Source: Eubacteriales bacterium | GTDB lineage: Bacteria; Bacillota; Clostridia; Oscillospirales; CAG-272 | NCBI GenBank assembly: GCA_045633625.1 | Contig: JAZQYP010000065.1 | Location: 135,665 to 199,664 of the forward strand | DNA length: 64,000 bases | Reading direction: 5' to 3' | Shown: piece by piece, positions 1 through 64,000 of the stretch | Layout of the letters: each line of letters starts with the position of its first letter | Position numbering within the stretch: position 1 is the first letter of the stretch | Notes under the pieces: model-generated | Database searches by the model: none | Told to the model about the DNA's origin: nothing | Seen by the model: the letters and a program-made list of their open reading frames with translations, nothing else | Translations under genes and position numbers: made by a program

Positions 1-375
1 AAATCTATCAGAATCATTGCTCTTGCAATGGTAGCAGTTATGCTTTGCGCGGTTCTCGCATCCTGCGGCGGACCTTCCGGCACATACGGATCCGATGACT
101 ACTCCCTTACCTTCAAGGGCTCGAAGCTCGTAGTTTCCTACAAGGGACTTACAGAGCAGAAGGAGCTTACAGGTAAGTTTGAGATGGGCAAGGATGACGA
201 AGGCAACAAGACCATTACATTTACAATGGATGAGACTGAGGGCGGCGGATTCCTTGGCGATCTTGGTAACGCAGCTGTAAAGGCACTCTTCGATGGCACA
301 AAGTCCTTCAATTCCGGCAAGGACGACAAGGGCGCTTACATCGAGATAAGCGGAGTAAAATACTACAAGAAGTAA
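1..375 (+). CDS. small exported lipoprotein (5' end probably outside window)
   Basis: The frame is open from base 1 (KSIRIIALA precedes the Met at 28). A hydrophobic leader ends in a lipobox-like LASC-GG. A hairpin terminator follows. No family was recognised. Confidence 0.55.
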   Translation, partial: KSIRIIALAMVAVMLCAVLASCGGPSGTYGSDDYSLTFKGSKLVVSYKGLTEQKELTGKFEMGKDDEGNKTITFTMDETEGGGFLGDLGNAAVKALFDGTKSFNSGKDDKGAYIEISGVKYYKK

Positions 376-386
376 TTACATTAAAA

Positions 387-415
387 AACCACCGAGCTTG
401 CTCGGTGGTTTTTGT
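387..415 (+). terminator. rho-independent terminator
   Basis: aaccaccgag-cttg-ctcggtggtt forms a perfect 10-bp stem followed by tttgtgtt. Confidence 0.8.
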
Positions 416-430
416 GTTAAGATGGTTGTA

Positions 431-468
431 AAAAAGTGCGTTTTGGAGAATAAAACGCACTTTTTGTG
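431..468. terminator. second hairpin flanked by A-run and T-run (bidirectional terminator-like)
   Basis: aaaaagtgcgtttt-ggagaat-aaaacgcacttttt. Confidence 0.5.
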
Positions 469-497
469 TTGCAAAGGCAGAGAGAATGTGATATAAT
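469..497 (+). promoter_or_regulatory. sigma-A type promoter
   Basis: TTGCAA (469-474), 17-nt spacer, TATAAT (492-497), 30 nt upstream of the 528 start. Confidence 0.6.
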
Positions 498-527
498 GTA
501 CATAATGATTTTTTTAGGGGAGAAATA

Positions 528-2075
528 ATGCTCAAACAACTTTTTGACAAATTGAAGGAGGCTGTGTTTGCAGTCCTTCCCGTGACGGTAATAGTGCTGC
601 TTTTGTGCCTTTTCGTCCTCGACGTAAGAGTGGAATTCGTAGTTCTTTTTTTGATAGGAGCTTTGCTTCTCGTTTTTGGAATGACGCTTTTTACACTTGG
701 CGCTGACGTTTCTATGATGAGAATAGGACAGTCGATCGGCTCACATATTACAAAATCGAGAAAGGTAGGCTTTATTGCGATAATTTGTCTTGTTCTCGGT
801 ATAATCGTTACTATTGCCGAGCCCGACCTTCGCGTGCTTGCGGATTCTGTCCCGATAGTTGACAGCACGGTATTTATCCTTGCGGTAGCTATAGGTGTTG
901 GAATATTCCTTGTGATATCCTTTTTCAGAGTCTTCCTTCAGATAAAGCTTTCATACATACTTCTTGCGATGTACGCCATAGTTTTCGTGCTTGCCCTCTC
1001 GCCGCTCATACCCAACGATTTCGTCGCGGCGGCATTTGATTCGGGCGGAGTTACTACAGGTCCTATAACCGTGCCCTTTATTATGGCACTCGGCGTTGGT
1101 CTTGCATCGGTAAGAGGAGACAAAAACTCTGCGGAGGATAGCTTTGGTCTTGTTGCGCTTTGCTCGGTAGGTCCTATACTTACAGTGCTTATTCTCGGCG
1201 CGTTTGGCGATACCTCGGGCGTATCGGCATCGGCGGGCGCTATTACCGAGTATGCCTCTATAACCGAGATAATGCGTGCATATGCTATGGCTTTCCCACA
1301 CTATCTTGAGGAGGTAGCACTCGCGCTTCTTCCGATAATCGTGTTCTTTATTATATTCCAAATATTCTCGCTAAAGCTTGGCAAGATCAGCGTGGTAAGA
1401 ATATTCGTGGGTATGCTTTATACCTACGTGGGACTTGTGCTTTTCCTTACGGGTGTAAACGTCGGATTTATGCCGATGGGTACCTTTATCGGAAAGGCTA
1501 TAGGCGGTAGTGACAGTGCTTGGCTGCTTATCCCAATAGGCGCGCTTATCGGTTGGTTTATAGTTTCGGCAGAGCCTGCGGTGCACGTTCTTCGTCAGCA
1601 GGTTGAGGACGTTACCGAGGGAGCAGTAAAGGGAAAGGCTGTCGGTATGGCGCTTGCGATAGGAGTCGCAGTTTCGGTAGGTCTTGCTATGCTACGAGTG
1701 ATCACGGGTATTTCGATATGGTACATCATTATTCCGGGATATCTTTTCTCTCTTGTAATGACATTCTTCGTGCCGCCGTTGTTTACTGCAATAGCCTTTG
1801 ACTCGGGCGGAGTTGCGTCGGGTCCTATGACGGCTACCTTCCTTTTGCCGATGGCACTCGGTGCGTGTGAGGCGGCAGGCGGAAATCTTCTGACCGATGC
1901 CTTCGGACTCGTGGCGTTCGTTGCCATGACGCCTCTCGTTACCATACAGCTTCTTGGTCTTGTAAGCAAGATAAAGGCTATCCGTCAGAGTCGTGTGCTC
2001 ACACTCGATATCCCGCTTTCCGACGATATTGTCGACTTCGATGTTTTTTGTGAGGAGGTAAAAGAAAATGAGTAA
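528..2075 (+). CDS. DUF1538-like polytopic membrane protein (internally duplicated)
   Basis: 515 aa and very hydrophobic. Two homologous halves each carry AFDSGGV(T/A)(T/S)GP (nt ~1027 and ~1789). RBS is ggggag. The family name is from memory of this motif and of the adjacent P-II-like gene. Confidence 0.7.
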   Translation: MLKQLFDKLKEAVFAVLPVTVIVLLLCLFVLDVRVEFVVLFLIGALLLVFGMTLFTLGADVSMMRIGQSIGSHITKSRKVGFIAIICLVLGIIVTIAEPDLRVLADSVPIVDSTVFILAVAIGVGIFLVISFFRVFLQIKLSYILLAMYAIVFVLALSPLIPNDFVAAAFDSGGVTTGPITVPFIMALGVGLASVRGDKNSAEDSFGLVALCSVGPILTVLILGAFGDTSGVSASAGAITEYASITEIMRAYAMAFPHYLEEVALALLPIIVFFIIFQIFSLKLGKISVVRIFVGMLYTYVGLVLFLTGVNVGFMPMGTFIGKAIGGSDSAWLLIPIGALIGWFIVSAEPAVHVLRQQVEDVTEGAVKGKAVGMALAIGVAVSVGLAMLRVITGISIWYIIIPGYLFSLVMTFFVPPLFTAIAFDSGGVASGPMTATFLLPMALGACEAAGGNLLTDAFGLVAFVAMTPLVTIQLLGLVSKIKAIRQSRVLTLDIPLSDDIVDFDVFCEEVKENE

Positions 2076-2769
2076 TATGAGAATACTGTTTTCTATCGTT
2101 GACTACAGCCGCGGAGAAGAGCTTTTGTCTCTTTACCGTTCTGCAAAGCTGCCCGTGTTTTTCTCAACTCACGGTCACGGCTGTGCCGATACTTCGATCT
2201 TTGAATATCTTGGATTTGGAGAAAATAAAAAGAGCATTGCGATATGCGCGCTTAGCGACGAAAGAGCAAAATATATCTTCAGTCTTGCCGAGGAAAGGCT
2301 CAACATAAGCCGCCCGGGTAAGGGAATTATCTTTACCGTTCCGACGAGCAGCGCAACGGCATTCCTCGCAGGACTTGTTGACAGAGACGACCAAAGCCAG
2401 CCGAAGATAACTGTAAATAAGGAGAAAAATGAAAATATGACTGACTATAAATACGAGCTTATCATAACGATAATAACGAGTGGCTATTCCTCGCAGGTAA
2501 AGGATGCCGCAGTTGCCGCAGGTGCAAGAGGCGGAACGCTTATTCATGCACTTGGTCTCGGCGGTGAGGAGGCTAAAAAATTCCTTGGCATCGCTATCCA
2601 GCCCGAAAAAGAGATCGTTCTCAACGTCGTTAAGCGAGAGGAAAAGGCGGCTGTAATGAAAGCCATTGCTGAGGCTGCGGGAATAAATACGGAGGGCAGG
2701 GGAATCATCTTCTCCTTGCCTGTAGACGAGGCAATGGGACTTAGCGGAGTCTCAAAACAGGAAAATTAA
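2068..2769 (+). CDS. tandem P-II-like (two-domain) signal-transduction protein
   Basis: 233 aa in two ~100-aa halves with a P-II-like pattern (MRILFSIVD... and YELIITIITSGY...GGTLIHALGLGG). GAGGAGG RBS lies 9 nt upstream. The start overlaps the upstream stop by 8 nt. Confidence 0.6.
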   Translation: MSNMRILFSIVDYSRGEELLSLYRSAKLPVFFSTHGHGCADTSIFEYLGFGENKKSIAICALSDERAKYIFSLAEERLNISRPGKGIIFTVPTSSATAFLAGLVDRDDQSQPKITVNKEKNENMTDYKYELIITIITSGYSSQVKDAAVAAGARGGTLIHALGLGGEEAKKFLGIAIQPEKEIVLNVVKREEKAAVMKAIAEAAGINTEGRGIIFSLPVDEAMGLSGVSKQEN

Positions 2770-2806
2770 GCAAAAAGACGAATATATTTGGTAATTGTCT
2801 ACAATT

Positions 2807-2845
2807 AATCCCCCCATTTTTCGTACAAAATGGGGGATTGGTTTA
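2807..2845 (+). terminator. rho-independent terminator
   Basis: aatccccccatttt-tcgtac-aaaatgggggatt followed by ggttt. Confidence 0.7.
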
Positions 2846-2847
2846 AC

Positions 2848-2876
2848 TTGACAAGATAAATCGTTTATGTTAAAAT
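2848..2876 (+). promoter_or_regulatory. sigma-A type promoter
   Basis: TTGACA, 17-nt spacer, TAAAAT. A 5'-UTR hairpin lies at ~2893-2915. Confidence 0.6.
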
Positions 2877-2941
2877 TATCGTAGGGATATAGTGTACCTG
2901 CAAATCAGGTGCACCAAAAATTATGAAAAGAGGTTTTTGTT

Positions 2942-4117
2942 ATGAAAAAAGTAATTTCCCTTATGATTTGCGTAATGCTCGTTCTTAGCATGGCTGTTGC
3001 CGTTTCTGCTGAAGATAAGCTCGACGCAAGATTCCTTGAGGACAAGGGTCAGCAGATCTTCTGTCTTGGTGACGAGATCGCTACCGCTCCCATCATCGAC
3101 GGTGCTATCCAGGAAAATGAGTACACCGTTAAGGTTGAGACAACCATGGATCAGTACGGTAGATTCAATGCTCCTACTGGTGGTACTTGGGCAGTTGAGT
3201 GGGTTAACTACTACCTCGCTTACGATGCAGAGTGCCTCTACCTCGCAGCAGAGGTTTATGACCCCGACCACGTTCCCTTTGGAACATTCGAGGCAAACAG
3301 AAAGAGAGGCGACCAGTTCTGCATGTACCTCGGCGGTATGAAGAACACAGGTGACCCCGAGGGTATCGCTTCCACACTCGCATTCCGTTTCTTCGACGGT
3401 AACCTTCCCGACACAGGCGTTGAGGGTGAGGACTGGTTCGAGTGCCAGGACGAGGAGAAGGACTTCTTCGGTTCCGTTGTTTCCGGTGAGTACTATGACG
3501 TTAACACCGCAACAAAGGATCGTAAGGTTGACCACAGCGATGAGACCAACGTAACTACATACGAGGTTGCAGTTAAGTGGGACTTCATCAAGGGCGTATG
3601 GCCTCACGTTGAGAACAAGCAGTATGAGTACCTCACCTTCGGTGCGGTTATTCAGGACTCCTCCATGGAGCTTATGGAGGCTGGCGACATGGGTCACAGA
3701 ACAGGTATCAGAAACTGGGGTATCACCGGTCAGGTTGCTGATGAGGTTTACGACGTTCTCGTAGAGCAGTACTCCAGCGTTGCGTTCTTCGGTCAGCAGA
3801 ACGAGAGAACCATTCCTAACATGATCTACCTTGGAACAAGAGACGAGTACGAGGCATTCAAGGCTGAGATGCTTTCTCTTGAGACAGAGCCTGAGGAGAC
3901 AGAGCCTGCTGAGACAGAGCCCGCTGAGACAGAGCCTGCTGAGACAGAGCCTGCTGAGACAGAGCCCGCAGCGACAGAGCCTGCTGAGACAACTCCTGTT
4001 GAGTCTGAGACAGAGCCCGCTAAGGAAGGCGGATGCGGCGCTTCCGTTGCAGCACTTGCAGTAGCACTTGTTGCAGTTCTCGGAACCTGCACAGCATTCA
4101 TCTCCAAGAAGAGATAA
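2942..4117 (+). CDS. exported protein: CBM9-like module + (ETEPA)n linker + C-terminal TM anchor
   Basis: Sec signal peptide (MKKVISLMICVMLVLSMAVAVSA/ED). A ~290-aa module is paralogous to residues ~293-565 of the 54301 protein. An acidic tandem repeat follows, then GGCGAS + a 20-aa hydrophobic helix + KKR at the extreme C-terminus. Confidence 0.75.
   Translation: MKKVISLMICVMLVLSMAVAVSAEDKLDARFLEDKGQQIFCLGDEIATAPIIDGAIQENEYTVKVETTMDQYGRFNAPTGGTWAVEWVNYYLAYDAECLYLAAEVYDPDHVPFGTFEANRKRGDQFCMYLGGMKNTGDPEGIASTLAFRFFDGNLPDTGVEGEDWFECQDEEKDFFGSVVSGEYYDVNTATKDRKVDHSDETNVTTYEVAVKWDFIKGVWPHVENKQYEYLTFGAVIQDSSMELMEAGDMGHRTGIRNWGITGQVADEVYDVLVEQYSSVAFFGQQNERTIPNMIYLGTRDEYEAFKAEMLSLETEPEETEPAETEPAETEPAETEPAETEPAATEPAETTPVESETEPAKEGGCGASVAALAVALVAVLGTCTAFISKKR
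3881..4021 (+). repeat. 15-bp in-frame tandem repeat (~9 units, gagacagagcc[tc]gct = ETEPA)
   Basis: Direct reading: units start at 3881, 3896, 3911, 3926, 3941, 3956, 3971, 3986, with a degenerate tail to 4021. Confidence 0.95.
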
Positions 4118-4127
4118 TTTGCTTTAA

Positions 4128-4167
4128 TAAAAATCGAGGGTGTCGCATTTGCGACACCCTCTTTTTC
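4128..4167. terminator. bidirectional rho-independent terminator
   Basis: gagggtgtcgc-attt-gcgacaccctc (11-bp stem) with an A-run upstream and a T-run downstream. It lies between convergent genes. Confidence 0.85.
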
Positions 4168-4168
4168 G

Positions 4169-4351
4169 TTACTTTGTCTGCATCTTGTTCTCGTAGGACT
4201 CGATCATCTTCTTGACCATCTGACCGCCGATAGAGCCAGCCTGACGGGCTGTGAGGTCACCGTTGTAACCCTGGTTGAGATTTACGCCTACTTCGCTTGC
4301 AGCCTCCATCTTGAACTGCTCAAGCGCCTTTTTTGCTGCCTTGTTTGCCAT
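4169..4351 (-). CDS. alpha/beta-type small acid-soluble spore protein
   Basis: 60 aa: MANKAAKKALEQFKMEAASEVGV...LTARQAGSIGGQMVKKMIE, the typical alpha/beta SASP signature. GGAG RBS is present. The ORF-track Met at 4423 is rejected in favour of MANK. Confidence 0.9.
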   Translation of the reverse strand: MANKAAKKALEQFKMEAASEVGVNLNQGYNGDLTARQAGSIGGQMVKKMIESYENKMQTK

Positions 4352-4626
4352 AATATTTTCTCCGTTCCGCCTCGTGTGAGGCTTTCTGCATTTGATAAAT
4401 TTTCGCTTTTCAAACAGATACATTCGGTCTTACACCGTAAGACACAACGCATCTCTTTGACCTTATCTATATTCATCGAGCGCTCTCTCTTGCGCTCTGT
4501 TATTATTGTTCGCAGAAATGCATCAAATATTAACGGCAAAATAAGCCTATTTTATGACAGATTGTGGTGATTTACTTCGTTATTATGCGTTTGCGTAAAT
4601 CACAATGTATTGTGCAGATAATACTA

Positions 4627-4655
4627 TTGTATTTTGCCTTTTCTGCAAGTATAAT
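4627..4655 (+). promoter_or_regulatory. candidate sigma-A promoter for the first SBP-like gene
   Basis: TTGTAT, 17-nt spacer, TATAAT. It would give a ~125-nt leader. Confidence 0.4.
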
Positions 4656-4785
4656 TATAACAGTGACAATAAAAAATCGAATTATACAGAAAAATATCGT
4701 TTAGTTACTTGTTCTTTTTGATCAAAGATGGTACAATTAAATAGTTTTATTAAAAAAACAAAAAATCATATTTACGGAGGGAAAA

Positions 4786-6273
4786 ATGAAAATAACTCTA
4801 AGAATTTTGTCGCTCTTCCTTGCGCTGGTTATGCTTTCATCCTGCTTTGTAGCATGTAATAACGAAAGCACACCGGAGGAAAAGGAAACAGAGGCTAGCG
4901 TTGCAGATACGACCGAAGCGGTAGATGATGGCTCGCTTGAGGTTATTGATTGGGGTGGTGAGCTCTACACGATCCTTGGACGTGATGGCGGTGCTGCCAG
5001 CCAGTTTACAAACTTTGAGGTTGGCTACGATGAGCTTCCCTTTGACGTTGTTGGACAGGCTGTATACAAGAGAAACGAGGCTCTTAAGAACAAGTATAAT
5101 TTCAGAGTAGTGCAGAATCTTGTCAGCGACACAAATTCGACGGCACAGGTAGCATACGAGTCAGGAGACGATCTTTACGATCTCGTTATCTACCGTCCCG
5201 CAGCAGTACAGGCACACGCACAGAGTGGATATCTTCTCAATATTGCTGACCTTGAGCACGTAAATCTTGAGCACGATAGCTGGTATCAGGACGTTAATGC
5301 AGAGCTTACCATCGCTGATAAGCTCTACTACACGACCAACGATTTTCTCCTTCAGGATAAGCACAGATTCTGGTACTGCTTCTATAACAGAGGACTTGCA
5401 CAGGATCTCGGACTTGGATACTTCGAGGATATGGTCGATAACAACACCTGGACTCTCGAGAATGTGACCAAGCTCGTAAAGCAGGGATATGCAGATATAG
5501 ACAGTGAGGTCGGAGTATCTCAGGGCGACCGCTACGGACTTGCGTTTGGTGGCTATTTTACCTTTACCGTATTTGCGTTCAGCGCAGGCTTCCGTGTAAC
5601 CGAGAAGGATAACAACAACCTGCCTCAGCTCGTTGGAGCAACAGATAAGGCGATCAACACTCTCGATGCCGTTTTTGGCTTGACAGAGAGCACGGGAACC
5701 TGGGCACGTGCCAAGCATAACGTTACGACCGACGACGGACACGAGGAGGTAATGTTCAAGCGCGGGCAGGTAGTGCTTCTTCAGGCATTCACATCCTTTA
5801 TTGATTTCTTCCTTATGGACGACACGGGTATAGCGTACGGTGCACTTCCTAACCCCAAATTCGATTCGGATCAGGAAAATTATTACGTATTCCCGAACGT
5901 AGATTTCGGAAGCTTCCTTGCGGTTCCTTACACCGTTGGCGACGAGGAATTTGCAGGATATGCTCTCGAGGCGATCACAGAGGAGTCGACTGACACCTCC
6001 TACACTGCTTACATCGACACAAAGTGTAAATACCAGGATGCTTACGACGAGGACTGCGCAAGAATGCTCGACCTCTGCTTTAGCAGCTGTACATACGACA
6101 TAGGAAGCTTCTGCAACTTCGGCGGACTTTATGCGTCGCTCCACACGGGTGGAAACACTCAGTACGGTCTCGCAGGACTTGGTAGTGCAAACTTCTATAA
6201 GAGATATTTTGATACGTACAAGAAGGCGGCACAGTCTGACATCGACGAGCTGATCGAAAGCTATAGCAAATAA
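4786..6273 (+). CDS. SBP-like lipoprotein, paralogue 1 (LplA-type family-1 solute-binding protein fold inferred)
   Basis: 495 aa. Signal peptide + lipobox (LSSCFVAC). It is collinear with the next three ORFs. Motifs: WGGELYTILGRDG, DVVGQAVYKRNE. RBS is ggaggg. Confidence 0.7.
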   Translation: MKITLRILSLFLALVMLSSCFVACNNESTPEEKETEASVADTTEAVDDGSLEVIDWGGELYTILGRDGGAASQFTNFEVGYDELPFDVVGQAVYKRNEALKNKYNFRVVQNLVSDTNSTAQVAYESGDDLYDLVIYRPAAVQAHAQSGYLLNIADLEHVNLEHDSWYQDVNAELTIADKLYYTTNDFLLQDKHRFWYCFYNRGLAQDLGLGYFEDMVDNNTWTLENVTKLVKQGYADIDSEVGVSQGDRYGLAFGGYFTFTVFAFSAGFRVTEKDNNNLPQLVGATDKAINTLDAVFGLTESTGTWARAKHNVTTDDGHEEVMFKRGQVVLLQAFTSFIDFFLMDDTGIAYGALPNPKFDSDQENYYVFPNVDFGSFLAVPYTVGDEEFAGYALEAITEESTDTSYTAYIDTKCKYQDAYDEDCARMLDLCFSSCTYDIGSFCNFGGLYASLHTGGNTQYGLAGLGSANFYKRYFDTYKKAAQSDIDELIESYSK

Positions 6274-6288
6274 AATTCTTCACCACTT

Positions 6289-6321
6289 GGGGCACTTCCT
6301 CGGAAGTGCCCCTTTTGTTTT
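6289..6321 (+). terminator. rho-independent terminator
   Basis: ggggcacttcc..ggaagtgcccc followed by ttttgtttt. Confidence 0.85.
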
Positions 6322-6460
6322 GCTCAAAATGTGAAGAAGGGAACCGAAAACCAAAAATGAGCCCCGAAAAATTTTCGTAATTAATCACTTTTGTTCTTGA
6401 CATTATGAGTCGCGTGTGGTAAAATTATACTCGGTAAATTTTATATTTATGGAGGAAAAA

Positions 6461-7963
6461 ATGAAAACAACAGTAAGAATTTTGTCGCTTTTGCTTGCTC
6501 TTGTTATGCTCGCTTCTTGTTTTATAGCTTGTAATAACAATAGCACGCCCAACGATAAGGAATCTGATACTGACGTTGCAGGTACTACAGGCTCCGACGT
6601 GCAGGGGGATGACGGCTCTCTCGAGGTCATCGACTGGGGTGGAGAGCTCTACACAGTTCTCGGACGTGACGGCGGTGGTGCCACCCAGTTTACAAGCTTT
6701 GAGGTAGGTTACGATGAGCTTCCTTTCGACGTTGTAGGTCAGGCAGTCTACAAGAGAAATGAGGACATCAAGAACAAGTATAACTTTAAGGTTGTACAGA
6801 ATCTTGTAAGCGAGACGAGCTCGACGGCTCAGATCGCGTACGAGTCGGGAGACGATCTTTATGATCTCGTTATCTATCGTCCTAATATGGTTCAGTCTCA
6901 CGCACAGAGTGGATACCTTCTTAACATTGCAGACCTTGATTACGTAAATCTTGAGCATGACAGCTGGTATCAGGACGTAAACGCAGAGCTCACCATTGGT
7001 GACAAGCTCTACTACACGACAAACGATTTCCTTCTTCAGGATAAGCATCGTTTCTGGTACTGCTTCTATAACAGAGGACTTGCTGCTGACCTTAATCTCG
7101 GATATTTCGAGGATATGGTTGACAACAATACTTGGACTATAGAAAACGTAACCAAGCTTATTAAAGACGGTTATGCTGACGTTGACGCAACCGTGGGCAG
7201 ATCCAACGGAGACCGTTACGGTCTTGCATACCAGGAGTACTTCACCTTCCCCGTATTTGCATTTAGTGCAGGCTTCCGTATAACTGAGAAGGACAACAAC
7301 AACTATCCTCAGCTCGTTGGTGCTACTGATAAGGCCATCAATACTCTTGATGCAGTGTTCGGTCTTATGAATAACAACGGAACCTGGGCTCAGCAGAAGG
7401 AGGATCCTTCCTTTAGTGATAGTAACGGACATCCCGAGGTTATGTTTAAGCGCGGACAGGTAGTGCTTCTTCAGGCATTCACATCCTTTATCGACTTCTT
7501 CCTTGCGGATGACACAGGAATCGCATACGGTGCACTTCCTAACCCCAAGCTTGACGCTGAGCAGGAGAACTATCACGTATTCCCGAACGTTGGAAACGGA
7601 TGCTTCCTTGCAGTTCCTTATACAGTAGGTGACGAAGAGTTCGCAGGCTACGCACTCGAGGCTATCACAGAGGAGTCTACCGACACATCCTACACCGCAT
7701 ATATCGATACCAAGTGTAAGTATCAGGATGCATACGATGAGGACTGTGCAAGAATGCTTGACCTTTGCTTCAGTAGCTGTACTTACGATATAGGTACGTT
7801 CTGCGACTTTGGCGGTCTTTATTCTGCTCTCTATAGTGGAGGACAGAAGAATGGCGGTCTTGCAGGTCTTGGTAATGCAAGCTTCTATAAGAGATATTTC
7901 GATACTTATAAGAAGGCAGCACAGGCGGAAATTGACGAGCTTATTGAGGCATACGCAGAATAA
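6461..7963 (+). CDS. SBP-like lipoprotein, paralogue 2
   Basis: 500 aa starting at MKTTVRILS (GGAGG lies 5 nt upstream; the ORF-track start at 6416 is rejected). Lipobox is LASCFIAC. TTGACA-17-TAAAAT lies upstream at ~6397-6425. Confidence 0.7.
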   Translation: MKTTVRILSLLLALVMLASCFIACNNNSTPNDKESDTDVAGTTGSDVQGDDGSLEVIDWGGELYTVLGRDGGGATQFTSFEVGYDELPFDVVGQAVYKRNEDIKNKYNFKVVQNLVSETSSTAQIAYESGDDLYDLVIYRPNMVQSHAQSGYLLNIADLDYVNLEHDSWYQDVNAELTIGDKLYYTTNDFLLQDKHRFWYCFYNRGLAADLNLGYFEDMVDNNTWTIENVTKLIKDGYADVDATVGRSNGDRYGLAYQEYFTFPVFAFSAGFRITEKDNNNYPQLVGATDKAINTLDAVFGLMNNNGTWAQQKEDPSFSDSNGHPEVMFKRGQVVLLQAFTSFIDFFLADDTGIAYGALPNPKLDAEQENYHVFPNVGNGCFLAVPYTVGDEEFAGYALEAITEESTDTSYTAYIDTKCKYQDAYDEDCARMLDLCFSSCTYDIGTFCDFGGLYSALYSGGQKNGGLAGLGNASFYKRYFDTYKKAAQAEIDELIEAYAE

Positions 7964-7977
7964 TCATATTAACATTT

Positions 7978-8005
7978 GGGCGCTCCCTACGGGGCGCCCT
8001 TTTTA
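7978..8005 (+). terminator. rho-independent terminator
   Basis: gggcgctccc-tac-ggggcgccc followed by ttttt. It is homologous to the terminator at 9705. Confidence 0.85.
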
Positions 8006-8202
8006 ATTGCGCTATTTTGTGATTTTGGCAATATCAATTAGAGCTTTGTTTAGTGATAGTCATCAAGTCTTGGTTCGTTTTGCAACAATTCAAATTGTGG
8101 CTTTTGTGATAAATAGACAAAAAACTTTGTGTAATTTATACATTGAAAAAAAGAATCAACTGTCGTATAATATATTTATAATTAGGTTTAATGGAGGAAA
8201 AT

Positions 8203-9690
8203 ATGAAAATTACAGTAAGAATTTTATCGCTTATGCTTGCTCTTGTCATGCTTGCTTCTTGCTTTATAGCTTGTAATGACGATAACAAGCCCGACGATAA
8301 GGACTCCGATACCGTTGTAGATACAACGGGTGGGGAGACTTTGGATGACGGATCTCTCGAGGTTATCAATTGGAGCGGAGAGACCTATACCATTCTCGGC
8401 CGAGACGGAAACGGCCGTACACAGTTTGACAGCTTTGAGGTAGGCTACGACGAGCTTCCCGTAGACGTAGTAGGACAGGCGGTTTATAAGAGAAACGAGA
8501 CAATAAAGAATAAGTATAACTTCAGTGTTGTTGGAGTATTTTCGACTGAGGTTAGTGATACGGCTCAGGTCGCATATGAGTCGGGAGACGACCTTTACGA
8601 TCTTGTAATATACCGTAATTCTGCGGCTCAGGCGCACGCACAAAACGGATATCTTCTTAATATTGCAGATCTTAAGTATATCAATCTTGAGCACGACAGC
8701 TGGTATCAGGAAGTAAACAATGAGCTTACTATCGGAGATAAGCTTTACTATACTACAAACGACTTTTTGCTTCAGGATAAGCATAGATTCTGGTATTGCT
8801 TCTATAACAGAGGACTTGCCGCTGACCTTAACCTCGGATATTTTGAGGATATGGTTGATAACAACACGTGGACTATCGAGAACGTTACAAAGCTCGTAAA
8901 GCAGGGATATGCAGACGTCGATGCGACTGTAGGCAGATCTGCTGGCGACAGATACGGATTTGCGTTCCAGGAGTATTATACTTTCCCCGTAATCGCGTTT
9001 AGTGCCGGCTTCCGAATCACCGAAAAGGATAACAATAATTACCCGAAGCTTATCGGCGCTAACGATCAGTCGATCAATAAGCTTGACACAGTTTTTGAAT
9101 TCCTCTATAATACCGGTTCGTGGTGTCAGCAAAGAGAGGATCCTGCTTTTAATAACAAGGATGGTGAGCCCGAGCTTATGTTTAAGCGCGGACAGGTCGT
9201 TCTTCTTCAGGCGTTTACGTCCTTTATAGACTACTTCCTTTCGGATGATATGGTTTTCGAGTACGGCGCACTTCCTAACCCCAAGTACGATGAGGAGCAG
9301 GAAAATTATTATGTCTTCCCGAACATCGGAAACGGAAGCCTTATCGCAGTTCCTTACACAGTTATGGACGAGGAGTTCGCAGGCTATGCTCTTGAGGCAA
9401 TTACCGAGGAATCCACCGATACGTCATATACCGCATATATAGATACGAAATGTAAGTATCAGGATGCATACGACGAGGACTGTGCAAGAATGCTTGACCT
9501 TTGCTTCAGCAGCTGTACGTACGATATAGGAACCTTCTGTAACTTTGGTCAGCTTTTTGGAGGCCTTTACAGCGGACAGGGAAGCCTTGCATATCTTGGC
9601 AACGCAAATCTTTATAAGAGATATTTTGACACTTATAAGAAGGCGGCGCAGGCAGATATTGACGAGGTTATTGCAGCTTACGCAGATTAA
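8203..9690 (+). CDS. SBP-like lipoprotein, paralogue 3
   Basis: 495 aa starting at MKITVRILS (GGAGG RBS). TTGAAA-17-TATAAT lies upstream at ~8143-8171. Confidence 0.7.
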   Translation: MKITVRILSLMLALVMLASCFIACNDDNKPDDKDSDTVVDTTGGETLDDGSLEVINWSGETYTILGRDGNGRTQFDSFEVGYDELPVDVVGQAVYKRNETIKNKYNFSVVGVFSTEVSDTAQVAYESGDDLYDLVIYRNSAAQAHAQNGYLLNIADLKYINLEHDSWYQEVNNELTIGDKLYYTTNDFLLQDKHRFWYCFYNRGLAADLNLGYFEDMVDNNTWTIENVTKLVKQGYADVDATVGRSAGDRYGFAFQEYYTFPVIAFSAGFRITEKDNNNYPKLIGANDQSINKLDTVFEFLYNTGSWCQQREDPAFNNKDGEPELMFKRGQVVLLQAFTSFIDYFLSDDMVFEYGALPNPKYDEEQENYYVFPNIGNGSLIAVPYTVMDEEFAGYALEAITEESTDTSYTAYIDTKCKYQDAYDEDCARMLDLCFSSCTYDIGTFCNFGQLFGGLYSGQGSLAYLGNANLYKRYFDTYKKAAQADIDEVIAAYAD

Positions 9691-9704
9691 TTATATTGAC
9701 GTCA

Positions 9705-9731
9705 GGGCGCTCCCTATGGAGCGCCCTTTTT
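9705..9731 (+). terminator. rho-independent terminator
   Basis: gggcgctccc-tat-ggagcgccc followed by ttttt. Confidence 0.85.
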
Positions 9732-9895
9732 GATCGCTTTTAGCGAGCTATCAGGTGTTGTTTTATTTTGCAATAAGTTGAGTTGTTTTTTTGTGGTATT
9801 TGAACAAACAACTTTGTATATTTTGCGTATTGAAAAGAAAAAATGGCTGCTGTATAATTATAATATATTTATTATAATTTTTGGTGGAGGAAGAT

Positions 9896-11392
9896 ATGAA
9901 GACAACACTAAAAGCTTTGTCGCTCCTGCTCGCCCTCGTTATGCTCGCTTGCAGCTTTGTAGCTTGCGGCGATACGAGGACACCTGACGACAAGGACTCT
10001 GATACCGTTGCAGGCACCACGGAGGACAACGTGAATGATGGTTCTCTTAAGGTCATAGATTGGGGCGGAGAGACCTATTCTATTCTTGGACGTGACGGAA
10101 ACGGCCGCTCACAATTTGATAACTTTGAGGTAGGCTACGACGAGCTTCCCGTTGATGTGGTGGGTATCGCAGTTTACAAGAGAAATGAAAACCTCAAGAA
10201 CAAATATAATTTCAAGGTAGAGCCTATCTTTTCAGTTGACGTTGCGGCTACCGCACAGGTGGCATATGAGTCGGGAGACGACCTTTACGATCTGGCTATC
10301 TACCGCCATAAGGACGTTCAGGCGCACGCACAGAGCGGATATCTTCTTAATATTGCTGATCTTGATCATATAAATCTTGATTATGAGTGTTGGTATCAGG
10401 ACGTAAACAAGGAGCTTACCATTGGCGATAAGCTTTATTATACGACTAACAACTTCTTGCTTCAGGATAAGCATAGATTCTGGTACTGCTTCTACAACAG
10501 AGAGATTGCGCGCGACCTTAACCTTGGATATTTCGAGGATATGGTCGATAACAACACGTGGACACTTGAAAACGTAACAAGGCTTACAAAGCAGGGATAT
10601 TCCGATAAGGACGGTGAGGCAGGCAGATCTCCGGAGGATCACTATGGCTACGGTGCACAGGAATATTACGCAATAGCGGCCCTTGCTTTCGGTGCAGGCT
10701 TCCGTCTTACCGAAAAGGACAATTATAATATTCCTAAGCTTGTTGGAGCAACCGATCACGCTATAAATATTCTTGACAAGGTATTTGGTCTTATGTACCA
10801 CAATGCGTCGTGGATCACCCCGAGAGAGGATCCCGGTGTTGCTAACAAGGCTTCAGAGGCTGAGCTTATGTTTAACGAGGGAAGACTTTTGTTGCTTTCT
10901 ACCTTCACGTCCTCTATCGACTATTTCCTTTCGGACGATGAGTTCTTTGAATACGGAGTGCTTCCCAACCCCAAGATTGATTCCGAGCAGGAGAACTACT
11001 ATAGCTTCACACACGTTACAACAGGTAGCTTCCTTGCAGTTCCTTACACAGTTATGGACGAGGAGTTTGCAGGCTATGCTCTTGAGGCGATCTCGGAGGA
11101 GTCTACCGATACCTCCTACACAGCCTACATAGACACCAAGTGTAAGTATCAGGATGCTTATGATGAGGACTGTGCAAGAATGTTTGACCTTTGCTTTAGA
11201 AACTGTACGTACGATATTGGTGCATTCTGCGACTTTGGTGGAATTTTCTCGGCTCTTTGGAGAGGAGAGGATGGCGGTGGCGGTCTTGCAGCGCTTGGAA
11301 AGGGAAGCATTTATAAGAGATTTTACGATACTTATAAGAAGGGTGCACAGTCTGATATCGACGAGATAGTTGAAAAATATTCTAAAGAGTAA
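9896..11392 (+). CDS. SBP-like lipoprotein, paralogue 4 (most divergent)
   Basis: 498 aa starting at MKTTLKALS (GGTGGAGG RBS). Lipobox is LACSFVAC. TTGAAA-17-TATAAT lies upstream. Confidence 0.7.
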   Translation: MKTTLKALSLLLALVMLACSFVACGDTRTPDDKDSDTVAGTTEDNVNDGSLKVIDWGGETYSILGRDGNGRSQFDNFEVGYDELPVDVVGIAVYKRNENLKNKYNFKVEPIFSVDVAATAQVAYESGDDLYDLAIYRHKDVQAHAQSGYLLNIADLDHINLDYECWYQDVNKELTIGDKLYYTTNNFLLQDKHRFWYCFYNREIARDLNLGYFEDMVDNNTWTLENVTRLTKQGYSDKDGEAGRSPEDHYGYGAQEYYAIAALAFGAGFRLTEKDNYNIPKLVGATDHAINILDKVFGLMYHNASWITPREDPGVANKASEAELMFNEGRLLLLSTFTSSIDYFLSDDEFFEYGVLPNPKIDSEQENYYSFTHVTTGSFLAVPYTVMDEEFAGYALEAISEESTDTSYTAYIDTKCKYQDAYDEDCARMFDLCFRNCTYDIGAFCDFGGIFSALWRGEDGGGGLAALGKGSIYKRFYDTYKKGAQSDIDEIVEKYSKE

Positions 11393-11401
11393 AATGCTTT
11401 C

Positions 11402-11433
11402 GGAGCGTTCCTTTTGGGAACGCTCCTTTTTTT
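11402..11433 (+). terminator. rho-independent terminator
   Basis: ggagcgttcc-tttt-gggaacgctcc followed by ttttttt. Confidence 0.9.
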
Positions 11434-11443
11434 GAGCTTTTTA

Positions 11444-11472
11444 TTGACTTTTTTTCAAAAAAAGTTTATACT
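11444..11472 (+). promoter_or_regulatory. sigma-A type promoter
   Basis: TTGACT, 17-nt spacer (itself the palindrome tttttttcaaaaaaa), TATACT. Confidence 0.55.
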
Positions 11473-11502
11473 GTAAGTAACTTTTAGCAAAAGGAGAAGT
11501 GT

Positions 11503-12312
11503 TTGGAAATGGAATTCAGTGTAAACCATCCCATACTGTTTGTTCTCGTCGGCGTTATAATCGCTGCCGTACTCGCGCAGTCGGTCTATTTTCTTTTGAA
11601 ATCGATGCGCCGCGCGAAAAAGATAGGTATGGACAAAAAAATGATCAAAAAGACGATAATTTCGGCGTCAATTTTCACTATAGCACCCGCAGTGTCTATA
11701 GTTATCGCGGTAATATCGCTCTCGCAGTCACTCGGACTTGCGCTTCCGTGGCTCAGACTCTCTGTCGTCGGCTCGCTGTCCTATGAGGCAATAGCTGCGG
11801 CCAATGCGGCATCGGGAATGGGCAAAACACTCGGTGATCTTGTCAGAAATATGACGGCATCCGAGTACGTAACCATCGCTATCGTTATGACGGTGTCGAT
11901 TATGGTCGGTATATGGCTCGTGCCCGTGCTCGGCAAGAAGATACAGTCGGGACTTGTCAGCTTCGAGAAGAAGGACAAGCACTGGAGCGATCTTTTGCAG
12001 AACGCCCTCTTTATAGGTATGATCTCGGCGTTCGTTGGCTACGTTTTCTGCGATATAGGCAGACTCTGGCAGTCGGAGAATGGCGTTTTTACGACGGTCA
12101 AGGACGACGTTGTAACAAAGTATGACTCGACCTCGGGTCTTGTTCCCGTATTCGTAATGGTATCCGCTATGCTTATGATGGCAGTGTGCGGACTCTTGAT
12201 GAAGAAGCTCAAGTGGAAGTGGCTTAACGATTACGCGCTTCCTATAAGCATGGTATTCGGTATGGCAATGGCTATCCCGCTTACAAATCTTTTCGGAGGT
12301 GTCATAGCATGA
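11503..12312 (+). CDS. polytopic membrane protein, unknown function
   Basis: 269 aa with multiple TM helices. AAGGAG RBS lies 6 nt before a TTG start (alternative ATG at 11509). The stop overlaps the next start (ATGA). Confidence 0.6.
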   Translation: MEMEFSVNHPILFVLVGVIIAAVLAQSVYFLLKSMRRAKKIGMDKKMIKKTIISASIFTIAPAVSIVIAVISLSQSLGLALPWLRLSVVGSLSYEAIAAANAASGMGKTLGDLVRNMTASEYVTIAIVMTVSIMVGIWLVPVLGKKIQSGLVSFEKKDKHWSDLLQNALFIGMISAFVGYVFCDIGRLWQSENGVFTTVKDDVVTKYDSTSGLVPVFVMVSAMLMMAVCGLLMKKLKWKWLNDYALPISMVFGMAMAIPLTNLFGGVIA

Positions 12313-12986
12313 AAAACTCGGTAAAGAAAGAATATACATATATGGATAGCGTGCACCGCGACGGAAGAATATGGAATCTTTCCGTAATGGTGCTTCTTAT
12401 GGCATTCCCGATAGTTGTTGGCGTGATATTTTCGGCAATACCCGATTGGGCGGCAGTTGGCAAGGGACTTATTGCAACAGCTCCTATGTATTGGGCGGTG
12501 GGAATCATTGAGACTATAACCTACATCCCTATGCTCGGTGCGGGTGGCTCGTATCTTTCCTTCGTTACGGGAAACATCTCAAACCTCAAGCTTCCTTGCG
12601 CTCTTAACGCGCTTGATAACGCAAAGGTACGCGCGCAGAGCGAGGAAGGAGAGATAATCTCTACCATCGCTATTGCGGCATCCTCGATAGTTACGACAGT
12701 TATAGTAATTCTCGGCGTGCTTCTCATAGTACCTCTTACACCCATTCTCTCGGCAGACGCGCTCAAGCCCGCGTTCGACCAGATGCTTCCCGCACTTTTC
12801 GGTGCACTTGGCGTTGTGTTTGTTTCAAAGAACGTAAAGCTTGCGCTCGGTCCTGTGCTCCTTATGCTCATACTCTTCATTTTTGTTCCCGCGCTCAATG
12901 CCGGAACAGTTGGTATAATGGTGCCTGTCGGAGTGGTATTTACCATATGCTACGCAAGAATTCTTTATAAGAGAGGACTCCTCTGA
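12309..12986 (+). CDS. polytopic membrane protein, unknown function
   Basis: 225 aa and hydrophobic. It is translationally coupled on both sides (ATGA upstream, TGAtATG downstream). Confidence 0.6.
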   Translation: MKNSVKKEYTYMDSVHRDGRIWNLSVMVLLMAFPIVVGVIFSAIPDWAAVGKGLIATAPMYWAVGIIETITYIPMLGAGGSYLSFVTGNISNLKLPCALNALDNAKVRAQSEEGEIISTIAIAASSIVTTVIVILGVLLIVPLTPILSADALKPAFDQMLPALFGALGVVFVSKNVKLALGPVLLMLILFIFVPALNAGTVGIMVPVGVVFTICYARILYKRGLL

Positions 12987-12987
12987 T

Positions 12988-14424
12988 ATGCTGGCTCTTT
13001 ATATAATTTTAGGACTTATAGCACTCTTTTTGTGCGTTATAATCGTAAGAACGCTTGGCTTTAAGCCTCAAAAGGAGGAAGCAAGAGAGGTTGAGAATAT
13101 AGAGGTCGACTCGAATGCGGCGATCTCGGCTCTCGCGGAGCTCGTCAAATGTAAGACCATATCGCGCTATACCCACGAGGAAGAGGATGACGCGGAGTTC
13201 AGAAAGCTTCTCGACCTTCTCCCCACACTTTATCCTAACGTATTTGCGACCTGCGCATATCAGGAAATGGCTGACCGTGGAATACTCTTTCACTGGAAGG
13301 GAAAGACCGAGGGCGAGCCTGCAGTTATGATGGCGCACTATGACGTCGTTCCCGTAAACGAGGACAAATGGGACAAGCCCGCCTTTGAGGCTATAATCGA
13401 GGACGGAGTTATGTGGGGCCGCGGTACGCTTGATACCAAGGTTACTATGAACGGCGTGCTTTCTGCGGCAGAAACGCTGATCAAGAGTGGCTTTGTGCCC
13501 GAAAACGATATTTACTTTGCCTTCTCGGGTGGCGAGGAGGTAAGCGGTGACGGCGCGCGCCACATCGTAAATTATTTCAAGGAAAAGGGAATAACACTTG
13601 GCGTTGTGGTTGACGAGGGCGGCGGAGTTGTCGAGAACGTCTTCCCGGGAGTGAAGAAGCCCTGTGCTCTCATCGGTATTGCCGAGAAGGGTCTTATCGA
13701 CCTGCGTTATACCGTTGACTCAAACGGCGGTCACGCATCGGCGCCCAAGCCTCATACACCCGTCGGTGTGCTCTCTATGGCGTGCTGTCGCGTCGAGGCA
13801 AAGCCCTTCAAATCGCACATCACAAAGCCCGTTGCTGAGATGTTTGATACGCTCGGCAGACACTCTACATTCGTGTATAGAATGATATTTGCGAATATGT
13901 GGTGCTTCGGCGGAGTGCTTGATATGATAGCCAAGAAGAGCGGTGGAGAGATGAACGCTCTTATGCGTACCACCGTTGCCTTCACACAGATGCAGGGAAG
14001 CTCTGCGGCAAACGTAATTCCGCCCTCTGCAAGTATGGTCTCCAATATGCGACTCAACCCCGCAGACAGCGTGGCGAGCGCGAAGGAATATATCAAAAAG
14101 ACGGTGGGAGACGATAACGTAAAGCTTGAGATAATTCAGGCGAACGAGCCGAGCCGAATCTCAAACACCGATTGCGAGGGCTGGCACAAGGTCTGCCGCG
14201 CAGTTGCTGATACTTGGCAGGGCTCACTTGTTTCGCCCTATCTCATGGTGCAGTGCTCGGATAGCCGTCATTACGGCGAGATAAGCGACCGCGTTTACCG
14301 TTTCTCGGCAATGGATCTCACAAGTGCCGAGAGAGCAACGATCCACGGCAACAACGAGCGCATAAGACTTGAATCTATCACCCGCGCAGTAGAATTTTAT
14401 ATAAGACTTATGAAGCAGTGCTAA
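12988..14424 (+). CDS. membrane-anchored M20/M25/M40 family metallopeptidase (carboxypeptidase-like)
   Basis: N-terminal TM helix, then the M20 motifs AHYDVVP, GRGTLDTK, SGGEEVSG, VVDEGGG, GGHAS. Confidence 0.8.
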   Translation: MLALYIILGLIALFLCVIIVRTLGFKPQKEEAREVENIEVDSNAAISALAELVKCKTISRYTHEEEDDAEFRKLLDLLPTLYPNVFATCAYQEMADRGILFHWKGKTEGEPAVMMAHYDVVPVNEDKWDKPAFEAIIEDGVMWGRGTLDTKVTMNGVLSAAETLIKSGFVPENDIYFAFSGGEEVSGDGARHIVNYFKEKGITLGVVVDEGGGVVENVFPGVKKPCALIGIAEKGLIDLRYTVDSNGGHASAPKPHTPVGVLSMACCRVEAKPFKSHITKPVAEMFDTLGRHSTFVYRMIFANMWCFGGVLDMIAKKSGGEMNALMRTTVAFTQMQGSSAANVIPPSASMVSNMRLNPADSVASAKEYIKKTVGDDNVKLEIIQANEPSRISNTDCEGWHKVCRAVADTWQGSLVSPYLMVQCSDSRHYGEISDRVYRFSAMDLTSAERATIHGNNERIRLESITRAVEFYIRLMKQC

Positions 14425-14427
14425 ACT

Positions 14428-14457
14428 AAAAGAGACCGACTTGTCGGTCTCTTTTTT
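14428..14457 (+). terminator. rho-independent terminator
   Basis: agagaccga-cttg-tcggtctct followed by tttttt. Confidence 0.85.
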
Positions 14458-14471
14458 ATATTTCTTGAAAT

Positions 14472-14525
14472 AATTGTTGACAGCTCAACAATTATAGTGT
14501 ATAATACTTGTTGAGCACTCAACAA
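14472..14525 (+). promoter_or_regulatory. degV promoter bracketed by two copies of an 18-bp palindromic operator
   Basis: TTGACA (14477-82), 17-nt spacer, TATAAT (14500-05). AATTGTTGA-cagc-TCAACAATT (14472-93) overlaps the -35 element. TTGTTGA-gcac-TCAACAA (14508-25) lies just downstream of the -10 element. Confidence 0.6.
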
Positions 14526-14555
14526 TGAGTGATGAAAACAAAACGAGGTATAGAA

Positions 14556-15392
14556 ATGATAAGAGAGAATTTCAAGATAGTGACCGACTCGGCGTCGGAT
14601 ATAACGGCGATCTCGGGCGTGAATTTTGCGTCCGCCCCTCTTCGAATAATTACTGACGAGAAGGAGTACGTTGACAACGATGACCTTGACGTTGCGGAAA
14701 TGATAAAGGAGCTCAAATCCTACAAGGGAAGGTCGAGCTCGGCGTGCCCCTCGCCCGCCGACTTTCTCGACGCCTTTGGCGACGCGCAGTACGTCTTTTG
14801 CATAACGCTCACAAGCAAGCTTTCGGGCAGCTTCAGCGCGGCGAGGATCGCCAAGGAGGACTACGAGGAGGAGCACCCCGACAGACGTGTTTACGTCATT
14901 GACAGCCTCTCGGCAGGTCCTGAGATACGTCTTGTTGTGGAGAAGCTTGGCGAGCTTATTGCCGACGGACACGATTTTGATTCGATTTGCGAGCTCATAG
15001 ACGATTATATGGAGCGCACGGGACTTTTCTTTATTCTTGAGTCGCTGACCAATTTTGCGAACAACGGACGCGTCAGCCCTTCGGTCGCGAAAATGGCAGA
15101 GTCACTCGGCATCAGAATGGTTGGAAAGGCTTATGAGGGTGAACTCAAGCTTCTTATGAAGTGCTTTGGCAAAAAGAAGTCTCTCAGTGTTCTCCTTGAC
15201 AAGCTTTACGCCGCAGGCTACAAGGGAGGGAAGCTCCGCATCGCTTACTGCGAGAACGAGCCCGACGCGCGTGCTCTTGCTATCGAGGTGAGAAAGAAAT
15301 TTGACGAGTCAAATATAAAGATATATCACACCAGAGGTCTTTGCAGCTTCTATGCCGAGCGCGGTGGACTTCTCGTCGCTTTTGAAAAATAA
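14556..15392 (+). CDS. DegV family fatty-acid-binding protein
   Basis: MIRENFKIVTDSASDI is a typical DegV N-terminus, and ITLTSKLSGSFSAA is also present. GAGG RBS lies 7 nt upstream. The ORF-track GTG at 14529 is less likely. Confidence 0.8.
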   Translation: MIRENFKIVTDSASDITAISGVNFASAPLRIITDEKEYVDNDDLDVAEMIKELKSYKGRSSSACPSPADFLDAFGDAQYVFCITLTSKLSGSFSAARIAKEDYEEEHPDRRVYVIDSLSAGPEIRLVVEKLGELIADGHDFDSICELIDDYMERTGLFFILESLTNFANNGRVSPSVAKMAESLGIRMVGKAYEGELKLLMKCFGKKKSLSVLLDKLYAAGYKGGKLRIAYCENEPDARALAIEVRKKFDESNIKIYHTRGLCSFYAERGGLLVAFEK

Positions 15393-15413
15393 CAGTCATA
15401 AGACAAATTCCCC

Positions 15414-15442
15414 TTGACTTTGCTATGACTATGATGTATAAT
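15414..15442 (+). promoter_or_regulatory. sigma-A type promoter
   Basis: TTGACT, 17-nt spacer, TATAAT. Confidence 0.55.
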
Positions 15443-15474
15443 TATATGGAAATATAAGTTGGGAGGAATATGCT

Positions 15475-15762
15475 GTGGAAAATAGAGAAAAGGTAAGCGG
15501 CAAATACCTTATGTATAAGGACAGACCCCTCGTGCGTGAGGGCAACACGATCTGCTACGGCGATATGAGTGAAAAATGCGTTCTTATACTTGAGATAATG
15601 TCGTATAAGGAAGAGAACGGCGAGCAGGTTCCGGGCAAGATCATAGTGCAGGTTCTTGACTCAAAGGATCAGACAAAGATAATAAAGCAGGGCATCAAGG
15701 AAGGACTCTACGACGCTTTCAGTATGGGTGTCGTTTGGCTTGAGCACGCGCTTATGCAGTAA
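15475..15762 (+). CDS. hypothetical small protein (95 aa)
   Basis: GTG start 8 nt after GGGAGG. It has its own promoter and terminator. No family was recognised. Confidence 0.5.
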   Translation: MENREKVSGKYLMYKDRPLVREGNTICYGDMSEKCVLILEIMSYKEENGEQVPGKIIVQVLDSKDQTKIIKQGIKEGLYDAFSMGVVWLEHALMQ

Positions 15763-15764
15763 AT

Positions 15765-15797
15765 AAAAAACATCGGCTTTTTGCCGATGTTTTTTTA
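15765..15797. terminator. bidirectional terminator
   Basis: aaaaaa-catcggc-ttttt-gccgatg-ttttttt, between convergent genes. Confidence 0.8.
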
Positions 15798-16718
15798 TTT
15801 GTATTGGTCTGAGAGCACTTTTGCCGTCTCAATGTCCTCGTGCACCTGCACCGAGAGGGCATCGACCGACGAGAATTTGCGCTCAGGACGGATGAAGTGG
15901 AGAAATTCCACTCTTACACGCTTGCCGTAAAGATCGCCCGAAAAATCGAAGATGTTGGTCTCTGCCACAACACCCTTGCCGTCAACAGTCGGGCGTGTGC
16001 CAACGTTAGTGATGCCGAAAAATACGCCGTTATCAAGGTATATTTTCGTAAGGTAGACTCCTGCAGCGAGGGGGGACTCACCCTCGTCAAACTTTTGGTT
16101 TATGGTAGGGAAGCCGAGGTTGCGTCCGAGGTGCTGACCGTCGACTACTGTGTTTATTATCGAGTAATTATGCCCGAGAAGCTCACGCGCACTCTCCATC
16201 TCGCCCGAGAGCAAAAGACTTCTTATCGTCGAGGAGCTGACAGGAACGCCATTTACGGCAACCGAGGGAATTGCGGTAAATCCTACCGAGTTTTCCTTGC
16301 AAAGTCTTGCTAAGAGAGCTGTGTTTCCGCGCCCGCCCTTGCCAAAATTAAAATTGTAGCCGCAAACGATATGCGCGGCACGAAGACGGCGGAGCATATA
16401 TTCAAAGAAGAATTCCTCGGCATCAACCGAGGCGATCCTATCGTCAAATTTCACCGAAAGGAGAAGGTCAGCGCCAAGCTCCTCGATAAGCCTTTCTTTT
16501 TCGTCCTTGCACGAAAGGATAGGAGCTGACGTGGGTGCGTAAAATTTTTTCGGAGGCTCGGTAAAGCTCCAGACGAGCACGGGAAGGGAATGCTCTTTTG
16601 CTATTCTCACAGCCTCGCCGATAACAGCCGCATGCGCTTTGTGAACGCCGTCAAAGCAACCGAGAGCAATCACCGTTTTGGTGTCTCTTACGTAGCTTAC
16701 GTCATAATATTTTTCCAC
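15795..16718 (-). CDS. ribF: bifunctional riboflavin kinase / FMN adenylyltransferase
   Basis: GCFDGVHKAH, and a C-terminal riboflavin-kinase region (GFPTIN, GITNVGTRPT). A GTG start at 16718 lies 7 nt after AAAGGAGG. The ATG at 16736 would place that SD inside the ORF. Confidence 0.9.
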   Translation of the reverse strand: MEKYYDVSYVRDTKTVIALGCFDGVHKAHAAVIGEAVRIAKEHSLPVLVWSFTEPPKKFYAPTSAPILSCKDEKERLIEELGADLLLSVKFDDRIASVDAEEFFFEYMLRRLRAAHIVCGYNFNFGKGGRGNTALLARLCKENSVGFTAIPSVAVNGVPVSSSTIRSLLLSGEMESARELLGHNYSIINTVVDGQHLGRNLGFPTINQKFDEGESPLAAGVYLTKIYLDNGVFFGITNVGTRPTVDGKGVVAETNIFDFSGDLYGKRVRVEFLHFIRPERKFSSVDALSVQVHEDIETAKVLSDQYK

Positions 16719-16879
16719 TTCGCTACCTCCTTTCATTTTCGCTAAAAGAATTATACCACACTACCGCGATTTTGTCACCATTTTTTTCTTAAAAATGTCA
16801 AATATGATAAGTTTTTTAGAGTATATAACTAATATTATTATATATTTTAAAAGAATTATAAAATATTGACCGAATTCTA

Positions 16880-16908
16880 TTGCAAAAATTATGAAAAAGT
16901 AGTATAAT
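16880..16908 (+). promoter_or_regulatory. distal sigma-A type promoter upstream of argG
   Basis: TTGCAA, 17-nt spacer, TATAAT. Confidence 0.45.
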
Positions 16909-16943
16909 AAATTGATTATAGATAATGGCAAAGTTTGCATAGT

Positions 16944-16979
16944 TGAATGAATAATTGGTTATAATTATTCATTTATTCA
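16944..16979. promoter_or_regulatory. ARG-box-like 36-bp imperfect palindrome (candidate ArgR/AhrC operator)
   Basis: TGAATGAATAATT-ggttat-AATTATTCATTTATTCA. Core arms TGAATAATT/AATTATTCA (16948-56 and 16963-71) are perfect. It resembles the TGAAT-W4-ATTCA ARG box. Confidence 0.4.
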
Positions 16980-17075
16980 TCGCGACCTGGAGTGCTTGGC
17001 CAAAATATGATACAAATATATGCAAAATGCATAGTTTAAGCCTAAAAAATATGTAAAAAAACGGTGCATTGGGTA

Positions 17076-17130
17076 TTGACAAATATACACAATAGATGTA
17101 TAATATTCACATATTAACGAATATATATTC
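17076..17130 (+). promoter_or_regulatory. proximal argG promoter plus downstream palindrome
   Basis: TTGACA (17076-81), 17-nt spacer, TATAAT (17099-104). The perfect palindrome GAATATATATTC lies at 17119-17130. Confidence 0.55.
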
Positions 17131-17145
17131 ACGAGAGGTGCAATT

Positions 17146-18372
17146 ATGGAAAAGAAGGATATCAAAAAGGTTGTTCTTGCGTACTCGGGCGGACTTGATA
17201 CGTCCATCATCATTCCGTGGCTCAAGGAGAATTATAATAACTGCGAGGTCATCGCTGTAAGCGGTAACGTAGGTCAGGCGGACGAGCTTGAGGGTCTTGA
17301 GGAAAAGGCTATAAAGACGGGTGCGTCGAAGTGCTACGTTGAGGATCTTACCGAGGAATTTATTGACGATTACGTAATCCCCACCGTTATGGCGGGTGCT
17401 AAATATGAGGAGTACCTTCTCGGTACCTCCTTTGCTCGTCCCGTTATTGCAAAGCGTATCGTAGAGATCGCAAAGGCAGAGGGCGCTGACGCTATCTGCC
17501 ACGGTTGTACGGGTAAGGGAAACGATCAGGTTCGTTTCGAGCTTACAATTAAAGCATTCGCACCCGATATGCACATTATCGCGCCTTGGCGTGAGTGGGA
17601 CATCAAGTCCCGTGAGGAGGAGATAGAGTATGCGGAGGCGCATAACGTTCCTCTTAAGATAAACCGTGAGACTAACTACTCGAAGGATAAGAATATGTGG
17701 CACCTCTCTCACGAGGGACTCGATCTTGAGGATGCAGGAAACGAGCCTCTTTACGAGAAGGAGGGCTTTCTTGAGATGGGCGTATCTCCCATTCAGGCAC
17801 CCGACGAGCCTACGTACATAACTCTTGATTTTGAGGCGGGTCGTCCCGTTGCCTTTAACGGCGAGAAGATGAGTGCTAAGGATATCATACTTGAGCTCAA
17901 TAAGGTTGGCGGAGCTAACGGAATAGGACTTCTCGATATCGTCGAGAACCGTCTTGTAGGTATGAAGTGCCGCGGTGTTTACGAGACTCCCGGCGGAGCT
18001 ATCCTTTACTTTGCTCACAACTACCTTGAGACTCTTTGTCTTGATAAGTACACCGCACACAAGAAGGCGGAGCTTTCTATAACCTTTGCTGATCTCGTTT
18101 ATAACGGTCAGTGGTTCACACCTCTTCGTGAGGCTCTTTCGGCGTTCGTTGATAAGACTCAGGAGAACGTAACCGGCAAGGTTAGAATCAAGCTTTACAA
18201 GGGTAATATGATAAAGGCAGGAGCTTGGAGCGATTACTCTCTCTACAGCGAGGAGATCGCAACCTTTGGTGAGGACAACGTATACAATCAGGCAGATGCT
18301 GCCGGATTTATCAACCTCTTTGGTCTTCCCATAAAGGTTCAGGCTCAGGTCAATAAGAAGAACGGAAAATAA
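17146..18372 (+). CDS. argG: argininosuccinate synthase
   Basis: [22 protein letters not shown]; 408 aa. Confidence 0.95.
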
Positions 18373-18434
18373 TCCTAAAGGAGAACTTTGCCTACCGCGC
18401 AAAAGCGCGGTGGGCAAACTGTGTATAAATAGCT

Positions 18435-19808
18435 ATGGAAAAAATGTGGTCGGGAAGGTTTTCTAAGGCGCTTGACAGCGTTGCAGACGACTTCAATTCT
18501 TCAATTCACTTCGACAGCAGAATGTATGAGCAGGACATAAAGGGCTCGCTCGCGCACGCATCGATGCTTGCTATGCAGGGGATAATCACCGAGAGTGATC
18601 TTGATGCGATAAGCGAGGGTCTTAAGTCAATACTCGACGATATAAAGAGTGGAGTGCTTGAGATAGATATGGCGGCTGAGGACATACATATGTTCGTTGA
18701 GGGAGAGCTTACGAAGCGCATCGGTGACGTCGGCAAAAAGCTCCATACAGCGCGTAGCCGTAACGATCAGGTGGCACTTGATATAAGACTTTATCTGCGC
18801 GATAAGTGTGATGAGATAGTAGAGCTCACAAAGGAGCTTATCGTGGCAGTGACCGACAAGGCAGAGGAAAATAAGACGGTAATTATGCCGGGATATACTC
18901 ATCTGCAAAGAGCACAGCCGATAATATTCGGTCATCAGCTTATGGCATATTCTATGATGCTCCTTCGCGATATAGGCAGAATTGAGGACGCAAAGAAGAG
19001 AATGAATCTCTCGCCCCTCGGCTCGTGCGCGCTTGCGGGAACGACGTATAACACAAACAGAGAGCTTGTTGCAGAGAAGCTCGGCTTTGACGGAATCACA
19101 CTCAACAGTATTGACGGAGTTTCAGATAGAGACTTCTGCCTTGAGCTTATGAGCGCATTCTCGATACTTATGATGCACCTCTCGCGCTTTTCGGAGGAGA
19201 TCATCCTCTGGTCGAGCTGGGAATTCAAGTTCATAGAGCTTGACGACGCGTACACCACGGGCTCGTCCATTATGCCCCAGAAGAAGAATCCCGATATGGC
19301 GGAGTTAGTTAGAGGTAAGACGGGCAGAGTTTACGGCGATCTTATGGCGCTTCTCACGACCCTTAAGGGACTCCCCCTTGCATACAACAAGGATATGCAG
19401 GAGGATAAGGAGGCAATTTTTGATGCGGTCGATACCGTAATTATGTGTCTTAAGGTCTTTACACCTATGATCGCAACGATGAGTGTCCGTGCCGATAATA
19501 TGTACCGCGCGGCGCAGAATGGATTTATAAACGCGACCGATCTTGCTGACTACCTCGTGAAGCGTGGAATGCCCTTCAGGAGCGCGTATAAGGTGGTCGG
19601 TCAGATAGTGGCGCGTTGCATTGAAGAAAAATGCGTGCTTGACGATCTGTCTCTTGAAAAATACAGAGAGCACAGTGAGCTTTTCGAAAATGATCTTTAC
19701 GAGGATATCTCACTTGAGACCTGCGTAAAAAAGAGAATTTCGGCAGGCGGCACGTCGCAGGAGTCGGTCGAGGCGCAGATAGTATACGTAAGAAACGAAT
19801 TAAAGTAA
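18435..19808 (+). CDS. argH: argininosuccinate lyase
   Basis: MWSGRF, GYTHLQRAQP, GSSIMPQKKNPD. The start could be 18435 or 18444. Confidence 0.95.
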   Translation: MEKMWSGRFSKALDSVADDFNSSIHFDSRMYEQDIKGSLAHASMLAMQGIITESDLDAISEGLKSILDDIKSGVLEIDMAAEDIHMFVEGELTKRIGDVGKKLHTARSRNDQVALDIRLYLRDKCDEIVELTKELIVAVTDKAEENKTVIMPGYTHLQRAQPIIFGHQLMAYSMMLLRDIGRIEDAKKRMNLSPLGSCALAGTTYNTNRELVAEKLGFDGITLNSIDGVSDRDFCLELMSAFSILMMHLSRFSEEIILWSSWEFKFIELDDAYTTGSSIMPQKKNPDMAELVRGKTGRVYGDLMALLTTLKGLPLAYNKDMQEDKEAIFDAVDTVIMCLKVFTPMIATMSVRADNMYRAAQNGFINATDLADYLVKRGMPFRSAYKVVGQIVARCIEEKCVLDDLSLEKYREHSELFENDLYEDISLETCVKKRISAGGTSQESVEAQIVYVRNELK

Positions 19809-19840
19809 AATATACAAATGACATACGGAGGTAAAGTGAA

Positions 19841-20746
19841 ATGAAACATTTGCTGAAGCTTCAGGATCTTAGCGAGCAGGAGATACTTGATATCCTTGAT
19901 CTTGCGGACAAGCTGAAGTATGAGAGAAAAAACGGAATCAAGCACCACGTTCTTGAGGGAAAGACACTCGGAATGATCTTTGAGAAGTCGTCGACGAGAA
20001 CGAGAGTTTCCTTTGAGGTCGGTATGTACGATCTCGGAGGCACGGCGCTCTTCCTTTCATCGCGCGATCTTCAGATAGGACGCGGCGAGCCCGTGGAGGA
20101 TACTGCAAGAGTTCTTTCGCGTTACCTTGACGGAATAATGATAAGAACCTTTGATCAGGAGGAGGTCGAGTCTCTCGCTTCCTGCGGTCAGATCCCGATA
20201 ATCAACGGACTTACCGACTACTGTCATCCCTGTCAGGTCCTTGCCGATCTTATGACTATAAGAGAGCATAAGGGCGAGATAGCGGGCAAGAAGCTCTGCT
20301 ACATCGGTGACGGAAATAATATGACAAACTCCCTTATCGTTGGCGGTATCAAGATGGGAATGAGCGTGTCTGTCGCTTGTCCCAAGGGATATGAGCCCGA
20401 TGCGAAGATAATGGAGTGGGCAGCGGCTACGGGAAGATTTACTTGCACAGATAACGTACTTGAGGCTGCAAAGGATGCAGACGTCCTTTATACTGACGTA
20501 TGGGCTTCCATGGGTCAGGAGGAAGAGGCAGAAGCACGTAAGAAAGTATTCCGTGGTTACCAGATTAACAGTGACGTTATGGCAGTTGCGGCTAAGGACG
20601 CAATGGTGCTCCACTGTTTGCCTGCGCACAGAGGCGAGGAGATAACCGCTGACGTGCTCGAGGCTCACGCTGATGAAATTTTTGACGAGGCAGAAAACAG
20701 GCTTCATGCGCAGAAGGCAGTGCTTGTCAAGTGTCTCGGAGAGTGA
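19841..20746 (+). CDS. argF: ornithine carbamoyltransferase
   Basis: SSTRTRVSFE, HPCQVLADL, HCLPAHRGEE. GGAGG RBS. Confidence 0.9.
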   Translation: MKHLLKLQDLSEQEILDILDLADKLKYERKNGIKHHVLEGKTLGMIFEKSSTRTRVSFEVGMYDLGGTALFLSSRDLQIGRGEPVEDTARVLSRYLDGIMIRTFDQEEVESLASCGQIPIINGLTDYCHPCQVLADLMTIREHKGEIAGKKLCYIGDGNNMTNSLIVGGIKMGMSVSVACPKGYEPDAKIMEWAAATGRFTCTDNVLEAAKDADVLYTDVWASMGQEEEAEARKKVFRGYQINSDVMAVAAKDAMVLHCLPAHRGEEITADVLEAHADEIFDEAENRLHAQKAVLVKCLGE

Positions 20747-20755
20747 GGTTAATAT

Positions 20756-21817
20756 ATGAAAAAAGCTTATCTTGTGCTTGAAGACGGTCACGTCTTCGAG
20801 GGATTTTCCTTCGGTGCCGAGGGAAAATGTGTAGGCGAGCTCGTTTTTAACACGCAGACGGTGGGATATAACGAAGCGCTTACAGACCCCGCTTATTATG
20901 GGCAGATCATTATGCAGACCTTCCCGATGATAGGCAATTACGGAGTTATTGAGGAGGATTTTGTCGGTACACCGCGCGTCAGCGGATATGTGGTGCGTGA
21001 GTGGTGCGAGAAGCCCTCGAACTTCAGAAGTCAGTATGACATCGATAAGTTCTTAAAGGATCACGGAATCCCCGGAATTTATGGCGTCGACACAAGACAG
21101 ATCACAAAGATCCTTCGCGAGAACGGCGTTATGAATGCTTGCATCTCTTCTGAAATTCCTTCAAATTTCGATGAGATCAAGACCTTTAGGATCAAGGACG
21201 CGGTCGCAGCTTGCTCGGTTACCGAGGAGAAGGTGTACGAGGCTGAGGGCGACAAGAAATACGAGGTAACACTCGTTGATTACGGCTCACATACCGATGC
21301 CGTGAAGGCGCTTACCGAGAGAGGTTGCCGTGTAACTGTAGTTCCTTACAATACGACGGCTGATGCGATACTCGCAAAGAAGCCCGACGGTGTTCTTCTT
21401 TCAAACGGTGCGGGCGACCCTGCTGAGAACGGCGCTTGCATCGGTGAGATAAAGGCTCTTATGGGCAAGTGCGCTATGTTCGGCATATCCCTCGGACACG
21501 AGCTTATGGCTCTCGCCGATGGCGGTATGACGTACAAGCTCAAGTACGGTCATAGAGGCTCTAATCAGCCTGTACGTGAGGCAGAGGGAACAAAGACCTA
21601 TATTACCGCGCAGAACCACGGCTATGCAGTAGCTTCCGATAGCACGGCTCACGGTAAGGTAAGCTATATCAACGTAAACGATAAGAGCTGTGAGGGAATT
21701 GAGTACGAGGGACTTCGTGCTTTCTCGGTACAGTTCTTGCCCGATAACTGGAAGGGCCAGAGAGGTACGGCCTTCCTTTATGACAAATTTATAGAAATGA
21801 TGGGAGGAGAGAGATAA
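20756..21817 (+). CDS. carA: carbamoyl-phosphate synthase small subunit homologue with degenerate glutaminase triad
   Basis: Collinear with CarA throughout (LEDG..F.G, VFNT...GY.E.LTDP.Y, TAQNHGYAV). However, FGICLGHQ reads FGISLGHE and QGHPE reads QFLPD. Confidence 0.85.
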   Translation: MKKAYLVLEDGHVFEGFSFGAEGKCVGELVFNTQTVGYNEALTDPAYYGQIIMQTFPMIGNYGVIEEDFVGTPRVSGYVVREWCEKPSNFRSQYDIDKFLKDHGIPGIYGVDTRQITKILRENGVMNACISSEIPSNFDEIKTFRIKDAVAACSVTEEKVYEAEGDKKYEVTLVDYGSHTDAVKALTERGCRVTVVPYNTTADAILAKKPDGVLLSNGAGDPAENGACIGEIKALMGKCAMFGISLGHELMALADGGMTYKLKYGHRGSNQPVREAEGTKTYITAQNHGYAVASDSTAHGKVSYINVNDKSCEGIEYEGLRAFSVQFLPDNWKGQRGTAFLYDKFIEMMGGER

Positions 21818-24800
21818 TGCCGCTTAATAAGGATATTAAAAAGGTACTCGTAATTGGCTCCGGCCCCATCGTCATCGGTCAGGCGGCAGAGTTTGACTAC
21901 GCGGGTGCGCAGGCGTGCCGCGTGCTCAAGGAGGCAGGACTCAACGTAGTACTCGTTAACTCTAACCCTGCTACCATTATGACCGACAGCGCGCTCGCTG
22001 ACGAAATATATCTTGAGCCTCTTACTGTTGAGACGGTAAAGAGAATAATCGAGAAGGAAAAGCCCGACTCGATCCTCGCAGGACTTGGAGGACAGACAGG
22101 ACTTACCATCGCTATGCAGCTCAACCACGAGGGCTTCCTCAAGAGCCACAACGTGCGTCTTCTCGGTACAAATGCCGAGGCAATAGATAAGGCAGAGGAC
22201 CGTCAGCTCTTCAAGGACACTATGGAAGAGATCGGTCAGCCCTGTATTCCTTCCGATATCGCAAACGACGTACATACCGCACTTGTTATCGCGGGTAAGA
22301 TAGGCTATCCTGTAATCATTCGTCCCGCATTCACACTTGGTGGCGCGGGCGGCGGTGTTGCCAACAACCCCGAGGAGCTTGCGATCGTCGCAAAGACGGG
22401 ACTTGACGCATCTCCCATAAGCCAGATACTCGTTGAGAAATACATCTTTGGATGGAAAGAGATCGAGTTCGAGACGATGCGTGACTCGGCAGGAAACGTA
22501 ATCGCCGTTTGTAGCATGGAGAACTTTGACCCCGTTGGAATCCACACGGGTGACTCTATCGTTGTAGCTCCCGCACTCACACTTTCGCCTAAGGAGTATC
22601 AGATGCTCCGTACCGCATCCCTTGAGATAATCTCGGCGCTCGGTATCGTCGGCGGATGTAACTGTCAGTTCGCGCTCAATCCGAATAGCTTTGAGTATGC
22701 CGTAATCGAGGTTAACCCCAGAGTTTCTCGTTCCTCGGCACTTGCAAGTAAGGCAACGGGATACCCGATAGCTAAGATCACATCAAAGATAGCTCTCGGT
22801 TATACGCTTGACGAGATAATGAACGATATTACAGGCAAGACCTGTGCGTGCTTTGAGCCCGCAGTTGACTACGTCGTTGTCAAGATGCCCAAGTGGCCCT
22901 TTGAGAAGTTCACCAATGCCAGCCGTGTGCTCGGCACACAGATGAAGGCAACGGGCGAGGTAATGTCGATAGGCACCTCCTTTGAGGCGGCTATGATGAA
23001 GGCGGTAAGAGGAGCAGAGATATCTCTTGATACTCTCAATGCCGCTCCCATATCGGACAAGCCCCTCCTTGAGAGACTTGCTATTTCCGACGACCGCAGA
23101 CTCTTCACTGTTTTTGAGGCACTCAAGGCAGGTATTGATATAGAAACGATCTATAACATAACGCGTATCGACCGTTGGTTCCTCAATAAGCTTATGAATC
23201 TCGTTGACTTTGAGAACGATCTCATTGAGAACGGACTTGGCCTTGAGGAGTACAGAAAGGGAAAGAAGCTCGGTTACACCGATAAGGTGCTTACTCGCCT
23301 TGGCGGTAACGAGGATATCCCGAAGCTTCGCGCTTCCTACAAGATGGTTGACACTTGTGCCGCTGAGTTTGACGCAAAGACACCTTACTTCTACTCGACC
23401 TATGATAAGGACTGCGAGTCTCGCACCTTCTCAAGAAGTGGCAAGCCCGTAATCCTTGTTCTTGGCTCAGGACCTATCCGTATAGGACAGGGAATTGAGT
23501 TCGACTACTCGTCAGTTCACTGCGTATGGGCACTCAAGAAGCTCGGCTACGACGTTGTTATCGTCAACAATAACCCCGAGTCCGTTTCTACCGACTACGA
23601 TACGGCAGACAGACTTTATTTTGAGCCTCTCACTCCCGAGGACGTTATGAACATCATCGAGATAGAGAAGCCCGTTGGAGTCGTTGTTGCCTTTGGTGGA
23701 CAGACGGCAATAAAGCTTACCAAGTTCCTCGATGATAACGGAATCAAGATCCTCGGTACTTCAGCAGAGGGAATTGACACCGCAGAGGACAGAGAAAAGT
23801 TCGATGCGCTCCTTGAAAAGTTCAATATCAAGCGTCCCGCAGGTGCCGGAGTTATGACTACAAACGAGGCACTTGAGGCCGCTAATAGCATCGGCTACCC
23901 CGTATTGCTTCGTCCCTCTTACGTTATAGGTGGACAGAATATGTCTATCGTTTATAACGATACAGAGGTAAGAGCATATATGACGAGAATTCTCTCGACA
24001 GGCATTGAGAATCCCGTTCTCGTTGACAAGTACATGAAGGGAACAGAGCTTGAGGTTGACGTAATCTCCGACGGTAAGGACGTTCTTATCCCCGGAGTTA
24101 TGCAGCACGTTGAGCGCGCGGGAGTTCACAGCGGTGACTCTATCGCGGTATATCCTCCCTTCAACATAAACGACAAGATGCTTGAGACGGTTGTCGAGTC
24201 CTCGACAAAGCTCGCTTTGGCGCTTGGAACAAAGGGACTTGTAAATATTCAGTACCTCATCTGGCGCAACGAGCTTTACGTTATCGAGGTTAACCCCCGT
24301 GCGTCGAGAACGATTCCTTACATCAGTAAGGTAACGGGAGTTCCTATGGTCGACCTTGCAACTAAGGTTATGATAGGCGAGCCTCTTGCTGATCTCGGCT
24401 ACGGCACAGGTCTTTACAAGACTCCTCCTTACTTTGCGGTTAAGGTTCCCGTATTCTCCTTCGAGAAGCTTACAGATGCTAACTCCTACCTTGGACCTGA
24501 GATGAAGTCCACGGGTGAGGTGCTTGGTCTTGGAAGCAATCTTCAGGAGGCAATTTTCAAGGGAATGACATCTGCAGGCTTCAAGATAAAGGTTCCCACT
24601 CCCGGTTCTGACGTCGGTGTGTTCATCAGCGTTGACGAGCATGATCTCAAGGAGATCGTATCCCTTGCAAAGAAGCTCGACGACCTTGGAATGAAGATCT
24701 ACGCGACAAGAGACACGGCACGCGCTATCGAGGGACTCGGTATCGACGTTCGTACGGTCAGAGGCATCAATGATAGCCGTGATGCGTTCGATCTTATCGA

Positions 24801-25851
24801 GGACGGACTTATCAGCTATATCGTTTACACGGGCGCGCTCTTTAGCACAACGATAGACGATTATATCGCGCTTCACCACAAGGCGCTTCAGCACTCGGTC
24901 GCTTGCCTTACGTCGCTTGATACGGCAAATGCACTTGCAGACGTTATTGCAAGCCGTTACAACCAGCAGAACACCGAGCTCGTTGACATCAACGATATGA
25001 GAAGCGAGCCTCGTAAGCTTAAGTTCTCTAAGATGCAGGGAACGGGAGACGACTATATCTTCATCGAGAACTTCGAAGGCAAGATCACTTGTCCCGAGTC
25101 GCTCTGCCTTACCTTCTGTGACAGACATTACGGTATTGGCGGTAACGGAATCGTGCTTATGGAGAAGTCGGACGTGGCTGATGCTAAGATGCGAATCTTC
25201 AACCGCGACGGTAGTGAAGGCAAGATGGCAGGTAACTGTATCCGCTGCGTTGGTAAGTACCTCTACGATAATAAGCTTGTTGAGAGCGACAAGATGACTA
25301 TCGAGACGGGAAGCGGTGTTAAGAGACTCAAGGTCTACACGCGTAATGGCAAGGTGACCTCGGTAAGAGTTCATATGGGTGCTGCAAGTATTCTTACAAA
25401 GAATATTCCTACTACCATCAAGGAAGAGAGAATCGTTAACTATCCTCTCACCGTTGGTGGCAAGGATTATAAGATAACCTGCGTTTCGACGGGTAACCCC
25501 CACTGCGTAGTATTTACCGATTACGTTGACGGCGTCAAGGTAAAGCAGATCGGTCCTATGTTCGAGAATGCAAGCGTATTCCCTGAGAGAATAAACACAG
25601 AGTTCATTCGTGTTGTCAACCCCACCACCATCAAGATGCGTGTCTGGGAGAGAGGTAACGGAGAGACACTCGCGTGCGGTACAGGAGCTTGCGCGGCAGT
25701 CGTTGCGGCTGTTGAGAACGGCTTCTGCAAGATGGGCGAGGACATAACCGTTAAGCTTCGCGGCGGTGACCTTATCGTAAACTATACAGAGGATGACGTG
25801 ACCCTCACGGGTAACGCCGAGCTTGTGTATAGCGGCGAGATTGAGATCTAA
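21817..25851 (+). CDS. carB: carbamoyl-phosphate synthase large subunit fused in frame to a DapF-like (diaminopimelate epimerase fold) domain
   Basis: 1344 aa. Residues 1-~1060 are a full CarB: two GSGP(I)xIGQ..EFDY ATP-grasp halves and an MGS-like tail. Residues 1061-1344 carry KMQGTGDDY, STGNPHCVVF, ERGNGETLACGTGACA. The start overlaps the carA stop (TAATG). Confidence 0.9.
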   Translation: MPLNKDIKKVLVIGSGPIVIGQAAEFDYAGAQACRVLKEAGLNVVLVNSNPATIMTDSALADEIYLEPLTVETVKRIIEKEKPDSILAGLGGQTGLTIAMQLNHEGFLKSHNVRLLGTNAEAIDKAEDRQLFKDTMEEIGQPCIPSDIANDVHTALVIAGKIGYPVIIRPAFTLGGAGGGVANNPEELAIVAKTGLDASPISQILVEKYIFGWKEIEFETMRDSAGNVIAVCSMENFDPVGIHTGDSIVVAPALTLSPKEYQMLRTASLEIISALGIVGGCNCQFALNPNSFEYAVIEVNPRVSRSSALASKATGYPIAKITSKIALGYTLDEIMNDITGKTCACFEPAVDYVVVKMPKWPFEKFTNASRVLGTQMKATGEVMSIGTSFEAAMMKAVRGAEISLDTLNAAPISDKPLLERLAISDDRRLFTVFEALKAGIDIETIYNITRIDRWFLNKLMNLVDFENDLIENGLGLEEYRKGKKLGYTDKVLTRLGGNEDIPKLRASYKMVDTCAAEFDAKTPYFYSTYDKDCESRTFSRSGKPVILVLGSGPIRIGQGIEFDYSSVHCVWALKKLGYDVVIVNNNPESVSTDYDTADRLYFEPLTPEDVMNIIEIEKPVGVVVAFGGQTAIKLTKFLDDNGIKILGTSAEGIDTAEDREKFDALLEKFNIKRPAGAGVMTTNEALEAANSIGYPVLLRPSYVIGGQNMSIVYNDTEVRAYMTRILSTGIENPVLVDKYMKGTELEVDVISDGKDVLIPGVMQHVERAGVHSGDSIAVYPPFNINDKMLETVVESSTKLALALGTKGLVNIQYLIWRNELYVIEVNPRASRTIPYISKVTGVPMVDLATKVMIGEPLADLGYGTGLYKTPPYFAVKVPVFSFEKLTDANSYLGPEMKSTGEVLGLGSNLQEAIFKGMTSAGFKIKVPTPGSDVGVFISVDEHDLKEIVSLAKKLDDLGMKIYATRDTARAIEGLGIDVRTVRGINDSRDAFDLIEDGLISYIVYTGALFSTTIDDYIALHHKALQHSVACLTSLDTANALADVIASRYNQQNTELVDINDMRSEPRKLKFSKMQGTGDDYIFIENFEGKITCPESLCLTFCDRHYGIGGNGIVLMEKSDVADAKMRIFNRDGSEGKMAGNCIRCVGKYLYDNKLVESDKMTIETGSGVKRLKVYTRNGKVTSVRVHMGAASILTKNIPTTIKEERIVNYPLTVGGKDYKITCVSTGNPHCVVFTDYVDGVKVKQIGPMFENASVFPERINTEFIRVVNPTTIKMRVWERGNGETLACGTGACAAVVAAVENGFCKMGEDITVKLRGGDLIVNYTEDDVTLTGNAELVYSGEIEI

Positions 25852-25861
25852 ATAAAAAACA

Positions 25862-25892
25862 AACCGTGTGTCCGAAAGGACACACGGTTTTT
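25862..25892. terminator. bidirectional rho-independent terminator
   Basis: aaccgtgtgtcc-gaaa-ggacacacggtt followed by ttt, with an A-run upstream. Confidence 0.9.
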
Positions 25893-25900
25893 AGTTTAAT

Positions 25901-26953
25901 TTAATGTGGGTTGCGATTGTAGCTGCCTGTATTGCCTGTGTTGTAGCTGCCCGAGTAGGTACCCGAGTTGCCACCGCCCGAGCCATTGCCTCCGCCGAAG
26001 CCTCCACCCGTATAACCGCCATTATCGTTGTTGTCTTTGTTGTTCTTATTCTTCTTGTTTTGCTTTATACCGTTGATTATAAGGTAGATCGCAACGCCTG
26101 CGAATATAAGGAGAATTATAATGTGAAAAATGTCTGTGATAAATAATGTTTTACCGAATACGTTCTCCATAGTGTCAACAACTATGACTGTAGGAATATC
26201 TGTAGCCTCGGTAAAGTCTGCAAGAGCGAGGTCTACGGTCTCGTTAGTAATTGAAATATTAGAATAGTTAACAACGCGAGAGGGCGCGGGATCGGTGTTT
26301 GAAACCTCGCGTCTGAAGGATGAGGAAAGTCCAAGTCTTTCTACGTTTACTGTCATCTTATCCATCATCATTGCAAGATTTGACGAGAGCGAGAACTCAT
26401 AGTATTCGCTGTTGATAGAGCCGCGTACCGTCTGACCGAATGCCGTATATTCGTCACCGAACATAGCGTTTATCTCGCTTGCAATATTGTTTCCCACCCA
26501 CGCAATGCAGTAATATTCGTTGCACTCCTCGTTGGTGAGGAAGACGAGAAGAATATTATTCTCATACGCAGTGTGAGCTGCAAATTCCTCTGAATACCTC
26601 ATGTCCGCATAATTTTGGAACTGCGCCTCGTCATATTTAATTGTGCCGCCGTTAGCTACGTTAGTAACCGACGAGCCGATTATCGAGAAAAGCATTACTG
26701 CGACTACCAAAAGCATTATAACAGGGAACATTATCATTCCAAGCAGACCGCCGAGACAGCCACCTCCGCCATAATATCTGCGTCGACCGTACCAGCCGAA
26801 ATGCGGGCCGTGAAAATGTGGGCCGTGAAAATGCGGTCCGCGAGGTCCGCCTCCAAAGCTACCTCCGCCGAAGCCACCGCCTCCACCGAAGCCGCCTCCT
26901 CTTGAGCCTCCTCCAAATCCGCCACCGCGGGATCCTCCACCTGGTCCTGGCAT
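25901..26953 (-). CDS. two-TM membrane protein with Gly-rich (RGG/FGG) N- and C-terminal tails, possibly TPM-like central domain
   Basis: 350 aa. N-terminus is PGGGSRGGGFGGG..., then (GPHFH)x3, TM, a ~190-aa domain, TM, and KNKNNKDNN + a GGYTGGGFGGGNGSGGG tail. AGAGAGG RBS. Confidence 0.65.
   Translation of the reverse strand: MPGPGGGSRGGGFGGGSRGGGFGGGGGFGGGSFGGGPRGPHFHGPHFHGPHFGWYGRRRYYGGGGCLGGLLGMIMFPVIMLLVVAVMLFSIIGSSVTNVANGGTIKYDEAQFQNYADMRYSEEFAAHTAYENNILLVFLTNEECNEYYCIAWVGNNIASEINAMFGDEYTAFGQTVRGSINSEYYEFSLSSNLAMMMDKMTVNVERLGLSSSFRREVSNTDPAPSRVVNYSNISITNETVDLALADFTEATDIPTVIVVDTMENVFGKTLFITDIFHIIILLIFAGVAIYLIINGIKQNKKNKNNKDNNDNGGYTGGGFGGGNGSGGGNSGTYSGSYNTGNTGSYNRNPH
26798..26839 (-). 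repeat. three in-frame 15-bp repeats encoding GPHFH
   Basis: + strand reads gaaatgcgggccgtgaaaatgtgggccgtgaaaatgcggtcc. Confidence 0.9.
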
Positions 26954-26982
26954 AATTAATTACCTCTCTTTCTGATAAGTCG

Positions 26983-27594
26983 TTATTTTATTTCTTCAAA
27001 GTCCGATGCGGGATGCTTGCAAAGAGGGCATACGTAGTCCGCGGGAAGAGTCTCCCCCTCATAAACGTAGCCGCATATCTTGCATACGTAGCCCTTCTTC
27101 TTGGGTGCATTTGGCTTGGGCTTGACGTGAGCGAAGTAGTAAGAGTACGTCATCGTTGGCTCTTTGGTGAGGTTATGTGCCTCTGTGAGCGTGCAGACGA
27201 ACATTCCGTGCGTGTCAAGATCAACGTAGCTCTCAACCTTAAGGGATATAAATGAATTGATATAATCAGTCATAACAGCAAGACCGTTTTGCGAATGGAA
27301 TATCTTCATTCCCTCAAATTTATTTGTGTCGCGGCCACTCTTAAAGCCAAATCTCTCAAAGATAGAGAAGGGCGCTTCCTCTGTGAGCACGTTTACGTTG
27401 AGCACACCGCTCCCCTTTATGACGTCGTGCGAATAATTATTCTTGTTTATTACCACACCTACGCGGTTGGGCGTGTTTGTGAGCTGAATAACAGAATTCA
27501 GGATACAGCCGTTGTCCTTAACACCGTCGTTTGACGTTACAACGTAAAGACCGTAGCCGATATTAAACAAAGCAGTTACGTCTATATTGTCCAT
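26983..27594 (-). CDS. flavin reductase-like domain fused to C-terminal rubredoxin
   Basis: N-terminal flavin-reductase pattern (YGLYVVTS..DNGCILNSV). C-terminal CKICGYVY...CPLCKHP rubredoxin knuckles. AGGAGG RBS. Confidence 0.8.
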   Translation of the reverse strand: MDNIDVTALFNIGYGLYVVTSNDGVKDNGCILNSVIQLTNTPNRVGVVINKNNYSHDVIKGSGVLNVNVLTEEAPFSIFERFGFKSGRDTNKFEGMKIFHSQNGLAVMTDYINSFISLKVESYVDLDTHGMFVCTLTEAHNLTKEPTMTYSYYFAHVKPKPNAPKKKGYVCKICGYVYEGETLPADYVCPLCKHPASDFEEIK

Positions 27595-27650
27595 AAATTA
27601 CCTCCTTGTGTTATTTTACTTATTTTACCATATATTTTTCTAATAGTCAA

Positions 27651-27684
27651 TAAAAATACTACCGCTTTTGCGGTAGTATTTTTG
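27651..27684 (-). terminator. rho-independent terminator after eno
   Basis: aatactaccgc-tttt-gcggtagtatt flanked by A and T runs. Confidence 0.8.
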
Positions 27685-27686
27685 TT

Positions 27687-28955
<1,269 letters not shown>

Positions 28956-29108
28956 CTACCTTCTTTCGTATTAAATTTTACGAATTTAGTATTGGCACAG
29001 GCAGGTAAAAATATACTGTAAACCAACAGTTGAGGGTATCGAAAAGTAGTTTGTTGACTTAATAAAGCATATATGCTATAATTGGAACAAAGAGATGGAG
29101 GTGACGAT

Positions 29109-29876
29109 ATGGCTTCAAGACGAAAAATTCATAAGACGCCTGCTTTTAGTGAAAAGGATCTCGTTGAAGGCGGCATTTATAAACCGAAGGATAAAAGAAG
29201 TATTTTTGCTTCGATCAATGAAATCCTTGCTATTGTTATGGGCTTTATACTGTTAGGACTTTGCGGAATTATAATAGTGATAGGGTTGATCTTTTTCATA
29301 TATGCATTTCAGACGACAGGTGTTGTAATAATTCTTATTGGTGGCATATTGTTTACATATATAGTTCTTTTGCGCTCATTGCGAAAGAGAATGAGGTTTG
29401 TGCGAAAGCTCAAGAAAAAATGCAAAAAATATGGCTTTAAAATTGAGAAAAAAAGAGGAGTTTTTCGCGGACTTAAGCTAAATAAAGAGGGATTTGATCT
29501 TATAATAACCGCTCCTCATACAAGATACTACATCAGATTTTTCACACCTCGCCGTCATAAATCCCATATTACGATATATGATGAAAATACCGTAGAGATT
29601 AAGACTAACATTCATAACAGTCGATGGAAATTTATCCTTGGGCTTGATAAAGTTAAGGTTAGACGAATGGCATACTCCTATAGTGACGCAGTAAACGAGG
29701 GAGTGCTTCGTGCAAAAAAAGTGCTTCTTGTAAACCCTGTACCGCATAGTATGTTCAAAAAGGATAGCGACGGTGCCGTGATACCCATAGGAACGGGCGA
29801 GAGGCTTTATGATTATACGATCTTCTCGGGTAGTGGATTTATAAACGAGCTTCAAAGAGAATATGAAAAAAGATAG
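29109..29876 (+). CDS. hypothetical 2-TM membrane protein with very basic juxtamembrane segment
   Basis: ATG lies 5 nt after GGAGGTGA. TTGACT-17-TATAAT lies upstream (~29054-29082). It is AT-rich and uses TTA/ATA/AGA codons that are rare in the neighbouring genes. Confidence 0.55.
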   Translation: MASRRKIHKTPAFSEKDLVEGGIYKPKDKRSIFASINEILAIVMGFILLGLCGIIIVIGLIFFIYAFQTTGVVIILIGGILFTYIVLLRSLRKRMRFVRKLKKKCKKYGFKIEKKRGVFRGLKLNKEGFDLIITAPHTRYYIRFFTPRRHKSHITIYDENTVEIKTNIHNSRWKFILGLDKVKVRRMAYSYSDAVNEGVLRAKKVLLVNPVPHSMFKKDSDGAVIPIGTGERLYDYTIFSGSGFINELQREYEKR

Positions 29877-29900
29877 GCTGAATTTCAGCCTATCTTTTTT
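29865..29900. terminator. bidirectional terminator
   Basis: gataggctga-att-tcagcctatc followed by tttttttt. It overlaps the stop codon. Confidence 0.8.
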
Positions 29901-29903
29901 TTA

Positions 29904-31091
29904 TTAAAGTACTCTATATACCGAAATAACCTTGTCGCCAAGCTTTGCCTTGAGTGCATCGGTATCCGACTCACTCATAGGAGCTGTGAGGACTGCATAC
30001 ACATCGTCAACAATAACAGCCTTTTCGGTCGTCTCTACGTTTGCTTCCTTGTTAAGCACAAAGACTCTCTTTGCGGTGTGAGCCGAGAAATCGGCAAGAG
30101 ACTCTGCATTTGCCGCTACCCACTCTACCTTCTTTGCGTCCTCGGTCTTAACACTCATAATATCGATAATGTCTGCAACTACAGCACTTGCCGTGGGAAG
30201 CTTGCCCGCACCGGGTCCGTAGAACATTACCTCACCAACCATATCGGCGGTGATAAGGATTCCGTTGAAAACGTCATTTATCGTTGAAAGAGGACAAGAG
30301 AGGGGCACCATATGGGGTGCAACGTAGGCCGTCAGACCGTCCTTCGTCGATGCATAGCCGATAAGCTTTATAGCCATACCGAGCGCTGCGGCTACCTTCG
30401 TGTCGGTGAGAGTTATTTTTGTAATGCCCTCGGTGTGTATCGTCTTAGGGTCAATAAGCATGCCCGAAGCGAGAGCTGCGAGGATAACTATCTTTCTTGC
30501 CGCATCTATACCGTCAACGTCGGCAGAGGGATTAGCCTCGGCATAGCCGAGCTCCTGTGCCTTCTTAAGTGCCGCATCAAAGGACTCACCCTCGTCGCGC
30601 ATCTTCGTGAGGATATAGTTAGTCGTTCCGTTGAGTATCCCGCATATTTTGGTGATATTGTTAGACGCGAGATCGTTTATCATAGGGCGTATAACGGGAA
30701 TACCGCCGCCAACGCTCGCCTCAAACAAGTATCTGACGCCATTCTCGGCAGCCGTCTTGCAAAGCTCTACACCGAAGGTGGAAACAACCTCTTTGTTAGA
30801 GGTAACAACGTGCTTGCCAGCCTTGAGTGCGGCAAGAGAGAAGTCGTACGCGGGGTGAGAGCCACCCATCATCTCTGCAACGATGGAGACCTCGGGGTCG
30901 TTAAGAATTATATTAAAATCGTGAATTACCTTATCTGAGAAGGGGCTGTCGGGGAAGTCTCTAAGATCAAGAATATACTTGATATTGTACTCACAGCCGC
31001 AGCGAGCCTCGATTATCTTCTGATTTGCCGTGAGTACCTCGGCAGTTCCGCTACCGACCACGCCAAATCCGAGAATGGCAATATTTATCAT
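29904..31091 (-). CDS. hom: homoserine dehydrogenase
   Basis: MINIAILGFGVVGSG NAD-binding start (AGGAGG RBS). It also has the homoserine-DH central region and a C-terminal ACT-like tail. The ORF-track start at 31184 is rejected. Confidence 0.9.
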   Translation of the reverse strand: MINIAILGFGVVGSGTAEVLTANQKIIEARCGCEYNIKYILDLRDFPDSPFSDKVIHDFNIILNDPEVSIVAEMMGGSHPAYDFSLAALKAGKHVVTSNKEVVSTFGVELCKTAAENGVRYLFEASVGGGIPVIRPMINDLASNNITKICGILNGTTNYILTKMRDEGESFDAALKKAQELGYAEANPSADVDGIDAARKIVILAALASGMLIDPKTIHTEGITKITLTDTKVAAALGMAIKLIGYASTKDGLTAYVAPHMVPLSCPLSTINDVFNGILITADMVGEVMFYGPGAGKLPTASAVVADIIDIMSVKTEDAKKVEWVAANAESLADFSAHTAKRVFVLNKEANVETTEKAVIVDDVYAVLTAPMSESDTDALKAKLGDKVISVYRVL

Positions 31092-31220
31092 AATGTGCCT
31101 CCTTGTGAATAGATAGTAATATAATAACACATTTTTTCTCAAATTGCAAATATATATTGAAAAAAAAACGAAAATATGATACAATTTATTTATGAATTTT
31201 TGAGTGAAGGGTGGTTTTCT

Positions 31221-31769
31221 ATGTATTCACCGATAGGAAGCATGAAAAACGTAAAGATATTTGTTCTTTACCTTATGGAAAATATAAATTATCCGCTTGA
31301 TTTTATAACTATAAACGATATCGTAATGCAGACCGATTTCGTTATGTACCTTGATTTTGCCGAGGGCTTCGGCGAGATGCTTGACGGAGACCTTATTGAG
31401 AAGCTTGAGATCGACGGAGAAGAGCTTTATATGGTAACCGAAAAGGGAAGATGCGTTGCTCGCGAGCTCAACGGGGATATCCTTACAAGTATACTCGATC
31501 AGAGCCTTGCACGCGCCTTCAGGTATCTTGATTTCAAGAAGCGCGGCATCGTTTGCAAGTGCGAGATAACGGAGCTTGACGAGGATAAGAAGTACGAGGT
31601 CTATTGCTACTTTAAGGAGAAGGGTAAGGAGATATTCTCGCTTCGCTACACCGTTGACACCCTTGACCGCGCAAAACGAATGAAGGATAACTTCTACGAG
31701 CGTCCCGAGGCAATATATCGGGGAATGCACGCACTTATGGCAGGAAACGTCAATTATCTTTTCGACTAA
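31221..31769 (+). CDS. hypothetical protein (DUF4364-like, tentative)
   Basis: 182 aa starting at MYSPIG. The family assignment is from memory only. Confidence 0.45.
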   Translation: MYSPIGSMKNVKIFVLYLMENINYPLDFITINDIVMQTDFVMYLDFAEGFGEMLDGDLIEKLEIDGEELYMVTEKGRCVARELNGDILTSILDQSLARAFRYLDFKKRGIVCKCEITELDEDKKYEVYCYFKEKGKEIFSLRYTVDTLDRAKRMKDNFYERPEAIYRGMHALMAGNVNYLFD

Positions 31770-31928
31770 AAAGCTTCTCGACTTTTGTCAAAAATGCACA
31801 AATTTTAATATTTAGTAAAAAAAATGTGAAATAATTTTACCAAAACTATTGACATTGTACAAAAAAATGATATAATTAAATGGTATAGTATGATATTTAG
31901 GGTAACTGTATCCTAATGGGAGAAGTGT

Positions 31929-32504
31929 ATGAAGGACGGCGAAAATAACTCTGTGACAATGGCTCTTATCGAAAAGGTAAGAGAGGGAGATCAAGAGGCG
32001 TTTTCAGAGATTCTTGAAAGATACAGACCATTGCTTCAATCCCAGGTATCAAAATTCACAAATGACGATCTTACCAAGGAGCTCTACGAGGATCTGCTTC
32101 AGGAGGCGACTATCGTGTTTTACAACGCGATTTTGGGCTTCGACCTTATGCAGAAGGACGTGGAATTTGGACTTTATGCTCGCATTTGTATATACAATGC
32201 GCTTGTCTCGCAGATGCGAGTCATAAGCCGCAGAAAAGCAGAGCAGCCGACAGAGCTTGATAACAATGCCTTTATGGAGAGTATTACCGAGGATCCTGCC
32301 GTCAATATCGTTGAGGCAGAGAATTTAAGGGAGATATATTCGTCTATAAAGAAGAATCTTTCAGAGTATGAATATACTATTTGGCATAGTTATATGCTTG
32401 GAAAGACAGCAAAGGAGATAGGCGAGGCACTCGGCAAGGGCGAAAGATCTGTAAGTAATGCTATCTACCGCATACGCAAGAAGCTTCGCGCACTGCTTGG
32501 ATAA
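31929..32504 (+). CDS. sigma-70 family RNA polymerase sigma factor (regions 2 and 4 only; SigH-like pattern)
   Basis: REGDQEAFSEILERYRPLL, LLQEATIVFYNAI..F......F..YARICIYNAL, and a C-terminal HTH (KTAKEIGEALGKGERSVSNAIYRIRKKL). Confidence 0.75.
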   Translation: MKDGENNSVTMALIEKVREGDQEAFSEILERYRPLLQSQVSKFTNDDLTKELYEDLLQEATIVFYNAILGFDLMQKDVEFGLYARICIYNALVSQMRVISRRKAEQPTELDNNAFMESITEDPAVNIVEAENLREIYSSIKKNLSEYEYTIWHSYMLGKTAKEIGEALGKGERSVSNAIYRIRKKLRALLG

Positions 32505-32627
32505 CTTGATTGAAAAGGCAAAGCCTTTCAATATAAACCCTGACAATTCAGGACGCTCACTGTTAGTTTTAACTGTCGGGTACTGGTTTTAGGGAAAAAT
32601 ACCATTTTCAAAGTGAGGTAAAATTCC

Positions 32628-32945
32628 ATGTACGAAGAAGAAAAAGTTGGAGTCGAGAACGAGGAGTTTGTAGATGAGACTCTTGTTTGCAAGGATTGCG
32701 GAAACGAGTTTGTTTTCACAGCTGGCGAGCAGAGATTCTACAAAGAGAAAGGCTTCATGAACAAGCCCAAGGCTTGCAAGGCTTGTCGCGATGCTAAGAA
32801 GAACGCTACAAAGGCTCCCCGCGAGTACTTCGAGACAGTTTGTGCACAGTGTGGCGGTGTTGCAAAGGTAACATTCCAGCCCTCCGAGGACAGACCTGTT
32901 TTCTGCAGCGCATGCTTCGAGGAAAGAAAGAAAGCACAGGGCTGA
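32628..32945 (+). CDS. double CxxC zinc-ribbon protein
   Basis: CKDCGNEF..F.....FY..KGF..P..CKACR and CAQCGG...V.F.P...RPV.CSACF. Confidence 0.75.
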   Translation: MYEEEKVGVENEEFVDETLVCKDCGNEFVFTAGEQRFYKEKGFMNKPKACKACRDAKKNATKAPREYFETVCAQCGGVAKVTFQPSEDRPVFCSACFEERKKAQG

Positions 32946-32983
32946 TTGTCAAAATAAAATTGATGATTTGACCATGCGGTCGT

Positions 32984-33019
32984 AAGAGATGTCATTTTGT
33001 GGCATCTCTTTTCCTTTCT
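32984..33019 (+). terminator. probable terminator of the Zn-ribbon gene
   Basis: aagagatg-11 nt-catctctt followed by ttcctttct. Confidence 0.5.
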
Positions 33020-33037
33020 ATAAAAAGAACGCATACC
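33020..33037. repeat. left arm of an 18-bp perfect inverted repeat (ATAAAAAGAACGCATACC)
   Basis: Its exact reverse complement occurs at 33784-33801. Confidence 0.95.
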
Positions 33038-33077
33038 CAAATGGGTGATGTCCTTATCGGAGAAATCACCTGACGTG

Positions 33078-33125
33078 GTAGGGGCGAACTGCGTTCGCCC
33101 GCGGGCGTTCAAATAACACTCCTAC
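33078..33125. repeat. GC-rich palindromic (REP-like) element
   Basis: gtaGGGGCGAAC-tgc-GTTCGCCCg ... cctac. The core 8-bp stem is at 33082-33100. Confidence 0.6.
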
Positions 33126-33195
33126 GGACAAAAAATTTCGAATAAGAAAACAAAGAGTAACCCCGACAGATGTTCATGGTCTGTCGGGGATATTG

Positions 33196-33519
33196 TCATT
33201 TTTCTGATATAAATGTCCAACGTTCAGAAATATTTTTAGGCATCATTCGCGCGAAGGTATCCGCATCTTTAATAAGATTTTTGTTTCCAAAGTGGAAGAA
33301 AAAGAATTCTCCTTTTCCTTCATTATATCCCAATTGGAATTCAAGTTCTTTCTTAAAATAGGGAAAAACCGGCTTTAATCGTTCGTCAATTGCCCAAACA
33401 AAAGCTGAATCGTGATTAGAAAGACAATTGATTATCCATAATTCTTGTTCTTCAAACCAAGCCCAAAAAGTTCTTGCTGCTGCCTCATTCATAAACTTTT
33501 TAGAAAATAATGAAAACAT
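33196..33519 (-). CDS. hypothetical 107-aa protein, AT-rich
   Basis: MFSLFSKKFMNEAAARTFWAWFEEQE..., with AAGGAG 8 nt upstream. Its GC content is visibly lower than the flanking genes. Confidence 0.55.
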   Translation of the reverse strand: MFSLFSKKFMNEAAARTFWAWFEEQELWIINCLSNHDSAFVWAIDERLKPVFPYFKKELEFQLGYNEGKGEFFFFHFGNKNLIKDADTFARMMPKNISERWTFISEK

Positions 33520-33614
33520 ACTTTTTCTCCTTTTAAGTAAATTATTTTTTCGTTTTATCGCCAGTTTCGCATTTGTATTACAAACGCGTTGGGCAAAGCC
33601 CATACCCCTTTATT

Positions 33615-33689
33615 GTAGGGCGGGGGCTTGCTCCCGCCGCCTTTTCAACGCAAGTCACTCGTCACGGCGGGAGCAAGCCCCCGCCCTAC
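33615..33689. repeat. GC-rich palindromic element: perfect 25-bp inverted repeat with 25-nt loop
   Basis: gtagggcgggggcttgctcccgccg (33615-39) pairs with cggcgggagcaagcccccgccctac (33665-89). Confidence 0.95.
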
Positions 33690-33711
33690 GTTCTGACCCC
33701 ATTATAACACA

Positions 33712-33747
33712 AATCGGCAGAGAAAACAAGTTCTCTGCCGATTTTTT
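33712..33747. terminator. strong hairpin; T-run is on the + strand
   Basis: aatcggcagagaa-aacaag-ttctctgccgatt followed by tttt. On the - strand (downstream of the DUF896 gene) the trailing U-tract is weak (ttgtgtt). Confidence 0.6.
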
Positions 33748-33783
33748 GCGCTTTCAATTTCTCCGTTAAAAACAACAGAGAAA

Positions 33784-33801
33784 GGTATGCGTTCTTTTTA
33801 T
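33784..33801. repeat. right arm of the 18-bp perfect inverted repeat
   Basis: ggtatgcgttctttttat is the reverse complement of 33020-33037. It abuts the stop of the DUF896 gene. Confidence 0.95.
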
Positions 33802-34004
33802 TATTTATCCTTTTTGAGCGACTTGCGTGAGCCGTCGGGGTACTGGATTACCGTATTGTCGAGCATCATTCCCATTGAGATACGGAACTCTGCGATATAC
33901 TCATCGCGGAGCGCCTTCTGCTCGGCTTTTTCCTCGTCGGTAAGTCCTTCAGCCTTCTGCTTGCGCGCCAGCTCGTTAATTCGTGCAACCTTTTCTTTTT
34001 CCAC
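33801..34004 (-). CDS. DUF896 (YnzC/UPF0291-like) small protein
   Basis: A GTG start 5 nt after GAGGTGG gives (M)EKEKVARINELARKQKAEGLTDEEKAEQKALRDEYI. The upstream part of the ORF-track frame overlaps pheT and is rejected. Confidence 0.75.
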   Translation of the reverse strand: MEKEKVARINELARKQKAEGLTDEEKAEQKALRDEYIAEFRISMGMMLDNTVIQYPDGSRKSLKKDK

Positions 34005-34014
34005 GTCCCACCTC

Positions 34015-36405
34015 TTATGCTCTGAGGTTGATGCCAAGCTGCTTGTCAAGAGCGGTGAGTATCTTATCGGATACCTTGTCTGCTTCTTCAACTGTAAGTG
34101 TTCTGTCAGCCGCGCGGAGCACTACGCGGATAGATACCGACTTCTTGCCCTCGCCGATCTGGTGACCTGTGTATATGTCGAAGAGGTAAACGTCCTCAAC
34201 GAGCTTACCGCCTGCGGTTGCCATGATCTTCTCGATCTTGCCGACCTCGAGATCCTTGTCGCAAACAAAGGAGAAGTCACGAGTCGAAGCGGGGAACTTG
34301 GGAAGTGCCTTGAAGTGCTTCTCGGTGGTCGAGAGAGCGAATATCTTGTCAAAGTCAAGCTCTGCCGCATAAACGGGAATGGAGATTCCGTAGTTCTGCA
34401 TAACGAGAGGATGAACCTGACCGAGAATTGCAACTGTGGTATCACCAACCACTACCTTTGCACATCTTCCGGGGTGGTAAGAGGGGTTATCGGTGACAGC
34501 CACGTATTCAGCACCCTTGATAGAAGCGAGACTCAAGATATTCTCGCAAACACCCTTGATGCTGTAGAAGTCAACCTTACCGTACATACCGACGGTAGTT
34601 ACCTTGTTCTCGTCGGGAAGTGTGTCAGCACCCGTGGGGATATAAACGGAAGCATTCTCAAAGAGAGCTACGTTCTCGTTGCTGAGGTTTACGTTTCTCG
34701 CAATTACCTCAAGGAGAGAGGGAAGCGCAGTAGTTCTCATAACGCTTGTATCCTCGCCCAAGGGGTTGGAGATAACGATAGACGTGCGGAGAGCGCTATC
34801 AGCGGGAAGTCTTACCTTGTCGTAATACTTAGGGCTGATGAAGGAGAACGTCTGGATCTGCGAGATGCCCATTCCGATCATCGCATTCTCAACGTTTACC
34901 TCAAACTGCTGCTTCTTGGATCTGCCACCGCGAGTGGTCTCTGCCTTGATGTTGGTAGAGGGGATCTTGTTGTAGCCCCAAATTCTTGCTACCTCCTCGG
35001 CAATATCGTTCATACAGCCAAGGTCAACTCTGAAGGAGGGAACGGTTATCTTGCCGTCCTCAACCTTGCAGTCAAGGGAGGTAAGGACAGACTTCATATA
35101 ATCGGCATCAATATCGGTGCCAAGGAACTTGTTTATAACGTCGGGATTAAGTGTAAGAACCGTAGGCTCGCGCTTTGTGGGGTAAACGTCGATCATTCCG
35201 CCAACGACCTCACCTGCGCCAAGAAGCTCGATAAGCTCGCAAGCGCGCTCAAGTGCGCCGTAGCAGTTTTCTGCGTCAAGACCCTTCTCAAATCTTGCAG
35301 AGCTTTCGGTACGCATACCGTTCTTCTTTGCGGTAACACGAACCGAGCCGCCGTTGAAGCAAGCAGACTCAAATACAACTGTGGTCGTACCGTCGGTGAT
35401 CTCACTGTTCTCGCCGCCCATAACACCCGCAAGTGCTACTGCCTTTTCCTTATCGGCAATAACGAGCATTGTGGAGTCAAGAGTATGCTCCTGAGAGTCA
35501 AGGGAGATGAACTTCTCGCCGTCAGCCGCGCGGCGAACGTTTATAGCCGATCCGCCAAGGCAAGCGTAGTCAAACGCGTGCATAGGCTGACCGTACTCAA
35601 GCATTACGTAGTTAGTAATATCAACGATGTTGTTGATGGGTCTTACGCCACTCGCGCGAAGTCTCATACGGAGCCAAAGAGGCGAGGGAGCTACCTTAAC
35701 GTTCTTTACAACTCTTGCCGCGTATCTGTAGCAGAGGTCGGGAGCGGATATCTGGACAGAGAGGTAATCCTTAACGTCACCTGTGCCTTCAGCCTTTACA
35801 ACGGGAGTGTGGAGCTTAAGCTCACGATCAAAGGAAACTGCAGTCTCACGTGCAAGACCGATAACAGAGAGGCAGTCGGGGCGGTTTGAGGTGATCTCAA
35901 ACTCAACAACGCTATCGCGGAGCATAAGTGCCTCGCGGATATCCTTGCCTATCATAGCCTCAAAGCTCTGGTCGAGTATGAGGATTCCATCGGTTGCGGC
36001 ACCGGGCATATCGTGCTCAGTAAGTCCAAGCTCGGCGATAGAGCAGAGCATTCCGTGTGATTCAACGCCACGGAGCTTTCCCGACTTGATAACAACTCCA
36101 CCGGGGAGCTTTGCAACAGGGAGTGCCGCGGGAACTATCGCGCCCTCAAACACGTTCTGCGCGCCGGTAACTATCTGCGTAGTCTTACCTTCGCCAATAT
36201 CCATCTGGCAGATCTGAAGGTGGTCACTGTTCTCGTGGGGAGCGATTGAGATGATCTTTGCTACAACGACGTTTTCAACGTCCTCTGCAAGCATCTCAAA
36301 GCCCTCGACCTTAGAGCCTGTGTCGGTCATTCTGTCGGAATACGCTTTATTATCTATATCGCTGACGTCAACGAAGTCAGCAAGCCAATTTCTTGATAAA
36401 TTCAT
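34015..36405 (-). CDS. pheT: phenylalanine--tRNA ligase beta subunit
   Basis: 796 aa. Architecture is tRNA-binding N-domain, B3/4, B5 and a C-terminal FDX-ACB-like domain. It lies directly downstream of pheS. Confidence 0.95.
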   Translation of the reverse strand: MNLSRNWLADFVDVSDIDNKAYSDRMTDTGSKVEGFEMLAEDVENVVVAKIISIAPHENSDHLQICQMDIGEGKTTQIVTGAQNVFEGAIVPAALPVAKLPGGVVIKSGKLRGVESHGMLCSIAELGLTEHDMPGAATDGILILDQSFEAMIGKDIREALMLRDSVVEFEITSNRPDCLSVIGLARETAVSFDRELKLHTPVVKAEGTGDVKDYLSVQISAPDLCYRYAARVVKNVKVAPSPLWLRMRLRASGVRPINNIVDITNYVMLEYGQPMHAFDYACLGGSAINVRRAADGEKFISLDSQEHTLDSTMLVIADKEKAVALAGVMGGENSEITDGTTTVVFESACFNGGSVRVTAKKNGMRTESSARFEKGLDAENCYGALERACELIELLGAGEVVGGMIDVYPTKREPTVLTLNPDVINKFLGTDIDADYMKSVLTSLDCKVEDGKITVPSFRVDLGCMNDIAEEVARIWGYNKIPSTNIKAETTRGGRSKKQQFEVNVENAMIGMGISQIQTFSFISPKYYDKVRLPADSALRTSIVISNPLGEDTSVMRTTALPSLLEVIARNVNLSNENVALFENASVYIPTGADTLPDENKVTTVGMYGKVDFYSIKGVCENILSLASIKGAEYVAVTDNPSYHPGRCAKVVVGDTTVAILGQVHPLVMQNYGISIPVYAAELDFDKIFALSTTEKHFKALPKFPASTRDFSFVCDKDLEVGKIEKIMATAGGKLVEDVYLFDIYTGHQIGEGKKSVSIRVVLRAADRTLTVEEADKVSDKILTALDKQLGINLRA

Positions 36406-36420
36406 TACTATTACCTCCTA

Positions 36421-37434
36421 TCAGAACTGCTCAAGGAATCGCATATCGTTCTCATAGAGATGACGCATATCGTCGATTCCGTAGCGAGCCATAGCAACTC
36501 TCTCGATGCCTACACCAAATGCAAAGCCGCTGTAGACCTCGGGGTCGATGCCGCAGTTAGAGAGAACGAAGGGGTGTACCATTCCCGCACCGAGAATTTC
36601 TATCCAACCCTCACCCTTACAAAGTCTGCAGCCCTTACCGCCGCAAACGAAGCAGGAAACGTCAACCTCTGCCGAGGGCTCTGTGAAGGGGAAGTGGTGA
36701 GGACGGAAGCGGAGCTTTGTCTCTTCGCCGAAGAGTGCCTTTGCGAAGGTCTCAAGCGCGCCCTTAAGGTCGCCCATAGTGATGCCCTTGTCAACAACAA
36801 GTCCCTCAAACTGATGGAAGAGGGGAGAGTGGGTTGCGTCAACTGCGTCGGAACGGTAAACACGTCCGGGAGATACCACTCTTATAGGGGGCTGCTGCTT
36901 CTCCATAGCTCTTACCTGAACGGGAGAGGTCTGGGAACGGAGAAGAATGTTGTCTGTGATGTAGAAGGTGTCCTGTGTGTCTCTTGCAGGGTGATCCTTC
37001 GGAATATTGAGCGCCTCAAAGTTGTAGTAATCATACTCAACCTCAGGACCCTCGATAATGGAAAAGCCCATACCGATAAAGATGTTCTCAAGCTCACGCT
37101 GTGTAGCTGTGAGGGGGTGAATGTGACCCATTGCGGGTGCCTTTCCGGGAACGGTTACGTCCACCTTTTCTGCGATAAGCTTGTTCTCAAGCTCCTTTGC
37201 GGCAAGCTCTGTCGAGCGCTCCTTTATAGCGGTCTCGATCTCGGCTCTTACCTCGTTTGCAAGCTGACCTACGATAGGTCGCTCTTCGGGGGAGAGTGCT
37301 CCCATTCCGCGAAGGATGCTTGTAAGCTCACCCTTCTTGCCAAGGTATTTGATGCGAAGCTCCTCAAGATTTGCCTCGGGGGAAGCAATAGCCGCCATCG
37401 CTTCCGCCTTGATAAGCTGAAGTTTTTCTCTCAT
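36421..37434 (-). CDS. pheS: phenylalanine--tRNA ligase alpha subunit
   Basis: [41 protein letters not shown]. Confidence 0.95.
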
Positions 37435-37462
37435 TTTATATTTCCTTTCTCAAATTATAATC

Positions 37463-37710
37463 AAAAAATAAACCCATCCTAATAGAATAGGACGGGTAAA
37501 AAAATACTCGCGGTACCACCTAAATTTCGGCTCGGTTATAACAAAGCCAACACTTTGCGGGCGTTAACGGTGCCTGCCGTATCTCGCTACGTTTTCACAA
37601 GATCTGCTCCGAAGGGAAATGCAAATATTTCGATATACGCTCGCTTTCAGCCGTGTCGAGCTCTCTGTGGTATATCCTTGAAATACCGCTGACTTCATCA
37701 TAGCATTTAC
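37463..37710 (-). promoter_or_regulatory. T-box riboswitch leader (Phe) with terminator/antiterminator
   Basis: The - strand reads AAATTTAGGTGGTACCGCGAG (T-box motif, 37508-37528). AGAGAG and GCTGAAAG stem-I elements are present. The terminator is acccgtcct-attctatt-aggatgggt + tttatttttt (37463-37497). A UUC codon lies at 37611-37613 in the putative specifier region. Confidence 0.8.
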
Positions 37711-37716
37711 CCGAGT

Positions 37717-37745
37717 ATTATAACATATATGAAAGAAAAATGCAA
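37717..37745 (-). promoter_or_regulatory. sigma-A promoter of the pheST leader
   Basis: - strand TTGCAT, 17-nt spacer, TATAAT. Confidence 0.65.
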
Positions 37746-37752
37746 TAGTTTT

Positions 37753-37788
37753 TATAAAAAAAGTCGGTCAGGCATTTGCCTGACCGAC
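37753..37788 (-). terminator. rho-independent terminator of the family-5 SBP gene
   Basis: gtcggtcaggca/tgcctgaccgac stem with a U-run on the - strand (A-run 37753-62). Confidence 0.8.
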
Positions 37789-37795
37789 AAGATTT

Positions 37796-39724
37796 TTACT
37801 CTGCAATAATAAGCTCTGTTTCCTTTTCCTCTTCGGGAATGTAATTCTCATAATCCTTGAGCTTTGTTTCGGTAAATACGGGAGTACCCATAGTTGTGAA
37901 GTCTACCTTGGAGAGCTCCTTGCTTACGAGAACTGCGTTCTGATTGAAGATAACGGGGATAACGGGCATATCCTCAAGGAGCATCTTTTCTGCCTCGTGA
38001 AGAAGCTCTGCTCTCTCTGCCTGTGTGCCTGCAACAAGTACCTTCTCCATATGCTCGTTATAAGCCTCACTGTCATAGCCTGTCTTGTGAGGTGTAAGCT
38101 CGTAGGAGAGGTTTGTCATATCCATAGCCTGACCCGAGAATGCCTTTGCGAAGGGAGCAAGCATCGAGTATGCATCGTTTGTGAGTGTTACCATATCAAT
38201 AGCCGCAACCTCAAACTCGCATGCTCTGTATGCCTCTGAGAACACATCATCCTTGATGGTTCTATCTGCTTCCTGTGTGATCTTCGAGATCTCGTCATTG
38301 TCGATAACGTCGATTGCATTTACTGCAACGTGGAAGCCGAGTCCATCCTCGCCCCAAGCGGCCGCTACCATCTCGGCGATCTGCATATGAACGTCATCGT
38401 AAGCCGCTACCGAGATAGCGAACATATAATCGGAGGGGTCAACTCCTGCCTCTTTGAGAAGAGCCTTAGCTGCTGCAAGGTCTGCTGTCGATGCGATAAT
38501 GTCACCGCCGACCTCTCTGAAGGATGCAGCCTTCTTTTCATTTGTGTTCTTTGCAGTGTAGGGAACAAGACCGGAAGCTGCCTTCGCAAATACAACTGCG
38601 TTTGCGATAGCCTCTCTGTCAAGTGCGAGAGAGAGCGCCTGTCTTACCTTTGCGTCTGCAAATATCTTGTCGCCGTCAACACCGTCAACGAGCTCCTTGT
38701 TGAATACGTTATAAGAGGACTCAAGGTCTGCAAACGCGCTTCTGTCATACTTGCGGATAACTGCATTCTCGTTGAGCACGTATGTATGAGTGCTGGGAGC
38801 ATCGGTCACGGTTGCCTTGTCAGCATAATCGTTTCTTACAGAGAGGGGGATATCTCCAACGTAGAAGATCTCGCCATTCTCGTAAGCTGCCATTATCTCT
38901 TCCTCGGTCATCGAGTAGTTGATGCGGAGCTGATAGGGCTTAACTGTCTTGTCGTAAGCGTCCTCTGTGTAGTTTCTGTAGTAGTAGGGGTTTCTCTCGA
39001 TGATGATCTGGCTGATAGCAACTATCTCGCCCTTTTCCATATCGGGATCATACTTTGCAGTTCTGAGCTTGAAGGGACCGCTTGTTACCATTGTAGAGGG
39101 TCTCTTTGCCCAGTCGTCTCCTGCACGGGATACGATATCCTCACGAAGAGGAACGAGAGCGTAGCTCGAAATATTGATGAGGAACTGATCGTAGTCGATG
39201 TCGCCAACGAATTCGATCGAGATCTCCTTTTCGTTAAGAGCATATATTGCTACGTCGTCGATAGACGCGTCACCCTCTTTAGCATCGCGTGCGTTCTTTA
39301 CGTCGAAGAGAAGGCAAGCGGCATCGTAGGAAGCCTCGTTATCAAGCACTCTCTTCCACGCATAAACAACGTCGTTAGCGGTAACGGCAATGTTATCGCT
39401 CCACATTGCCTCGTCGTTGAGGGTAATGATCATTTTATATTCATTAAGCTCTTCGTTCTTGGTTATCTTGTAGCTTTCTGCAAGACAATTCTCAAGCTTT
39501 CCGTTCTCTTTTACAATAAAGAGATTATCGTATAAAAGGCTTATTACCTTGAGCGCCGACTCATTTGTAAATGCGTTTGCGGGATCAAGATCGTAGACCA
39601 TGTCCGTCAAATACATGCTAATATAAGCGCCCTTATCGGTATCATCAAGCTTTGCGGAACATCCTGCAAAGGCAGAAGCAACGATTATAAGGCAGATTGC
39701 CAGTGAAATAATGCGTTTTAACAT
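37796..39724 (-). CDS. family-5 (peptide/nickel, OppA-like) solute-binding lipoprotein
   Basis: MLKRIISLAICLIIVASAFAGC lipobox. The ~640-aa mature protein has the typical SBP_bac_5 length and pattern. AGGAGG RBS. Confidence 0.7.
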   Translation of the reverse strand: MLKRIISLAICLIIVASAFAGCSAKLDDTDKGAYISMYLTDMVYDLDPANAFTNESALKVISLLYDNLFIVKENGKLENCLAESYKITKNEELNEYKMIITLNDEAMWSDNIAVTANDVVYAWKRVLDNEASYDAACLLFDVKNARDAKEGDASIDDVAIYALNEKEISIEFVGDIDYDQFLINISSYALVPLREDIVSRAGDDWAKRPSTMVTSGPFKLRTAKYDPDMEKGEIVAISQIIIERNPYYYRNYTEDAYDKTVKPYQLRINYSMTEEEIMAAYENGEIFYVGDIPLSVRNDYADKATVTDAPSTHTYVLNENAVIRKYDRSAFADLESSYNVFNKELVDGVDGDKIFADAKVRQALSLALDREAIANAVVFAKAASGLVPYTAKNTNEKKAASFREVGGDIIASTADLAAAKALLKEAGVDPSDYMFAISVAAYDDVHMQIAEMVAAAWGEDGLGFHVAVNAIDVIDNDEISKITQEADRTIKDDVFSEAYRACEFEVAAIDMVTLTNDAYSMLAPFAKAFSGQAMDMTNLSYELTPHKTGYDSEAYNEHMEKVLVAGTQAERAELLHEAEKMLLEDMPVIPVIFNQNAVLVSKELSKVDFTTMGTPVFTETKLKDYENYIPEEEKETELIIAE

Positions 39725-39939
39725 CGTTTGGAACTCCTCCTGAATTGGTTGGTACATACAATATAATATAAGAAAATATTATTCAAGATATTATACCACC
39801 TTTTTTACATAAAATCAATCAGAATAATGGGAATGTTTCAAGTTTCGGCTATCTGCACAATTATGGAAGAAACAAGTTGTGCATATTTCCCACAAACTCG
39901 AAGAAAGATAAGAGAAAAAGGGGTTTTGGAGGGCAAAAA

Positions 39940-40821
39940 ATGATCGAATACGCAAATTCAGATCTTGCGGTAGAAAAGAAAGGCCTTTGGCAGATAGACG
40001 CTTCGTGTTATACTGAGGAAGAGGAGGGCGAATGCACGGTATGCAGGCTCAATATCGAGAATGACGAGGATTCAGCAAAATACGGTAGGGAAAAGGGGCA
40101 TTACGTGACAGTGTTCTGCGATAAGATCTGGCTTATGGATAACGAGGGGCTTGAGTCAATGTCATATACAGTTTCGCATGAGATAGAAAAGATGCTTTTT
40201 CGAGTTTGCAAAAAGAGTGTGAGCGAGCAAAAGATTCTCGTCGTAGGGCTTGGCAATCCCGATATGACCTCCGATGCCATAGGTCCGTTTACGGTAAGAC
40301 AAATGATGGTTACAAGGCATCTTGGCGGCTTCTATAAAAAGATATTCGGTGACAAACGAGTGACAAACGTAGCGGCAATTGCCCCGGGGGTGCTTTCACA
40401 AACGGGAATTGAGACGGTGGAAATTATAAAAAGCGCCGCGTTGAGTGTTTCCCCCGACGCAATTATCGCAGTTGATGCCCTTGCGGCGCGAAGCTGTGAG
40501 CGTCTCGGCTCGACGGTTCAGATCTCCGATAACGGGATCTCCCCGGGCTCCGGCGTCGGCAACTCGCGAAAGGCGATAAACAAGAAAAACGTGGGCGTTC
40601 CCGTGATAGCGCTTGGAGTTCCTACAGTTGTCGATTCTGCAACTCTTGTTTGCGACGTGCTTGAGAGGGCGGGTGTAAGTACTGTTTCTGACGAGCTTCA
40701 GGGGGTGCTACGCGAGGGTAGAAGCTTTTTTGTGAGTCCGAAGGAGAGTGATATGATAGCAAGAAGTGCCTCTGAGCTTCTTGCCGCGGCACTTGACATA
40801 ACCTTCGGGACGCGGGTATAA
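39940..40821 (+). CDS. gpr: GPR germination (spore) endopeptidase
   Basis: VVGLGNPDMTSDAIGP, AVDALAA. It is followed by spoIIP, as in other spore formers. Confidence 0.85.
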   Translation: MIEYANSDLAVEKKGLWQIDASCYTEEEEGECTVCRLNIENDEDSAKYGREKGHYVTVFCDKIWLMDNEGLESMSYTVSHEIEKMLFRVCKKSVSEQKILVVGLGNPDMTSDAIGPFTVRQMMVTRHLGGFYKKIFGDKRVTNVAAIAPGVLSQTGIETVEIIKSAALSVSPDAIIAVDALAARSCERLGSTVQISDNGISPGSGVGNSRKAINKKNVGVPVIALGVPTVVDSATLVCDVLERAGVSTVSDELQGVLREGRSFFVSPKESDMIARSASELLAAALDITFGTRV

Positions 40822-40874
40822 ATTCCTTTGCTTTCGAATATGATTTCGTAAGAACAAAAAGGAAGGTAAAGAGA

Positions 40875-42131
40875 ATGCTCAGAAAAAGACCGTTGCTTGA
40901 AAAAAGGGAAATACCCCTGCTATGTCAGGAAAAGATATTGGGGCTTGATGCAGTGCCCCGAAAAAAAGGGTGGACAAGGTATAAGCGTGCCCTCAGGATA
41001 TTTTCTCTTACCCTGTTTATCACACTTATGCTCACCTTGACAGTATTCTTGGTGGGGGCGCTTAAGGCAGGGGTGCTTGACGATATTCGCGCGGTGATCG
41101 TGAGTGGCGTATTTGAGCATTTTTTCGGTATTGACACAGATACAGAGAGCGATAGTGAGACGCACGAGCCCGAGAGCGAAACCGATACCGAGACCGATAC
41201 CGATACCGAGACAAGCACTGACACGCCAGCCCCCGACACCGATCCTCCCGAGACAAAGCCCGTGGTAAATGAGCCCGAAAGCGAGCCTCTTACCCCTGAG
41301 CTACTCTACTATTTTGATCCATCGACCGTGCCCGAGGGAGAGCTTGCAGTAATACCGATGGACCTCTCACTCTATACAAGCGGCACCACCTACATAAATA
41401 ATTCAACAGGCTACGCCATAAATGCAGAGACGCTTCTAGAGAGGGAGCTTGGGGGAGATATAGGCTTTGAGAAGCTATCCTCGGTCGACGAGCCAACGGT
41501 GCTTATAATCCACACGCACGGAACGGAGGCGTATCTTGAGGATGGCGCGATCTCTTATTCTGATGACGGCGGGGAGCTTGCGCGCTCGACCGACAAAGGT
41601 GAGAGTGTGGTAGCTGTAGGTGAGCTTATGGCAAGGATACTTAACGAAAACGGAGTATCTGCCGTTCATTGTACTTTTATGCACGATAGCGTCGGATACC
41701 GTAATTCGTATGCACGCGCCGAGGAGACGATAAAGGAGTATCTTGAAGCATATCCCACGATAAAGCTCGTTATAGATATCCACAGAGACGGCGTTATGCG
41801 CTCGACGGGCGAGCTTGTGCGACCCGTGACGGTTGTGGAGGGGGAGGCTGTGGCGCAGGTAATGTGTGTCGTTGGTAGCGACTACGGAGGGGAGGCGTGT
41901 CCCGCTTGGCAGGATAATCTCTCTCTTGCACTCAAGCTCCGTCACAAGCTTAACGGCGAATATATGAATGTGTGCCGACCGACAGACCTCAGGGCATCTA
42001 CTTATAATCAGGAGTTCTCAAGGTACTCATTGCTTCTTGAGATAGGCTCTTGCGCAAATAGCCTTGAGGAGGCGTTGCGTGCCGCAGAGCTTGTTGCCCG
42101 GACACTTGTCGAGATTATAAAAGAAATTTAA
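40875..42131 (+). CDS. spoIIP: stage II sporulation protein P
   Basis: N-terminal TM, acidic (T-D/E) low-complexity linker, IIHTHGTEAY, IDIHRDG. Confidence 0.85.
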   Translation: MLRKRPLLEKREIPLLCQEKILGLDAVPRKKGWTRYKRALRIFSLTLFITLMLTLTVFLVGALKAGVLDDIRAVIVSGVFEHFFGIDTDTESDSETHEPESETDTETDTDTETSTDTPAPDTDPPETKPVVNEPESEPLTPELLYYFDPSTVPEGELAVIPMDLSLYTSGTTYINNSTGYAINAETLLERELGGDIGFEKLSSVDEPTVLIIHTHGTEAYLEDGAISYSDDGGELARSTDKGESVVAVGELMARILNENGVSAVHCTFMHDSVGYRNSYARAEETIKEYLEAYPTIKLVIDIHRDGVMRSTGELVRPVTVVEGEAVAQVMCVVGSDYGGEACPAWQDNLSLALKLRHKLNGEYMNVCRPTDLRASTYNQEFSRYSLLLEIGSCANSLEEALRAAELVARTLVEIIKEI

Positions 42132-42229
42132 AAATTATTCCAAAAAAAGAAAAATAATTCAAAAAACCCCTTTACAACCCCGAAAATATGTGATATAATA
42201 ATTCCAACGAAGGAAAAACGGGAGGGCGT

Positions 42230-43024
42230 ATGAATTATATTGACAGAATTAAAAAGCTAAAGAGCGAAAAGAAGATAACCAACGACAGATTGTCCGAAAT
42301 TACAGGGATACCGCTTGGTACGCTCAGTAAGCTTCTTGCAGGCATCAGCGATTCGCCCAAGCTTTCAAATATCATAGCTATCTCCGATGCACTCGGATGC
42401 TCGCTTGATTATATTGTCAGCGGCAAAGAGGACAACGACCATAATTTCACGCTTACCGACGATGAGATCGATTTTGTAAAGAAGTACAGAGAGCTTGACG
42501 CGTGCGGCAGAGATATCGCGACCTTCGTCGTAAATCGCGAGTATAGCCGTGTGGCAGACCTACCCGTACAGACTCCCAAGATAATCGTTAATAAGGAAAA
42601 GGTGGAGAAGAAGAGGATCGAAAGATCCACCGAGGAGAAGAGAAGCAGCTTCTCTCGCAGAAGCATCTTCCTTTACGATATGCCCGTATCTGCAGGTAGC
42701 GGAGTTTATCTTGACGACGCAACGGCAGAGAAGATAAATATTCCCGACAATGAAAAGACGGTGACCGCCGATTTCGCACTTCGCATCAGCGGAAACAGTA
42801 TGGAGCCTAAATATCACGACGGAGACATCCTCCTTGTTGAGAATGCTGACAGCACAGAGGTTGGCGAGCTTGGTATTTTCGTGCTTGACGGAAGCGGATA
42901 TTTCAAAAAATACGGCGGAGACAGACTTATATCTCTGAATCCCGAATTTGCCGATATACTCCTTAAGGACTACACCGAGGTTGCCTGCTGTGGCAGAGTT
43001 GTAGGAAAGCTCAAGAGAAAATAA
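42230..43024 (+). CDS. XRE-type HTH / S24 LexA-like peptidase repressor
   Basis: N-terminal HTH (LSEITGIPLGTLSKLLAG) and a C-terminal S24 domain (ISGNSMEPKYHDGD...K). TTTACA-17-TATAAT lies upstream. Confidence 0.8.
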   Translation: MNYIDRIKKLKSEKKITNDRLSEITGIPLGTLSKLLAGISDSPKLSNIIAISDALGCSLDYIVSGKEDNDHNFTLTDDEIDFVKKYRELDACGRDIATFVVNREYSRVADLPVQTPKIIVNKEKVEKKRIERSTEEKRSSFSRRSIFLYDMPVSAGSGVYLDDATAEKINIPDNEKTVTADFALRISGNSMEPKYHDGDILLVENADSTEVGELGIFVLDGSGYFKKYGGDRLISLNPEFADILLKDYTEVACCGRVVGKLKRK

Positions 43025-43030
43025 AATACA

Positions 43031-43066
43031 AAAAAATCGAGCCTTATGGCTCGATTTTTTCTTTTT
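43031..43066 (+). terminator. rho-independent terminator
   Basis: atcgagcc-ttat-ggctcgat followed by tttttcttttt. Confidence 0.85.
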
Positions 43067-43098
43067 GGGCAATAATAGTAAAAAAAGGAGTTATAGGT

Positions 43099-44262
43099 AT
43101 GATAAAGGTTTGCGAAATAATAACGGACACGAACATCGGGGGCGCGGGAAGGCTTCTTGTCACGCGGCTTTCGGTGGCTGACAGAGAAAAATTCGACATC
43201 TGCGTCCTCCTCCCTCGTGGGAGTGAGCTCGTGCCCGAATTTAGGAAAATAAATATAAAAATTCACGAGATGAAGGGATGTGCTGACAGGTCGTTTGATT
43301 GTCTTGAGATACCGTCTCTTATAAAATTTTTCAGGACGCACGATTTCGATATCGTCAACTGTCACGGGTGCTTATCGGCAAGGCTCGCGGCGTGTGCGGC
43401 AGGCGTACCGATCCGAATCTATACAAGGCATTGTGCCTTTCCGCCCAGCCGTTTTATGACCAGCCATCCTGCAAGAAAGGTAAATGGGCTTGCAAACAAG
43501 CATCTGAGCACAAAAATAATCGCCGTTGCCGATGCCGCGGCAAAAAATCTTACCGATACGGGAATTTCTCCGCAGCAGATAGAGGTGATAATCAACGGAG
43601 TCGCAGGTCTTGAAAAATATGACGATATTCATCGGCTTGAAGCGAGAAAAAGGCTCGGCGTGCCAGGTGACGCCTTTGTTCTCGGTATTTGCGCACGGCT
43701 TGAGGAGTGTAAGGGAATAGACACCCTTATACGAGCTGCCGAGCTGCTCATACGGGGTGGGGAAGACGTTTTTGTTATGATTGTAGGCAGGGGAAGCGCT
43801 GAGCGTGATTTGCGCGCACTTGCCGAGGCGCTGGGGATCAGTCAGAAGATATCCTTCTGCGGCTTTGCTCCCGACGTCACTCCCTATGTCAACTGCTTTG
43901 ACGCCAATATCAACTGCTCGCGCGGTACCGAGACGTCCTCTCTCGCTCTGTCCGAGGGAATGAGCATAGGGCTTCCGTGCGTAGCGAGCGATTTTGGGGG
44001 TAACACCTATATGGTGCGGCACGGAGTGAACGGTCTTATATTTCCAACCGATGATTTCGTGGCGCTTGCCGAGAATATTCGTCTTCTGATTAACGATAGG
44101 TCGCTCTATGAGAGAACGTCAAGGAATGCTTACGAGCGTTTTTTGAGTGAGCTCAATGCAAAAAATATGGCAAGGAAGACCGAGGAGCTTTATTCCTCGC
44201 TTTTCCTTGCCAGATCATCAAAGGATTATTGCGAAAGCAATCGCAAAATAGATAAGAAGTGA
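43099..44262 (+). CDS. GT4-family (GT-B) glycosyltransferase
   Basis: GGAGR, EX7E (ETSSLALSE), GLPCVASDFGG. Confidence 0.8.
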   Translation: MIKVCEIITDTNIGGAGRLLVTRLSVADREKFDICVLLPRGSELVPEFRKINIKIHEMKGCADRSFDCLEIPSLIKFFRTHDFDIVNCHGCLSARLAACAAGVPIRIYTRHCAFPPSRFMTSHPARKVNGLANKHLSTKIIAVADAAAKNLTDTGISPQQIEVIINGVAGLEKYDDIHRLEARKRLGVPGDAFVLGICARLEECKGIDTLIRAAELLIRGGEDVFVMIVGRGSAERDLRALAEALGISQKISFCGFAPDVTPYVNCFDANINCSRGTETSSLALSEGMSIGLPCVASDFGGNTYMVRHGVNGLIFPTDDFVALAENIRLLINDRSLYERTSRNAYERFLSELNAKNMARKTEELYSSLFLARSSKDYCESNRKIDKK

Positions 44263-45582
44263 GATCGCGTCAACTATCGTTGTAATAAAGGGGCTTGCCA
44301 TAACGGCGGGGTCAAAGCCGATTCGCTTTGCAAGTATCGGCAGAGAACATCCGACAAGCTTTGCCATAACGACCGTTGCGAAGAGGGTGATAGCCACGAC
44401 CATTGAAACGTTGATGTTTGCAACCGAAAAATCACAGCCGAAATCAAGCACGAGTGTCTTTACAAAGGAAGCTATCGCAAGTGTTGCTCCACAGAGCACC
44501 GACACGCGAAGCTCTTTCCAGAGCACGCGCAGAATGTTACCCATTCTGACCTCTCCAAGCGAGAGGCTACGGATTATCGTACCCGACGACTGACCGCCCG
44601 CATTACCTCCCGTACCCATGAGCATGGGAATGAAGGCTGTGAGCATAACACCGAGGGTGCCTATGCTCTCAAGGTTTTTCTCCTGCGCGCTGATTATAGC
44701 GCTCGTAAAGGTGGCAGATAGCATAAGAAGCAAGAGCCACGGAATACGCTGCTTCCAGGTCTCAAAAATTCCCGTCTTAAGATAGGGCTTGTCGGAGGGA
44801 AGGATAGCCGACATCTTCTCGATATCCTCGGTAGCCTCCTCCTCGATGACGTCAAGAGCGTCGTCGACTGTAACGATACCGACGAGTCTATCCTCACTGT
44901 CAACAACGGGGAGTGCAAGAAGGTCGTACTTCGCGATCTTCTGCGCGACCTCCTCCTGATGGTCGGTCGTAAGGGCGGATATGACCGATTTCTCCATTAT
45001 ATCCTCGATAAGCTCGTCCTCTTTTGCAAAAAGAAGATCACGGAGCTCAACAGTACCCTTGAGTACGCGCGCGTTGTCGGTGACGTATACGACGTAGACC
45101 GTTTCCTTGTGTGCGCCGACACGTCTGATACAGCTGACGGCGTCAGCCACCGTCATAGATGCGCGTATGCGAACGAACTCGGAGGTCATAACGCTTCCCG
45201 CGCTGTCCTCCTCGTATTTTAAGAATCGGTTTATCTCGGCGCGAGTCTGCTTGTCTGCATTTTTTATAATTCTGTCAACCACGTTTGCGGGGAGCTCGTC
45301 AAGCATATCCATAACGTCGTCGATATAGAGTTGATCAAGGATCTTTGAAAACTCCTGATCGCTGAAGGCGTGAATTATCTTTTCCTGTGTGTCGCTCTCA
45401 AGCTCGGCAAATATTTCTGCGGCAATTCCTTTTTTGAGCATACGGAAGACCTTGGGAAGATCTTCATCGCTAACTATTGCAAGAAAGTCAGCGGCATCGA
45501 CTGCATTCATTTCGTAGAGCTCTTTGACAAGGGCGGAATACTTGCGCTCAGCCAGAAGGGAACTGAGATATTCAAAATTCAT
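44218..45582 (-). CDS. mgtE: magnesium transporter MgtE
   Basis: MgtE N-domain, CBS pair, and a TM domain with GTGGNAGGQSS. Confidence 0.9.
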   Translation of the reverse strand: MNFEYLSSLLAERKYSALVKELYEMNAVDAADFLAIVSDEDLPKVFRMLKKGIAAEIFAELESDTQEKIIHAFSDQEFSKILDQLYIDDVMDMLDELPANVVDRIIKNADKQTRAEINRFLKYEEDSAGSVMTSEFVRIRASMTVADAVSCIRRVGAHKETVYVVYVTDNARVLKGTVELRDLLFAKEDELIEDIMEKSVISALTTDHQEEVAQKIAKYDLLALPVVDSEDRLVGIVTVDDALDVIEEEATEDIEKMSAILPSDKPYLKTGIFETWKQRIPWLLLLMLSATFTSAIISAQEKNLESIGTLGVMLTAFIPMLMGTGGNAGGQSSGTIIRSLSLGEVRMGNILRVLWKELRVSVLCGATLAIASFVKTLVLDFGCDFSVANINVSMVVAITLFATVVMAKLVGCSLPILAKRIGFDPAVMASPFITTIVDAISLLIYFAIAFAIIL

Positions 45583-45651
45583 TGGGGGTCACCTCCCGTT
45601 TGTTTCTCTTTTCAGTATATCACTTGGGAAGCTTTTTGTCAAATCTTTTTT

Positions 45652-46614
45652 TCACAGAGTGGCAAGCTCCTCGGCGTCGATGAGCTCGACAAGCTCACCG
45701 AGCTTTTTCGCCGATTCAAGCAGACGGCGCTTTTCGGTATCGTCAAGAGGTATCTCCATAACCTTCTTTACTCCGCTATCACCAACTATCGAGGGAAGTC
45801 CTATGCAAATTCCGTTTATACCGTAAAGTCCCTCGATATAAGACGATACGGGAAGAACGGTGTTTTCATTTCTGACGATAGCCGAAACTATCTTTCTCAC
45901 TGCCTCTGCAATGGCGTAATACGTCGCACCCTTACCCTCGATTATCTTATACGCACTGTCGCGTACGTCCTCGAATATTGCGTCAAGCTCGCACTGTCTG
46001 CAGTTTTTGTGACAGTCCTCGCAATAGCGGTCAAGATCAACGCCCGAGATGTTGGCGCTCGACCATACGGGAAGCTCACTGTCGCCGTGCTCGCCGATGA
46101 TAAAGGTGTGGATGTTTCTTGAGTCGACCTCAAAATACTTGCCAAGCAGATATTTGAGTCTTGCCGAATCGAGCACGGTTCCCGAGCCTATCACGCGCTC
46201 CTTCGGAAAGCCCGAATATTTGAGAGTAAGATAAGTCAGTATATCAACGGGATTAGTGACGACAAGCAGTATTGCCTCGGAATTGTATTTGCAGATATTC
46301 GTCACTATCGATTTGAATATTCTTGCATTGTCGCGCAAGAGATCTGTTCTCGTTTGTCCCGGCTTCTGATTTGCACCCGCTGTGATGATTATTATTGAGG
46401 CATCGGCAAGATCCGAATAGTCACCCGCATATATCTCCATAGGCGCGATGAAGGGAAGTCCGTGGTTGAGGTCTGCCGCCTCGCCCTCTGCCTTCTTTTT
46501 ATTTACGTCTATAAGAACTATCTCGGAAAAAAGCTTGCTTCCCATAAGGGTGTATGCCGTTGTAGCACCAACAAAGCCGCAACCGATAATAGCGCATTTT
46601 CTGATATTTACCAT
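45652..46614 (-). CDS. ldh: L-lactate dehydrogenase
   Basis: IIGCGFVGATTAY, LDSARLK, IIGEHGDSE. Confidence 0.9.
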   Translation of the reverse strand: MVNIRKCAIIGCGFVGATTAYTLMGSKLFSEIVLIDVNKKKAEGEAADLNHGLPFIAPMEIYAGDYSDLADASIIIITAGANQKPGQTRTDLLRDNARIFKSIVTNICKYNSEAILLVVTNPVDILTYLTLKYSGFPKERVIGSGTVLDSARLKYLLGKYFEVDSRNIHTFIIGEHGDSELPVWSSANISGVDLDRYCEDCHKNCRQCELDAIFEDVRDSAYKIIEGKGATYYAIAEAVRKIVSAIVRNENTVLPVSSYIEGLYGINGICIGLPSIVGDSGVKKVMEIPLDDTEKRRLLESAKKLGELVELIDAEELATL

Positions 46615-46667
46615 ATAATTTCTCCTGATCTTTTTTGATTATTTTGTGCCATAATGAAAAAAATCAT

Positions 46668-46706
46668 CATAAAAAAAGAAAAAACGGATAAAAAAATTCA
46701 TCCGTT
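46668..46706 (-). terminator. rho-independent terminator
   Basis: - strand aacggat-gaattttttt-atccgtt followed by ttttctttttttat. Confidence 0.7.
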
Positions 46707-47138
46707 TATTCTTTCCTTAAATGTCAGGACCGCTGTTTTCAGCTCTCTTGCACTCGAAATTGTGTGTGCGGGGCTGAAGTGCTCCTGTGTCTTAAAATTT
46801 CTGTCATTACTCTCAATGAATTTTGAAATAGACGCCAAAAATATCTCACATTCCTCGAAAACGGGGAAGAGCCTTGCGACGTCTTCAAGCTTTTGTAAGC
46901 TCTCAAGCTCACATATGAGCCTCGAGAGGTTGCTAACTCCTTCTTCAAGCTGAGCTATCGTGTCGCTCAGCTTCAGTGAAAAGGCACTATACCTTTCGAG
47001 GTATTTGCTTTTGTCGTTTTCACTTGTGAAAAGCGTCAGAATACCTTCTCCGTTAAAGGTAGCGAGATATGAGTTCGTTGCCTCAAGAAAGGAGGCAGAG
47101 TGCTCTTTGAGCGTCAGAATCAGCGTTTTTTCGTTCAT
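46698..47138 (-). CDS. hypothetical protein in the ylqD position of the ffh-rpsP cluster
   Basis: 146 aa starting at MNEKTL (GGAGGAG RBS). The YlqD-like call is based on synteny only. Confidence 0.45.
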   Translation of the reverse strand: MNEKTLILTLKEHSASFLEATNSYLATFNGEGILTLFTSENDKSKYLERYSAFSLKLSDTIAQLEEGVSNLSRLICELESLQKLEDVARLFPVFEECEIFLASISKFIESNDRNFKTQEHFSPAHTISSARELKTAVLTFKERING

Positions 47139-47213
47139 GCTTCTCCTCCGCAAAACACGGAAACCGCTAAGACTGAGTCTTACGTACGGTTTCCGTGCTT
47201 TATTTTGAGATAA

Positions 47214-47450
47214 TTATCTTATCTCAACGTTTACTTTTTTGGAATCCTGTGCAGCGGCAGCCTTCATAATGCTGCGGATAGCCTTTGCAATTCTTCCGTT
47301 TTTGCCGATAACCATTCCCATGTCATCGGGCGCAACGCTGAGGACGAGATTGACTTCGTTTCCGTCAACCGTCTCCAGTACTGTAACCTCATCGGGACTG
47401 TCCACTATTGCGCGAGCGATTCCTCTTAAGGTTTCTTTAAGGTCCGTCAT
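47214..47450 (-). CDS. KH-domain RNA-binding protein (YlqC/UPF0109)
   Basis: VIGKNGRIAKAIRSIMKA; the position after rpsP is conserved. Confidence 0.85.
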   Translation of the reverse strand: MTDLKETLRGIARAIVDSPDEVTVLETVDGNEVNLVLSVAPDDMGMVIGKNGRIAKAIRSIMKAAAAQDSKKVNVEIR

Positions 47451-47467
47451 TATATTACCACCTATGA

Positions 47468-47713
47468 TTAGTCGATAATACCGGACTTCTTGAGAAGAGA
47501 TCTAACAGTCTCGGTGGGAACTGCACCGTTAGAGATCCACTTCTTTGCCTTGTCAGCATCGATCTGCACGGTTGCGGGCTCTGTGCCGGGATTGTAGTAG
47601 CCAAGCTCCTCGATGAAGCGGCCGTCTCTGGGCGAGCGGCTATCAGCAACGATAACACGGTATGTGGGAGCCTTCTTCTTACCCATTCTTCTAAGTCTCA
47701 TTTTAACTGCCAT
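47468..47713 (-). CDS. rpsP: 30S ribosomal protein S16
   Basis: [42 protein letters not shown]. Confidence 0.95.
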
Positions 47714-47770
47714 TTTTTGTTTCCTCCATAAAATATATGAAAATTTTAATATTTATAAAAATCCGCAATA

Positions 47771-49108
47771 TCAGAACGGAATTTTCATCTTTCCTTTTCT
47801 CATCTTCGCCATCATTTTGGGATTTGAGAACTGCTTCATAAGCTTCTTTATCTGGTCGAACTGGCGCAGGAGCTTGTTGACCTCCTCAACACTCGTTCCG
47901 CTTCCCGCGGCTATACGCTTCTTTCTCGACGCACCGATTATTTCGGGCTTCTCGCGCTCCTTTTTGGTCATCGATTTGATGATCGCCTCGGTGTGAGCAA
48001 GTGCCTTTTCATCGATCTTGGCATCCTTAAGAGCCCCAGGCTTCATACCCGGCATCATTCCCATAAGCTGATCGACGCTGCCCATCTTCTTTATCTGCGC
48101 GAACTGATCGAGATAATCGTCAAGAGTAAAGGTCGACTCACGCATTTTCTGCTCAAGCTCTGCCGCTTTTTTCTCATCGAATGCCTGCTCAGCCTTCTCG
48201 ATAAGGGAGAGAACGTCACCCATACCAAGTATTCTTGACGCCATTCTTTCGGGATGGAAGGGCTCGATAGCGTCAAGCTTTTCTCCCATACCAACAAACT
48301 TTATCGGCTTGCCCGTTACGTGACGGATTGAGAGTGCCGCACCGCCTCGCGTGTCGCCGTCAAGCTTTGTGAGGATAACTCCCGTTACGTCGAGCCGCTC
48401 GTTAAAGGTCTCGGCAACGGTAACCGCATCCTGACCAATCATGGCATCGACTGTAAGAAGTATCTCCGTGGGGTTGGTCTTTTCCTTGATCGCCCCAAGC
48501 TCACCCATAAGGGTGTCGTCTATGTGAAGTCGTCCCGCCGTATCGATAAATACCATATCATAGCCCTTCAGAAGTGCGTGCTTAACGCCTTCCTCGGCAA
48601 TTTTAACGGGGGATTCCTTATCACCAAGTGTAAAAACGGGAATATCGAGCTTTTCGCCGACAATCTGGAGCTGCTTTATAGCAGCAGGTCTGTAGACGTC
48701 ACAGGCGACGAGAAGGGGGCGTTTGCCCTGCTTTTTGTACATTCCCGCAAGCTTTCCCGCGTGCGTTGTCTTACCTGCACCCTGAAGACCAACCATCATG
48801 ATGACTGTGGGGGGCTTCGAGGATATCTCAAGCTTTGCCTGAGAACCGCCCATAAGGGCTGTCAGCTCTTCGTTTACTATCTTTACTATCTGCTGTGCGG
48901 GGAGAAGGGACTCAAGCACCTCACTGCCGACAGCACGGGCAGATACCTTGTTTATAAAATCCTTGACTACCTTGAAATTTACGTCAGCCTCAAGGAGTGC
49001 AAGCTTTATTTCTCTCATTCCGACCTTGACGTCTGCCTCGGTCAGCTTACCCTTGCTTTTGAATTTTTTGAACGCATTCTCAAGCTTTTCACTAAGACTC
49101 TGGAACAA
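47771..49108 (-). CDS. ffh: signal recognition particle protein Ffh
   Basis: GLQGAGKTT, DTAGR, TKLDGDTRGG, and a Met-rich M domain. Confidence 0.95.
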   Translation of the reverse strand: MFQSLSEKLENAFKKFKSKGKLTEADVKVGMREIKLALLEADVNFKVVKDFINKVSARAVGSEVLESLLPAQQIVKIVNEELTALMGGSQAKLEISSKPPTVIMMVGLQGAGKTTHAGKLAGMYKKQGKRPLLVACDVYRPAAIKQLQIVGEKLDIPVFTLGDKESPVKIAEEGVKHALLKGYDMVFIDTAGRLHIDDTLMGELGAIKEKTNPTEILLTVDAMIGQDAVTVAETFNERLDVTGVILTKLDGDTRGGAALSIRHVTGKPIKFVGMGEKLDAIEPFHPERMASRILGMGDVLSLIEKAEQAFDEKKAAELEQKMRESTFTLDDYLDQFAQIKKMGSVDQLMGMMPGMKPGALKDAKIDEKALAHTEAIIKSMTKKEREKPEIIGASRKKRIAAGSGTSVEEVNKLLRQFDQIKKLMKQFSNPKMMAKMRKGKMKIPF

Positions 49109-49129
49109 AGGTTTTCTCCTTTCGGTAAT

Positions 49130-49465
49130 TTATTGCGCTATCTCACCTTTAAGCTCGGAAAGTCCTTCAACAAGCTCCTTTGGTGCTCCTATCGAGCGCG
49201 CAAGTGTAAGAAGCTCATCGGTTTTTGCCTCAAGTATTTCTATCTTCTTTGAAAGACCAAGACGCTCCTCAAAGAAGAGAAGCTCCTCCTCGGCTTTTTT
49301 TACTATATCGCGCACGCCCTGTCTTGAAATTCCTATTTCCTCGGAAATTTCTGCTAATGAAAAATCCTCATTATAATACATATCAAGAACCGTGCGCTTT
49401 CTCTCGGTCAATATCTCGCCGTAGAAGTCGAGAAGATAGCCGATATTCAGGTTTTTTTCATACAT
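49130..49465 (-). CDS. ylxM: YlxM/UPF0122 putative DNA-binding protein
   Basis: MYEKNLNIGYLLDFYGEILTERKRTVLDMYYNEDFSLAEISEEIGISRQGV. It lies upstream of ffh. The TTG start at 49495 is rejected. Confidence 0.8.
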   Translation of the reverse strand: MYEKNLNIGYLLDFYGEILTERKRTVLDMYYNEDFSLAEISEEIGISRQGVRDIVKKAEEELLFFEERLGLSKKIEILEAKTDELLTLARSIGAPKELVEGLSELKGEIAQ

Positions 49466-49564
49466 AGCTCGGACTGCCTTTCGGGTGTAAAGCAAAATGC
49501 TTTACAAGTATAGCATACCGTAAAGCATTTGTCAATAGTATTTTATAAAATTTTTTCCTTACAA

Positions 49565-50875
49565 TTATATACTCTTTTTCCCGAGTATATGATTGACGAA
49601 CTGTTGTGCCGTGCGGCAGGAAATTCCGCCGTTGCGCATCTCGAATGCGTGTGCCGCAAGGATAAGCTCGTCGTCACTCATTTCGGTAAATCCTTGCTTT
49701 CTTGCAAGTCTTATTACGATGCCCTCAAACTCGGTCTTAGAAGGCTTGAAATACCCGATGGTAAGACCGAAGCGGTGAACGAGGGAGAGCTTTTCCTCCA
49801 CAGTCTCGGAGCGGTGAACGTCGTCCATAGCCTTGAGATCGTTCTTGTCGTTAAAGGTTTCGCGAATGAGATGTCGGCGGTTTGACGTAGCGTAGATAAG
49901 CACGTTGTCGGGCTTTGTCTCAACACCTCCCTCAATTATCGCCTTGAGGTACTTATATTCGATCTCGTGGTCCTCAAAGGAAAGATCGTCCATATAGATT
50001 ATGAACTTGTAATTTCGGTTTTTTATCTGTGAGATAACTGCAGAGAGATCTCCAAACTGATGCTTGTAGATCTCTATCATACGCAGACCGCGATCGTAAA
50101 ACTTATTGACGATCGCCTTGATGCTCGTTGATTTTCCCGTGCCGCTGTCGCCGTAGAGAAGGACGTTGTTTGCCGATCTGCCGCTGACAAAGGCCTCGGT
50201 ATTGGCAATAAGCGCCGATTTCTGCATATCGTATCCGATAAGGTCGTCGAAGGACACCTTGTTCATATTGGTGATAGGGCAGAGGTACATCTCATCTTTC
50301 GTGTATGAGAGGCGGAACGCCTTGTTAAGGCCGAACATTCCAACGCCAAAGTCGCCGTAAAAGCCTACCACGGCGTCAAAGACCTCCTCGGCAGTTTTTG
50401 CCGCTTCGATCTTCTCGCTGAGCGCTATGACCTTCTCGCTTACGTTCTTGTTGTACATCTGCTCGCGCTTGGGAATTGCCTCGTAGCTCGAGAGAACGGA
50501 GAAGCAGTCGATGCCGAGAGCTGTCTCGATGGGTGAAAAATCATAATCGAAGAGTGCCTTGAATACCGCAAAATCATTGAGGGCAAAATGATTAACTGTA
50601 CCCGCTCTGCGTTCTGCCTTCTCGCAGGTGAAGCTGAAGGGATTCTCATCGGTTATGAGGAGGTACGTCAAATAGTTATGCCAGAGATTTTTGTTGAATC
50701 CATACTGCGTTGCAAGCTCAAGCAGACGTCTTACCTCGATAAATATGCGTGTTTTAAGATGCTCGGGGGTGTCATTCGAGCTCTCAAAATCCTCAAAGAC
50801 CTCGCCGAGCTTTGTGAGGATGCTGTCCTTTTTTAAGTCTCTGTATATGATAAGCTTTGCTAATTCCTTGTACAT
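49565..50875 (-). CDS. DUF815-type AAA ATPase
   Basis: LLYGDSGTGKSTSIKA Walker A and IIYMDDLSFE Walker B; 436 aa. Confidence 0.7.
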   Translation of the reverse strand: MYKELAKLIIYRDLKKDSILTKLGEVFEDFESSNDTPEHLKTRIFIEVRRLLELATQYGFNKNLWHNYLTYLLITDENPFSFTCEKAERRAGTVNHFALNDFAVFKALFDYDFSPIETALGIDCFSVLSSYEAIPKREQMYNKNVSEKVIALSEKIEAAKTAEEVFDAVVGFYGDFGVGMFGLNKAFRLSYTKDEMYLCPITNMNKVSFDDLIGYDMQKSALIANTEAFVSGRSANNVLLYGDSGTGKSTSIKAIVNKFYDRGLRMIEIYKHQFGDLSAVISQIKNRNYKFIIYMDDLSFEDHEIEYKYLKAIIEGGVETKPDNVLIYATSNRRHLIRETFNDKNDLKAMDDVHRSETVEEKLSLVHRFGLTIGYFKPSKTEFEGIVIRLARKQGFTEMSDDELILAAHAFEMRNGGISCRTAQQFVNHILGKKSI

Positions 50876-51076
50876 ATCCTTACCTCATCTTCCAGTATAC
50901 CTATATAATAACATTTTTTTGCCAAAATTTCAACAGGGAAGTAGAAATTTTGCAATATTTGGGAGGAGTTAAAAATATGGGAATAAATATTCTCAAAACC
51001 GTTGACAAAAACATTAATGTGTGGTAATATAGTATCGAATACTACATAATGAAATACAAAGGAGTAAAATGTAGCT

Positions 51077-51757
51077 ATGACCGATATAAAGAAAGTGATA
51101 GTATGGGGAGATTCGGTAGCTCGCGGCGTTGTTTACGATGATAGCCGCTCAAGATACGCGCTCTCAAAGAGCTCGGCTGTAAAGCTTATTGCCGAGGCAC
51201 TTGATATAGAGATAGTAAACCGCTCGAGAATGGGAATGACTGCAAACGAGGGCCTTGAGATGCTCAAAAAGGATATCGGTGCAGGGATGTCTGCCGACGT
51301 TGCAATAATCGAGTTTGGTGGCAATGACTGCGATTTTGATTGGCGTGCGATAAGTGAGACGCCTTTTGACCTTCATCTGCCGAAAACTACGGCTGAGGTC
51401 TTTGAAAATAAAATGAAAACGATGATAAGCGAGGTCCGCGCGGCGGGAATGAGTCCCTATCTTGTGACGCTCCCCCCCATAGACGCCGAGAAGTATTTTG
51501 ACTTTATCTCACGCGACGGACTCTCGAAGGAAAATATACTCACGTGGCTCGGAGACAAGAACCACATCTACCGTTATCACGAGAGATATTCGGTACTCAT
51601 CTCAAAGATCGCTCGTGAGATGGGAACGAAGGTGCTCGACGTGCGCGCGGCATTTCTTGGACTTTGGAACTCCAATCGCCTTTTCTGCGCTGACGGTATC
51701 CATCCGACCGACGAGGGTCAGAGAGTCATTGCCGACGCAGTGCTCGCATCAATATAA
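51077..51757 (+). CDS. SGNH/GDSL hydrolase
   Basis: VWGDSVARG, FGGNDC, DGIHPT. Confidence 0.8.
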   Translation: MTDIKKVIVWGDSVARGVVYDDSRSRYALSKSSAVKLIAEALDIEIVNRSRMGMTANEGLEMLKKDIGAGMSADVAIIEFGGNDCDFDWRAISETPFDLHLPKTTAEVFENKMKTMISEVRAAGMSPYLVTLPPIDAEKYFDFISRDGLSKENILTWLGDKNHIYRYHERYSVLISKIAREMGTKVLDVRAAFLGLWNSNRLFCADGIHPTDEGQRVIADAVLASI

Positions 51758-51795
51758 AAAGCTGCCGACGTCAGACGTCGGCAGTTTTCCTTTTT
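51756..51795. terminator. bidirectional terminator
   Basis: Palindrome ctgccgacgtc-a-gacgtcggcag with an A-run and a T-run. It contains the stop of the - strand gene. Confidence 0.75.
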
Positions 51796-52508
51796 CGTTC
51801 TATAATATACACGGGCAGATACATAATGAAGATTATCGGCACAAGCAGTATGGGGAAGGCAAACAGATAGCTTCCAAGGTTCTTGTCGAACCACACAAAG
51901 GGAGTACCCTTTTCGGCTTCCATAAGAAACATAAAGTTTGTGTCAAATATAAGGTTTGCAATAAGTGCCACCCCTGCAAGTCCCAAAAGGAGAGCAAGAC
52001 AGCGTGGGATATCCTTTATCTTCGGCTTTATGTCGCCACCAATGGTCAGCATTATCGGGTAGGTGGCAAGCAGGATATGTACGGTAAAGCTATGCAGATG
52101 CATAAAATTGAGGAAGGGAAGCTCGGTCCACGTCGGCGTGATAAGAGCTATGAGTGCCGCGGGAATTCCCGCCATATAAAGAAAGTTTCCGACAGCCCTC
52201 GTTGGCTTTATAGTATACGCCGTTATAAGGAATATATTGATACTGCAAAGGTGGAAGGGCAGATAGCTCGGCGTTGCCGTTCCCGTGATAAAGAGCCAGA
52301 CCCATTTCCACAGCTCGTCGGCGATAAGGAGGGCTGTGAATATCCACCTCATCCTTTTTCTTGCCCTCTCGTCGAGCTTGCGATAAATTATGGTTGATGC
52401 CGCCGCAAATACGGCGAATCCCAAAAGCCACAAGACGTGGCAGAGATCAAAGTGGGAAAAGCCCACACCGTTTTCAATCGTTGCTACAGTTTCAAAAAAG
52501 TATTTCAT
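51771..52508 (-). CDS. YwaF/TIGR02206-like integral membrane protein (tentative)
   Basis: 245 aa with ~7 TM helices. The family name is from memory of the N-terminal pattern. Confidence 0.5.
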   Translation of the reverse strand: MKYFFETVATIENGVGFSHFDLCHVLWLLGFAVFAAASTIIYRKLDERARKRMRWIFTALLIADELWKWVWLFITGTATPSYLPFHLCSINIFLITAYTIKPTRAVGNFLYMAGIPAALIALITPTWTELPFLNFMHLHSFTVHILLATYPIMLTIGGDIKPKIKDIPRCLALLLGLAGVALIANLIFDTNFMFLMEAEKGTPFVWFDKNLGSYLFAFPILLVPIIFIMYLPVYIIERKRKTADV

Positions 52509-52520
52509 AATTCTCCTGTG

Positions 52521-53459
52521 TTACATGTTGACGATAAATTCAGCCAGCTTTATGATAAGCGGCATTGTGATTATAGAGAGAATAGAGGAAAGTCCGACGG
52601 CACGAGCCGAATATTCGGGGCTTATGTCGTAGGTCTCTGCCATCATCGATACCGTGGTAGCGGAGGGCATGGCGGCGACAGTTACGACGACCATTATCCA
52701 CATCGCGTCAATACCGATAAGCTTCATAATAACGCAGATAATAAGGGGCATTATTATAAGCTTTGAGAAGCAGGTGTAATAGGTCTTGAGTGAAAGAAAG
52801 GTCTTTTTGAGAGACGACCTTGAAAGAAGACCGCCGATAATTAGCGTTGAGATGGGTGTGCAGAGATTTCCAAGATAGTTCACGGTTGAGGTAAAGAAGC
52901 TTGGAAGCTCGGAATTGAGCACAAATAAGATAAGACCTATCGCGCAAGGAACTGTGCCGTAGTTGAGAAAGACCTTTTTGACGGTGACCTTTATATCACT
53001 GCGTCCCTTCGCGAGAATGGCTATACCAAGCGTCCATATAAGGACGTTGAAGCTTGCCACGAAGAATGCACCCATAAATACGCCCTTGTCCCCAAAGAGC
53101 GAGTCGAGAATGGGAAGACCGAGAAAACCGATATTGCCGAAGACCATCGAGAATTCTGAGAGCTTCTGCTCGTCGAGGCTCTTAAATCCGCGTGTGAGCA
53201 AAAATGCGATAAGCACCATAAAAAGATGCACCGCAAAGCCGACTGCGAAGGATAGAAATCCAAGACCAAGATTTTCCTCAGAGTACTCCATTTTAAGAAG
53301 GGAGGCTACGATAAGGCAGGGCTGTGCTACGGTGAGAATAAGCTTTGAAAATCTCTTTGACGCCACCTCATCCATTATGTTCAGCTTTCCGAGAAGAAAG
53401 CCTATTACCATAAGTGCAAAAAGAGTGACGACTACAGAGAGAAATGCTGAAAAGTCCAT
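52521..53459 (-). CDS. AEC (auxin efflux carrier) family transporter
   Basis: 312 aa, 10-TM pattern, N-terminus ..LMVIGFLLGKLNIMDEVASKRFSKLIL.VAQPCLI. Confidence 0.75.
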   Translation of the reverse strand: MDFSAFLSVVVTLFALMVIGFLLGKLNIMDEVASKRFSKLILTVAQPCLIVASLLKMEYSEENLGLGFLSFAVGFAVHLFMVLIAFLLTRGFKSLDEQKLSEFSMVFGNIGFLGLPILDSLFGDKGVFMGAFFVASFNVLIWTLGIAILAKGRSDIKVTVKKVFLNYGTVPCAIGLILFVLNSELPSFFTSTVNYLGNLCTPISTLIIGGLLSRSSLKKTFLSLKTYYTCFSKLIIMPLIICVIMKLIGIDAMWIMVVVTVAAMPSATTVSMMAETYDISPEYSARAVGLSSILSIITMPLIIKLAEFIVNM

Positions 53460-53480
53460 TGTATTACCTTTGCTTTTAGT

Positions 53481-54038
53481 TTATTTGAGTGAGTCGAGCT
53501 TTTCCTTTATCGCCTTCATATCGGCAAGCATATCCTCTTTTTTGCGAGGATCGCGAAGGAGAAGCGCAGGGTGGTAGACGGCGGTCATAAGCATTCCGCC
53601 CTTCTCGAACCACTTGCCGTGCTCGACGGTTATCTTGAAGTCGGGGCGAATGAGTCGCATTGCCGAAATTCTGCCAAGACAGACTATCATCTTCGGCTGT
53701 ATGAGCTTTACCTGACGGCGAAGAAAGTCAATGCAAGCGTCCTCCTCCTCGGGAAGGGGATCGCGGTTCTTTGGGGGACGGCATTTTAGTATATTTGCAA
53801 TATAAACGTCCTCACGGTCGATGTCAACTGCAAACAAAAACTTGTCAAGAAGCTGGCCCGCGCGCCCGACAAAGGGCGTGCCCGTTTTGTCCTCGTTGTC
53901 ACCGGGTGCTTCACCGATGAAAAGAATATCGGCGTTTTTGTTACCGACACCGAAAACACAGTTGGTCCTCGTCTTGCAAAGCTCGCACGCTGTGCAATTA
54001 TTGCATTCGTCTATAAGTTTTTCCCAATTATCCATCAT
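53481..54038 (-). CDS. family-4 uracil-DNA glycosylase (Fe-S)
   Basis: CNNCTACELC, GEAPG..ED..G.PFVG.AG.LL, KCRPP.NR.P. Confidence 0.9.
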   Translation of the reverse strand: MMDNWEKLIDECNNCTACELCKTRTNCVFGVGNKNADILFIGEAPGDNEDKTGTPFVGRAGQLLDKFLFAVDIDREDVYIANILKCRPPKNRDPLPEEEDACIDFLRRQVKLIQPKMIVCLGRISAMRLIRPDFKITVEHGKWFEKGGMLMTAVYHPALLLRDPRKKEDMLADMKAIKEKLDSLK

Positions 54039-54215
54039 AAACCTCCGAGAAATGATATGTTAAGTATATCACAAAGGTCACAATTTGACAATATTTTTTT
54101 ATAAAATAGCAATTTACATTTTTGATCAGGTATGATAGTATAAATATGTATACTACGCATTTTTGTAAGATTGGCAGGGTGTGGATTATTTCGATACATA
54201 TATGGAAAATATCTA

Positions 54216-54244
54216 TTTACATCCGTATGCCGATGTAGTATAAT
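54216..54244 (+). promoter_or_regulatory. sigma-A type promoter
   Basis: TTTACA, 17-nt spacer, TATAAT. Confidence 0.5.
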
Positions 54245-54300
54245 GATGTCAAAAGAGCCAAAAAGAGATACTATTTACTTTATCGAAAGGAAAAACGTTT

Positions 54301-57300
54301 ATGAAAAAGATAATTGCGATCTTCTTGCTTCTTGCAATGCTCGTAACTGCTTTTGTTTCCTGTAAAGACACGGGAGATGACATTGAAACGGGTGACTCTG
54401 AATCGGTAACTGATACTGTTGACAGTAATGAAACAGGAGATGTTACAGAACCCGAAAGCGAGAGTGAAAACAAAGAATCGGAACCCGAAATAACCGAGAT
54501 CCCCGACCTTGAGCCCGCTGACGTTGTCGTTGACGGTAAGATAAATGAAGACGAGTACGTCGTGTCTACGGGATATCTTGACAGAAACATCGAAAAGCAC
54601 GGCGAGTTTTACGTAGTTGCACCTCACCGCGATTCCGAGAGCATGTGGGCGGCGTACTACTTTAATTTTGACAATGACTATATTTACATAGGCTACGGTG
54701 AGAGAGCAAATTACGGCTCGGAGGTCTGCTTTGACTTTAACCCCGGTGCTGATGCCGACCGCCAGCTTACACTCCATCTCGTATTTTCGAGAAGTACGAG
54801 TGAGAGGGAAAGCACAACATACCCGCTCCAGACTATCGAGGTATTTGACTATCAGGCAGACGGAAGTCAGACTGAGCTTAGTGCAGAGGACTTTGTCGTT
54901 GAGTCTGCACGTACTTGGTGGGATGACGGCATGAGAAACGTCAACTACATCGAGCTCAAGCTTGACCGCGCGGCGCTTGCCGAGTATGCAGGGGTAGAAA
55001 ACTTCTATTATCTTGGCGTAAGAGGAACCACACTTTCCGTTCCCCCTGTAGGTGGCGGGTCTCCCGTTGCTTGCTACGGAAGCACCGAGTCAACGGTATT
55101 CCCGTTTGAAATGAACGCCAATATAGGCTATCACGTTATCGAGCTTAAGAGATACGCTGATCCTGCCGATGCCACTGACGCAAGATTCCTTGAGGACTAC
55201 GGTCAGAAGGTACTTTTTGTAGGAGACAAGATCTCAGCACCGACGCTTGACGGTGTGGTAGCCGAGGGCGAATATGCGACAAAGCACGAGACCGTTATGG
55301 GAGATTATGGAATGATCCACGACTCTAACGGCGGTGCATGGGGCGTTGAATGGGCAAATTACTACATTTCCTATGACGATAAATGCATATATATTGCCGC
55401 AGAGATAAAGGACAGCGAGCACGTTCCTTACGGTACTTGGTCAATGGTCACCACTGCTGACAGCTTAAGCATCTCGCTCGGCGGTATGATAGACAGTGCA
55501 GAGCCTGTGTCAACTGCATCCTCGATAACCTACACCTTCTATGACGGAAGCACGGGCGGATCGGGCAGAGACTTCTTTGATGTAAAGGATACACAAAGAA
55601 ATATTTTCGGCGATCTTGTCGATAAGAACAGAAGATTCAGCAAGGCAACCTACGTCAAGGGCAATTCGGTAAATCACGACGATGCTACAGGAATAACGAC
55701 CTACGAGGTGGCAATAGATATAGAGGCACTCGGCAAGGTATGGACGAATGCAGGCGATATGCAGACCGAGCTCCTTACGCTCGGAGTTCAGATAAAGGAC
55801 GTTTGTACTGACGGAAAGACAGCGGGAGTAAGGTATCTCGGTGTTAACGGAAACGAGGTGAATGACGTTTACGCGTCACTCTCGCTCATGCACGACACGA
55901 CTGTTCACTACGGTGTCATTGGAGTTGAAAAGCTTATTCCTCACACCTTCTTCCTCGGCACGGCGGCAGAATACAATGCCTTCAGGAGCACACGTCTTAA
56001 GGCGACCTCGGACTCTGACGCACCGATCGGTGAGGCTCCCGAGAACGTACAGCTTTACGTCGGATACGCAAGAGAGAACATAACTCCCGACGAGAGTGAT
56101 TTCGCGTATTTCGAGCTTGCAGGTTACGCTGACGGAAGACCTATTTCGAGAGTAAGAGATCATCTTTACGCATCTTGTACCGCATTTAAGGACGCAGAGG
56201 GAGACATAGCGCTTATTTATACGCTTGACCTTCACGCAATGAACCCCGTACAGGCGGCAGAAATAATAGCAAGAATAAATGATGAAACAGGTGTCCCGAA
56301 GGAAAACATAATCCTTAATGTAACGCATACGCATACCGCTCACGGCTTTAGTCTTGACGGCACGGGCAGGGCAAACTATAAGGATAAGTTTTACAATGCG
56401 GTGATTGGCGCGGCAAAGGAAGCTATTGAAGACCTTGCCCCCTGTACCGAGCTTTACGCAGGCGAGATAGATATGTCAGGACACAGCTTTATCCGTAGAT
56501 ACCTTACCGATAAGGGCAACCTTTATGGCGTAGCGCAGGGCGGTTCTGATACCATAATCGCACACGAGCACGAAATGGATTCGATGATCCCCGTAGCAAG
56601 ATTCGTAAGATACGGTGCGAAGGATGTTCTTCTTGTAAACTTCGCGGCACACTGCGATACCGTGTCGTCGAGCGCTCCCGGTGCACTCTCGGCCGACTAC
56701 GTAAGCTCGTTCAGAAGAACGATAGAGAAGGAGCTCGACGTTCACTTCTCGATGCAGCTCGGTGCGACAGGAGACGTAAACCCCCTGTCATCTCTCCCCG
56801 GAGAATTTACCTTCCCCGGAACCACGAAGTACGGAGAGATGCTTGCAACGCGAGTAATTGAGGAGCTTGGTACGCTTCAGAAGCTTGAAATCAGAGGTGA
56901 CGTAGAGGCGCTTGCATCCTCGGTAACGGCTGTTGTCAACCACGAGAGCGACCACTTGCTTGACAAGGCAAACGAGATATGGGATCTCTATTACGGTGAC
57001 AAGAAGGCAGAGGCAAGCGAAAAAATGAAGAAATATGGAATAGCTTCCATCTACGAGGCTATGTACATAAGAGGAAGAGCCGCCTCCGGAGAATCGCAGA
57101 CACGCTTCGTTTCGGCGATATCCATTGGAAACATCGTCTTTGCGGCTGCGGATTTTGAGATGTTCTCTCATACCGGAAGAGATATCAAGGATAGAGGTAA
57201 TGAATACTTTGATCTTACCTTCAACTGTCCTTATTCCAATGGTATGATAGGCTACATCCCCGCGGAATACGCCTTTGAGAACGGCGGATACGAGGTATAT

Positions 57301-57378
57301 TCCTGCGTATACGTTCCGGGAACTGCAGAGGATATTGCAGATGAGATAGTAAGACTTATAGGGGAGCTTGCAAAATAA
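54301..57378 (+). CDS. large lipoprotein: two CBM9-like modules + neutral-ceramidase-like hydrolase domain
   Basis: Lipobox (LVTAFVSC) and an acidic linker. Residues ~293-565 are paralogous to the 2942 protein. The C-terminal ~440 aa carry ...GYA.ENITP.....LAGY......S..V.D.LYA.C.AF.D, NVTHTHTA (ceramidase-like, from memory). Confidence 0.65.
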   Translation: MKKIIAIFLLLAMLVTAFVSCKDTGDDIETGDSESVTDTVDSNETGDVTEPESESENKESEPEITEIPDLEPADVVVDGKINEDEYVVSTGYLDRNIEKHGEFYVVAPHRDSESMWAAYYFNFDNDYIYIGYGERANYGSEVCFDFNPGADADRQLTLHLVFSRSTSERESTTYPLQTIEVFDYQADGSQTELSAEDFVVESARTWWDDGMRNVNYIELKLDRAALAEYAGVENFYYLGVRGTTLSVPPVGGGSPVACYGSTESTVFPFEMNANIGYHVIELKRYADPADATDARFLEDYGQKVLFVGDKISAPTLDGVVAEGEYATKHETVMGDYGMIHDSNGGAWGVEWANYYISYDDKCIYIAAEIKDSEHVPYGTWSMVTTADSLSISLGGMIDSAEPVSTASSITYTFYDGSTGGSGRDFFDVKDTQRNIFGDLVDKNRRFSKATYVKGNSVNHDDATGITTYEVAIDIEALGKVWTNAGDMQTELLTLGVQIKDVCTDGKTAGVRYLGVNGNEVNDVYASLSLMHDTTVHYGVIGVEKLIPHTFFLGTAAEYNAFRSTRLKATSDSDAPIGEAPENVQLYVGYARENITPDESDFAYFELAGYADGRPISRVRDHLYASCTAFKDAEGDIALIYTLDLHAMNPVQAAEIIARINDETGVPKENIILNVTHTHTAHGFSLDGTGRANYKDKFYNAVIGAAKEAIEDLAPCTELYAGEIDMSGHSFIRRYLTDKGNLYGVAQGGSDTIIAHEHEMDSMIPVARFVRYGAKDVLLVNFAAHCDTVSSSAPGALSADYVSSFRRTIEKELDVHFSMQLGATGDVNPLSSLPGEFTFPGTTKYGEMLATRVIEELGTLQKLEIRGDVEALASSVTAVVNHESDHLLDKANEIWDLYYGDKKAEASEKMKKYGIASIYEAMYIRGRAASGESQTRFVSAISIGNIVFAAADFEMFSHTGRDIKDRGNEYFDLTFNCPYSNGMIGYIPAEYAFENGGYEVYSCVYVPGTAEDIADEIVRLIGELAK

Positions 57379-57387
57379 AAAAAACTA

Positions 57388-57420
57388 AAGCGCAGGGCAT
57401 TGCCCTGCGCTTTTTGCTTT
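57388..57420. terminator. bidirectional terminator
   Basis: gcgcagggc-att-gccctgcgc followed by tttttgcttttt, with an A-run upstream. Confidence 0.85.
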
Positions 57421-57429
57421 TTCGATGTT

Positions 57430-58059
57430 CTAAAATCTTCCGAGTACCGAGACTGCTTTGTGCTCGCAAAGGGGACTGCCGTGCTCTGATACGTAGTATT
57501 TCATCATATCGGAATTTTCCCTTGTTCCGTATTCGGCGATAAAGGAAAATTCATCAAGCGGGGAATAGACCGCCGTCTCGACGTCTGCGAGGAAAAGATA
57601 GCATTTGCCGTTTTCGGCGCGATATGCCGAGCTGTCGCCTATGTATCCGATATCCGAAAGCCGTCTGCAGACGCGCAACAGAACCTCTGTGCTCTCAAAT
57701 GCATAGACCGAGCACACGTTCTTTGCCGTGGCGGTCTTTTTTTGTTTTTTTATCTGCGACGAGAGCCTTTCGTAGCCCTGCGAGCATTTTTTGTCAGTGC
57801 CCGACTCATCAAGAAGTCCTATCTTTGTGACGAACATCTCGCACCCTCCGTCCTTTGAGGGATAGAGCTGAACGAGCACCCGTTGCCCGTCGGTGTCAAA
57901 GCCCGTTTTGTGCTTGGCACGGCTGAGAATATCCCAGAACATTCGTTTTGTTTCGGTATTTGAGTAGTCAAGCTCGTCAGCACTTATCTCAAAGGCGGCG
58001 AGATCCTCCTCACGCAGCATTACCTTAAGCTTGCATTCACTTATTAAAATTATCTCCAT
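57430..58059 (-). CDS. mecA: adaptor protein MecA
   Basis: MEIILISECKLKVMLREEDLAAFEIS..LDYSNTETKRMFWDIL. ATG lies ~10 nt after GGAGG. Confidence 0.75.
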   Translation of the reverse strand: MEIILISECKLKVMLREEDLAAFEISADELDYSNTETKRMFWDILSRAKHKTGFDTDGQRVLVQLYPSKDGGCEMFVTKIGLLDESGTDKKCSQGYERLSSQIKKQKKTATAKNVCSVYAFESTEVLLRVCRRLSDIGYIGDSSAYRAENGKCYLFLADVETAVYSPLDEFSFIAEYGTRENSDMMKYYVSEHGSPLCEHKAVSVLGRF

Positions 58060-58221
58060 AATCGAAGTGTCCTCCAATCTACTATTACATTATAATCACA
58101 AAACTATCAAAATGTAACCCCTAAATTTATGGAAAAAAAGCAGATATGAGCCAAATTGGTGTTGACGGGTGGGCGTGCTGATGCTATAATTTATATATAT
58201 TGTAAAAAAGGAGGAAGCAAG

Positions 58222-60648
58222 ATGATATTTGACAGTGATACGCGCGAGATAGTTATGACTCTTAACGAACTGACGTCACTCGCCTGCAAGAGTGGAAGTA
58301 TTGACGTAAGACACCCCGCGCAGAGCCCATCATACAGCACGGTTTCCTCCGATACGCTCTTTAAGATATACAAGGAGGAGGGGACGTATGCCCAGAGTAT
58401 GGTGCCACTTACCTTGTCTTGTGAATACGGTGCGCTCAGATACACTGTAAGCGCGCTTGCCGACGCCGTTGTCAAGAAAAACGGACGGCTTCGCATTGAC
58501 GTCGTGCGCGGTGTAAAAAAATACGGCTTCTACGCGCCTCCAAGTCACGAGCTTCTCTCATACGTCAAGTGTGCCGCGCTGTTTTGCGCCACAAGAGAGG
58601 GCTTCAAATCACTCACCTGCCGCATATACTTTGTATATGAGGATAAGGAGCAAAAGATCAAGTATTTCGATTATTATTACTCGCTCGAGGAGCTTGAGGC
58701 AAGCTATACCGAGCTTATAAAAAAGATCTCGGTGCGTGCCGAGCTCATAGCCGAGAGGGAAGAAAGAGTGCTCCCGTCTGCCGCGGACGCCATATTTCCG
58801 TACAGAGGACTTCGTGAGGGGCAACAGATAATGATAAAGGAGTGCTACTCGGCAATAAAGCAGGGAAAGCGCATCTTCCTCGAAGCGCCGACGGGAACGG
58901 GCAAGACGGTGGCGTCCCTTTATCCCGCGGTGAGAGCTATAGGAAACCGCCTTTGCGACAAGGTCTTTTATCTGACCTCAAAGGCAAGCACAAGGCGAGA
59001 GGCGTTCAAGGGCGCATCAAAGCTTTATTCTGCGGGTGTTGGACTTCGAACGATAGTTGTTGGAGCGAAGGAGCAGGTCTGCCTTTGCGGAGCAAGGACG
59101 GTGCTTGGCGCGACGGGCAAGCTTTGCAATCCCATTGATTGCCCCTATGCCGCAGGATATTACGATAAGGTTGAGGGAGCTATAGAGGAGCTACTTACAG
59201 CGGGACACGGATATACGACGCGGCAGATAGCGAGTGTTGCCAAGCGACACGGAGTCTGTCCTTATGAGCTCTCGCTTGACCTCTCCGAGCTTTGCGATAT
59301 AATTATCTGCGACTATAACTACGTCTTTGATCCTGCCGTCTATTTCAGACGGTATTTTGGAGAGAACGGCAGAAATGAAAAATACGTTTTCCTTGTTGAC
59401 GAGGCACATAATATGCCAGACAGAGCGAGGGATATGTATTCAGCCGAGCTGTCAAACAAGTCACTTGAATCGGTATTTTCAAAGATCGATGCAGATGACA
59501 AGACGATATACGAGACATTTGAAAAGATGGTTTTTGCATTCAGAGCGGTCAAAAAGCTCTGCCGTGATACGCTTGCGGTTGGGTCTGACGGTATCGAACG
59601 TGGCTTTTATATAAGTAACACCGAGCTTGCGGGCTTTGGCGAGGCGCTTGACGTCTTTAGAAAGCGATGCGAGAGCTGGCTTAAGACCAACGAGGATCAC
59701 GCCCTTTGGTATGAGATAAACGCACTTATCGGGGATATAAAGCGCTATTTGTGCGTCAAAGAATATTTTGATAGCCGATTTTATAATTACGTTTACGTCG
59801 AGGGCGAGACGGTGAGTGTAAAGATATTCTGTCTTGATCCGTCTTATATTCTCGATAAGATACAAAAGAGGGCGGTCTCGACGGTTATGTTCTCGGCAAC
59901 GCTGACACCCCCCGATTATTTCTCGGGTATACTTGGCGGCGGCAAGGATGCAGTACGCGTCTCTCTCCCGTCGGCGTTCAATCCCAAAAATCTCTGCGTC
60001 GCAGTGGCGTCACACATCAGCACACGCTTTGAGGACAGAAAAAAGAGCTATGCGAAATACGTGCAGGTGCTTGCCGCCGCAGTCAGTCGCAAGGCGGGGA
60101 ATTACATCGCGTATTTTCCATCATACGACTGCCTTGAGGGCACGTACGAAGTTTTTGTGAAGAAATATCCAAAGGTCGCGACTGTCGTGCAAAAGCGCGG
60201 AATGACACTTTCCGATAAGGAAGAATTCCTTAATTTCTTCAAGGATGATACGGGAGTGCTTCGCGTTGGATTTTGTGTGCTTGGTGGCTCGTTTTCGGAG
60301 GGCGTTGACCTTCCGGGCGCGCGTCTTATAGGCACGGTCATCTTCGGTGTGGGTCTGCCCGGACTCTCAAACGAGAAGAATATTATGCGAGATTATTACG
60401 ATAACCGCGGCGAGTCGGGATATGATTACGCTTACACCTTCCCCGGAATGAATAACGTGCTTCAGGCGGCGGGTAGAGTTATTCGTACCGACAGCGACAA
60501 GGGTGTTGTGGTGCTTGCCGACGACAGATATACCGAAGAGAAGTACAAAATGCTCTTTCCTGAGCATTGGGAAGACGTAAAATGCGCCGAAAATGCAAGT
60601 GAGCTTGCAGGAATTATTCAAAATTTCTGGGATTTGAGCGATTTTTGA
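58222..60648 (+). CDS. XPD/DinG-family Fe-S ATP-dependent DNA helicase with ~200-aa N-terminal extension
   Basis: EAPTGTGKT, a 4-Cys cluster (C..C....C..C, then GVCPYE), VDEAHN, GSFSEGVDLPG, QAAGRVIRT. AGGAGG RBS. Confidence 0.8.
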   Translation: MIFDSDTREIVMTLNELTSLACKSGSIDVRHPAQSPSYSTVSSDTLFKIYKEEGTYAQSMVPLTLSCEYGALRYTVSALADAVVKKNGRLRIDVVRGVKKYGFYAPPSHELLSYVKCAALFCATREGFKSLTCRIYFVYEDKEQKIKYFDYYYSLEELEASYTELIKKISVRAELIAEREERVLPSAADAIFPYRGLREGQQIMIKECYSAIKQGKRIFLEAPTGTGKTVASLYPAVRAIGNRLCDKVFYLTSKASTRREAFKGASKLYSAGVGLRTIVVGAKEQVCLCGARTVLGATGKLCNPIDCPYAAGYYDKVEGAIEELLTAGHGYTTRQIASVAKRHGVCPYELSLDLSELCDIIICDYNYVFDPAVYFRRYFGENGRNEKYVFLVDEAHNMPDRARDMYSAELSNKSLESVFSKIDADDKTIYETFEKMVFAFRAVKKLCRDTLAVGSDGIERGFYISNTELAGFGEALDVFRKRCESWLKTNEDHALWYEINALIGDIKRYLCVKEYFDSRFYNYVYVEGETVSVKIFCLDPSYILDKIQKRAVSTVMFSATLTPPDYFSGILGGGKDAVRVSLPSAFNPKNLCVAVASHISTRFEDRKKSYAKYVQVLAAAVSRKAGNYIAYFPSYDCLEGTYEVFVKKYPKVATVVQKRGMTLSDKEEFLNFFKDDTGVLRVGFCVLGGSFSEGVDLPGARLIGTVIFGVGLPGLSNEKNIMRDYYDNRGESGYDYAYTFPGMNNVLQAAGRVIRTDSDKGVVVLADDRYTEEKYKMLFPEHWEDVKCAENASELAGIIQNFWDLSDF

Positions 60649-60764
60649 GAAAAAATGCGAATTTTTTTGCAAAATTTAAAAATAGTTCTTGCTTTTTGTG
60701 GAATAATATGGTAGAATACTCCTTGTTTGATACATAAGAGTGAAAAACGCATAGGAGACTACCG

Positions 60765-62042
60765 ATGAACTATACCCAAATGAGTGCCGAGCAGCTTGCA
60801 CAGGAAAAGCAGAAGGCAGAGGCGGAATATGCCGCACTGAAAGAAAAAAATCTCTCGCTTGATCTCTCAAGAGGAAAGCCCGGCCGTACACAGCTTGATA
60901 TACTGAACGATATGCTTGACTGCATAGGTGCCGAGGATCTGACGACGGAGAGCGGCTTCGATTGCAGAAATTACGGACTTGTAGACGGAATTCCCGAAGC
61001 AAAAAGACTTTTTTCCGAGATAATCGGAATTGATGCTAAAAATATAATTGTCGGCGGCAACTCGTCGCTTAATTTGATGTATGACGCGGTAGCCCGCGCG
61101 ATGCTCTACGGCGTTGTTGGCGGAAGCGAGCCGTGGGGACGTCAGGGCAAGATAAAATTTATTTGCCCGGCACCCGGATACGACAGACACTTTGCCATAT
61201 GCGAGTCTCTCGGCATCGAGATGATTCCCGTAAAGATGACCCCCACAGGTCCCGATATGGATACCGTCGAGTCGCTCGTTGCGACCGACGCGCAGATAAA
61301 GGGAATCTGGTGCTGCCCCAAGTATTCGAATCCCGACGGATATACCTATTCCGACGAGACGGTAAAGCGCCTCGCGGCAATGAAGACTGCCGCTCCCGAT
61401 TTCAGAATATTCTGGGACAATGCCTACGTTGTTCATCATCTTTATGAAGACAAGCAAGACACACTTCTCGATATTTTTGCGGAGTGCAAGAAGAACGAGA
61501 CAGAGGACAGAGTCCTCATCTTTGCCTCTACCTCAAAGATATCCTTCCCGGGTGCAGGTGTAGCAGTGCTTGCGGCGTCCGAGGAAAATCTTAAGCAGAT
61601 AAAGGCAGTAATGTCGATACAGACGATAGGTCACGATAAGATAAATCAGATGCGTCACGTAAAGTACTTCGGTAACGGAGAAAACGTAAATAAGCATATG
61701 ATGAAGCTTGCTGAGGTGATCCGTCCTAAGTTTGAGATAGTCTTTGAGACACTTGAGAGAGAGCTCTCCGGAGTGGCAAGATGGACGACACCGAACGGTG
61801 GATATTTCGTCAGTCTTTATACGTATGACGGATGTGCGAAGCGCACGTACGAGCTTTGCCGCGAGGCAGGTGTGACGCTTACGAAGGTTGGCGCGACCTA
61901 TCCTTACGGAAAGGATCCCGATGACAGCAATATAAGAATTGCTCCCACCTTCCCGTCGAATACCGACTTACAGGCGGCGATGGACGTCCTTGCCGTTTGC
62001 GTAAGACTTGCAACTATTGAAAAGCTGATTGCAGAAAAATAA
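60765..62042 (+). CDS. class I/II PLP-dependent aminotransferase (aspartate-aminotransferase-like)
   Basis: [13 protein letters not shown]-terminal motif and [11 protein letters not shown] (PLP Lys). TTGCTT-17-TAGAAT with an extended -10 TG lies upstream. Confidence 0.75.
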
Positions 62043-62095
62043 AAAAGGTGTCAAATTCCGGTGCTCACGCATCGGAATTTGGCGTATATGGAGAA

Positions 62096-63061
62096 ATGAA
62101 GAAAACGCAGAGGAGCACAAATCCATATGAAAATACCGACACGAACAAGCGGTATTATACTTACGATTACTATCTTCGTCGCACGTTTGGCGGTAAGTGC
62201 GCAAAGATCCCGCTTGACGCGGGATTTACTTGCCCGAATATCGACGGACGGTGCGGTACTGGTGGCTGTATATATTGCTCGGGGCGCGGAAGCGGAGATT
62301 TTGCCGAGCTTCCGAGTCTTTCCTTGCGAGAGCAATATGATAGAACGAGGGAAAAGCTTTCGTCAAAGTGGTCAACAGAGAAGTGCATCGCCTATTTTCA
62401 GGCACATACGAATACCTATGCGCCCCTTGAGGTGCTTCGCGAGAAATTCGAGGAAGCACTCTCCCTTGACGGCGTTGTGGGAATAAATATCGCCACACGT
62501 GCCGACTGTCTTGAGGACGACGTGGTGGCGTATCTTGCGGAGCTTGCAGAGAAAACGGTGCTGACAGTAGAGCTTGGGCTTCAGACGGCACACGATGCAA
62601 CGGCAGAATTTATAAATCGCGGGCATACATTTGAAGATTTTGTGTGCGGATACGAAAAATTAAAAAATGCGTCTGACAAAATAAATATTTGCGTTCACCT
62701 TATCCTCGGTCTGCCAAATGAGACACAAGATATGATGCTCCAAACCGTGCGCGATGTCGCGGCGCTTGAGCCGCATCAGGTGAAAATTCATCTGCTTCAC
62801 GTTCTTCGCGGCACAAGGATGGGCGAGATATACGAGAAGGGCGAGTACACGCCCCTGACAAAAGAGGAATACGTAAAAACAGTTGTAGCGGCACTTGAGC
62901 TTTTGCCTCCCGAAACAGTTGTCGGCAGAGTGACGGGTGACGGTATGGCAGACGATCTCCTCGCACCCGATTGGAGTCGAAAAAAGGTGTCTGTCATCAA
63001 CGATATAGACAAGCTCCTGTACGAAAGAAACACCTATCAGGGCAGACTCTACGCCAAATAA
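62096..63061 (+). CDS. TIGR01212/YhcC-type radical SAM protein
   Basis: KRYYTYDYYLRRTFGGKCAKIPLDAGFTCPNIDGRCGTGGCIYCS. The start is uncertain: 62096 ATG versus 62048 GTG. A 9-bp hairpin at 62052-62081 would lie inside the longer version. Confidence 0.8.
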   Translation: MKKTQRSTNPYENTDTNKRYYTYDYYLRRTFGGKCAKIPLDAGFTCPNIDGRCGTGGCIYCSGRGSGDFAELPSLSLREQYDRTREKLSSKWSTEKCIAYFQAHTNTYAPLEVLREKFEEALSLDGVVGINIATRADCLEDDVVAYLAELAEKTVLTVELGLQTAHDATAEFINRGHTFEDFVCGYEKLKNASDKINICVHLILGLPNETQDMMLQTVRDVAALEPHQVKIHLLHVLRGTRMGEIYEKGEYTPLTKEEYVKTVVAALELLPPETVVGRVTGDGMADDLLAPDWSRKKVSVINDIDKLLYERNTYQGRLYAK

Positions 63062-63157
63062 TTTTTTCGATATTTTTTTAACAATATCTATTGATTATTT
63101 GGTAAATGTATGTTATATTATATGGTGGTAAAAAATTTTGAAAGGTGGATATAAATT

Positions 63158-64000
63158 ATGACCTACAACAAGAAATCTATTGAAGACGTTGTTATTGAGG
63201 CGGGCACAAAGGTGTTCGTTCGTTGCGATTTCAACGTTCCCTCCAAGGACGGCGTTATCACCTCTGATAAGAGAATCGTAGAGGCGCTTCCCACAATCAA
63301 GTACCTTATGTCCAAGGGCGCTAAGGTTATCCTTGCTTCCCACATGGGCAAGCCCCACAACGTATTTACTCCCGGATTCAAGCTCACAAAGAAGGAAGTA
63401 AAGAAGGTCGCAGAGCTTCCCGAAGGGGAGCAGGCAGCAGCTACCGCAGAGTATCTTGAGAAGGCAAAGAAGGACGTTAAGAAGTTCTCCCTTCAGATCG
63501 TTGCAGACAAGCTCAACGAGTACCTCGACGGTAAGGTAGTATTTGCAAATGACATTATCGGCGACGATGCAAAGGCAAAGATCGCCGCTATGGAGAACGG
63601 AACCTGTGTACTTCTTCAGAACGTTCGTTTTGACGCAGGTGAGGAGAAGAACAAGCCCGAGTTCGCAAAGGCACTTGCTGACCTCTGCGGAGAGAACGGA
63701 CTTTACGTAAACGACGCATTCGGTACTGCTCACAGAGCACACGCATCGACTGCAGGTGTTGCAGCATACCTTCCCGCAGTTTGCGGATACCTCATCGGCA
63801 AGGAGATCGGTGTTATGGGTAAGGCTCTCGCTGACCCCGAGAGACCCTTCGTTGCTATCCTTGGCGGAGCTAAGGTTTCCGATAAGCTCAACGTTATAAA
63901 CAACCTTCTCACAAAGGTTGATACCCTTATCATTGGCGGTGGTATGGCATACACGTTCCTCGCAGCTAAGGGCTACGGTGTTGGTAACTCTCTCCTTGAT
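63158..64000 (+). CDS. pgk: phosphoglycerate kinase (3' end outside window)
   Basis: [39 protein letters not shown]. The frame is open to the end of the window. The ORF is absent from the ORF track because no stop is reached. Confidence 0.9.

Follow-up and report, generated by a model that had tools for sequence, protein, structure and literature searches.

An arg operon in the window (the whole 64-kb stretch of DNA analysed here) encodes a carbamoyl phosphate synthetase (CPS) small subunit that by alignment is a member of the CarA family, yet is without the glutaminase triad of that family. The triad is lost, the loss is fixed in a clade of relatives, the gene is under purifying selection, the ammonia tunnel of the partner subunit CarB is intact, and the genes are arranged as an operon. 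The probable reading of these observations, to which we give a likelihood of roughly 70%, is that the window CarA and CarB form an ammonia-dependent CPS in which CarA is a non-catalytic scaffold, a state convergent with that of vertebrate CPS I.

The carA gene (20756–21817, on the forward strand, as are all features given below; 353 aa) encodes a protein with the CPSase_sm_chain domain and the class-I glutamine amidotransferase (GATase) fold of the family, matching it from end to end. Pfam placed CPSase_sm_chain at residues 6 to 130 (166 bits) and GATase at residues 173 to 348 (121 bits), and the protein exceeded the cut-offs of the NCBIfam models NF009475 (residues 3–351; 391 bits versus 221) and TIGR01368 (382 bits versus 307). 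When all PDB sequences were searched with phmmer, E. coli CarA came out on top (E = 2e-73), led by the engineered C269S mutant (1c30_B), and the alignment contained zero gaps around both active-site motifs. Residue correspondences were taken from a MAFFT alignment and are given in E. coli CarA numbering. By MAFFT and phmmer alike, FGISLGHE (21479–21502) falls on E. coli FGICLGHQ and QFLPD (21731–21745; cag ttc ttg ccc gat) on E. coli QGHPE. Ser245 (tcc, 21488–21490) is thereby aligned with Cys269, Glu249 (gag, 21500–21502) with Gln273, Leu328 (ttg, 21737–21739) with His353, and Asp330 (gat, 21743–21745) with Glu355. The Cys-His-Glu triad of E. coli (C269, H353, and E355) thus reads Ser245, Leu328, and Asp330, with neither a Cys nor a His in the catalytic columns, and the window CarA amounts to a naturally occurring C269S/H353L/E355D/Q273E multiple mutant of E. 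coli CarA. Engineered comparators in the PDB are C269S (1c30) and G359F (1m6v), and H353N is reportedly another engineered variant of E. coli CarA. A preliminary description of the window had aligned the protein with CarA end to end and had read the serine codon and the two motifs as given here; Pfam, NF009475, phmmer, and a structural superposition (TM score 0.93; see below) bear out the alignment, and the readings and their coordinates proved exact. That the substitutions stem from a sequencing or assembly artefact or from misalignment can practically be dismissed, since there are four of them in two motifs, the alignment is ungapped, and they are repeated in independent assemblies; the comparative data refute this reading.

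These comparative data were drawn from the 120 closest 90%-identity clusters among 5.8 billion proteins. The 45 nearest clusters (65–92% identity; P0001–P0044 and P0103) all read QF[L/I/N]PD, i.e., they have no His353 and carry Asp at position 355, while the canonical FGICLGHQL...QFHPE is first seen at ≤64% identity to the window CarA. The same substitutions occur in independent assemblies from NCBI, ENA, JGI, and Logan. The preliminary description was therefore right to discount sequencing error, and its substitutions extend to relatives, His353 being absent from 45/45 of the nearest clusters. Position 269 in this clade is Gly in 50%, Ser in 28%, Cys in 20%, and Ala in 2%. In a neighbor-joining tree, basal clade members keep Cys269, and the residue has been replaced several separate times. 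Because Cys is basal, the changes are repeated, and His353 is missing from all 45 clusters, the His appears to have been lost first and the nucleophile to have decayed after it. Free variation of the nucleophile among Gly, Ser, Cys, and Ala marks this position as one released from catalytic constraint. Such drift is the pattern expected if the clade ancestor had lost its His, and it would be hard to square with hydrolytic chemistry. Glutamine hydrolysis by altered chemistry (e.g., with Ser245 as nucleophile and a different general base) is accordingly hardly credible; in principle Ser could act as a nucleophile, and His272 and His312 are conserved nearby, but Gly or Ala occupies the nucleophile position in close relatives, so that no nucleophile is conserved, and His353 and Glu355 are both replaced. 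The E. coli C269S protein, which exists as a mutant structure in the PDB (1c30), also speaks against such chemistry, as it reportedly traps glutamine unhydrolysed.

Residues around the triad were compared between 88 non-redundant canonical CarAs and 121 non-redundant degenerate ones (i.e., without the Cys or the His). Positions conserved in ≥85% of the canonical set and relaxed in the degenerate set were S47, Y48, E71, K202, I205, N240, F266, I268, T283, S309, H353, E355, A356, G359, P360, D362, L366, and F367, which, on E. coli structures, presumably group around the glutamine site and the loop that walls the ammonia tunnel at its exit from the small subunit. The mean conservation of the GATase domain was 0.52 in degenerate versus 0.66 in canonical CarAs, and the CarB-binding N-domain was less relaxed (0.59 versus 0.65). 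The window CarA carries A47, H202, E273, G359, Q360, and G362, at positions that are 95 to 100% conserved in the 88 canonical proteins, so the canonical glutamine-site and tunnel-loop set (S47, K202, Q273, G359-P360, and D362) is not preserved in it; S47 and Q273, here Ala and Glu, are taken to be glutamine contacts. Triad loss, free drift at the nucleophile, and relaxation of glutamine-site and tunnel-loop residues together support the suggestion of the preliminary description that this subunit probably cannot hydrolyse glutamine. In place of the canonical tunnel-wall loop A-[C/S]-x-G-P-x-D-T (E. coli 356–363), the window CarA has the remodelled loop NWKGQRGT (21746–21769). The clade consensus for this segment is [N/D]-W-[A/K]-G-[Q/E]-R-G-T (W 96%, R 96%, G 100%, and T 100%), and such new conservation suggests that the loop is selected for something. 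The glutamine-pocket backbone positions G241, G243, L270, N311, G313, and Y314 are 98 to 100% conserved in the clade, and some ligand might therefore still bind, which tells against the main reading.

A related possibility, which would refine the reading as an ammonia-dependent CPS, is that the window CarA is a ligand-sensing regulatory subunit through which glutamine or a related molecule, bound at what is left of the pocket, allosterically tunes an NH3-dependent CarB. The pocket motifs SNG[AP]GDP, LGH, and QNHGY are 96 to 100% conserved in the clade, the new conserved loop adjoins the site, and the GATase domain is under strong purifying selection (pN/pS 0.157 versus L001, the nearest genome); glutamine binding to E. 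coli C269S is also said to stimulate the ATPase activity of the synthetase subunit. However, S47 has become Ala and Q273 has become Glu in the window protein, the pocket is more eroded in other degenerate lineages (Ser in 22% at S47 and Gly in 70% at G313), and the conserved pocket motifs may be structural alone. Sensing of this kind consequently seems unlikely.

The carA gene is the fourth of five in the operon. A candidate sigma-70 promoter-like site (TTGACA-17-TATAAT, 12/12; 17076–17104), which is a consensus match only, lies upstream of argG (argininosuccinate synthase; 17146–18372; Pfam Arginosuc_synth and Arginosuc_syn_C). There follow argH (argininosuccinate lyase; 18435–19808; Lyase_1 and ASL_C2), argF (ornithine carbamoyltransferase [OTC], the consumer of carbamoyl phosphate; 19841–20746; OTCace_N and OTCace), carA, and a gene encoding CarB fused to a DapF-like domain (21817–25851, of which 21817–25020 is the carB part; Pfam and NCBIfam). 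A bidirectional terminator-like hairpin with a 13-bp stem, found in the sequence at 25861–25890, closes the operon, so that argG-argH-argF-carA-carB is flanked by a single promoter-like site and a single hairpin of this kind. The motifs STRTR, DxxxSMG, and HCLP were read in the argF ortholog of L001 (94% identical), and HCLP is visible in the window argF as well. The two reading frames share one base where carA stops and carB starts (ATAATG), which implies that translation of the two genes is coupled; carA thus lies next to carB in a layout of co-expression, and the same arrangement is found in the related contig L055. The order ribF, argG, argH, argF, degenerate carA, carB::dapF, eno, hom, and a DUF4364 gene is kept in the independent metagenome contigs L055 and L056. 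Within the 64-kb window, tblastn detected no second carA or carB besides the operon copies, and annotation of its remaining genes with Pfam turned up no gene of the pyr set, no glnA or amt, and no further CPS. A contig scan of the relatives' genomes gave one locus per genome, the peptide patterns used being too specific to inform on a second CPS.

Relative to L001 (82% amino acid identity), carA has a dN/dS of 0.069, with both CarA domains constrained; the corresponding values are 0.020 for argG, 0.046 for argH, and 0.040 for argF. The carA ORF is intact in every relative running the full length of its contig. An AlphaFold2 model with 60 homologues as input reached a mean pLDDT of 93.7, was least confident at the remodelled loop (pLDDT 77 for the block 331–340), and superposed onto E. 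coli CarA with TM scores of 0.92 to 0.93 (0.93 to 1c30_B) and onto the inactive N-terminal moiety of human CPS1 with 0.87 to 0.90. Neither of the marks of a pseudogene, i.e., a disrupted ORF or neutral evolution, was found; carA is under purifying selection and is neither an error nor a pseudogene. It is correspondingly very unlikely that carA is a functionless, decaying relic beside a CarB that acts alone, like the orphan CarB2 of Bacteroides thetaiotaomicron. The dN of carA versus L001 (0.125) does exceed that of argG, argH, and argF (0.025–0.069), and the orphan CarB of B. thetaiotaomicron has been proposed to be ammonium-dependent (PMC8121099), but intact ORFs, a dN/dS of ∼0.07, a confidently predicted fold, coupling to carB, and new conserved motifs are all contrary to decay. 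Nor is this a CarB-only CPS, of the CarB2 or the archaeal type, that has no small-subunit partner, as carA is present, conserved, and coupled. The preliminary description had set a CarA that is structural or allosteric only against ammonia use; the retained role it envisaged stands, its status as a rival does not. The dN/dS of 0.07, the intact fold, and the coupling to carB make a structural or allosteric role of CarA the complement of ammonia use within one account.

CarBs partnered with canonical CarA (21 sequences) were compared with CarBs partnered with degenerate CarA (17 sequences). In E. coli numbering, I18, I20, A23, E25, E215, E217, E219, C232, T244, A251, N283, N301, R306, S307, L310, A311, and A314 are invariant across both sets, and all tunnel and gate residues checked are intact in the window CarB. 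The gate residues C232, A251, and A314 are conserved in human CPS1 as C648, A667, and A729 (PMC4655335). Only two columns separate the 21 CarBs from the 17: β258, where 95% of the canonical partners have Asp and the degenerate partners have Pro, Ser, or Asn (Pro in the window), and query position 919, which changes from Ala in canonical to Ser in degenerate partners. In addition, βR265 varies solely among the degenerate-partnered CarBs (Arg in 10, Lys in six, and Ser in one). We take βR265, together with αP360 and αH361, to be part of the tunnel wall, and Raushel and Holden are said to have perforated the E. coli tunnel at this wall (βR265/αP360/αH361) by mutation. Activity with glutamine is lost from E. 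coli variants whose tunnel is blocked or perforated, a result regarded as consistent with entry of free ammonia by an alternative tunnel (PMC4655335). No obvious adaptive change raising NH3 affinity was seen in the comparison of 21 with 17 CarBs, a point against the main reading. The Km of bacterial CPS for ammonia is poor, so that a high NH3 level inside the cell may be required.

In the reading as an ammonia-dependent CPS, the window CarA would be a pseudo-glutaminase, full-length and well folded, from which glutamine hydrolysis has gone and which would be kept as the obligatory partner of CarB, as a scaffold and/or allosteric module. Carbamoyl phosphate would be made from free NH3, bicarbonate, and two ATP and supplied to the OTC encoded upstream. 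We infer NH3 to be the physiological nitrogen donor; it may enter by the emptied glutamine pocket or by the remodelled α356–363/β258 subunit interface and would then pass through the preserved CarB tunnel. The glutaminase would presumably be dispensable in an ammonia-rich gut or rumen habitat. Relatives stem from the rumen and hindgut, which are rich in ammonia, and such a habitat fits the ammonia-dependent reading.

This state is reminiscent of vertebrate CPS I (EC 6.3.4.16), in which an inactive glutaminase module derived from CarA is retained with Ser at the Cys position and the tunnel gate is conserved; in the window CarA, too, a glutaminase-like module is retained and, by its residues, appears inactive. 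Human CPS1 is ammonia-dependent, takes its NH3 from the medium, and carries Ser294 at the catalytic Cys with the gate conserved (PMC4655335), which substantiates the parallel with the mammalian Cys-to-Ser change drawn in the preliminary description. The two systems differ in that CPS1 is one fused polypeptide that needs N-acetylglutamate, whereas the subunits here are two ORFs in different frames (20756–21817 and 21817–25851), and in that CPS1 is without only the Cys of the triad (PMC4655335), whereas His and Glu are replaced too in the window CarA. The origin of the window CarA appears independent of CPS I, since the CarAs closest to it outside its clade are canonical ones from clostridia (≤64% identity). 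E. coli CarAB (CPS II, EC 6.3.5.5) shares the two-subunit architecture, the folds, and the CarB residues but has the triad and the G-P-x-D loop, in contrast to the new conserved loop found here. E. coli CarB alone acts as an ammonium-dependent CPS, as cited in PMC8121099. Like the window system, B. thetaiotaomicron CarB2 (BT3866) is a CPS from a gut bacterium for which independence from glutamine has been predicted. In the account of Liu et al. (PMC8121099), a gut Bacteroides with ample ammonium switches to this orphan and putatively ammonium-dependent CarB2, which they couple to the use of the ammonium-dependent Ddh in preference to DapL/DapF; the clade member L055 encodes Ddh too. CarB2, however, has no small subunit, whereas a non-catalytic one is kept here. 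For the CPS III of Alcolapia fish, a convergent adaptation of substrate affinity to ammonia is reported (abstract of PMC7657897), and the wording "lacks the catalytic cysteine" appears a single time in that paper; the enzyme portrayed there is, unlike the present one, a eukaryotic, fused, urea-cycle enzyme.

Degenerate triads were not confined to the clade of the window CarA. They occurred, in many residue combinations, in 23 of ∼51 to 54 loci from GTDB species-representative genomes, all of these loci being from Clostridia except for three Treponemataceae-labelled MAG contigs, and mostly from MAGs of ruminant, rabbit, mouse, or human gut. An OTC-type gene lies directly upstream of carA in 17/23 degenerate versus 6/28 canonical loci, and this association of degenerate carA with arg operons would fit an arginine-dedicated paralogue. 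A division into canonical CarA beside pyrB and degenerate CarA beside argF was considered and rejected; HCLP, which we take to mark OTCases rather than ATCases, was present in every neighboring transcarbamylase gene, and there was no pyr-type context. Among the best 150 of the 50%-identity representatives (from 1.8 billion proteins), Cys-His-Glu was found in only 44 and more than 100 were degenerate (mostly with Gly269 and with position 353 nearly unrestricted), in a sample biased to degenerate CarAs because the query itself is degenerate and such sequences diverge faster. Rough neighbor-joining and Fitch reconstruction on 210 sequences, with the motif columns excluded, gave at least 23 triad state changes, a count that is indicative only. 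Ser-His-Glu (P0076 and P0094) and Cys-Val-Asp (P0051) are found among the 120 closest clusters, and Cys-Gln-Glu and Cys-Tyr-Asp among the 50%-identity representatives; since Ser-His-Glu and Cys-x-Asp/Glu types coexist, the triad residues appear to be lost in either order. Triad loss, as judged from these alignments, is recurrent and has repeated origins. No degenerate CarA was found in a cultured organism, the named matches all being MAGs; both isolates among the loci (Baileyella intestinalis and Mobilibacterium timonense) carry the canonical triad. At slightly less than even odds, gut and rumen Clostridia have repeatedly made CPS I-like ammonia-dependent CPSs with CarA kept as a pseudo-enzyme, through what appear to be dozens of independent losses, both Cys-first and His-first; the W-x-G-x-R-G-T loop, rebuilt from the tunnel-wall loop α356–363 that faces β258/265, may be an NH3 port, and the DapF-like domain may be regulatory or ligand-binding and new to CPS.

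CPS is a textbook tunnel enzyme, and to our knowledge the transition from CPS II to CPS I has so far been studied only in vertebrates. Degenerate bacterial CarAs could provide many independent natural replicates of it, and a direct route to the role of a dead small subunit and to the external path of ammonia to the carboxyphosphate site. What appears to be new here is the proposed convergent CPS I-like state in a two-subunit bacterial enzyme, the CPS I-type loss itself being already known. Bacterial CPS is classed as the glutamine-dependent CPS II in a 2018 review (PMC6022934), and Liu et al. (2021) state that glutamine dependence holds for every eubacterial CPS to date, which they call a long-standing hypothesis (PMC8121099). 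In the full-text literature outside subscription journals, no description of a bacterial CarA without the triad, or of an ammonia-dependent CarA, was found, and the literature following up CarB2 yielded no bacterial precedent for a dead CarA. The window CarA exceeds the trusted cut-off of the "glutamine-hydrolyzing" NCBIfam model, and a Gly/Tyr variant (MBQ8818577.1) is named "glutamine-hydrolyzing" by NCBI. The annotation error would be systematic, as degenerate CarAs pass TIGR01368 and bear the "glutamine-hydrolyzing" NCBI name. If the ammonia-dependent reading is true, the glutamine-only view of eubacterial CPS would be overturned and many database annotations would be wrong. Models of nitrogen flow in abundant uncultured gut and rumen Clostridia would then have arginine nitrogen, and perhaps pyrimidine nitrogen, coming from free ammonia, not glutamine. 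A second CPS elsewhere in the genome would make the present enzyme an arginine-dedicated ammonia CPS; with no second CPS, all carbamoyl phosphate would be ammonia-derived.

CarB continues in frame into a C-terminal DapF-like domain (25021–25851; Pfam and TIGR00652, 271 bits versus a cut-off of 115) with one catalytic Cys, which gives the CarA-CarB holoenzyme a second module whose catalytic residues are altered. Ala1138 (gca, 25228–25230) aligns with the first catalytic Cys (Cys73) of solved DapFs (2otn, 9mro, and 3ejx), and the second catalytic Cys is kept as Cys1287; the two-Cys arrangement of DapF (Cys73 in CGNG and Cys217 in CG[ST]G) is thus incomplete. Ala occupies the first-Cys position in 110 of the 120 closest homologues of the domain, and Cys in none. 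No literature precedent for a CarB-DapF fusion was found in a full-text search outside subscription journals. The fusion is present in 31/54 genome loci, including those of B. intestinalis and M. timonense. A gene for Ddh, the ammonium-dependent meso-DAP dehydrogenase, is absent from the window and from the other loci but lies near the operon in L055 and L056, 9 kb upstream of it in L055.

In the window, CarB is extended in frame by a DapF-like domain (25021–25851, plus strand; CarB residues ~1069–1344). At the position of the first catalytic cysteine of DapF, Cys73 of the CGNG motif, the window reads KMAGNCIRC, placing Ala1138 (codon 25228–25230) at this site, and the second DapF cysteine is retained (ACGTGAC). 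Among the closest 120 homologues of the domain, the first-Cys position is occupied by alanine in 110 and by cysteine in none. The DapF-like domain on CarB is probably not a two-base epimerase. The window domain still satisfies the DapF equivalog model despite Ala1138, and proteins with this fusion are named in databases either ‘diaminopimelate epimerase’ or ‘CPS large subunit’.

The fusion, lacking a stop between its halves, was found at 31 of 54 clostridial loci (all within L002–L050 of the numbered loci of relatives; e.g., L006, 11079–15110, and L007, 11070–15110). Across the 54 loci, fused CarBs are partnered by canonical CarAs and by dead CarAs (i.e., without the glutaminase Cys and/or His) alike. 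Cultured species that carry the fusion include Baileyella intestinalis and Mobilibacterium timonense. A full-text search of the literature outside subscription journals found no description of a CarB-DapF fusion.

The naming of triad-less CarAs as glutamine-hydrolyzing is a systematic annotation problem. The homologues P0282 (MBQ8818577.1) and P0271 (MBE5773706.1) both carry glycine at the nucleophile position, and both are named ‘glutamine-hydrolyzing carbamoyl-phosphate synthase small subunit’ by NCBI. At the His353 position, P0282 additionally has tyrosine; in P0271, a partial sequence, the His region is missing. The window CarA likewise scores above the cut-off of TIGR01368, the corresponding model.

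At four loci (L010, L012, L015, and L035), the gene directly upstream of carA encodes another type of transcarbamylase, only 41 to 45% identical to the window ArgF, in which HCLP is present and DAR[FY]NMG takes the place of DVWASMG; this transcarbamylase may represent an enzyme of the acetyl- or succinyl-ornithine type. L055, a metagenome contig from the clade of the window CarA, carries, 9 kb upstream of its arg-car operon, a gene for meso-diaminopimelate dehydrogenase (DAPDH_C; 490–1470), which catalyses the ammonium-dependent formation of meso-DAP. The gene is likewise present in L056, a second contig of this clade, and was detected neither in the window nor at any other locus. The arrangement in L055 is reminiscent of the ddh/carB2 pairing tied to ammonium in B. 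thetaiotaomicron (PMC8121099).

Elsewhere in the window, a 1025-aa ORF (54301–57378, plus strand) matches no Pfam family at 1e-5. In a tandem array of four paralogous ORFs of ~500 aa (4786–11392, plus strand; mutual identity 67–82%), each carries a lipobox-like LASCF motif in addition to a signal peptide, and none has a Pfam match at 1e-5; an unrelated secreted 391-aa ORF without a Pfam match precedes them (2942–4117). At 528–2769 (plus strand), the gene for a DUF1538 membrane protein (515 aa) slightly overlaps the next one, whose 233-aa product has a P-II-like domain at its C-terminus; the two may form a nitrogen- or ion-related pair. A T-box leader (37485–37710, minus strand; Rfam RF00230, 108.8 bits) lies directly downstream of an SBP_bac_5 gene (37796–39757, minus strand) and upstream of pheT (34015–36405, minus strand), with an ORF lacking a Pfam match (36460–37482) on the strand opposite to the leader.

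Follow-up and report, generated by a model that had tools for sequence, protein, structure and literature searches.

Background

Carbamoyl-phosphate synthase (CPS) is a textbook example of allosteric control, and the diaminopimelate (DAP) epimerase DapF is an antibacterial target. In every DapF characterised so far, Cys73 (H. influenzae numbering) serves as one of two general acid/base residues, and structures of the C73S and C217S mutants are available (2q9h, 2q9j). The trans-3-hydroxy-L-proline dehydratases evolved from enzymes resembling proline racemase when one Cys was lost, with a change of function. Mammalian CPS I uses ammonia, is controlled through its C-terminal allosteric domain and keeps a dead glutaminase domain (PMC4655335). 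An inactive DHOase-like domain was retained in fungal CAD-type proteins (PMC6022934), and DapF of E. coli was reported to bind and activate RppH (PMC6061791, PMC4227774).

Here we describe a CPS large subunit (CarB) fused in frame to a DapF-family module, found in a 64-kb stretch of DNA (the whole stretch analysed, called the window). This CPS architecture is conserved in genomes of gut and rumen Clostridia, and no description of a CarB::DapF fusion was found in the literature searched; the database name of the fusion proteins is only "carbamoyl-phosphate synthase large subunit".

The carB::dapF reading frame and its junction

The fusion gene occupies 21817–25851 on the forward strand, with an ATG start, 1344 codons and a TAA stop, and no internal stop codon was present in the translation of this frame. 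The product, 1344 aa long, continues beyond the usual end of CarB, which lies at about 1030–1075 aa, after the allosteric domain. The CarB part (21817–24984, approximately residues 1–1056) consists of two ATP-grasp halves, the oligomerisation domain and the MGS-like allosteric domain; the last of these spans residues 946–1032 (24652–24912) and aligns to residues 946–1053 of E. coli CarB. The CarB equivalog model NF003671 covered residues 1–1048 at 1442 bits (cut-off 599), TIGR01369 matched the fusion protein at 1410 bits (cut-off 1027), and the Pfam matches in this part were CPSase_L_D1 and D2 (each twice), D3 and MGS. The locus is thus like E. coli CarAB (1jdb, 1bxr, 1c30) in that CarB shows all four domains and scores above the cut-offs of the CarB equivalog models, CarA has the two-domain fold, and carA and carB are translationally coupled. 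Unlike E. coli CarB, it carries about 285 extra C-terminal residues in the DapF fold, and K954, K993, N1015 and T1017, which we take to be four of the six IMP/UMP-binding residues of the E. coli enzyme, are not conserved.

The DapF-fold module (24997–25848, forward strand, residues 1061–1344) is supported by TIGR00652, PDB alignments, column statistics and an AF2 model. The DapF equivalog model TIGR00652 covered residues 1069–1342, equal to model positions 2–268 of 270, at 272 bits (cut-off 115), and the module scored alone reached 276 bits. It is 40–50% identical to canonical DapFs (H. influenzae 2gke/1gqz, B. anthracis 2otn and cyanobacterial 9mro), and its predicted fold matches theirs with a target-normalised TM of 0.84–0.92. 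In the AF2 model, pLDDT was above 90 in the DapF part and below 50 at residues 1050–1060; the DapF part superposed on the ligand-bound DapF 9mro with a target-normalised TM of 0.92 and an rmsd of 1.8, and Foldseek matched it to 2otn at an E value of 7e-36. The full protein had a pTM of 0.64, with no confident inter-domain geometry.

In the junction segment (24955–25020, forward strand, residues 1047–1068, RYNQQNTELVDINDMRSEPRKL), the C-terminal tail of CarB runs straight into the DapF N-terminus. The junction is fixed in length, and SR[YF]xxxNTELVDINx[ML]R is kept in both clades of fusion proteins described below. No stop, spacer or RBS was found in this segment, and no Shine-Dalgarno-like motif precedes the ATG of Met1061 at 24997–24999 (ACACCGAGCTCGTTGACATCAACGATATG); the own start of carB is preceded by GGAGAGAG and then by the TAATG in which the carA stop overlaps the carB start. 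An initial annotation had described one uninterrupted ORF with CarB and DapF-like parts, in which the Met at 24997 was the DapF-like start with no stop, spacer or RBS at the junction, and the ORF list, the translation and both equivalog matches agree with this description.

Distribution and age of the fusion

At least 592 species-level genomes encode a junction-spanning CarB::DapF protein. Most carriers are labelled Oscillospiraceae, Ruminococcus, Acutalibacter or unclassified Clostridia, and cultured isolates are among them. Every locus with enough upstream DNA had a full-length frame of 1305–1427 codons, and RefSeq CarB::DapF proteins of 1342–1359 aa are on record. The top 120 matches to a junction-spanning query were 58–83% identical to it, covered 90–100% of its length (at least 98% in 117 of them) and all carried MGS and DAP_epimerase. 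The protein of the nearest relative falls in a cluster of 31 members, in which 1344-aa proteins of full length occur on many independent contigs, and the two genes were fused in all 80 relatives fetched, the opposite of the separate genes in close relatives that the initial annotation had considered. The fusion occurs in two deep clades, in which the CarB parts share only 60–76% identity with that of the window. In other genomes the components are separate, as thousands of standalone DapFs exist.

Continuity across 24997, proposed earlier as a check, was seen in contigs of relatives. Logan contigs from three gut or rumen metagenomes (X3 record 22, 24498–25600; X2 record 12, 24444–25053; X1 record 2, 24824–25043) and one bovine metatranscriptome (run X9 record 28, 24442–25039) cross this position without a gap; they belong to relatives about 85–97% identical to the window, and the exact window strain was not found in the sequencing runs, where the best word share was 0.15. 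The fusion is ancient and not an assembly artefact. Of the two origins offered by the initial annotation, the true fusion of CarB with a DapF-family module held, and the "very recent loss of the carB stop" was wrong in view of the number of genomes, the full-length frames and the two deep clades. In the literature searched, nothing linked CarB and DapF functionally or physically in organisms where the two are separate. Conserved in many genomes as it is, the fusion may still reflect only a former adjacency of the two genes.

The arginine operon and its small subunit

The order of genes is argG-argH-argF-carA-carB::dapF, all on the forward strand. A promoter-like TTGACA-17-TATAAT site (17076–17104, forward strand) matches the consensus at 12 of 12 positions, lies 42 bp upstream of argG and is the probable promoter of the operon. 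The first gene, argG (17146–18372), encodes argininosuccinate synthase of 408 aa (NF001770 equivalog, 588 bits, cut-off 334); an antisense ORF at 17107–18417, longer than argG, had no family matches and was rejected as a shadow. It is followed by argH (18435–19808; argininosuccinate lyase, 457 aa; TIGR00838 at 639 bits, Pfam Lyase_1 and ASL_C2) and by argF (19841–20746; ornithine carbamoyltransferase, 301 aa; TIGR00658 equivalog at 431 bits, cut-off 281), whose product uses the carbamoyl phosphate made by CPS. Unlike E. coli carAB, which is shared between arginine and pyrimidine synthesis, the window gene thus stands in an arginine operon. At the other end, a bidirectional intrinsic-terminator-like hairpin (25861–25890) with a 13-bp stem, seven GC pairs and T-runs on both strands begins 10 bp past the fusion stop, and the genes downstream are on the opposite strand. 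This hairpin ends the operon, so no dapL follows the fusion.

The small subunit gene carA (20756–21817, forward strand, 353 aa) passed the HMM cut-offs (NF009475, 391 bits). The initial annotation had called this CarA atypical, and it is so in its glutaminase triad: C269, H353 and E355 of E. coli correspond to Ser245 (21488–21490), Leu328 (21737–21739) and Asp330 (21743–21745), so that the Cys-His-Glu triad of a glutamine-hydrolysing CPS is absent. Its best PDB match was the E. coli C269S mutant (1c30_B), in an alignment showing FGISLGH and VQFLPD. The dN/dS of carA against the related locus L001 was 0.066. Loss of the triad recurs in 11 of the 62 related loci with an upstream carA match, and carA is absent in 4 loci. 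Since its partner CarA has no glutaminase triad, the enzyme probably works on free ammonia, like mammalian CPS I (5dou, 6uel). In both, the glutaminase-like part has Ser in place of the catalytic Cys and is retained under constraint. Ammonia use and control through the C-terminal allosteric domain would be shared as well, and mammalian CPS I differs from the window enzyme in being a single polypeptide that is activated by N-acetylglutamate and has no DapF-like domain. CPS I was also among the structure matches of the window CarA.

Catalytic site and pocket of the DapF module

In the window module, Ala1138 (GCA, 25228–25230) stands in place of the first catalytic Cys (H. influenzae Cys73, in the CGNG motif). 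In all three solved DapFs with printed alignments (2otn, 9mro and 3ejx), CGNG was aligned to AGNC of the window. The H. influenzae C73S mutant matched at 154.6 bits, slightly above the wild type (154.1 bits), and the C217S mutant scored 4.5 bits lower, in keeping with a module that has no Cys at position 73 and a Cys at position 217. Among 204 CarB-fused domains, position 73 was Ala in 152, Gly in 18, Ser in 2, Arg and Thr in one each and Cys in 30 (174 non-Cys in total), compared with Cys in 117 of 120 standalone DapFs (Ala in 2, Ser in 1). It was non-Cys in all 41 loci of the clade of the window. The initial annotation had aligned the Met at 24997 with a normal DapF start and missed this replacement, which is true of the whole clade; the DapF that it called complete is complete in fold and incomplete as a catalytic unit.

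The remainder of the active site was largely kept. The second catalytic Cys (Cys217, in ACG[ST]G) is present as Cys1287 (25675–25677) and is 98% conserved in the group lacking Cys73, and the pocket residues N1129, G1139, N1140, N1227, H1229, N1260, E1278, R1279 and G1288 are retained in the window. Across the 174 Cys-less sequences, N64, G74, N75, N157, H159, N190, E208, R209, C217 and G218 are 97–100% conserved; of these, N64, N75, N157, N190, E208 and R209 presumably form the DAP substrate pocket, as in the H. influenzae inhibitor complexes. Altogether, 40 of 47 near-invariant positions of canonical DapF are retained in this group. Like canonical DapF, the module thus keeps the DAP pocket and the second Cys. 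It differs in having Ala at the first catalytic Cys, Asp1078 at N11 and Asn1110 at the Asp of GADG, in not being free-standing and in lacking DAP-pathway neighbours. The relaxed positions (N11, the Asp of GADG, M77 and C79) lie on the Cys73 side of the site. In the window, Cys1141 lies three residues past Ala1138, a position which varies among S/A/C/N/V across the clade, and the residue at +6 is C, S or N. A few conserved substitutions specific to the clade (N1085, G1088, C1092 and E1116) are, by sequence position, in the first strand/helix region, outside the catalytic loops. One lineage (L085/P0232) also lacks GNPH and ERG.

Two clades of fusion proteins

In the CarB tree, Cys73 was lost once anciently and three more times independently (L077, L069 and L057). 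The ratio p(DapF)/p(CarB) was 1.46 in the Cys-less clade versus 1.51 in the Cys-retaining clade, the dN/dS of the DapF part against L001 was 0.088, and the module as a whole is about 58% identical across the divergence studied; the constraint on the DapF module is not relaxed after the loss of the Cys.

The Cys-retaining fusions (Ruminococcus, Acutalibacter and Neglectibacter; for example WP_081777235.1 and WP_322181277.1) share the architecture, the junction motif and the carA-carB::dapF order of the window. They differ from it in keeping MCGN(G/A)IRC, in often having dapL next to the fusion, and in a second, canonical standalone dapF beside the fused gene in two cases (L072 and L074). Directly downstream of the fusion, dapL was found at 12 of 26 Cys-retaining loci versus none of 41 Cys-less loci, among them that of the window (p = 1.6e-6), with equivalog scores of 491–551 bits (cut-off 365). 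No dapL, dapA, dapB, lysA or ddh lies near the fusion gene in the 64-kb window, nor does the window contain a second dapF, so that the usual genomic association of DapF with the DAP/lysine pathway is not seen there. The sister clade with its dapL neighbour had escaped the initial annotation.

Because the DapF module of the sister clade adjoins dapL, an ordinary origin by the joining of neighbouring genes is suggested, and the Cys-retaining fusions are probably true bifunctional enzymes that still epimerise LL-DAP. In the ancestor, carB and dapF would have been adjacent and upstream of dapL, and the carB stop would have been lost in the lineage that gave rise to a large set of Clostridia from gut and rumen. 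One daughter clade would have kept both catalytic Cys and the dapL neighbour; in the clade of the window, the first Cys would have changed to Ala or Gly once and early.

Proposed function and alternative explanations

DapF works by two-base Cys/Cys chemistry, and with Ala at the site of Cys73 the window module cannot epimerise in that way. Since the pocket, Cys1287, the fold and undiminished purifying selection were all kept while an essential catalytic residue was lost, the module was read as a ligand-binding pseudoenzyme. With moderate confidence, we therefore regard the protein as a CPS of the arginine pathway which probably uses ammonia, and its DapF module as a pseudoenzyme that would bind a ligand without epimerising it, in a fusion inherited from ancestral carB-dapF neighbours. 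The ligand of the module would be one of the DAP isomers (meso or LL) or a close analogue, and the tight conservation of the module speaks for a binding or regulatory function not yet described, rather than ordinary lysine or cell-wall chemistry. However, Cys1287 and the residues holding the reacting carboxylate are strongly conserved, which fits retained chemistry at least as well as binding alone, the part of Cys73 as proton donor could be taken over by water or a different residue, and there is no established metabolic logic tying DAP to arginine synthesis. If the Cys-less genomes should prove to have no other dapF, ddh or dapL, the module must still make meso-DAP.

The strongest alternative, which we consider rather unlikely, is that the module could still be the working DAP epimerase of the cell, in a bifunctional CarB/DapF protein whose halves are not functionally coupled. 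The proton donor on the L-face would then be water in the cavity left by Ala or Gly, or a residue such as Cys1141. The DapF equivalog score well over the cut-off, the conservation of the pocket, Cys1287 and the helix-dipole motifs, purifying selection equal to that of the Cys-retaining clade, the lack of a second dapF in the 64-kb window and the resemblance of the sister clade to an ordinary bifunctional enzyme beside dapL all suit this explanation. It is opposed by the general acid/base role of Cys73 in every characterised DapF and by its replacements: of the 174 fused sequences without this Cys, 97% have Ala or Gly and only about 1% have Ser. Furthermore, neither +3 nor +6 offers a conserved alternative nucleophile, the relaxed residues cluster on the Cys73 side, and the linkage to dapL is absent from all Cys-less loci.

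It is improbable that the module is a functionless relic on which the folding or assembly of CarB has become entrenched, with no role for a ligand. The inactive domains kept in other carbamoyl-phosphate enzymes (fungal CAD-type proteins and CPS I), the conserved junction of fixed length and the further loss of GNPH and ERG in L085/P0232 are consistent with such a relic, but a purely structural role does not account for ten polar pocket residues and Cys1287 being 97–100% conserved, and the rate of change is not above that of the catalytically intact clade.

Marginally less probable still is a different, single-base enzyme, in which Cys1287 alone would carry out elimination, dehydration or isomerisation on a DAP-like amino acid. 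There are precedents in the fold superfamily among the matches (6r76, 4k7g, PhzF and the O-ureidoserine racemase DcsC, 7vdy), Cys1287 is 98% conserved, the domain was retained each of the four times that Cys73 was lost in parallel, and a few conserved substitutions are specific to the clade. The trans-3-hydroxy-L-proline dehydratases, compared with the proline/hydroxyproline racemases (6r76, 4k7g), likewise belong to the two-lobed racemase superfamily and have lost one Cys, but the window module is of another family (about 15% identity), and no support for a dehydratase-type substrate was found in it. Moreover, no change is seen in the distal-site residues responsible for recognising the second amino-acid end of DAP, which implies a substrate that is still like DAP; we know of no single-base reaction of these kinds on such a substrate. 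The site has no new polar catalytic residue, and the clade-specific changes are, in sequence, outside the catalytic loops. Finally, an artefact of assembly or sequencing, or a recent loss of the carB stop confined to this strain, was rejected as extremely improbable on the genome counts (isolates and RefSeq proteins included), the full-length frames, the many independent contigs and the gap-free junctions in four runs, even though the exact protein of the window is absent from database records and an in-frame TAG interrupts the linker on one related contig (L084).

For the pseudoenzyme reading, the position of the module directly behind the allosteric domain of CarB suggests that it could be an added regulatory or assembly part of the synthetase. 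More tentatively, the Cys-less module may be a dedicated sensor of diaminopimelate, a precursor of lysine and the cell wall, which tunes or gates the synthesis of carbamoyl phosphate, and thereby of arginine; sensing would use the open/closed movement typical of DapF together with this position. If so, CPS would receive a new allosteric input from DAP, and the module would be the first natural pseudoenzyme derived from DapF. In lineages such as that of the window, it would act on a bacterial CPS which, with its dead glutaminase and use of ammonia, would be a counterpart of mammalian CPS I. Control of arginine synthesis by DAP is a testable hypothesis, and the intact clade, the Cys-less clade and the three further losses form a natural experiment on an enzyme domain kept after the loss of a base. 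That CarA has repeatedly been inactivated or lost in CarB::DapF enzymes also suggests that ammonia-dependent CPS evolved more than once in habitats rich in ammonia. For automated metabolic reconstruction, the lysine/DAP pathway can be called complete from a module probably unable to epimerise, or the DapF module in CarB::DapF can be overlooked altogether.

A DapF fold as regulatory partner of an unrelated enzyme has its parallel in E. coli DapF-RppH (6d13, 6vck), the role being a proposed one in the window. There, DapF is separate, catalytically intact and non-covalently bound, and the target is an RNA pyrophosphohydrolase, whereas the window module is fused to CPS and lacks Cys73. The RppH-DapF structure 6d13 was among the structure matches of the module.

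Structure and distribution of the carB::dapF fusion

The carB::dapF gene occupied positions 21817-25851 on the plus strand, and its translation gave 1344 codons without internal stops. Residues 1-1048 of the product matched the CarB equivalog NF003671 (1442 bits, cut-off 599), and residues 1069-1342 covered positions 2-268 of the 270-position DapF equivalog model TIGR00652 (272 bits, cut-off 115). The ATG at 24997 encodes Met1061 of the fusion and had no Shine-Dalgarno-like sequence in front of it, unlike carB's own start, at which GGAGAGAG and a TAATG overlap with carA were present. The initial annotation had described an uninterrupted in-frame fusion without a ribosome-binding site between its parts, and this description was therefore accurate, given the single ORF, the two equivalog matches and the lack of a Shine-Dalgarno sequence at Met1061. 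The junction motif SR[YF]xxxNTELVDINx[ML]R... was fixed in length and conserved family-wide.

A very recent loss of the carB stop codon, which had also been considered, was not borne out, because the fusion occurred in at least 592 genomes, the frames were full-length wherever upstream DNA sufficed, and the junction was conserved throughout the family. These confirmed loci, obtained in a scan with one genome per species, were mostly gut or rumen MAGs labelled Oscillospiraceae, Ruminococcus, Acutalibacter etc., or unclassified Clostridia; cultured carriers were Ruminococcus sp. FC2018, Neglectibacter caecimuris, Ruminococcaceae bacterium AM07-15 and Oscillospiraceae bacterium CM74B_53B. The best 120 matches to a junction-spanning query (residues 901-1344) had 58-83% identity and 90-100% query coverage (at least 98% in 117), and all contained both the MGS-like and the DAP_epimerase Pfam domains. 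The stop-to-stop frame across the junction was 1305-1427 codons in every fetched locus with sufficient upstream DNA. Position 24997 was crossed gap-free by contigs of three metagenomes and one metatranscriptome; this read-level support consisted of contigs of relatives, and the window's strain was absent from the sequencing runs searched. The fusion is genuine and not of recent origin.

An exact look-up returned no database record of this protein. Full-length fusion proteins in RefSeq/GenBank (1342-1359 aa) were all titled just 'carbamoyl-phosphate synthase large subunit', and no description of a CarB-DapF fusion was found in the literature searched. The architecture is thus present but unremarked in databases.

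In one related locus (L084), a single 2.4-kb metagenome contig, an in-frame TAG in the linker (1350-1352, ILASR*SEENTEPVDIN; a Tyr codon in relatives) separated carB from a dapF module without the first catalytic Cys. This TAG reflects a nonsense variant or else an error. Two DapF-domain proteins were rejected as standalone Cys-less DapFs: P0122 was the product of the in-frame linker TAG on the 2.4-kb contig, and P0232 (locus L085) was a fusion truncated by the contig end. Neither represents an unfused Cys-less family.

Residues and fold of the DapF module

Epimerisation by DapF follows a two-base mechanism with two cysteines, Cys73 and Cys217 in Haemophilus influenzae, which correspond to Ala1138 and Cys1287 in the window. 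In the alignment, AGNC of the window lay opposite CGNG of solved DapFs. Against the window, the H. influenzae C73S mutant scored marginally higher than the wild type (154.6 vs 154.1 bits) and the C217S mutant 4.5 bits lower; the window therefore has no Cys at position 73 and has one at position 217. A column census of position 73 gave A152/G18/S2/R1/T1/C30 in 204 verified CarB-fused domains and C117/A2/S1 in standalone DapFs. Cys1141 of the AGNC motif was rejected as a relocated catalytic Cys for the window's clade, in which this position is S/A/C/N/V; the rejection covers the clade and does not extend to the window itself.

Ten residues (N64, G74, N75, N157, H159, N190, E208, R209, C217 and G218), which we take to form the DAP pocket and the second catalytic centre, were 97-100% conserved in 174 Cys-less sequences. 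These sequences retained 40 of the 47 canonical near-invariant DapF positions; the relaxed ones (N11, the Asp of GADG, M77, C79 and the W before ERG) were mostly on the Cys73 side of the site. The predicted structure of the module was a DapF fold with pLDDT above 90, and its closest structure was the ligand-bound DapF 9mro (target-normalised TM 0.92, rmsd 1.8). About 11 junction residues were of low confidence in this model, and the domain arrangement had no confident placement. The module belongs to the DapF sequence and fold family, lacks one of the two defining cysteines, and is not filed as a diaminopimelate epimerase.

The L085 module was further decayed, with the GNPH and ERG motifs gone and the second Cys kept; judging from this sequence, a few lineages appear to have degenerated beyond the loss of Cys73.

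Loss of Cys73 and selection on the module

In a neighbour-joining (NJ) tree, 69 full-length CarB parts formed two clades. The window's clade had 41 members, all of them non-Cys, which points to a single early loss of Cys73 in it. The other clade keeps the Cys apart from three separate losses (L077, L069 and L057). Isolate CM74B_53B (JAWQDD01), RGIG5350 (JAFVSI01) and CAKRZE01 belong to the Cys-less clade, and Ruminococcus sp. FC2018 and Neglectibacter caecimuris to the Cys-retaining one. The CarB backbone was used because the fused proteins were not a clean clade in an NJ tree of DapF domains alone, owing to the short domain and to four non-CarB fusions mislabelled as fused.

Relative to CarB, the DapF part had diverged equally in the two clades (1.46 in the window's clade and 1.51 in the other). 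In the comparison of the window with L001, its nearest relative, dN/dS was 0.088 for the DapF part, 0.043 for CarB and 0.060 for argF, at a dS of 1.3-1.5, which is close to saturation. The module has therefore been under selection after the Cys loss.

Linkage to dapL and origin of the fusion

In an unbiased survey of 61 loci, the commonest neighbour within two ORFs downstream of the fusion was a class-I/II aminotransferase, and all eight of those tested were LL-diaminopimelate aminotransferase equivalogs (TIGR03542, 491-551 bits, cut-off 365). This dapL gene lay 3' of the fusion in 12 of 26 Cys-retaining loci (L036, L037, L042, L048, L051, L054, L058, L060, L072, L074, L078 and L079); among the 41 Cys-less loci, which include the window, there was none (Fisher p = 1.6e-6). 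Two loci of Acutalibacter and Neglectibacter carried a second, canonical standalone dapF (MCGNGIRC) just downstream of the fusion (L074, 11369-12211, where pyrG followed; L072, 13138-13995). A local duplication is suggested by its closest relatives, the fused Cys-retaining domains; epimerase redundancy thus exists in this group.

The dapL linkage and these standalone dapF neighbours support a mundane origin, in which carB, dapF and dapL were adjacent and the carB stop was then lost. No pre-fusion carB-dapF adjacency was found at the closest standalone DapFs, P0128 (flanked by ruvX and a glyoxalase gene) and P0129 (flanked by a response-regulator gene and pyrG). The cultured Oscillospiraceae F. 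plautii has been curated as using Ddh, with a separate DapF adjoining lysA (Ashniev et al. 2022, PMC9026213 Table S2); the supplement is silent on the fusion in such strains, and its bearing on Cys-less genomes is indirect.

The arginine operon and its CarA

The fusion was the last gene of an operon in the order argG, argH, argF, carA and carB::dapF, which started at a predicted sigma-70-like promoter with a perfect consensus match (17076-17104). A strong bidirectional terminator was predicted at 25861-25890, 10 bp after the fusion, and was followed by convergent genes. Since argF is a true ornithine carbamoyltransferase gene and lies here with argG and argH, the carbamoyl-phosphate synthetase (CPS) belongs to the arginine pathway.

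The carA product (20756-21817) passed the family models, yet Ser245, Leu328 and Asp330 (codons 21488-21490, 21737-21739 and 21743-21745) replaced the C269/H353/E355 glutaminase triad of E. coli, and the C269S mutant of E. coli was its best PDB match. In the 62 related loci that had carA upstream, the triad was intact in 50, all three positions were replaced by varied residues in 11, including the nearest relative (G-L-D) and Ruminococcus sp. FC2018 (G-D-E), and one (L068) kept the Cys and lost His and Glu. The different residues at these positions indicate several independent putative inactivations, which were scattered over both clades, independent of the DapF Cys. In four further loci (L014, L019, L035 and L039) carA was missing and argF lay directly upstream of carB::dapF, so that the large subunit apparently works without an operon-encoded small subunit. 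Purifying selection still acted on the triad-less CarA of the window (dN/dS 0.066). Free ammonia is probably used by the window CPS, on the analogy of mammalian CPS I (PMC4655335). The CarB part is a CarB family member, and the holoenzyme does not qualify as glutamine-hydrolysing.

Possible role of the module

The module in the window is thus a DapF fold minus one catalytic base, with the pocket and second base intact, constraint undiminished and linkage to the DAP pathway lost. In single-Cys DapF variants the inversion cannot be completed, yet substrate binding and proton abstraction from one stereoisomer are possible. We propose that the module in the window's lineage may be a non-epimerising binder of DAP or a close analogue, and would then act on the adjoining CarB allosteric domain or on synthetase assembly. 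Four of the six IMP/UMP-binding residues of E. coli CarB were apparently not conserved in the window CarB, by a weak alignment. This apparent loss was counted as support for a regulatory role, together with the precedent of E. coli DapF as a regulatory partner of RppH (PMC6061791).

Residual epimerase activity through water or another residue would be an alternative to binding without epimerisation, as would a new single-base reaction, for which the hydroxyproline dehydratases, members of the same fold superfamily, may offer a parallel. Pure structural entrenchment of the module would be the third.

Other genes in the window

A 436-aa ORF at 17107-18417 (minus strand) was rejected as a conserved unknown neighbour, being an antisense shadow of argG (17146-18372, plus strand). 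It is longer than argG and had conserved tblastn matches in relatives, an example able to mislead annotation. Two minus-strand genes lay at 25901-27594, between the fusion and enolase. One encoded 350 aa, rich in Gly at the C-terminus and without a confident family assignment, and the other a flavin-reductase/rubredoxin fusion; neither was present in the nearest relative, where enolase directly followed the fusion.

Four tandem paralogues (4786-11392, plus strand; about 500 aa each, 67-82% identical) had lipoprotein-type signal peptides (…LALVMLASCF…) and no Pfam or NCBIfam matches; they were followed by a DUF5058 gene, an ORF without assigned family and an M20 peptidase gene. A T-box leader (37485-37710, minus strand, 109 bits) preceded the pheS/pheT region of that strand (pheT 34015-36405); the plus-strand ORF at 36460-37482 had no family match and probably shadows pheS. 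With two sporulation genes, gpr (germination protease) and spoIIP, at 39877-42131 (plus strand), the organism probably forms spores.
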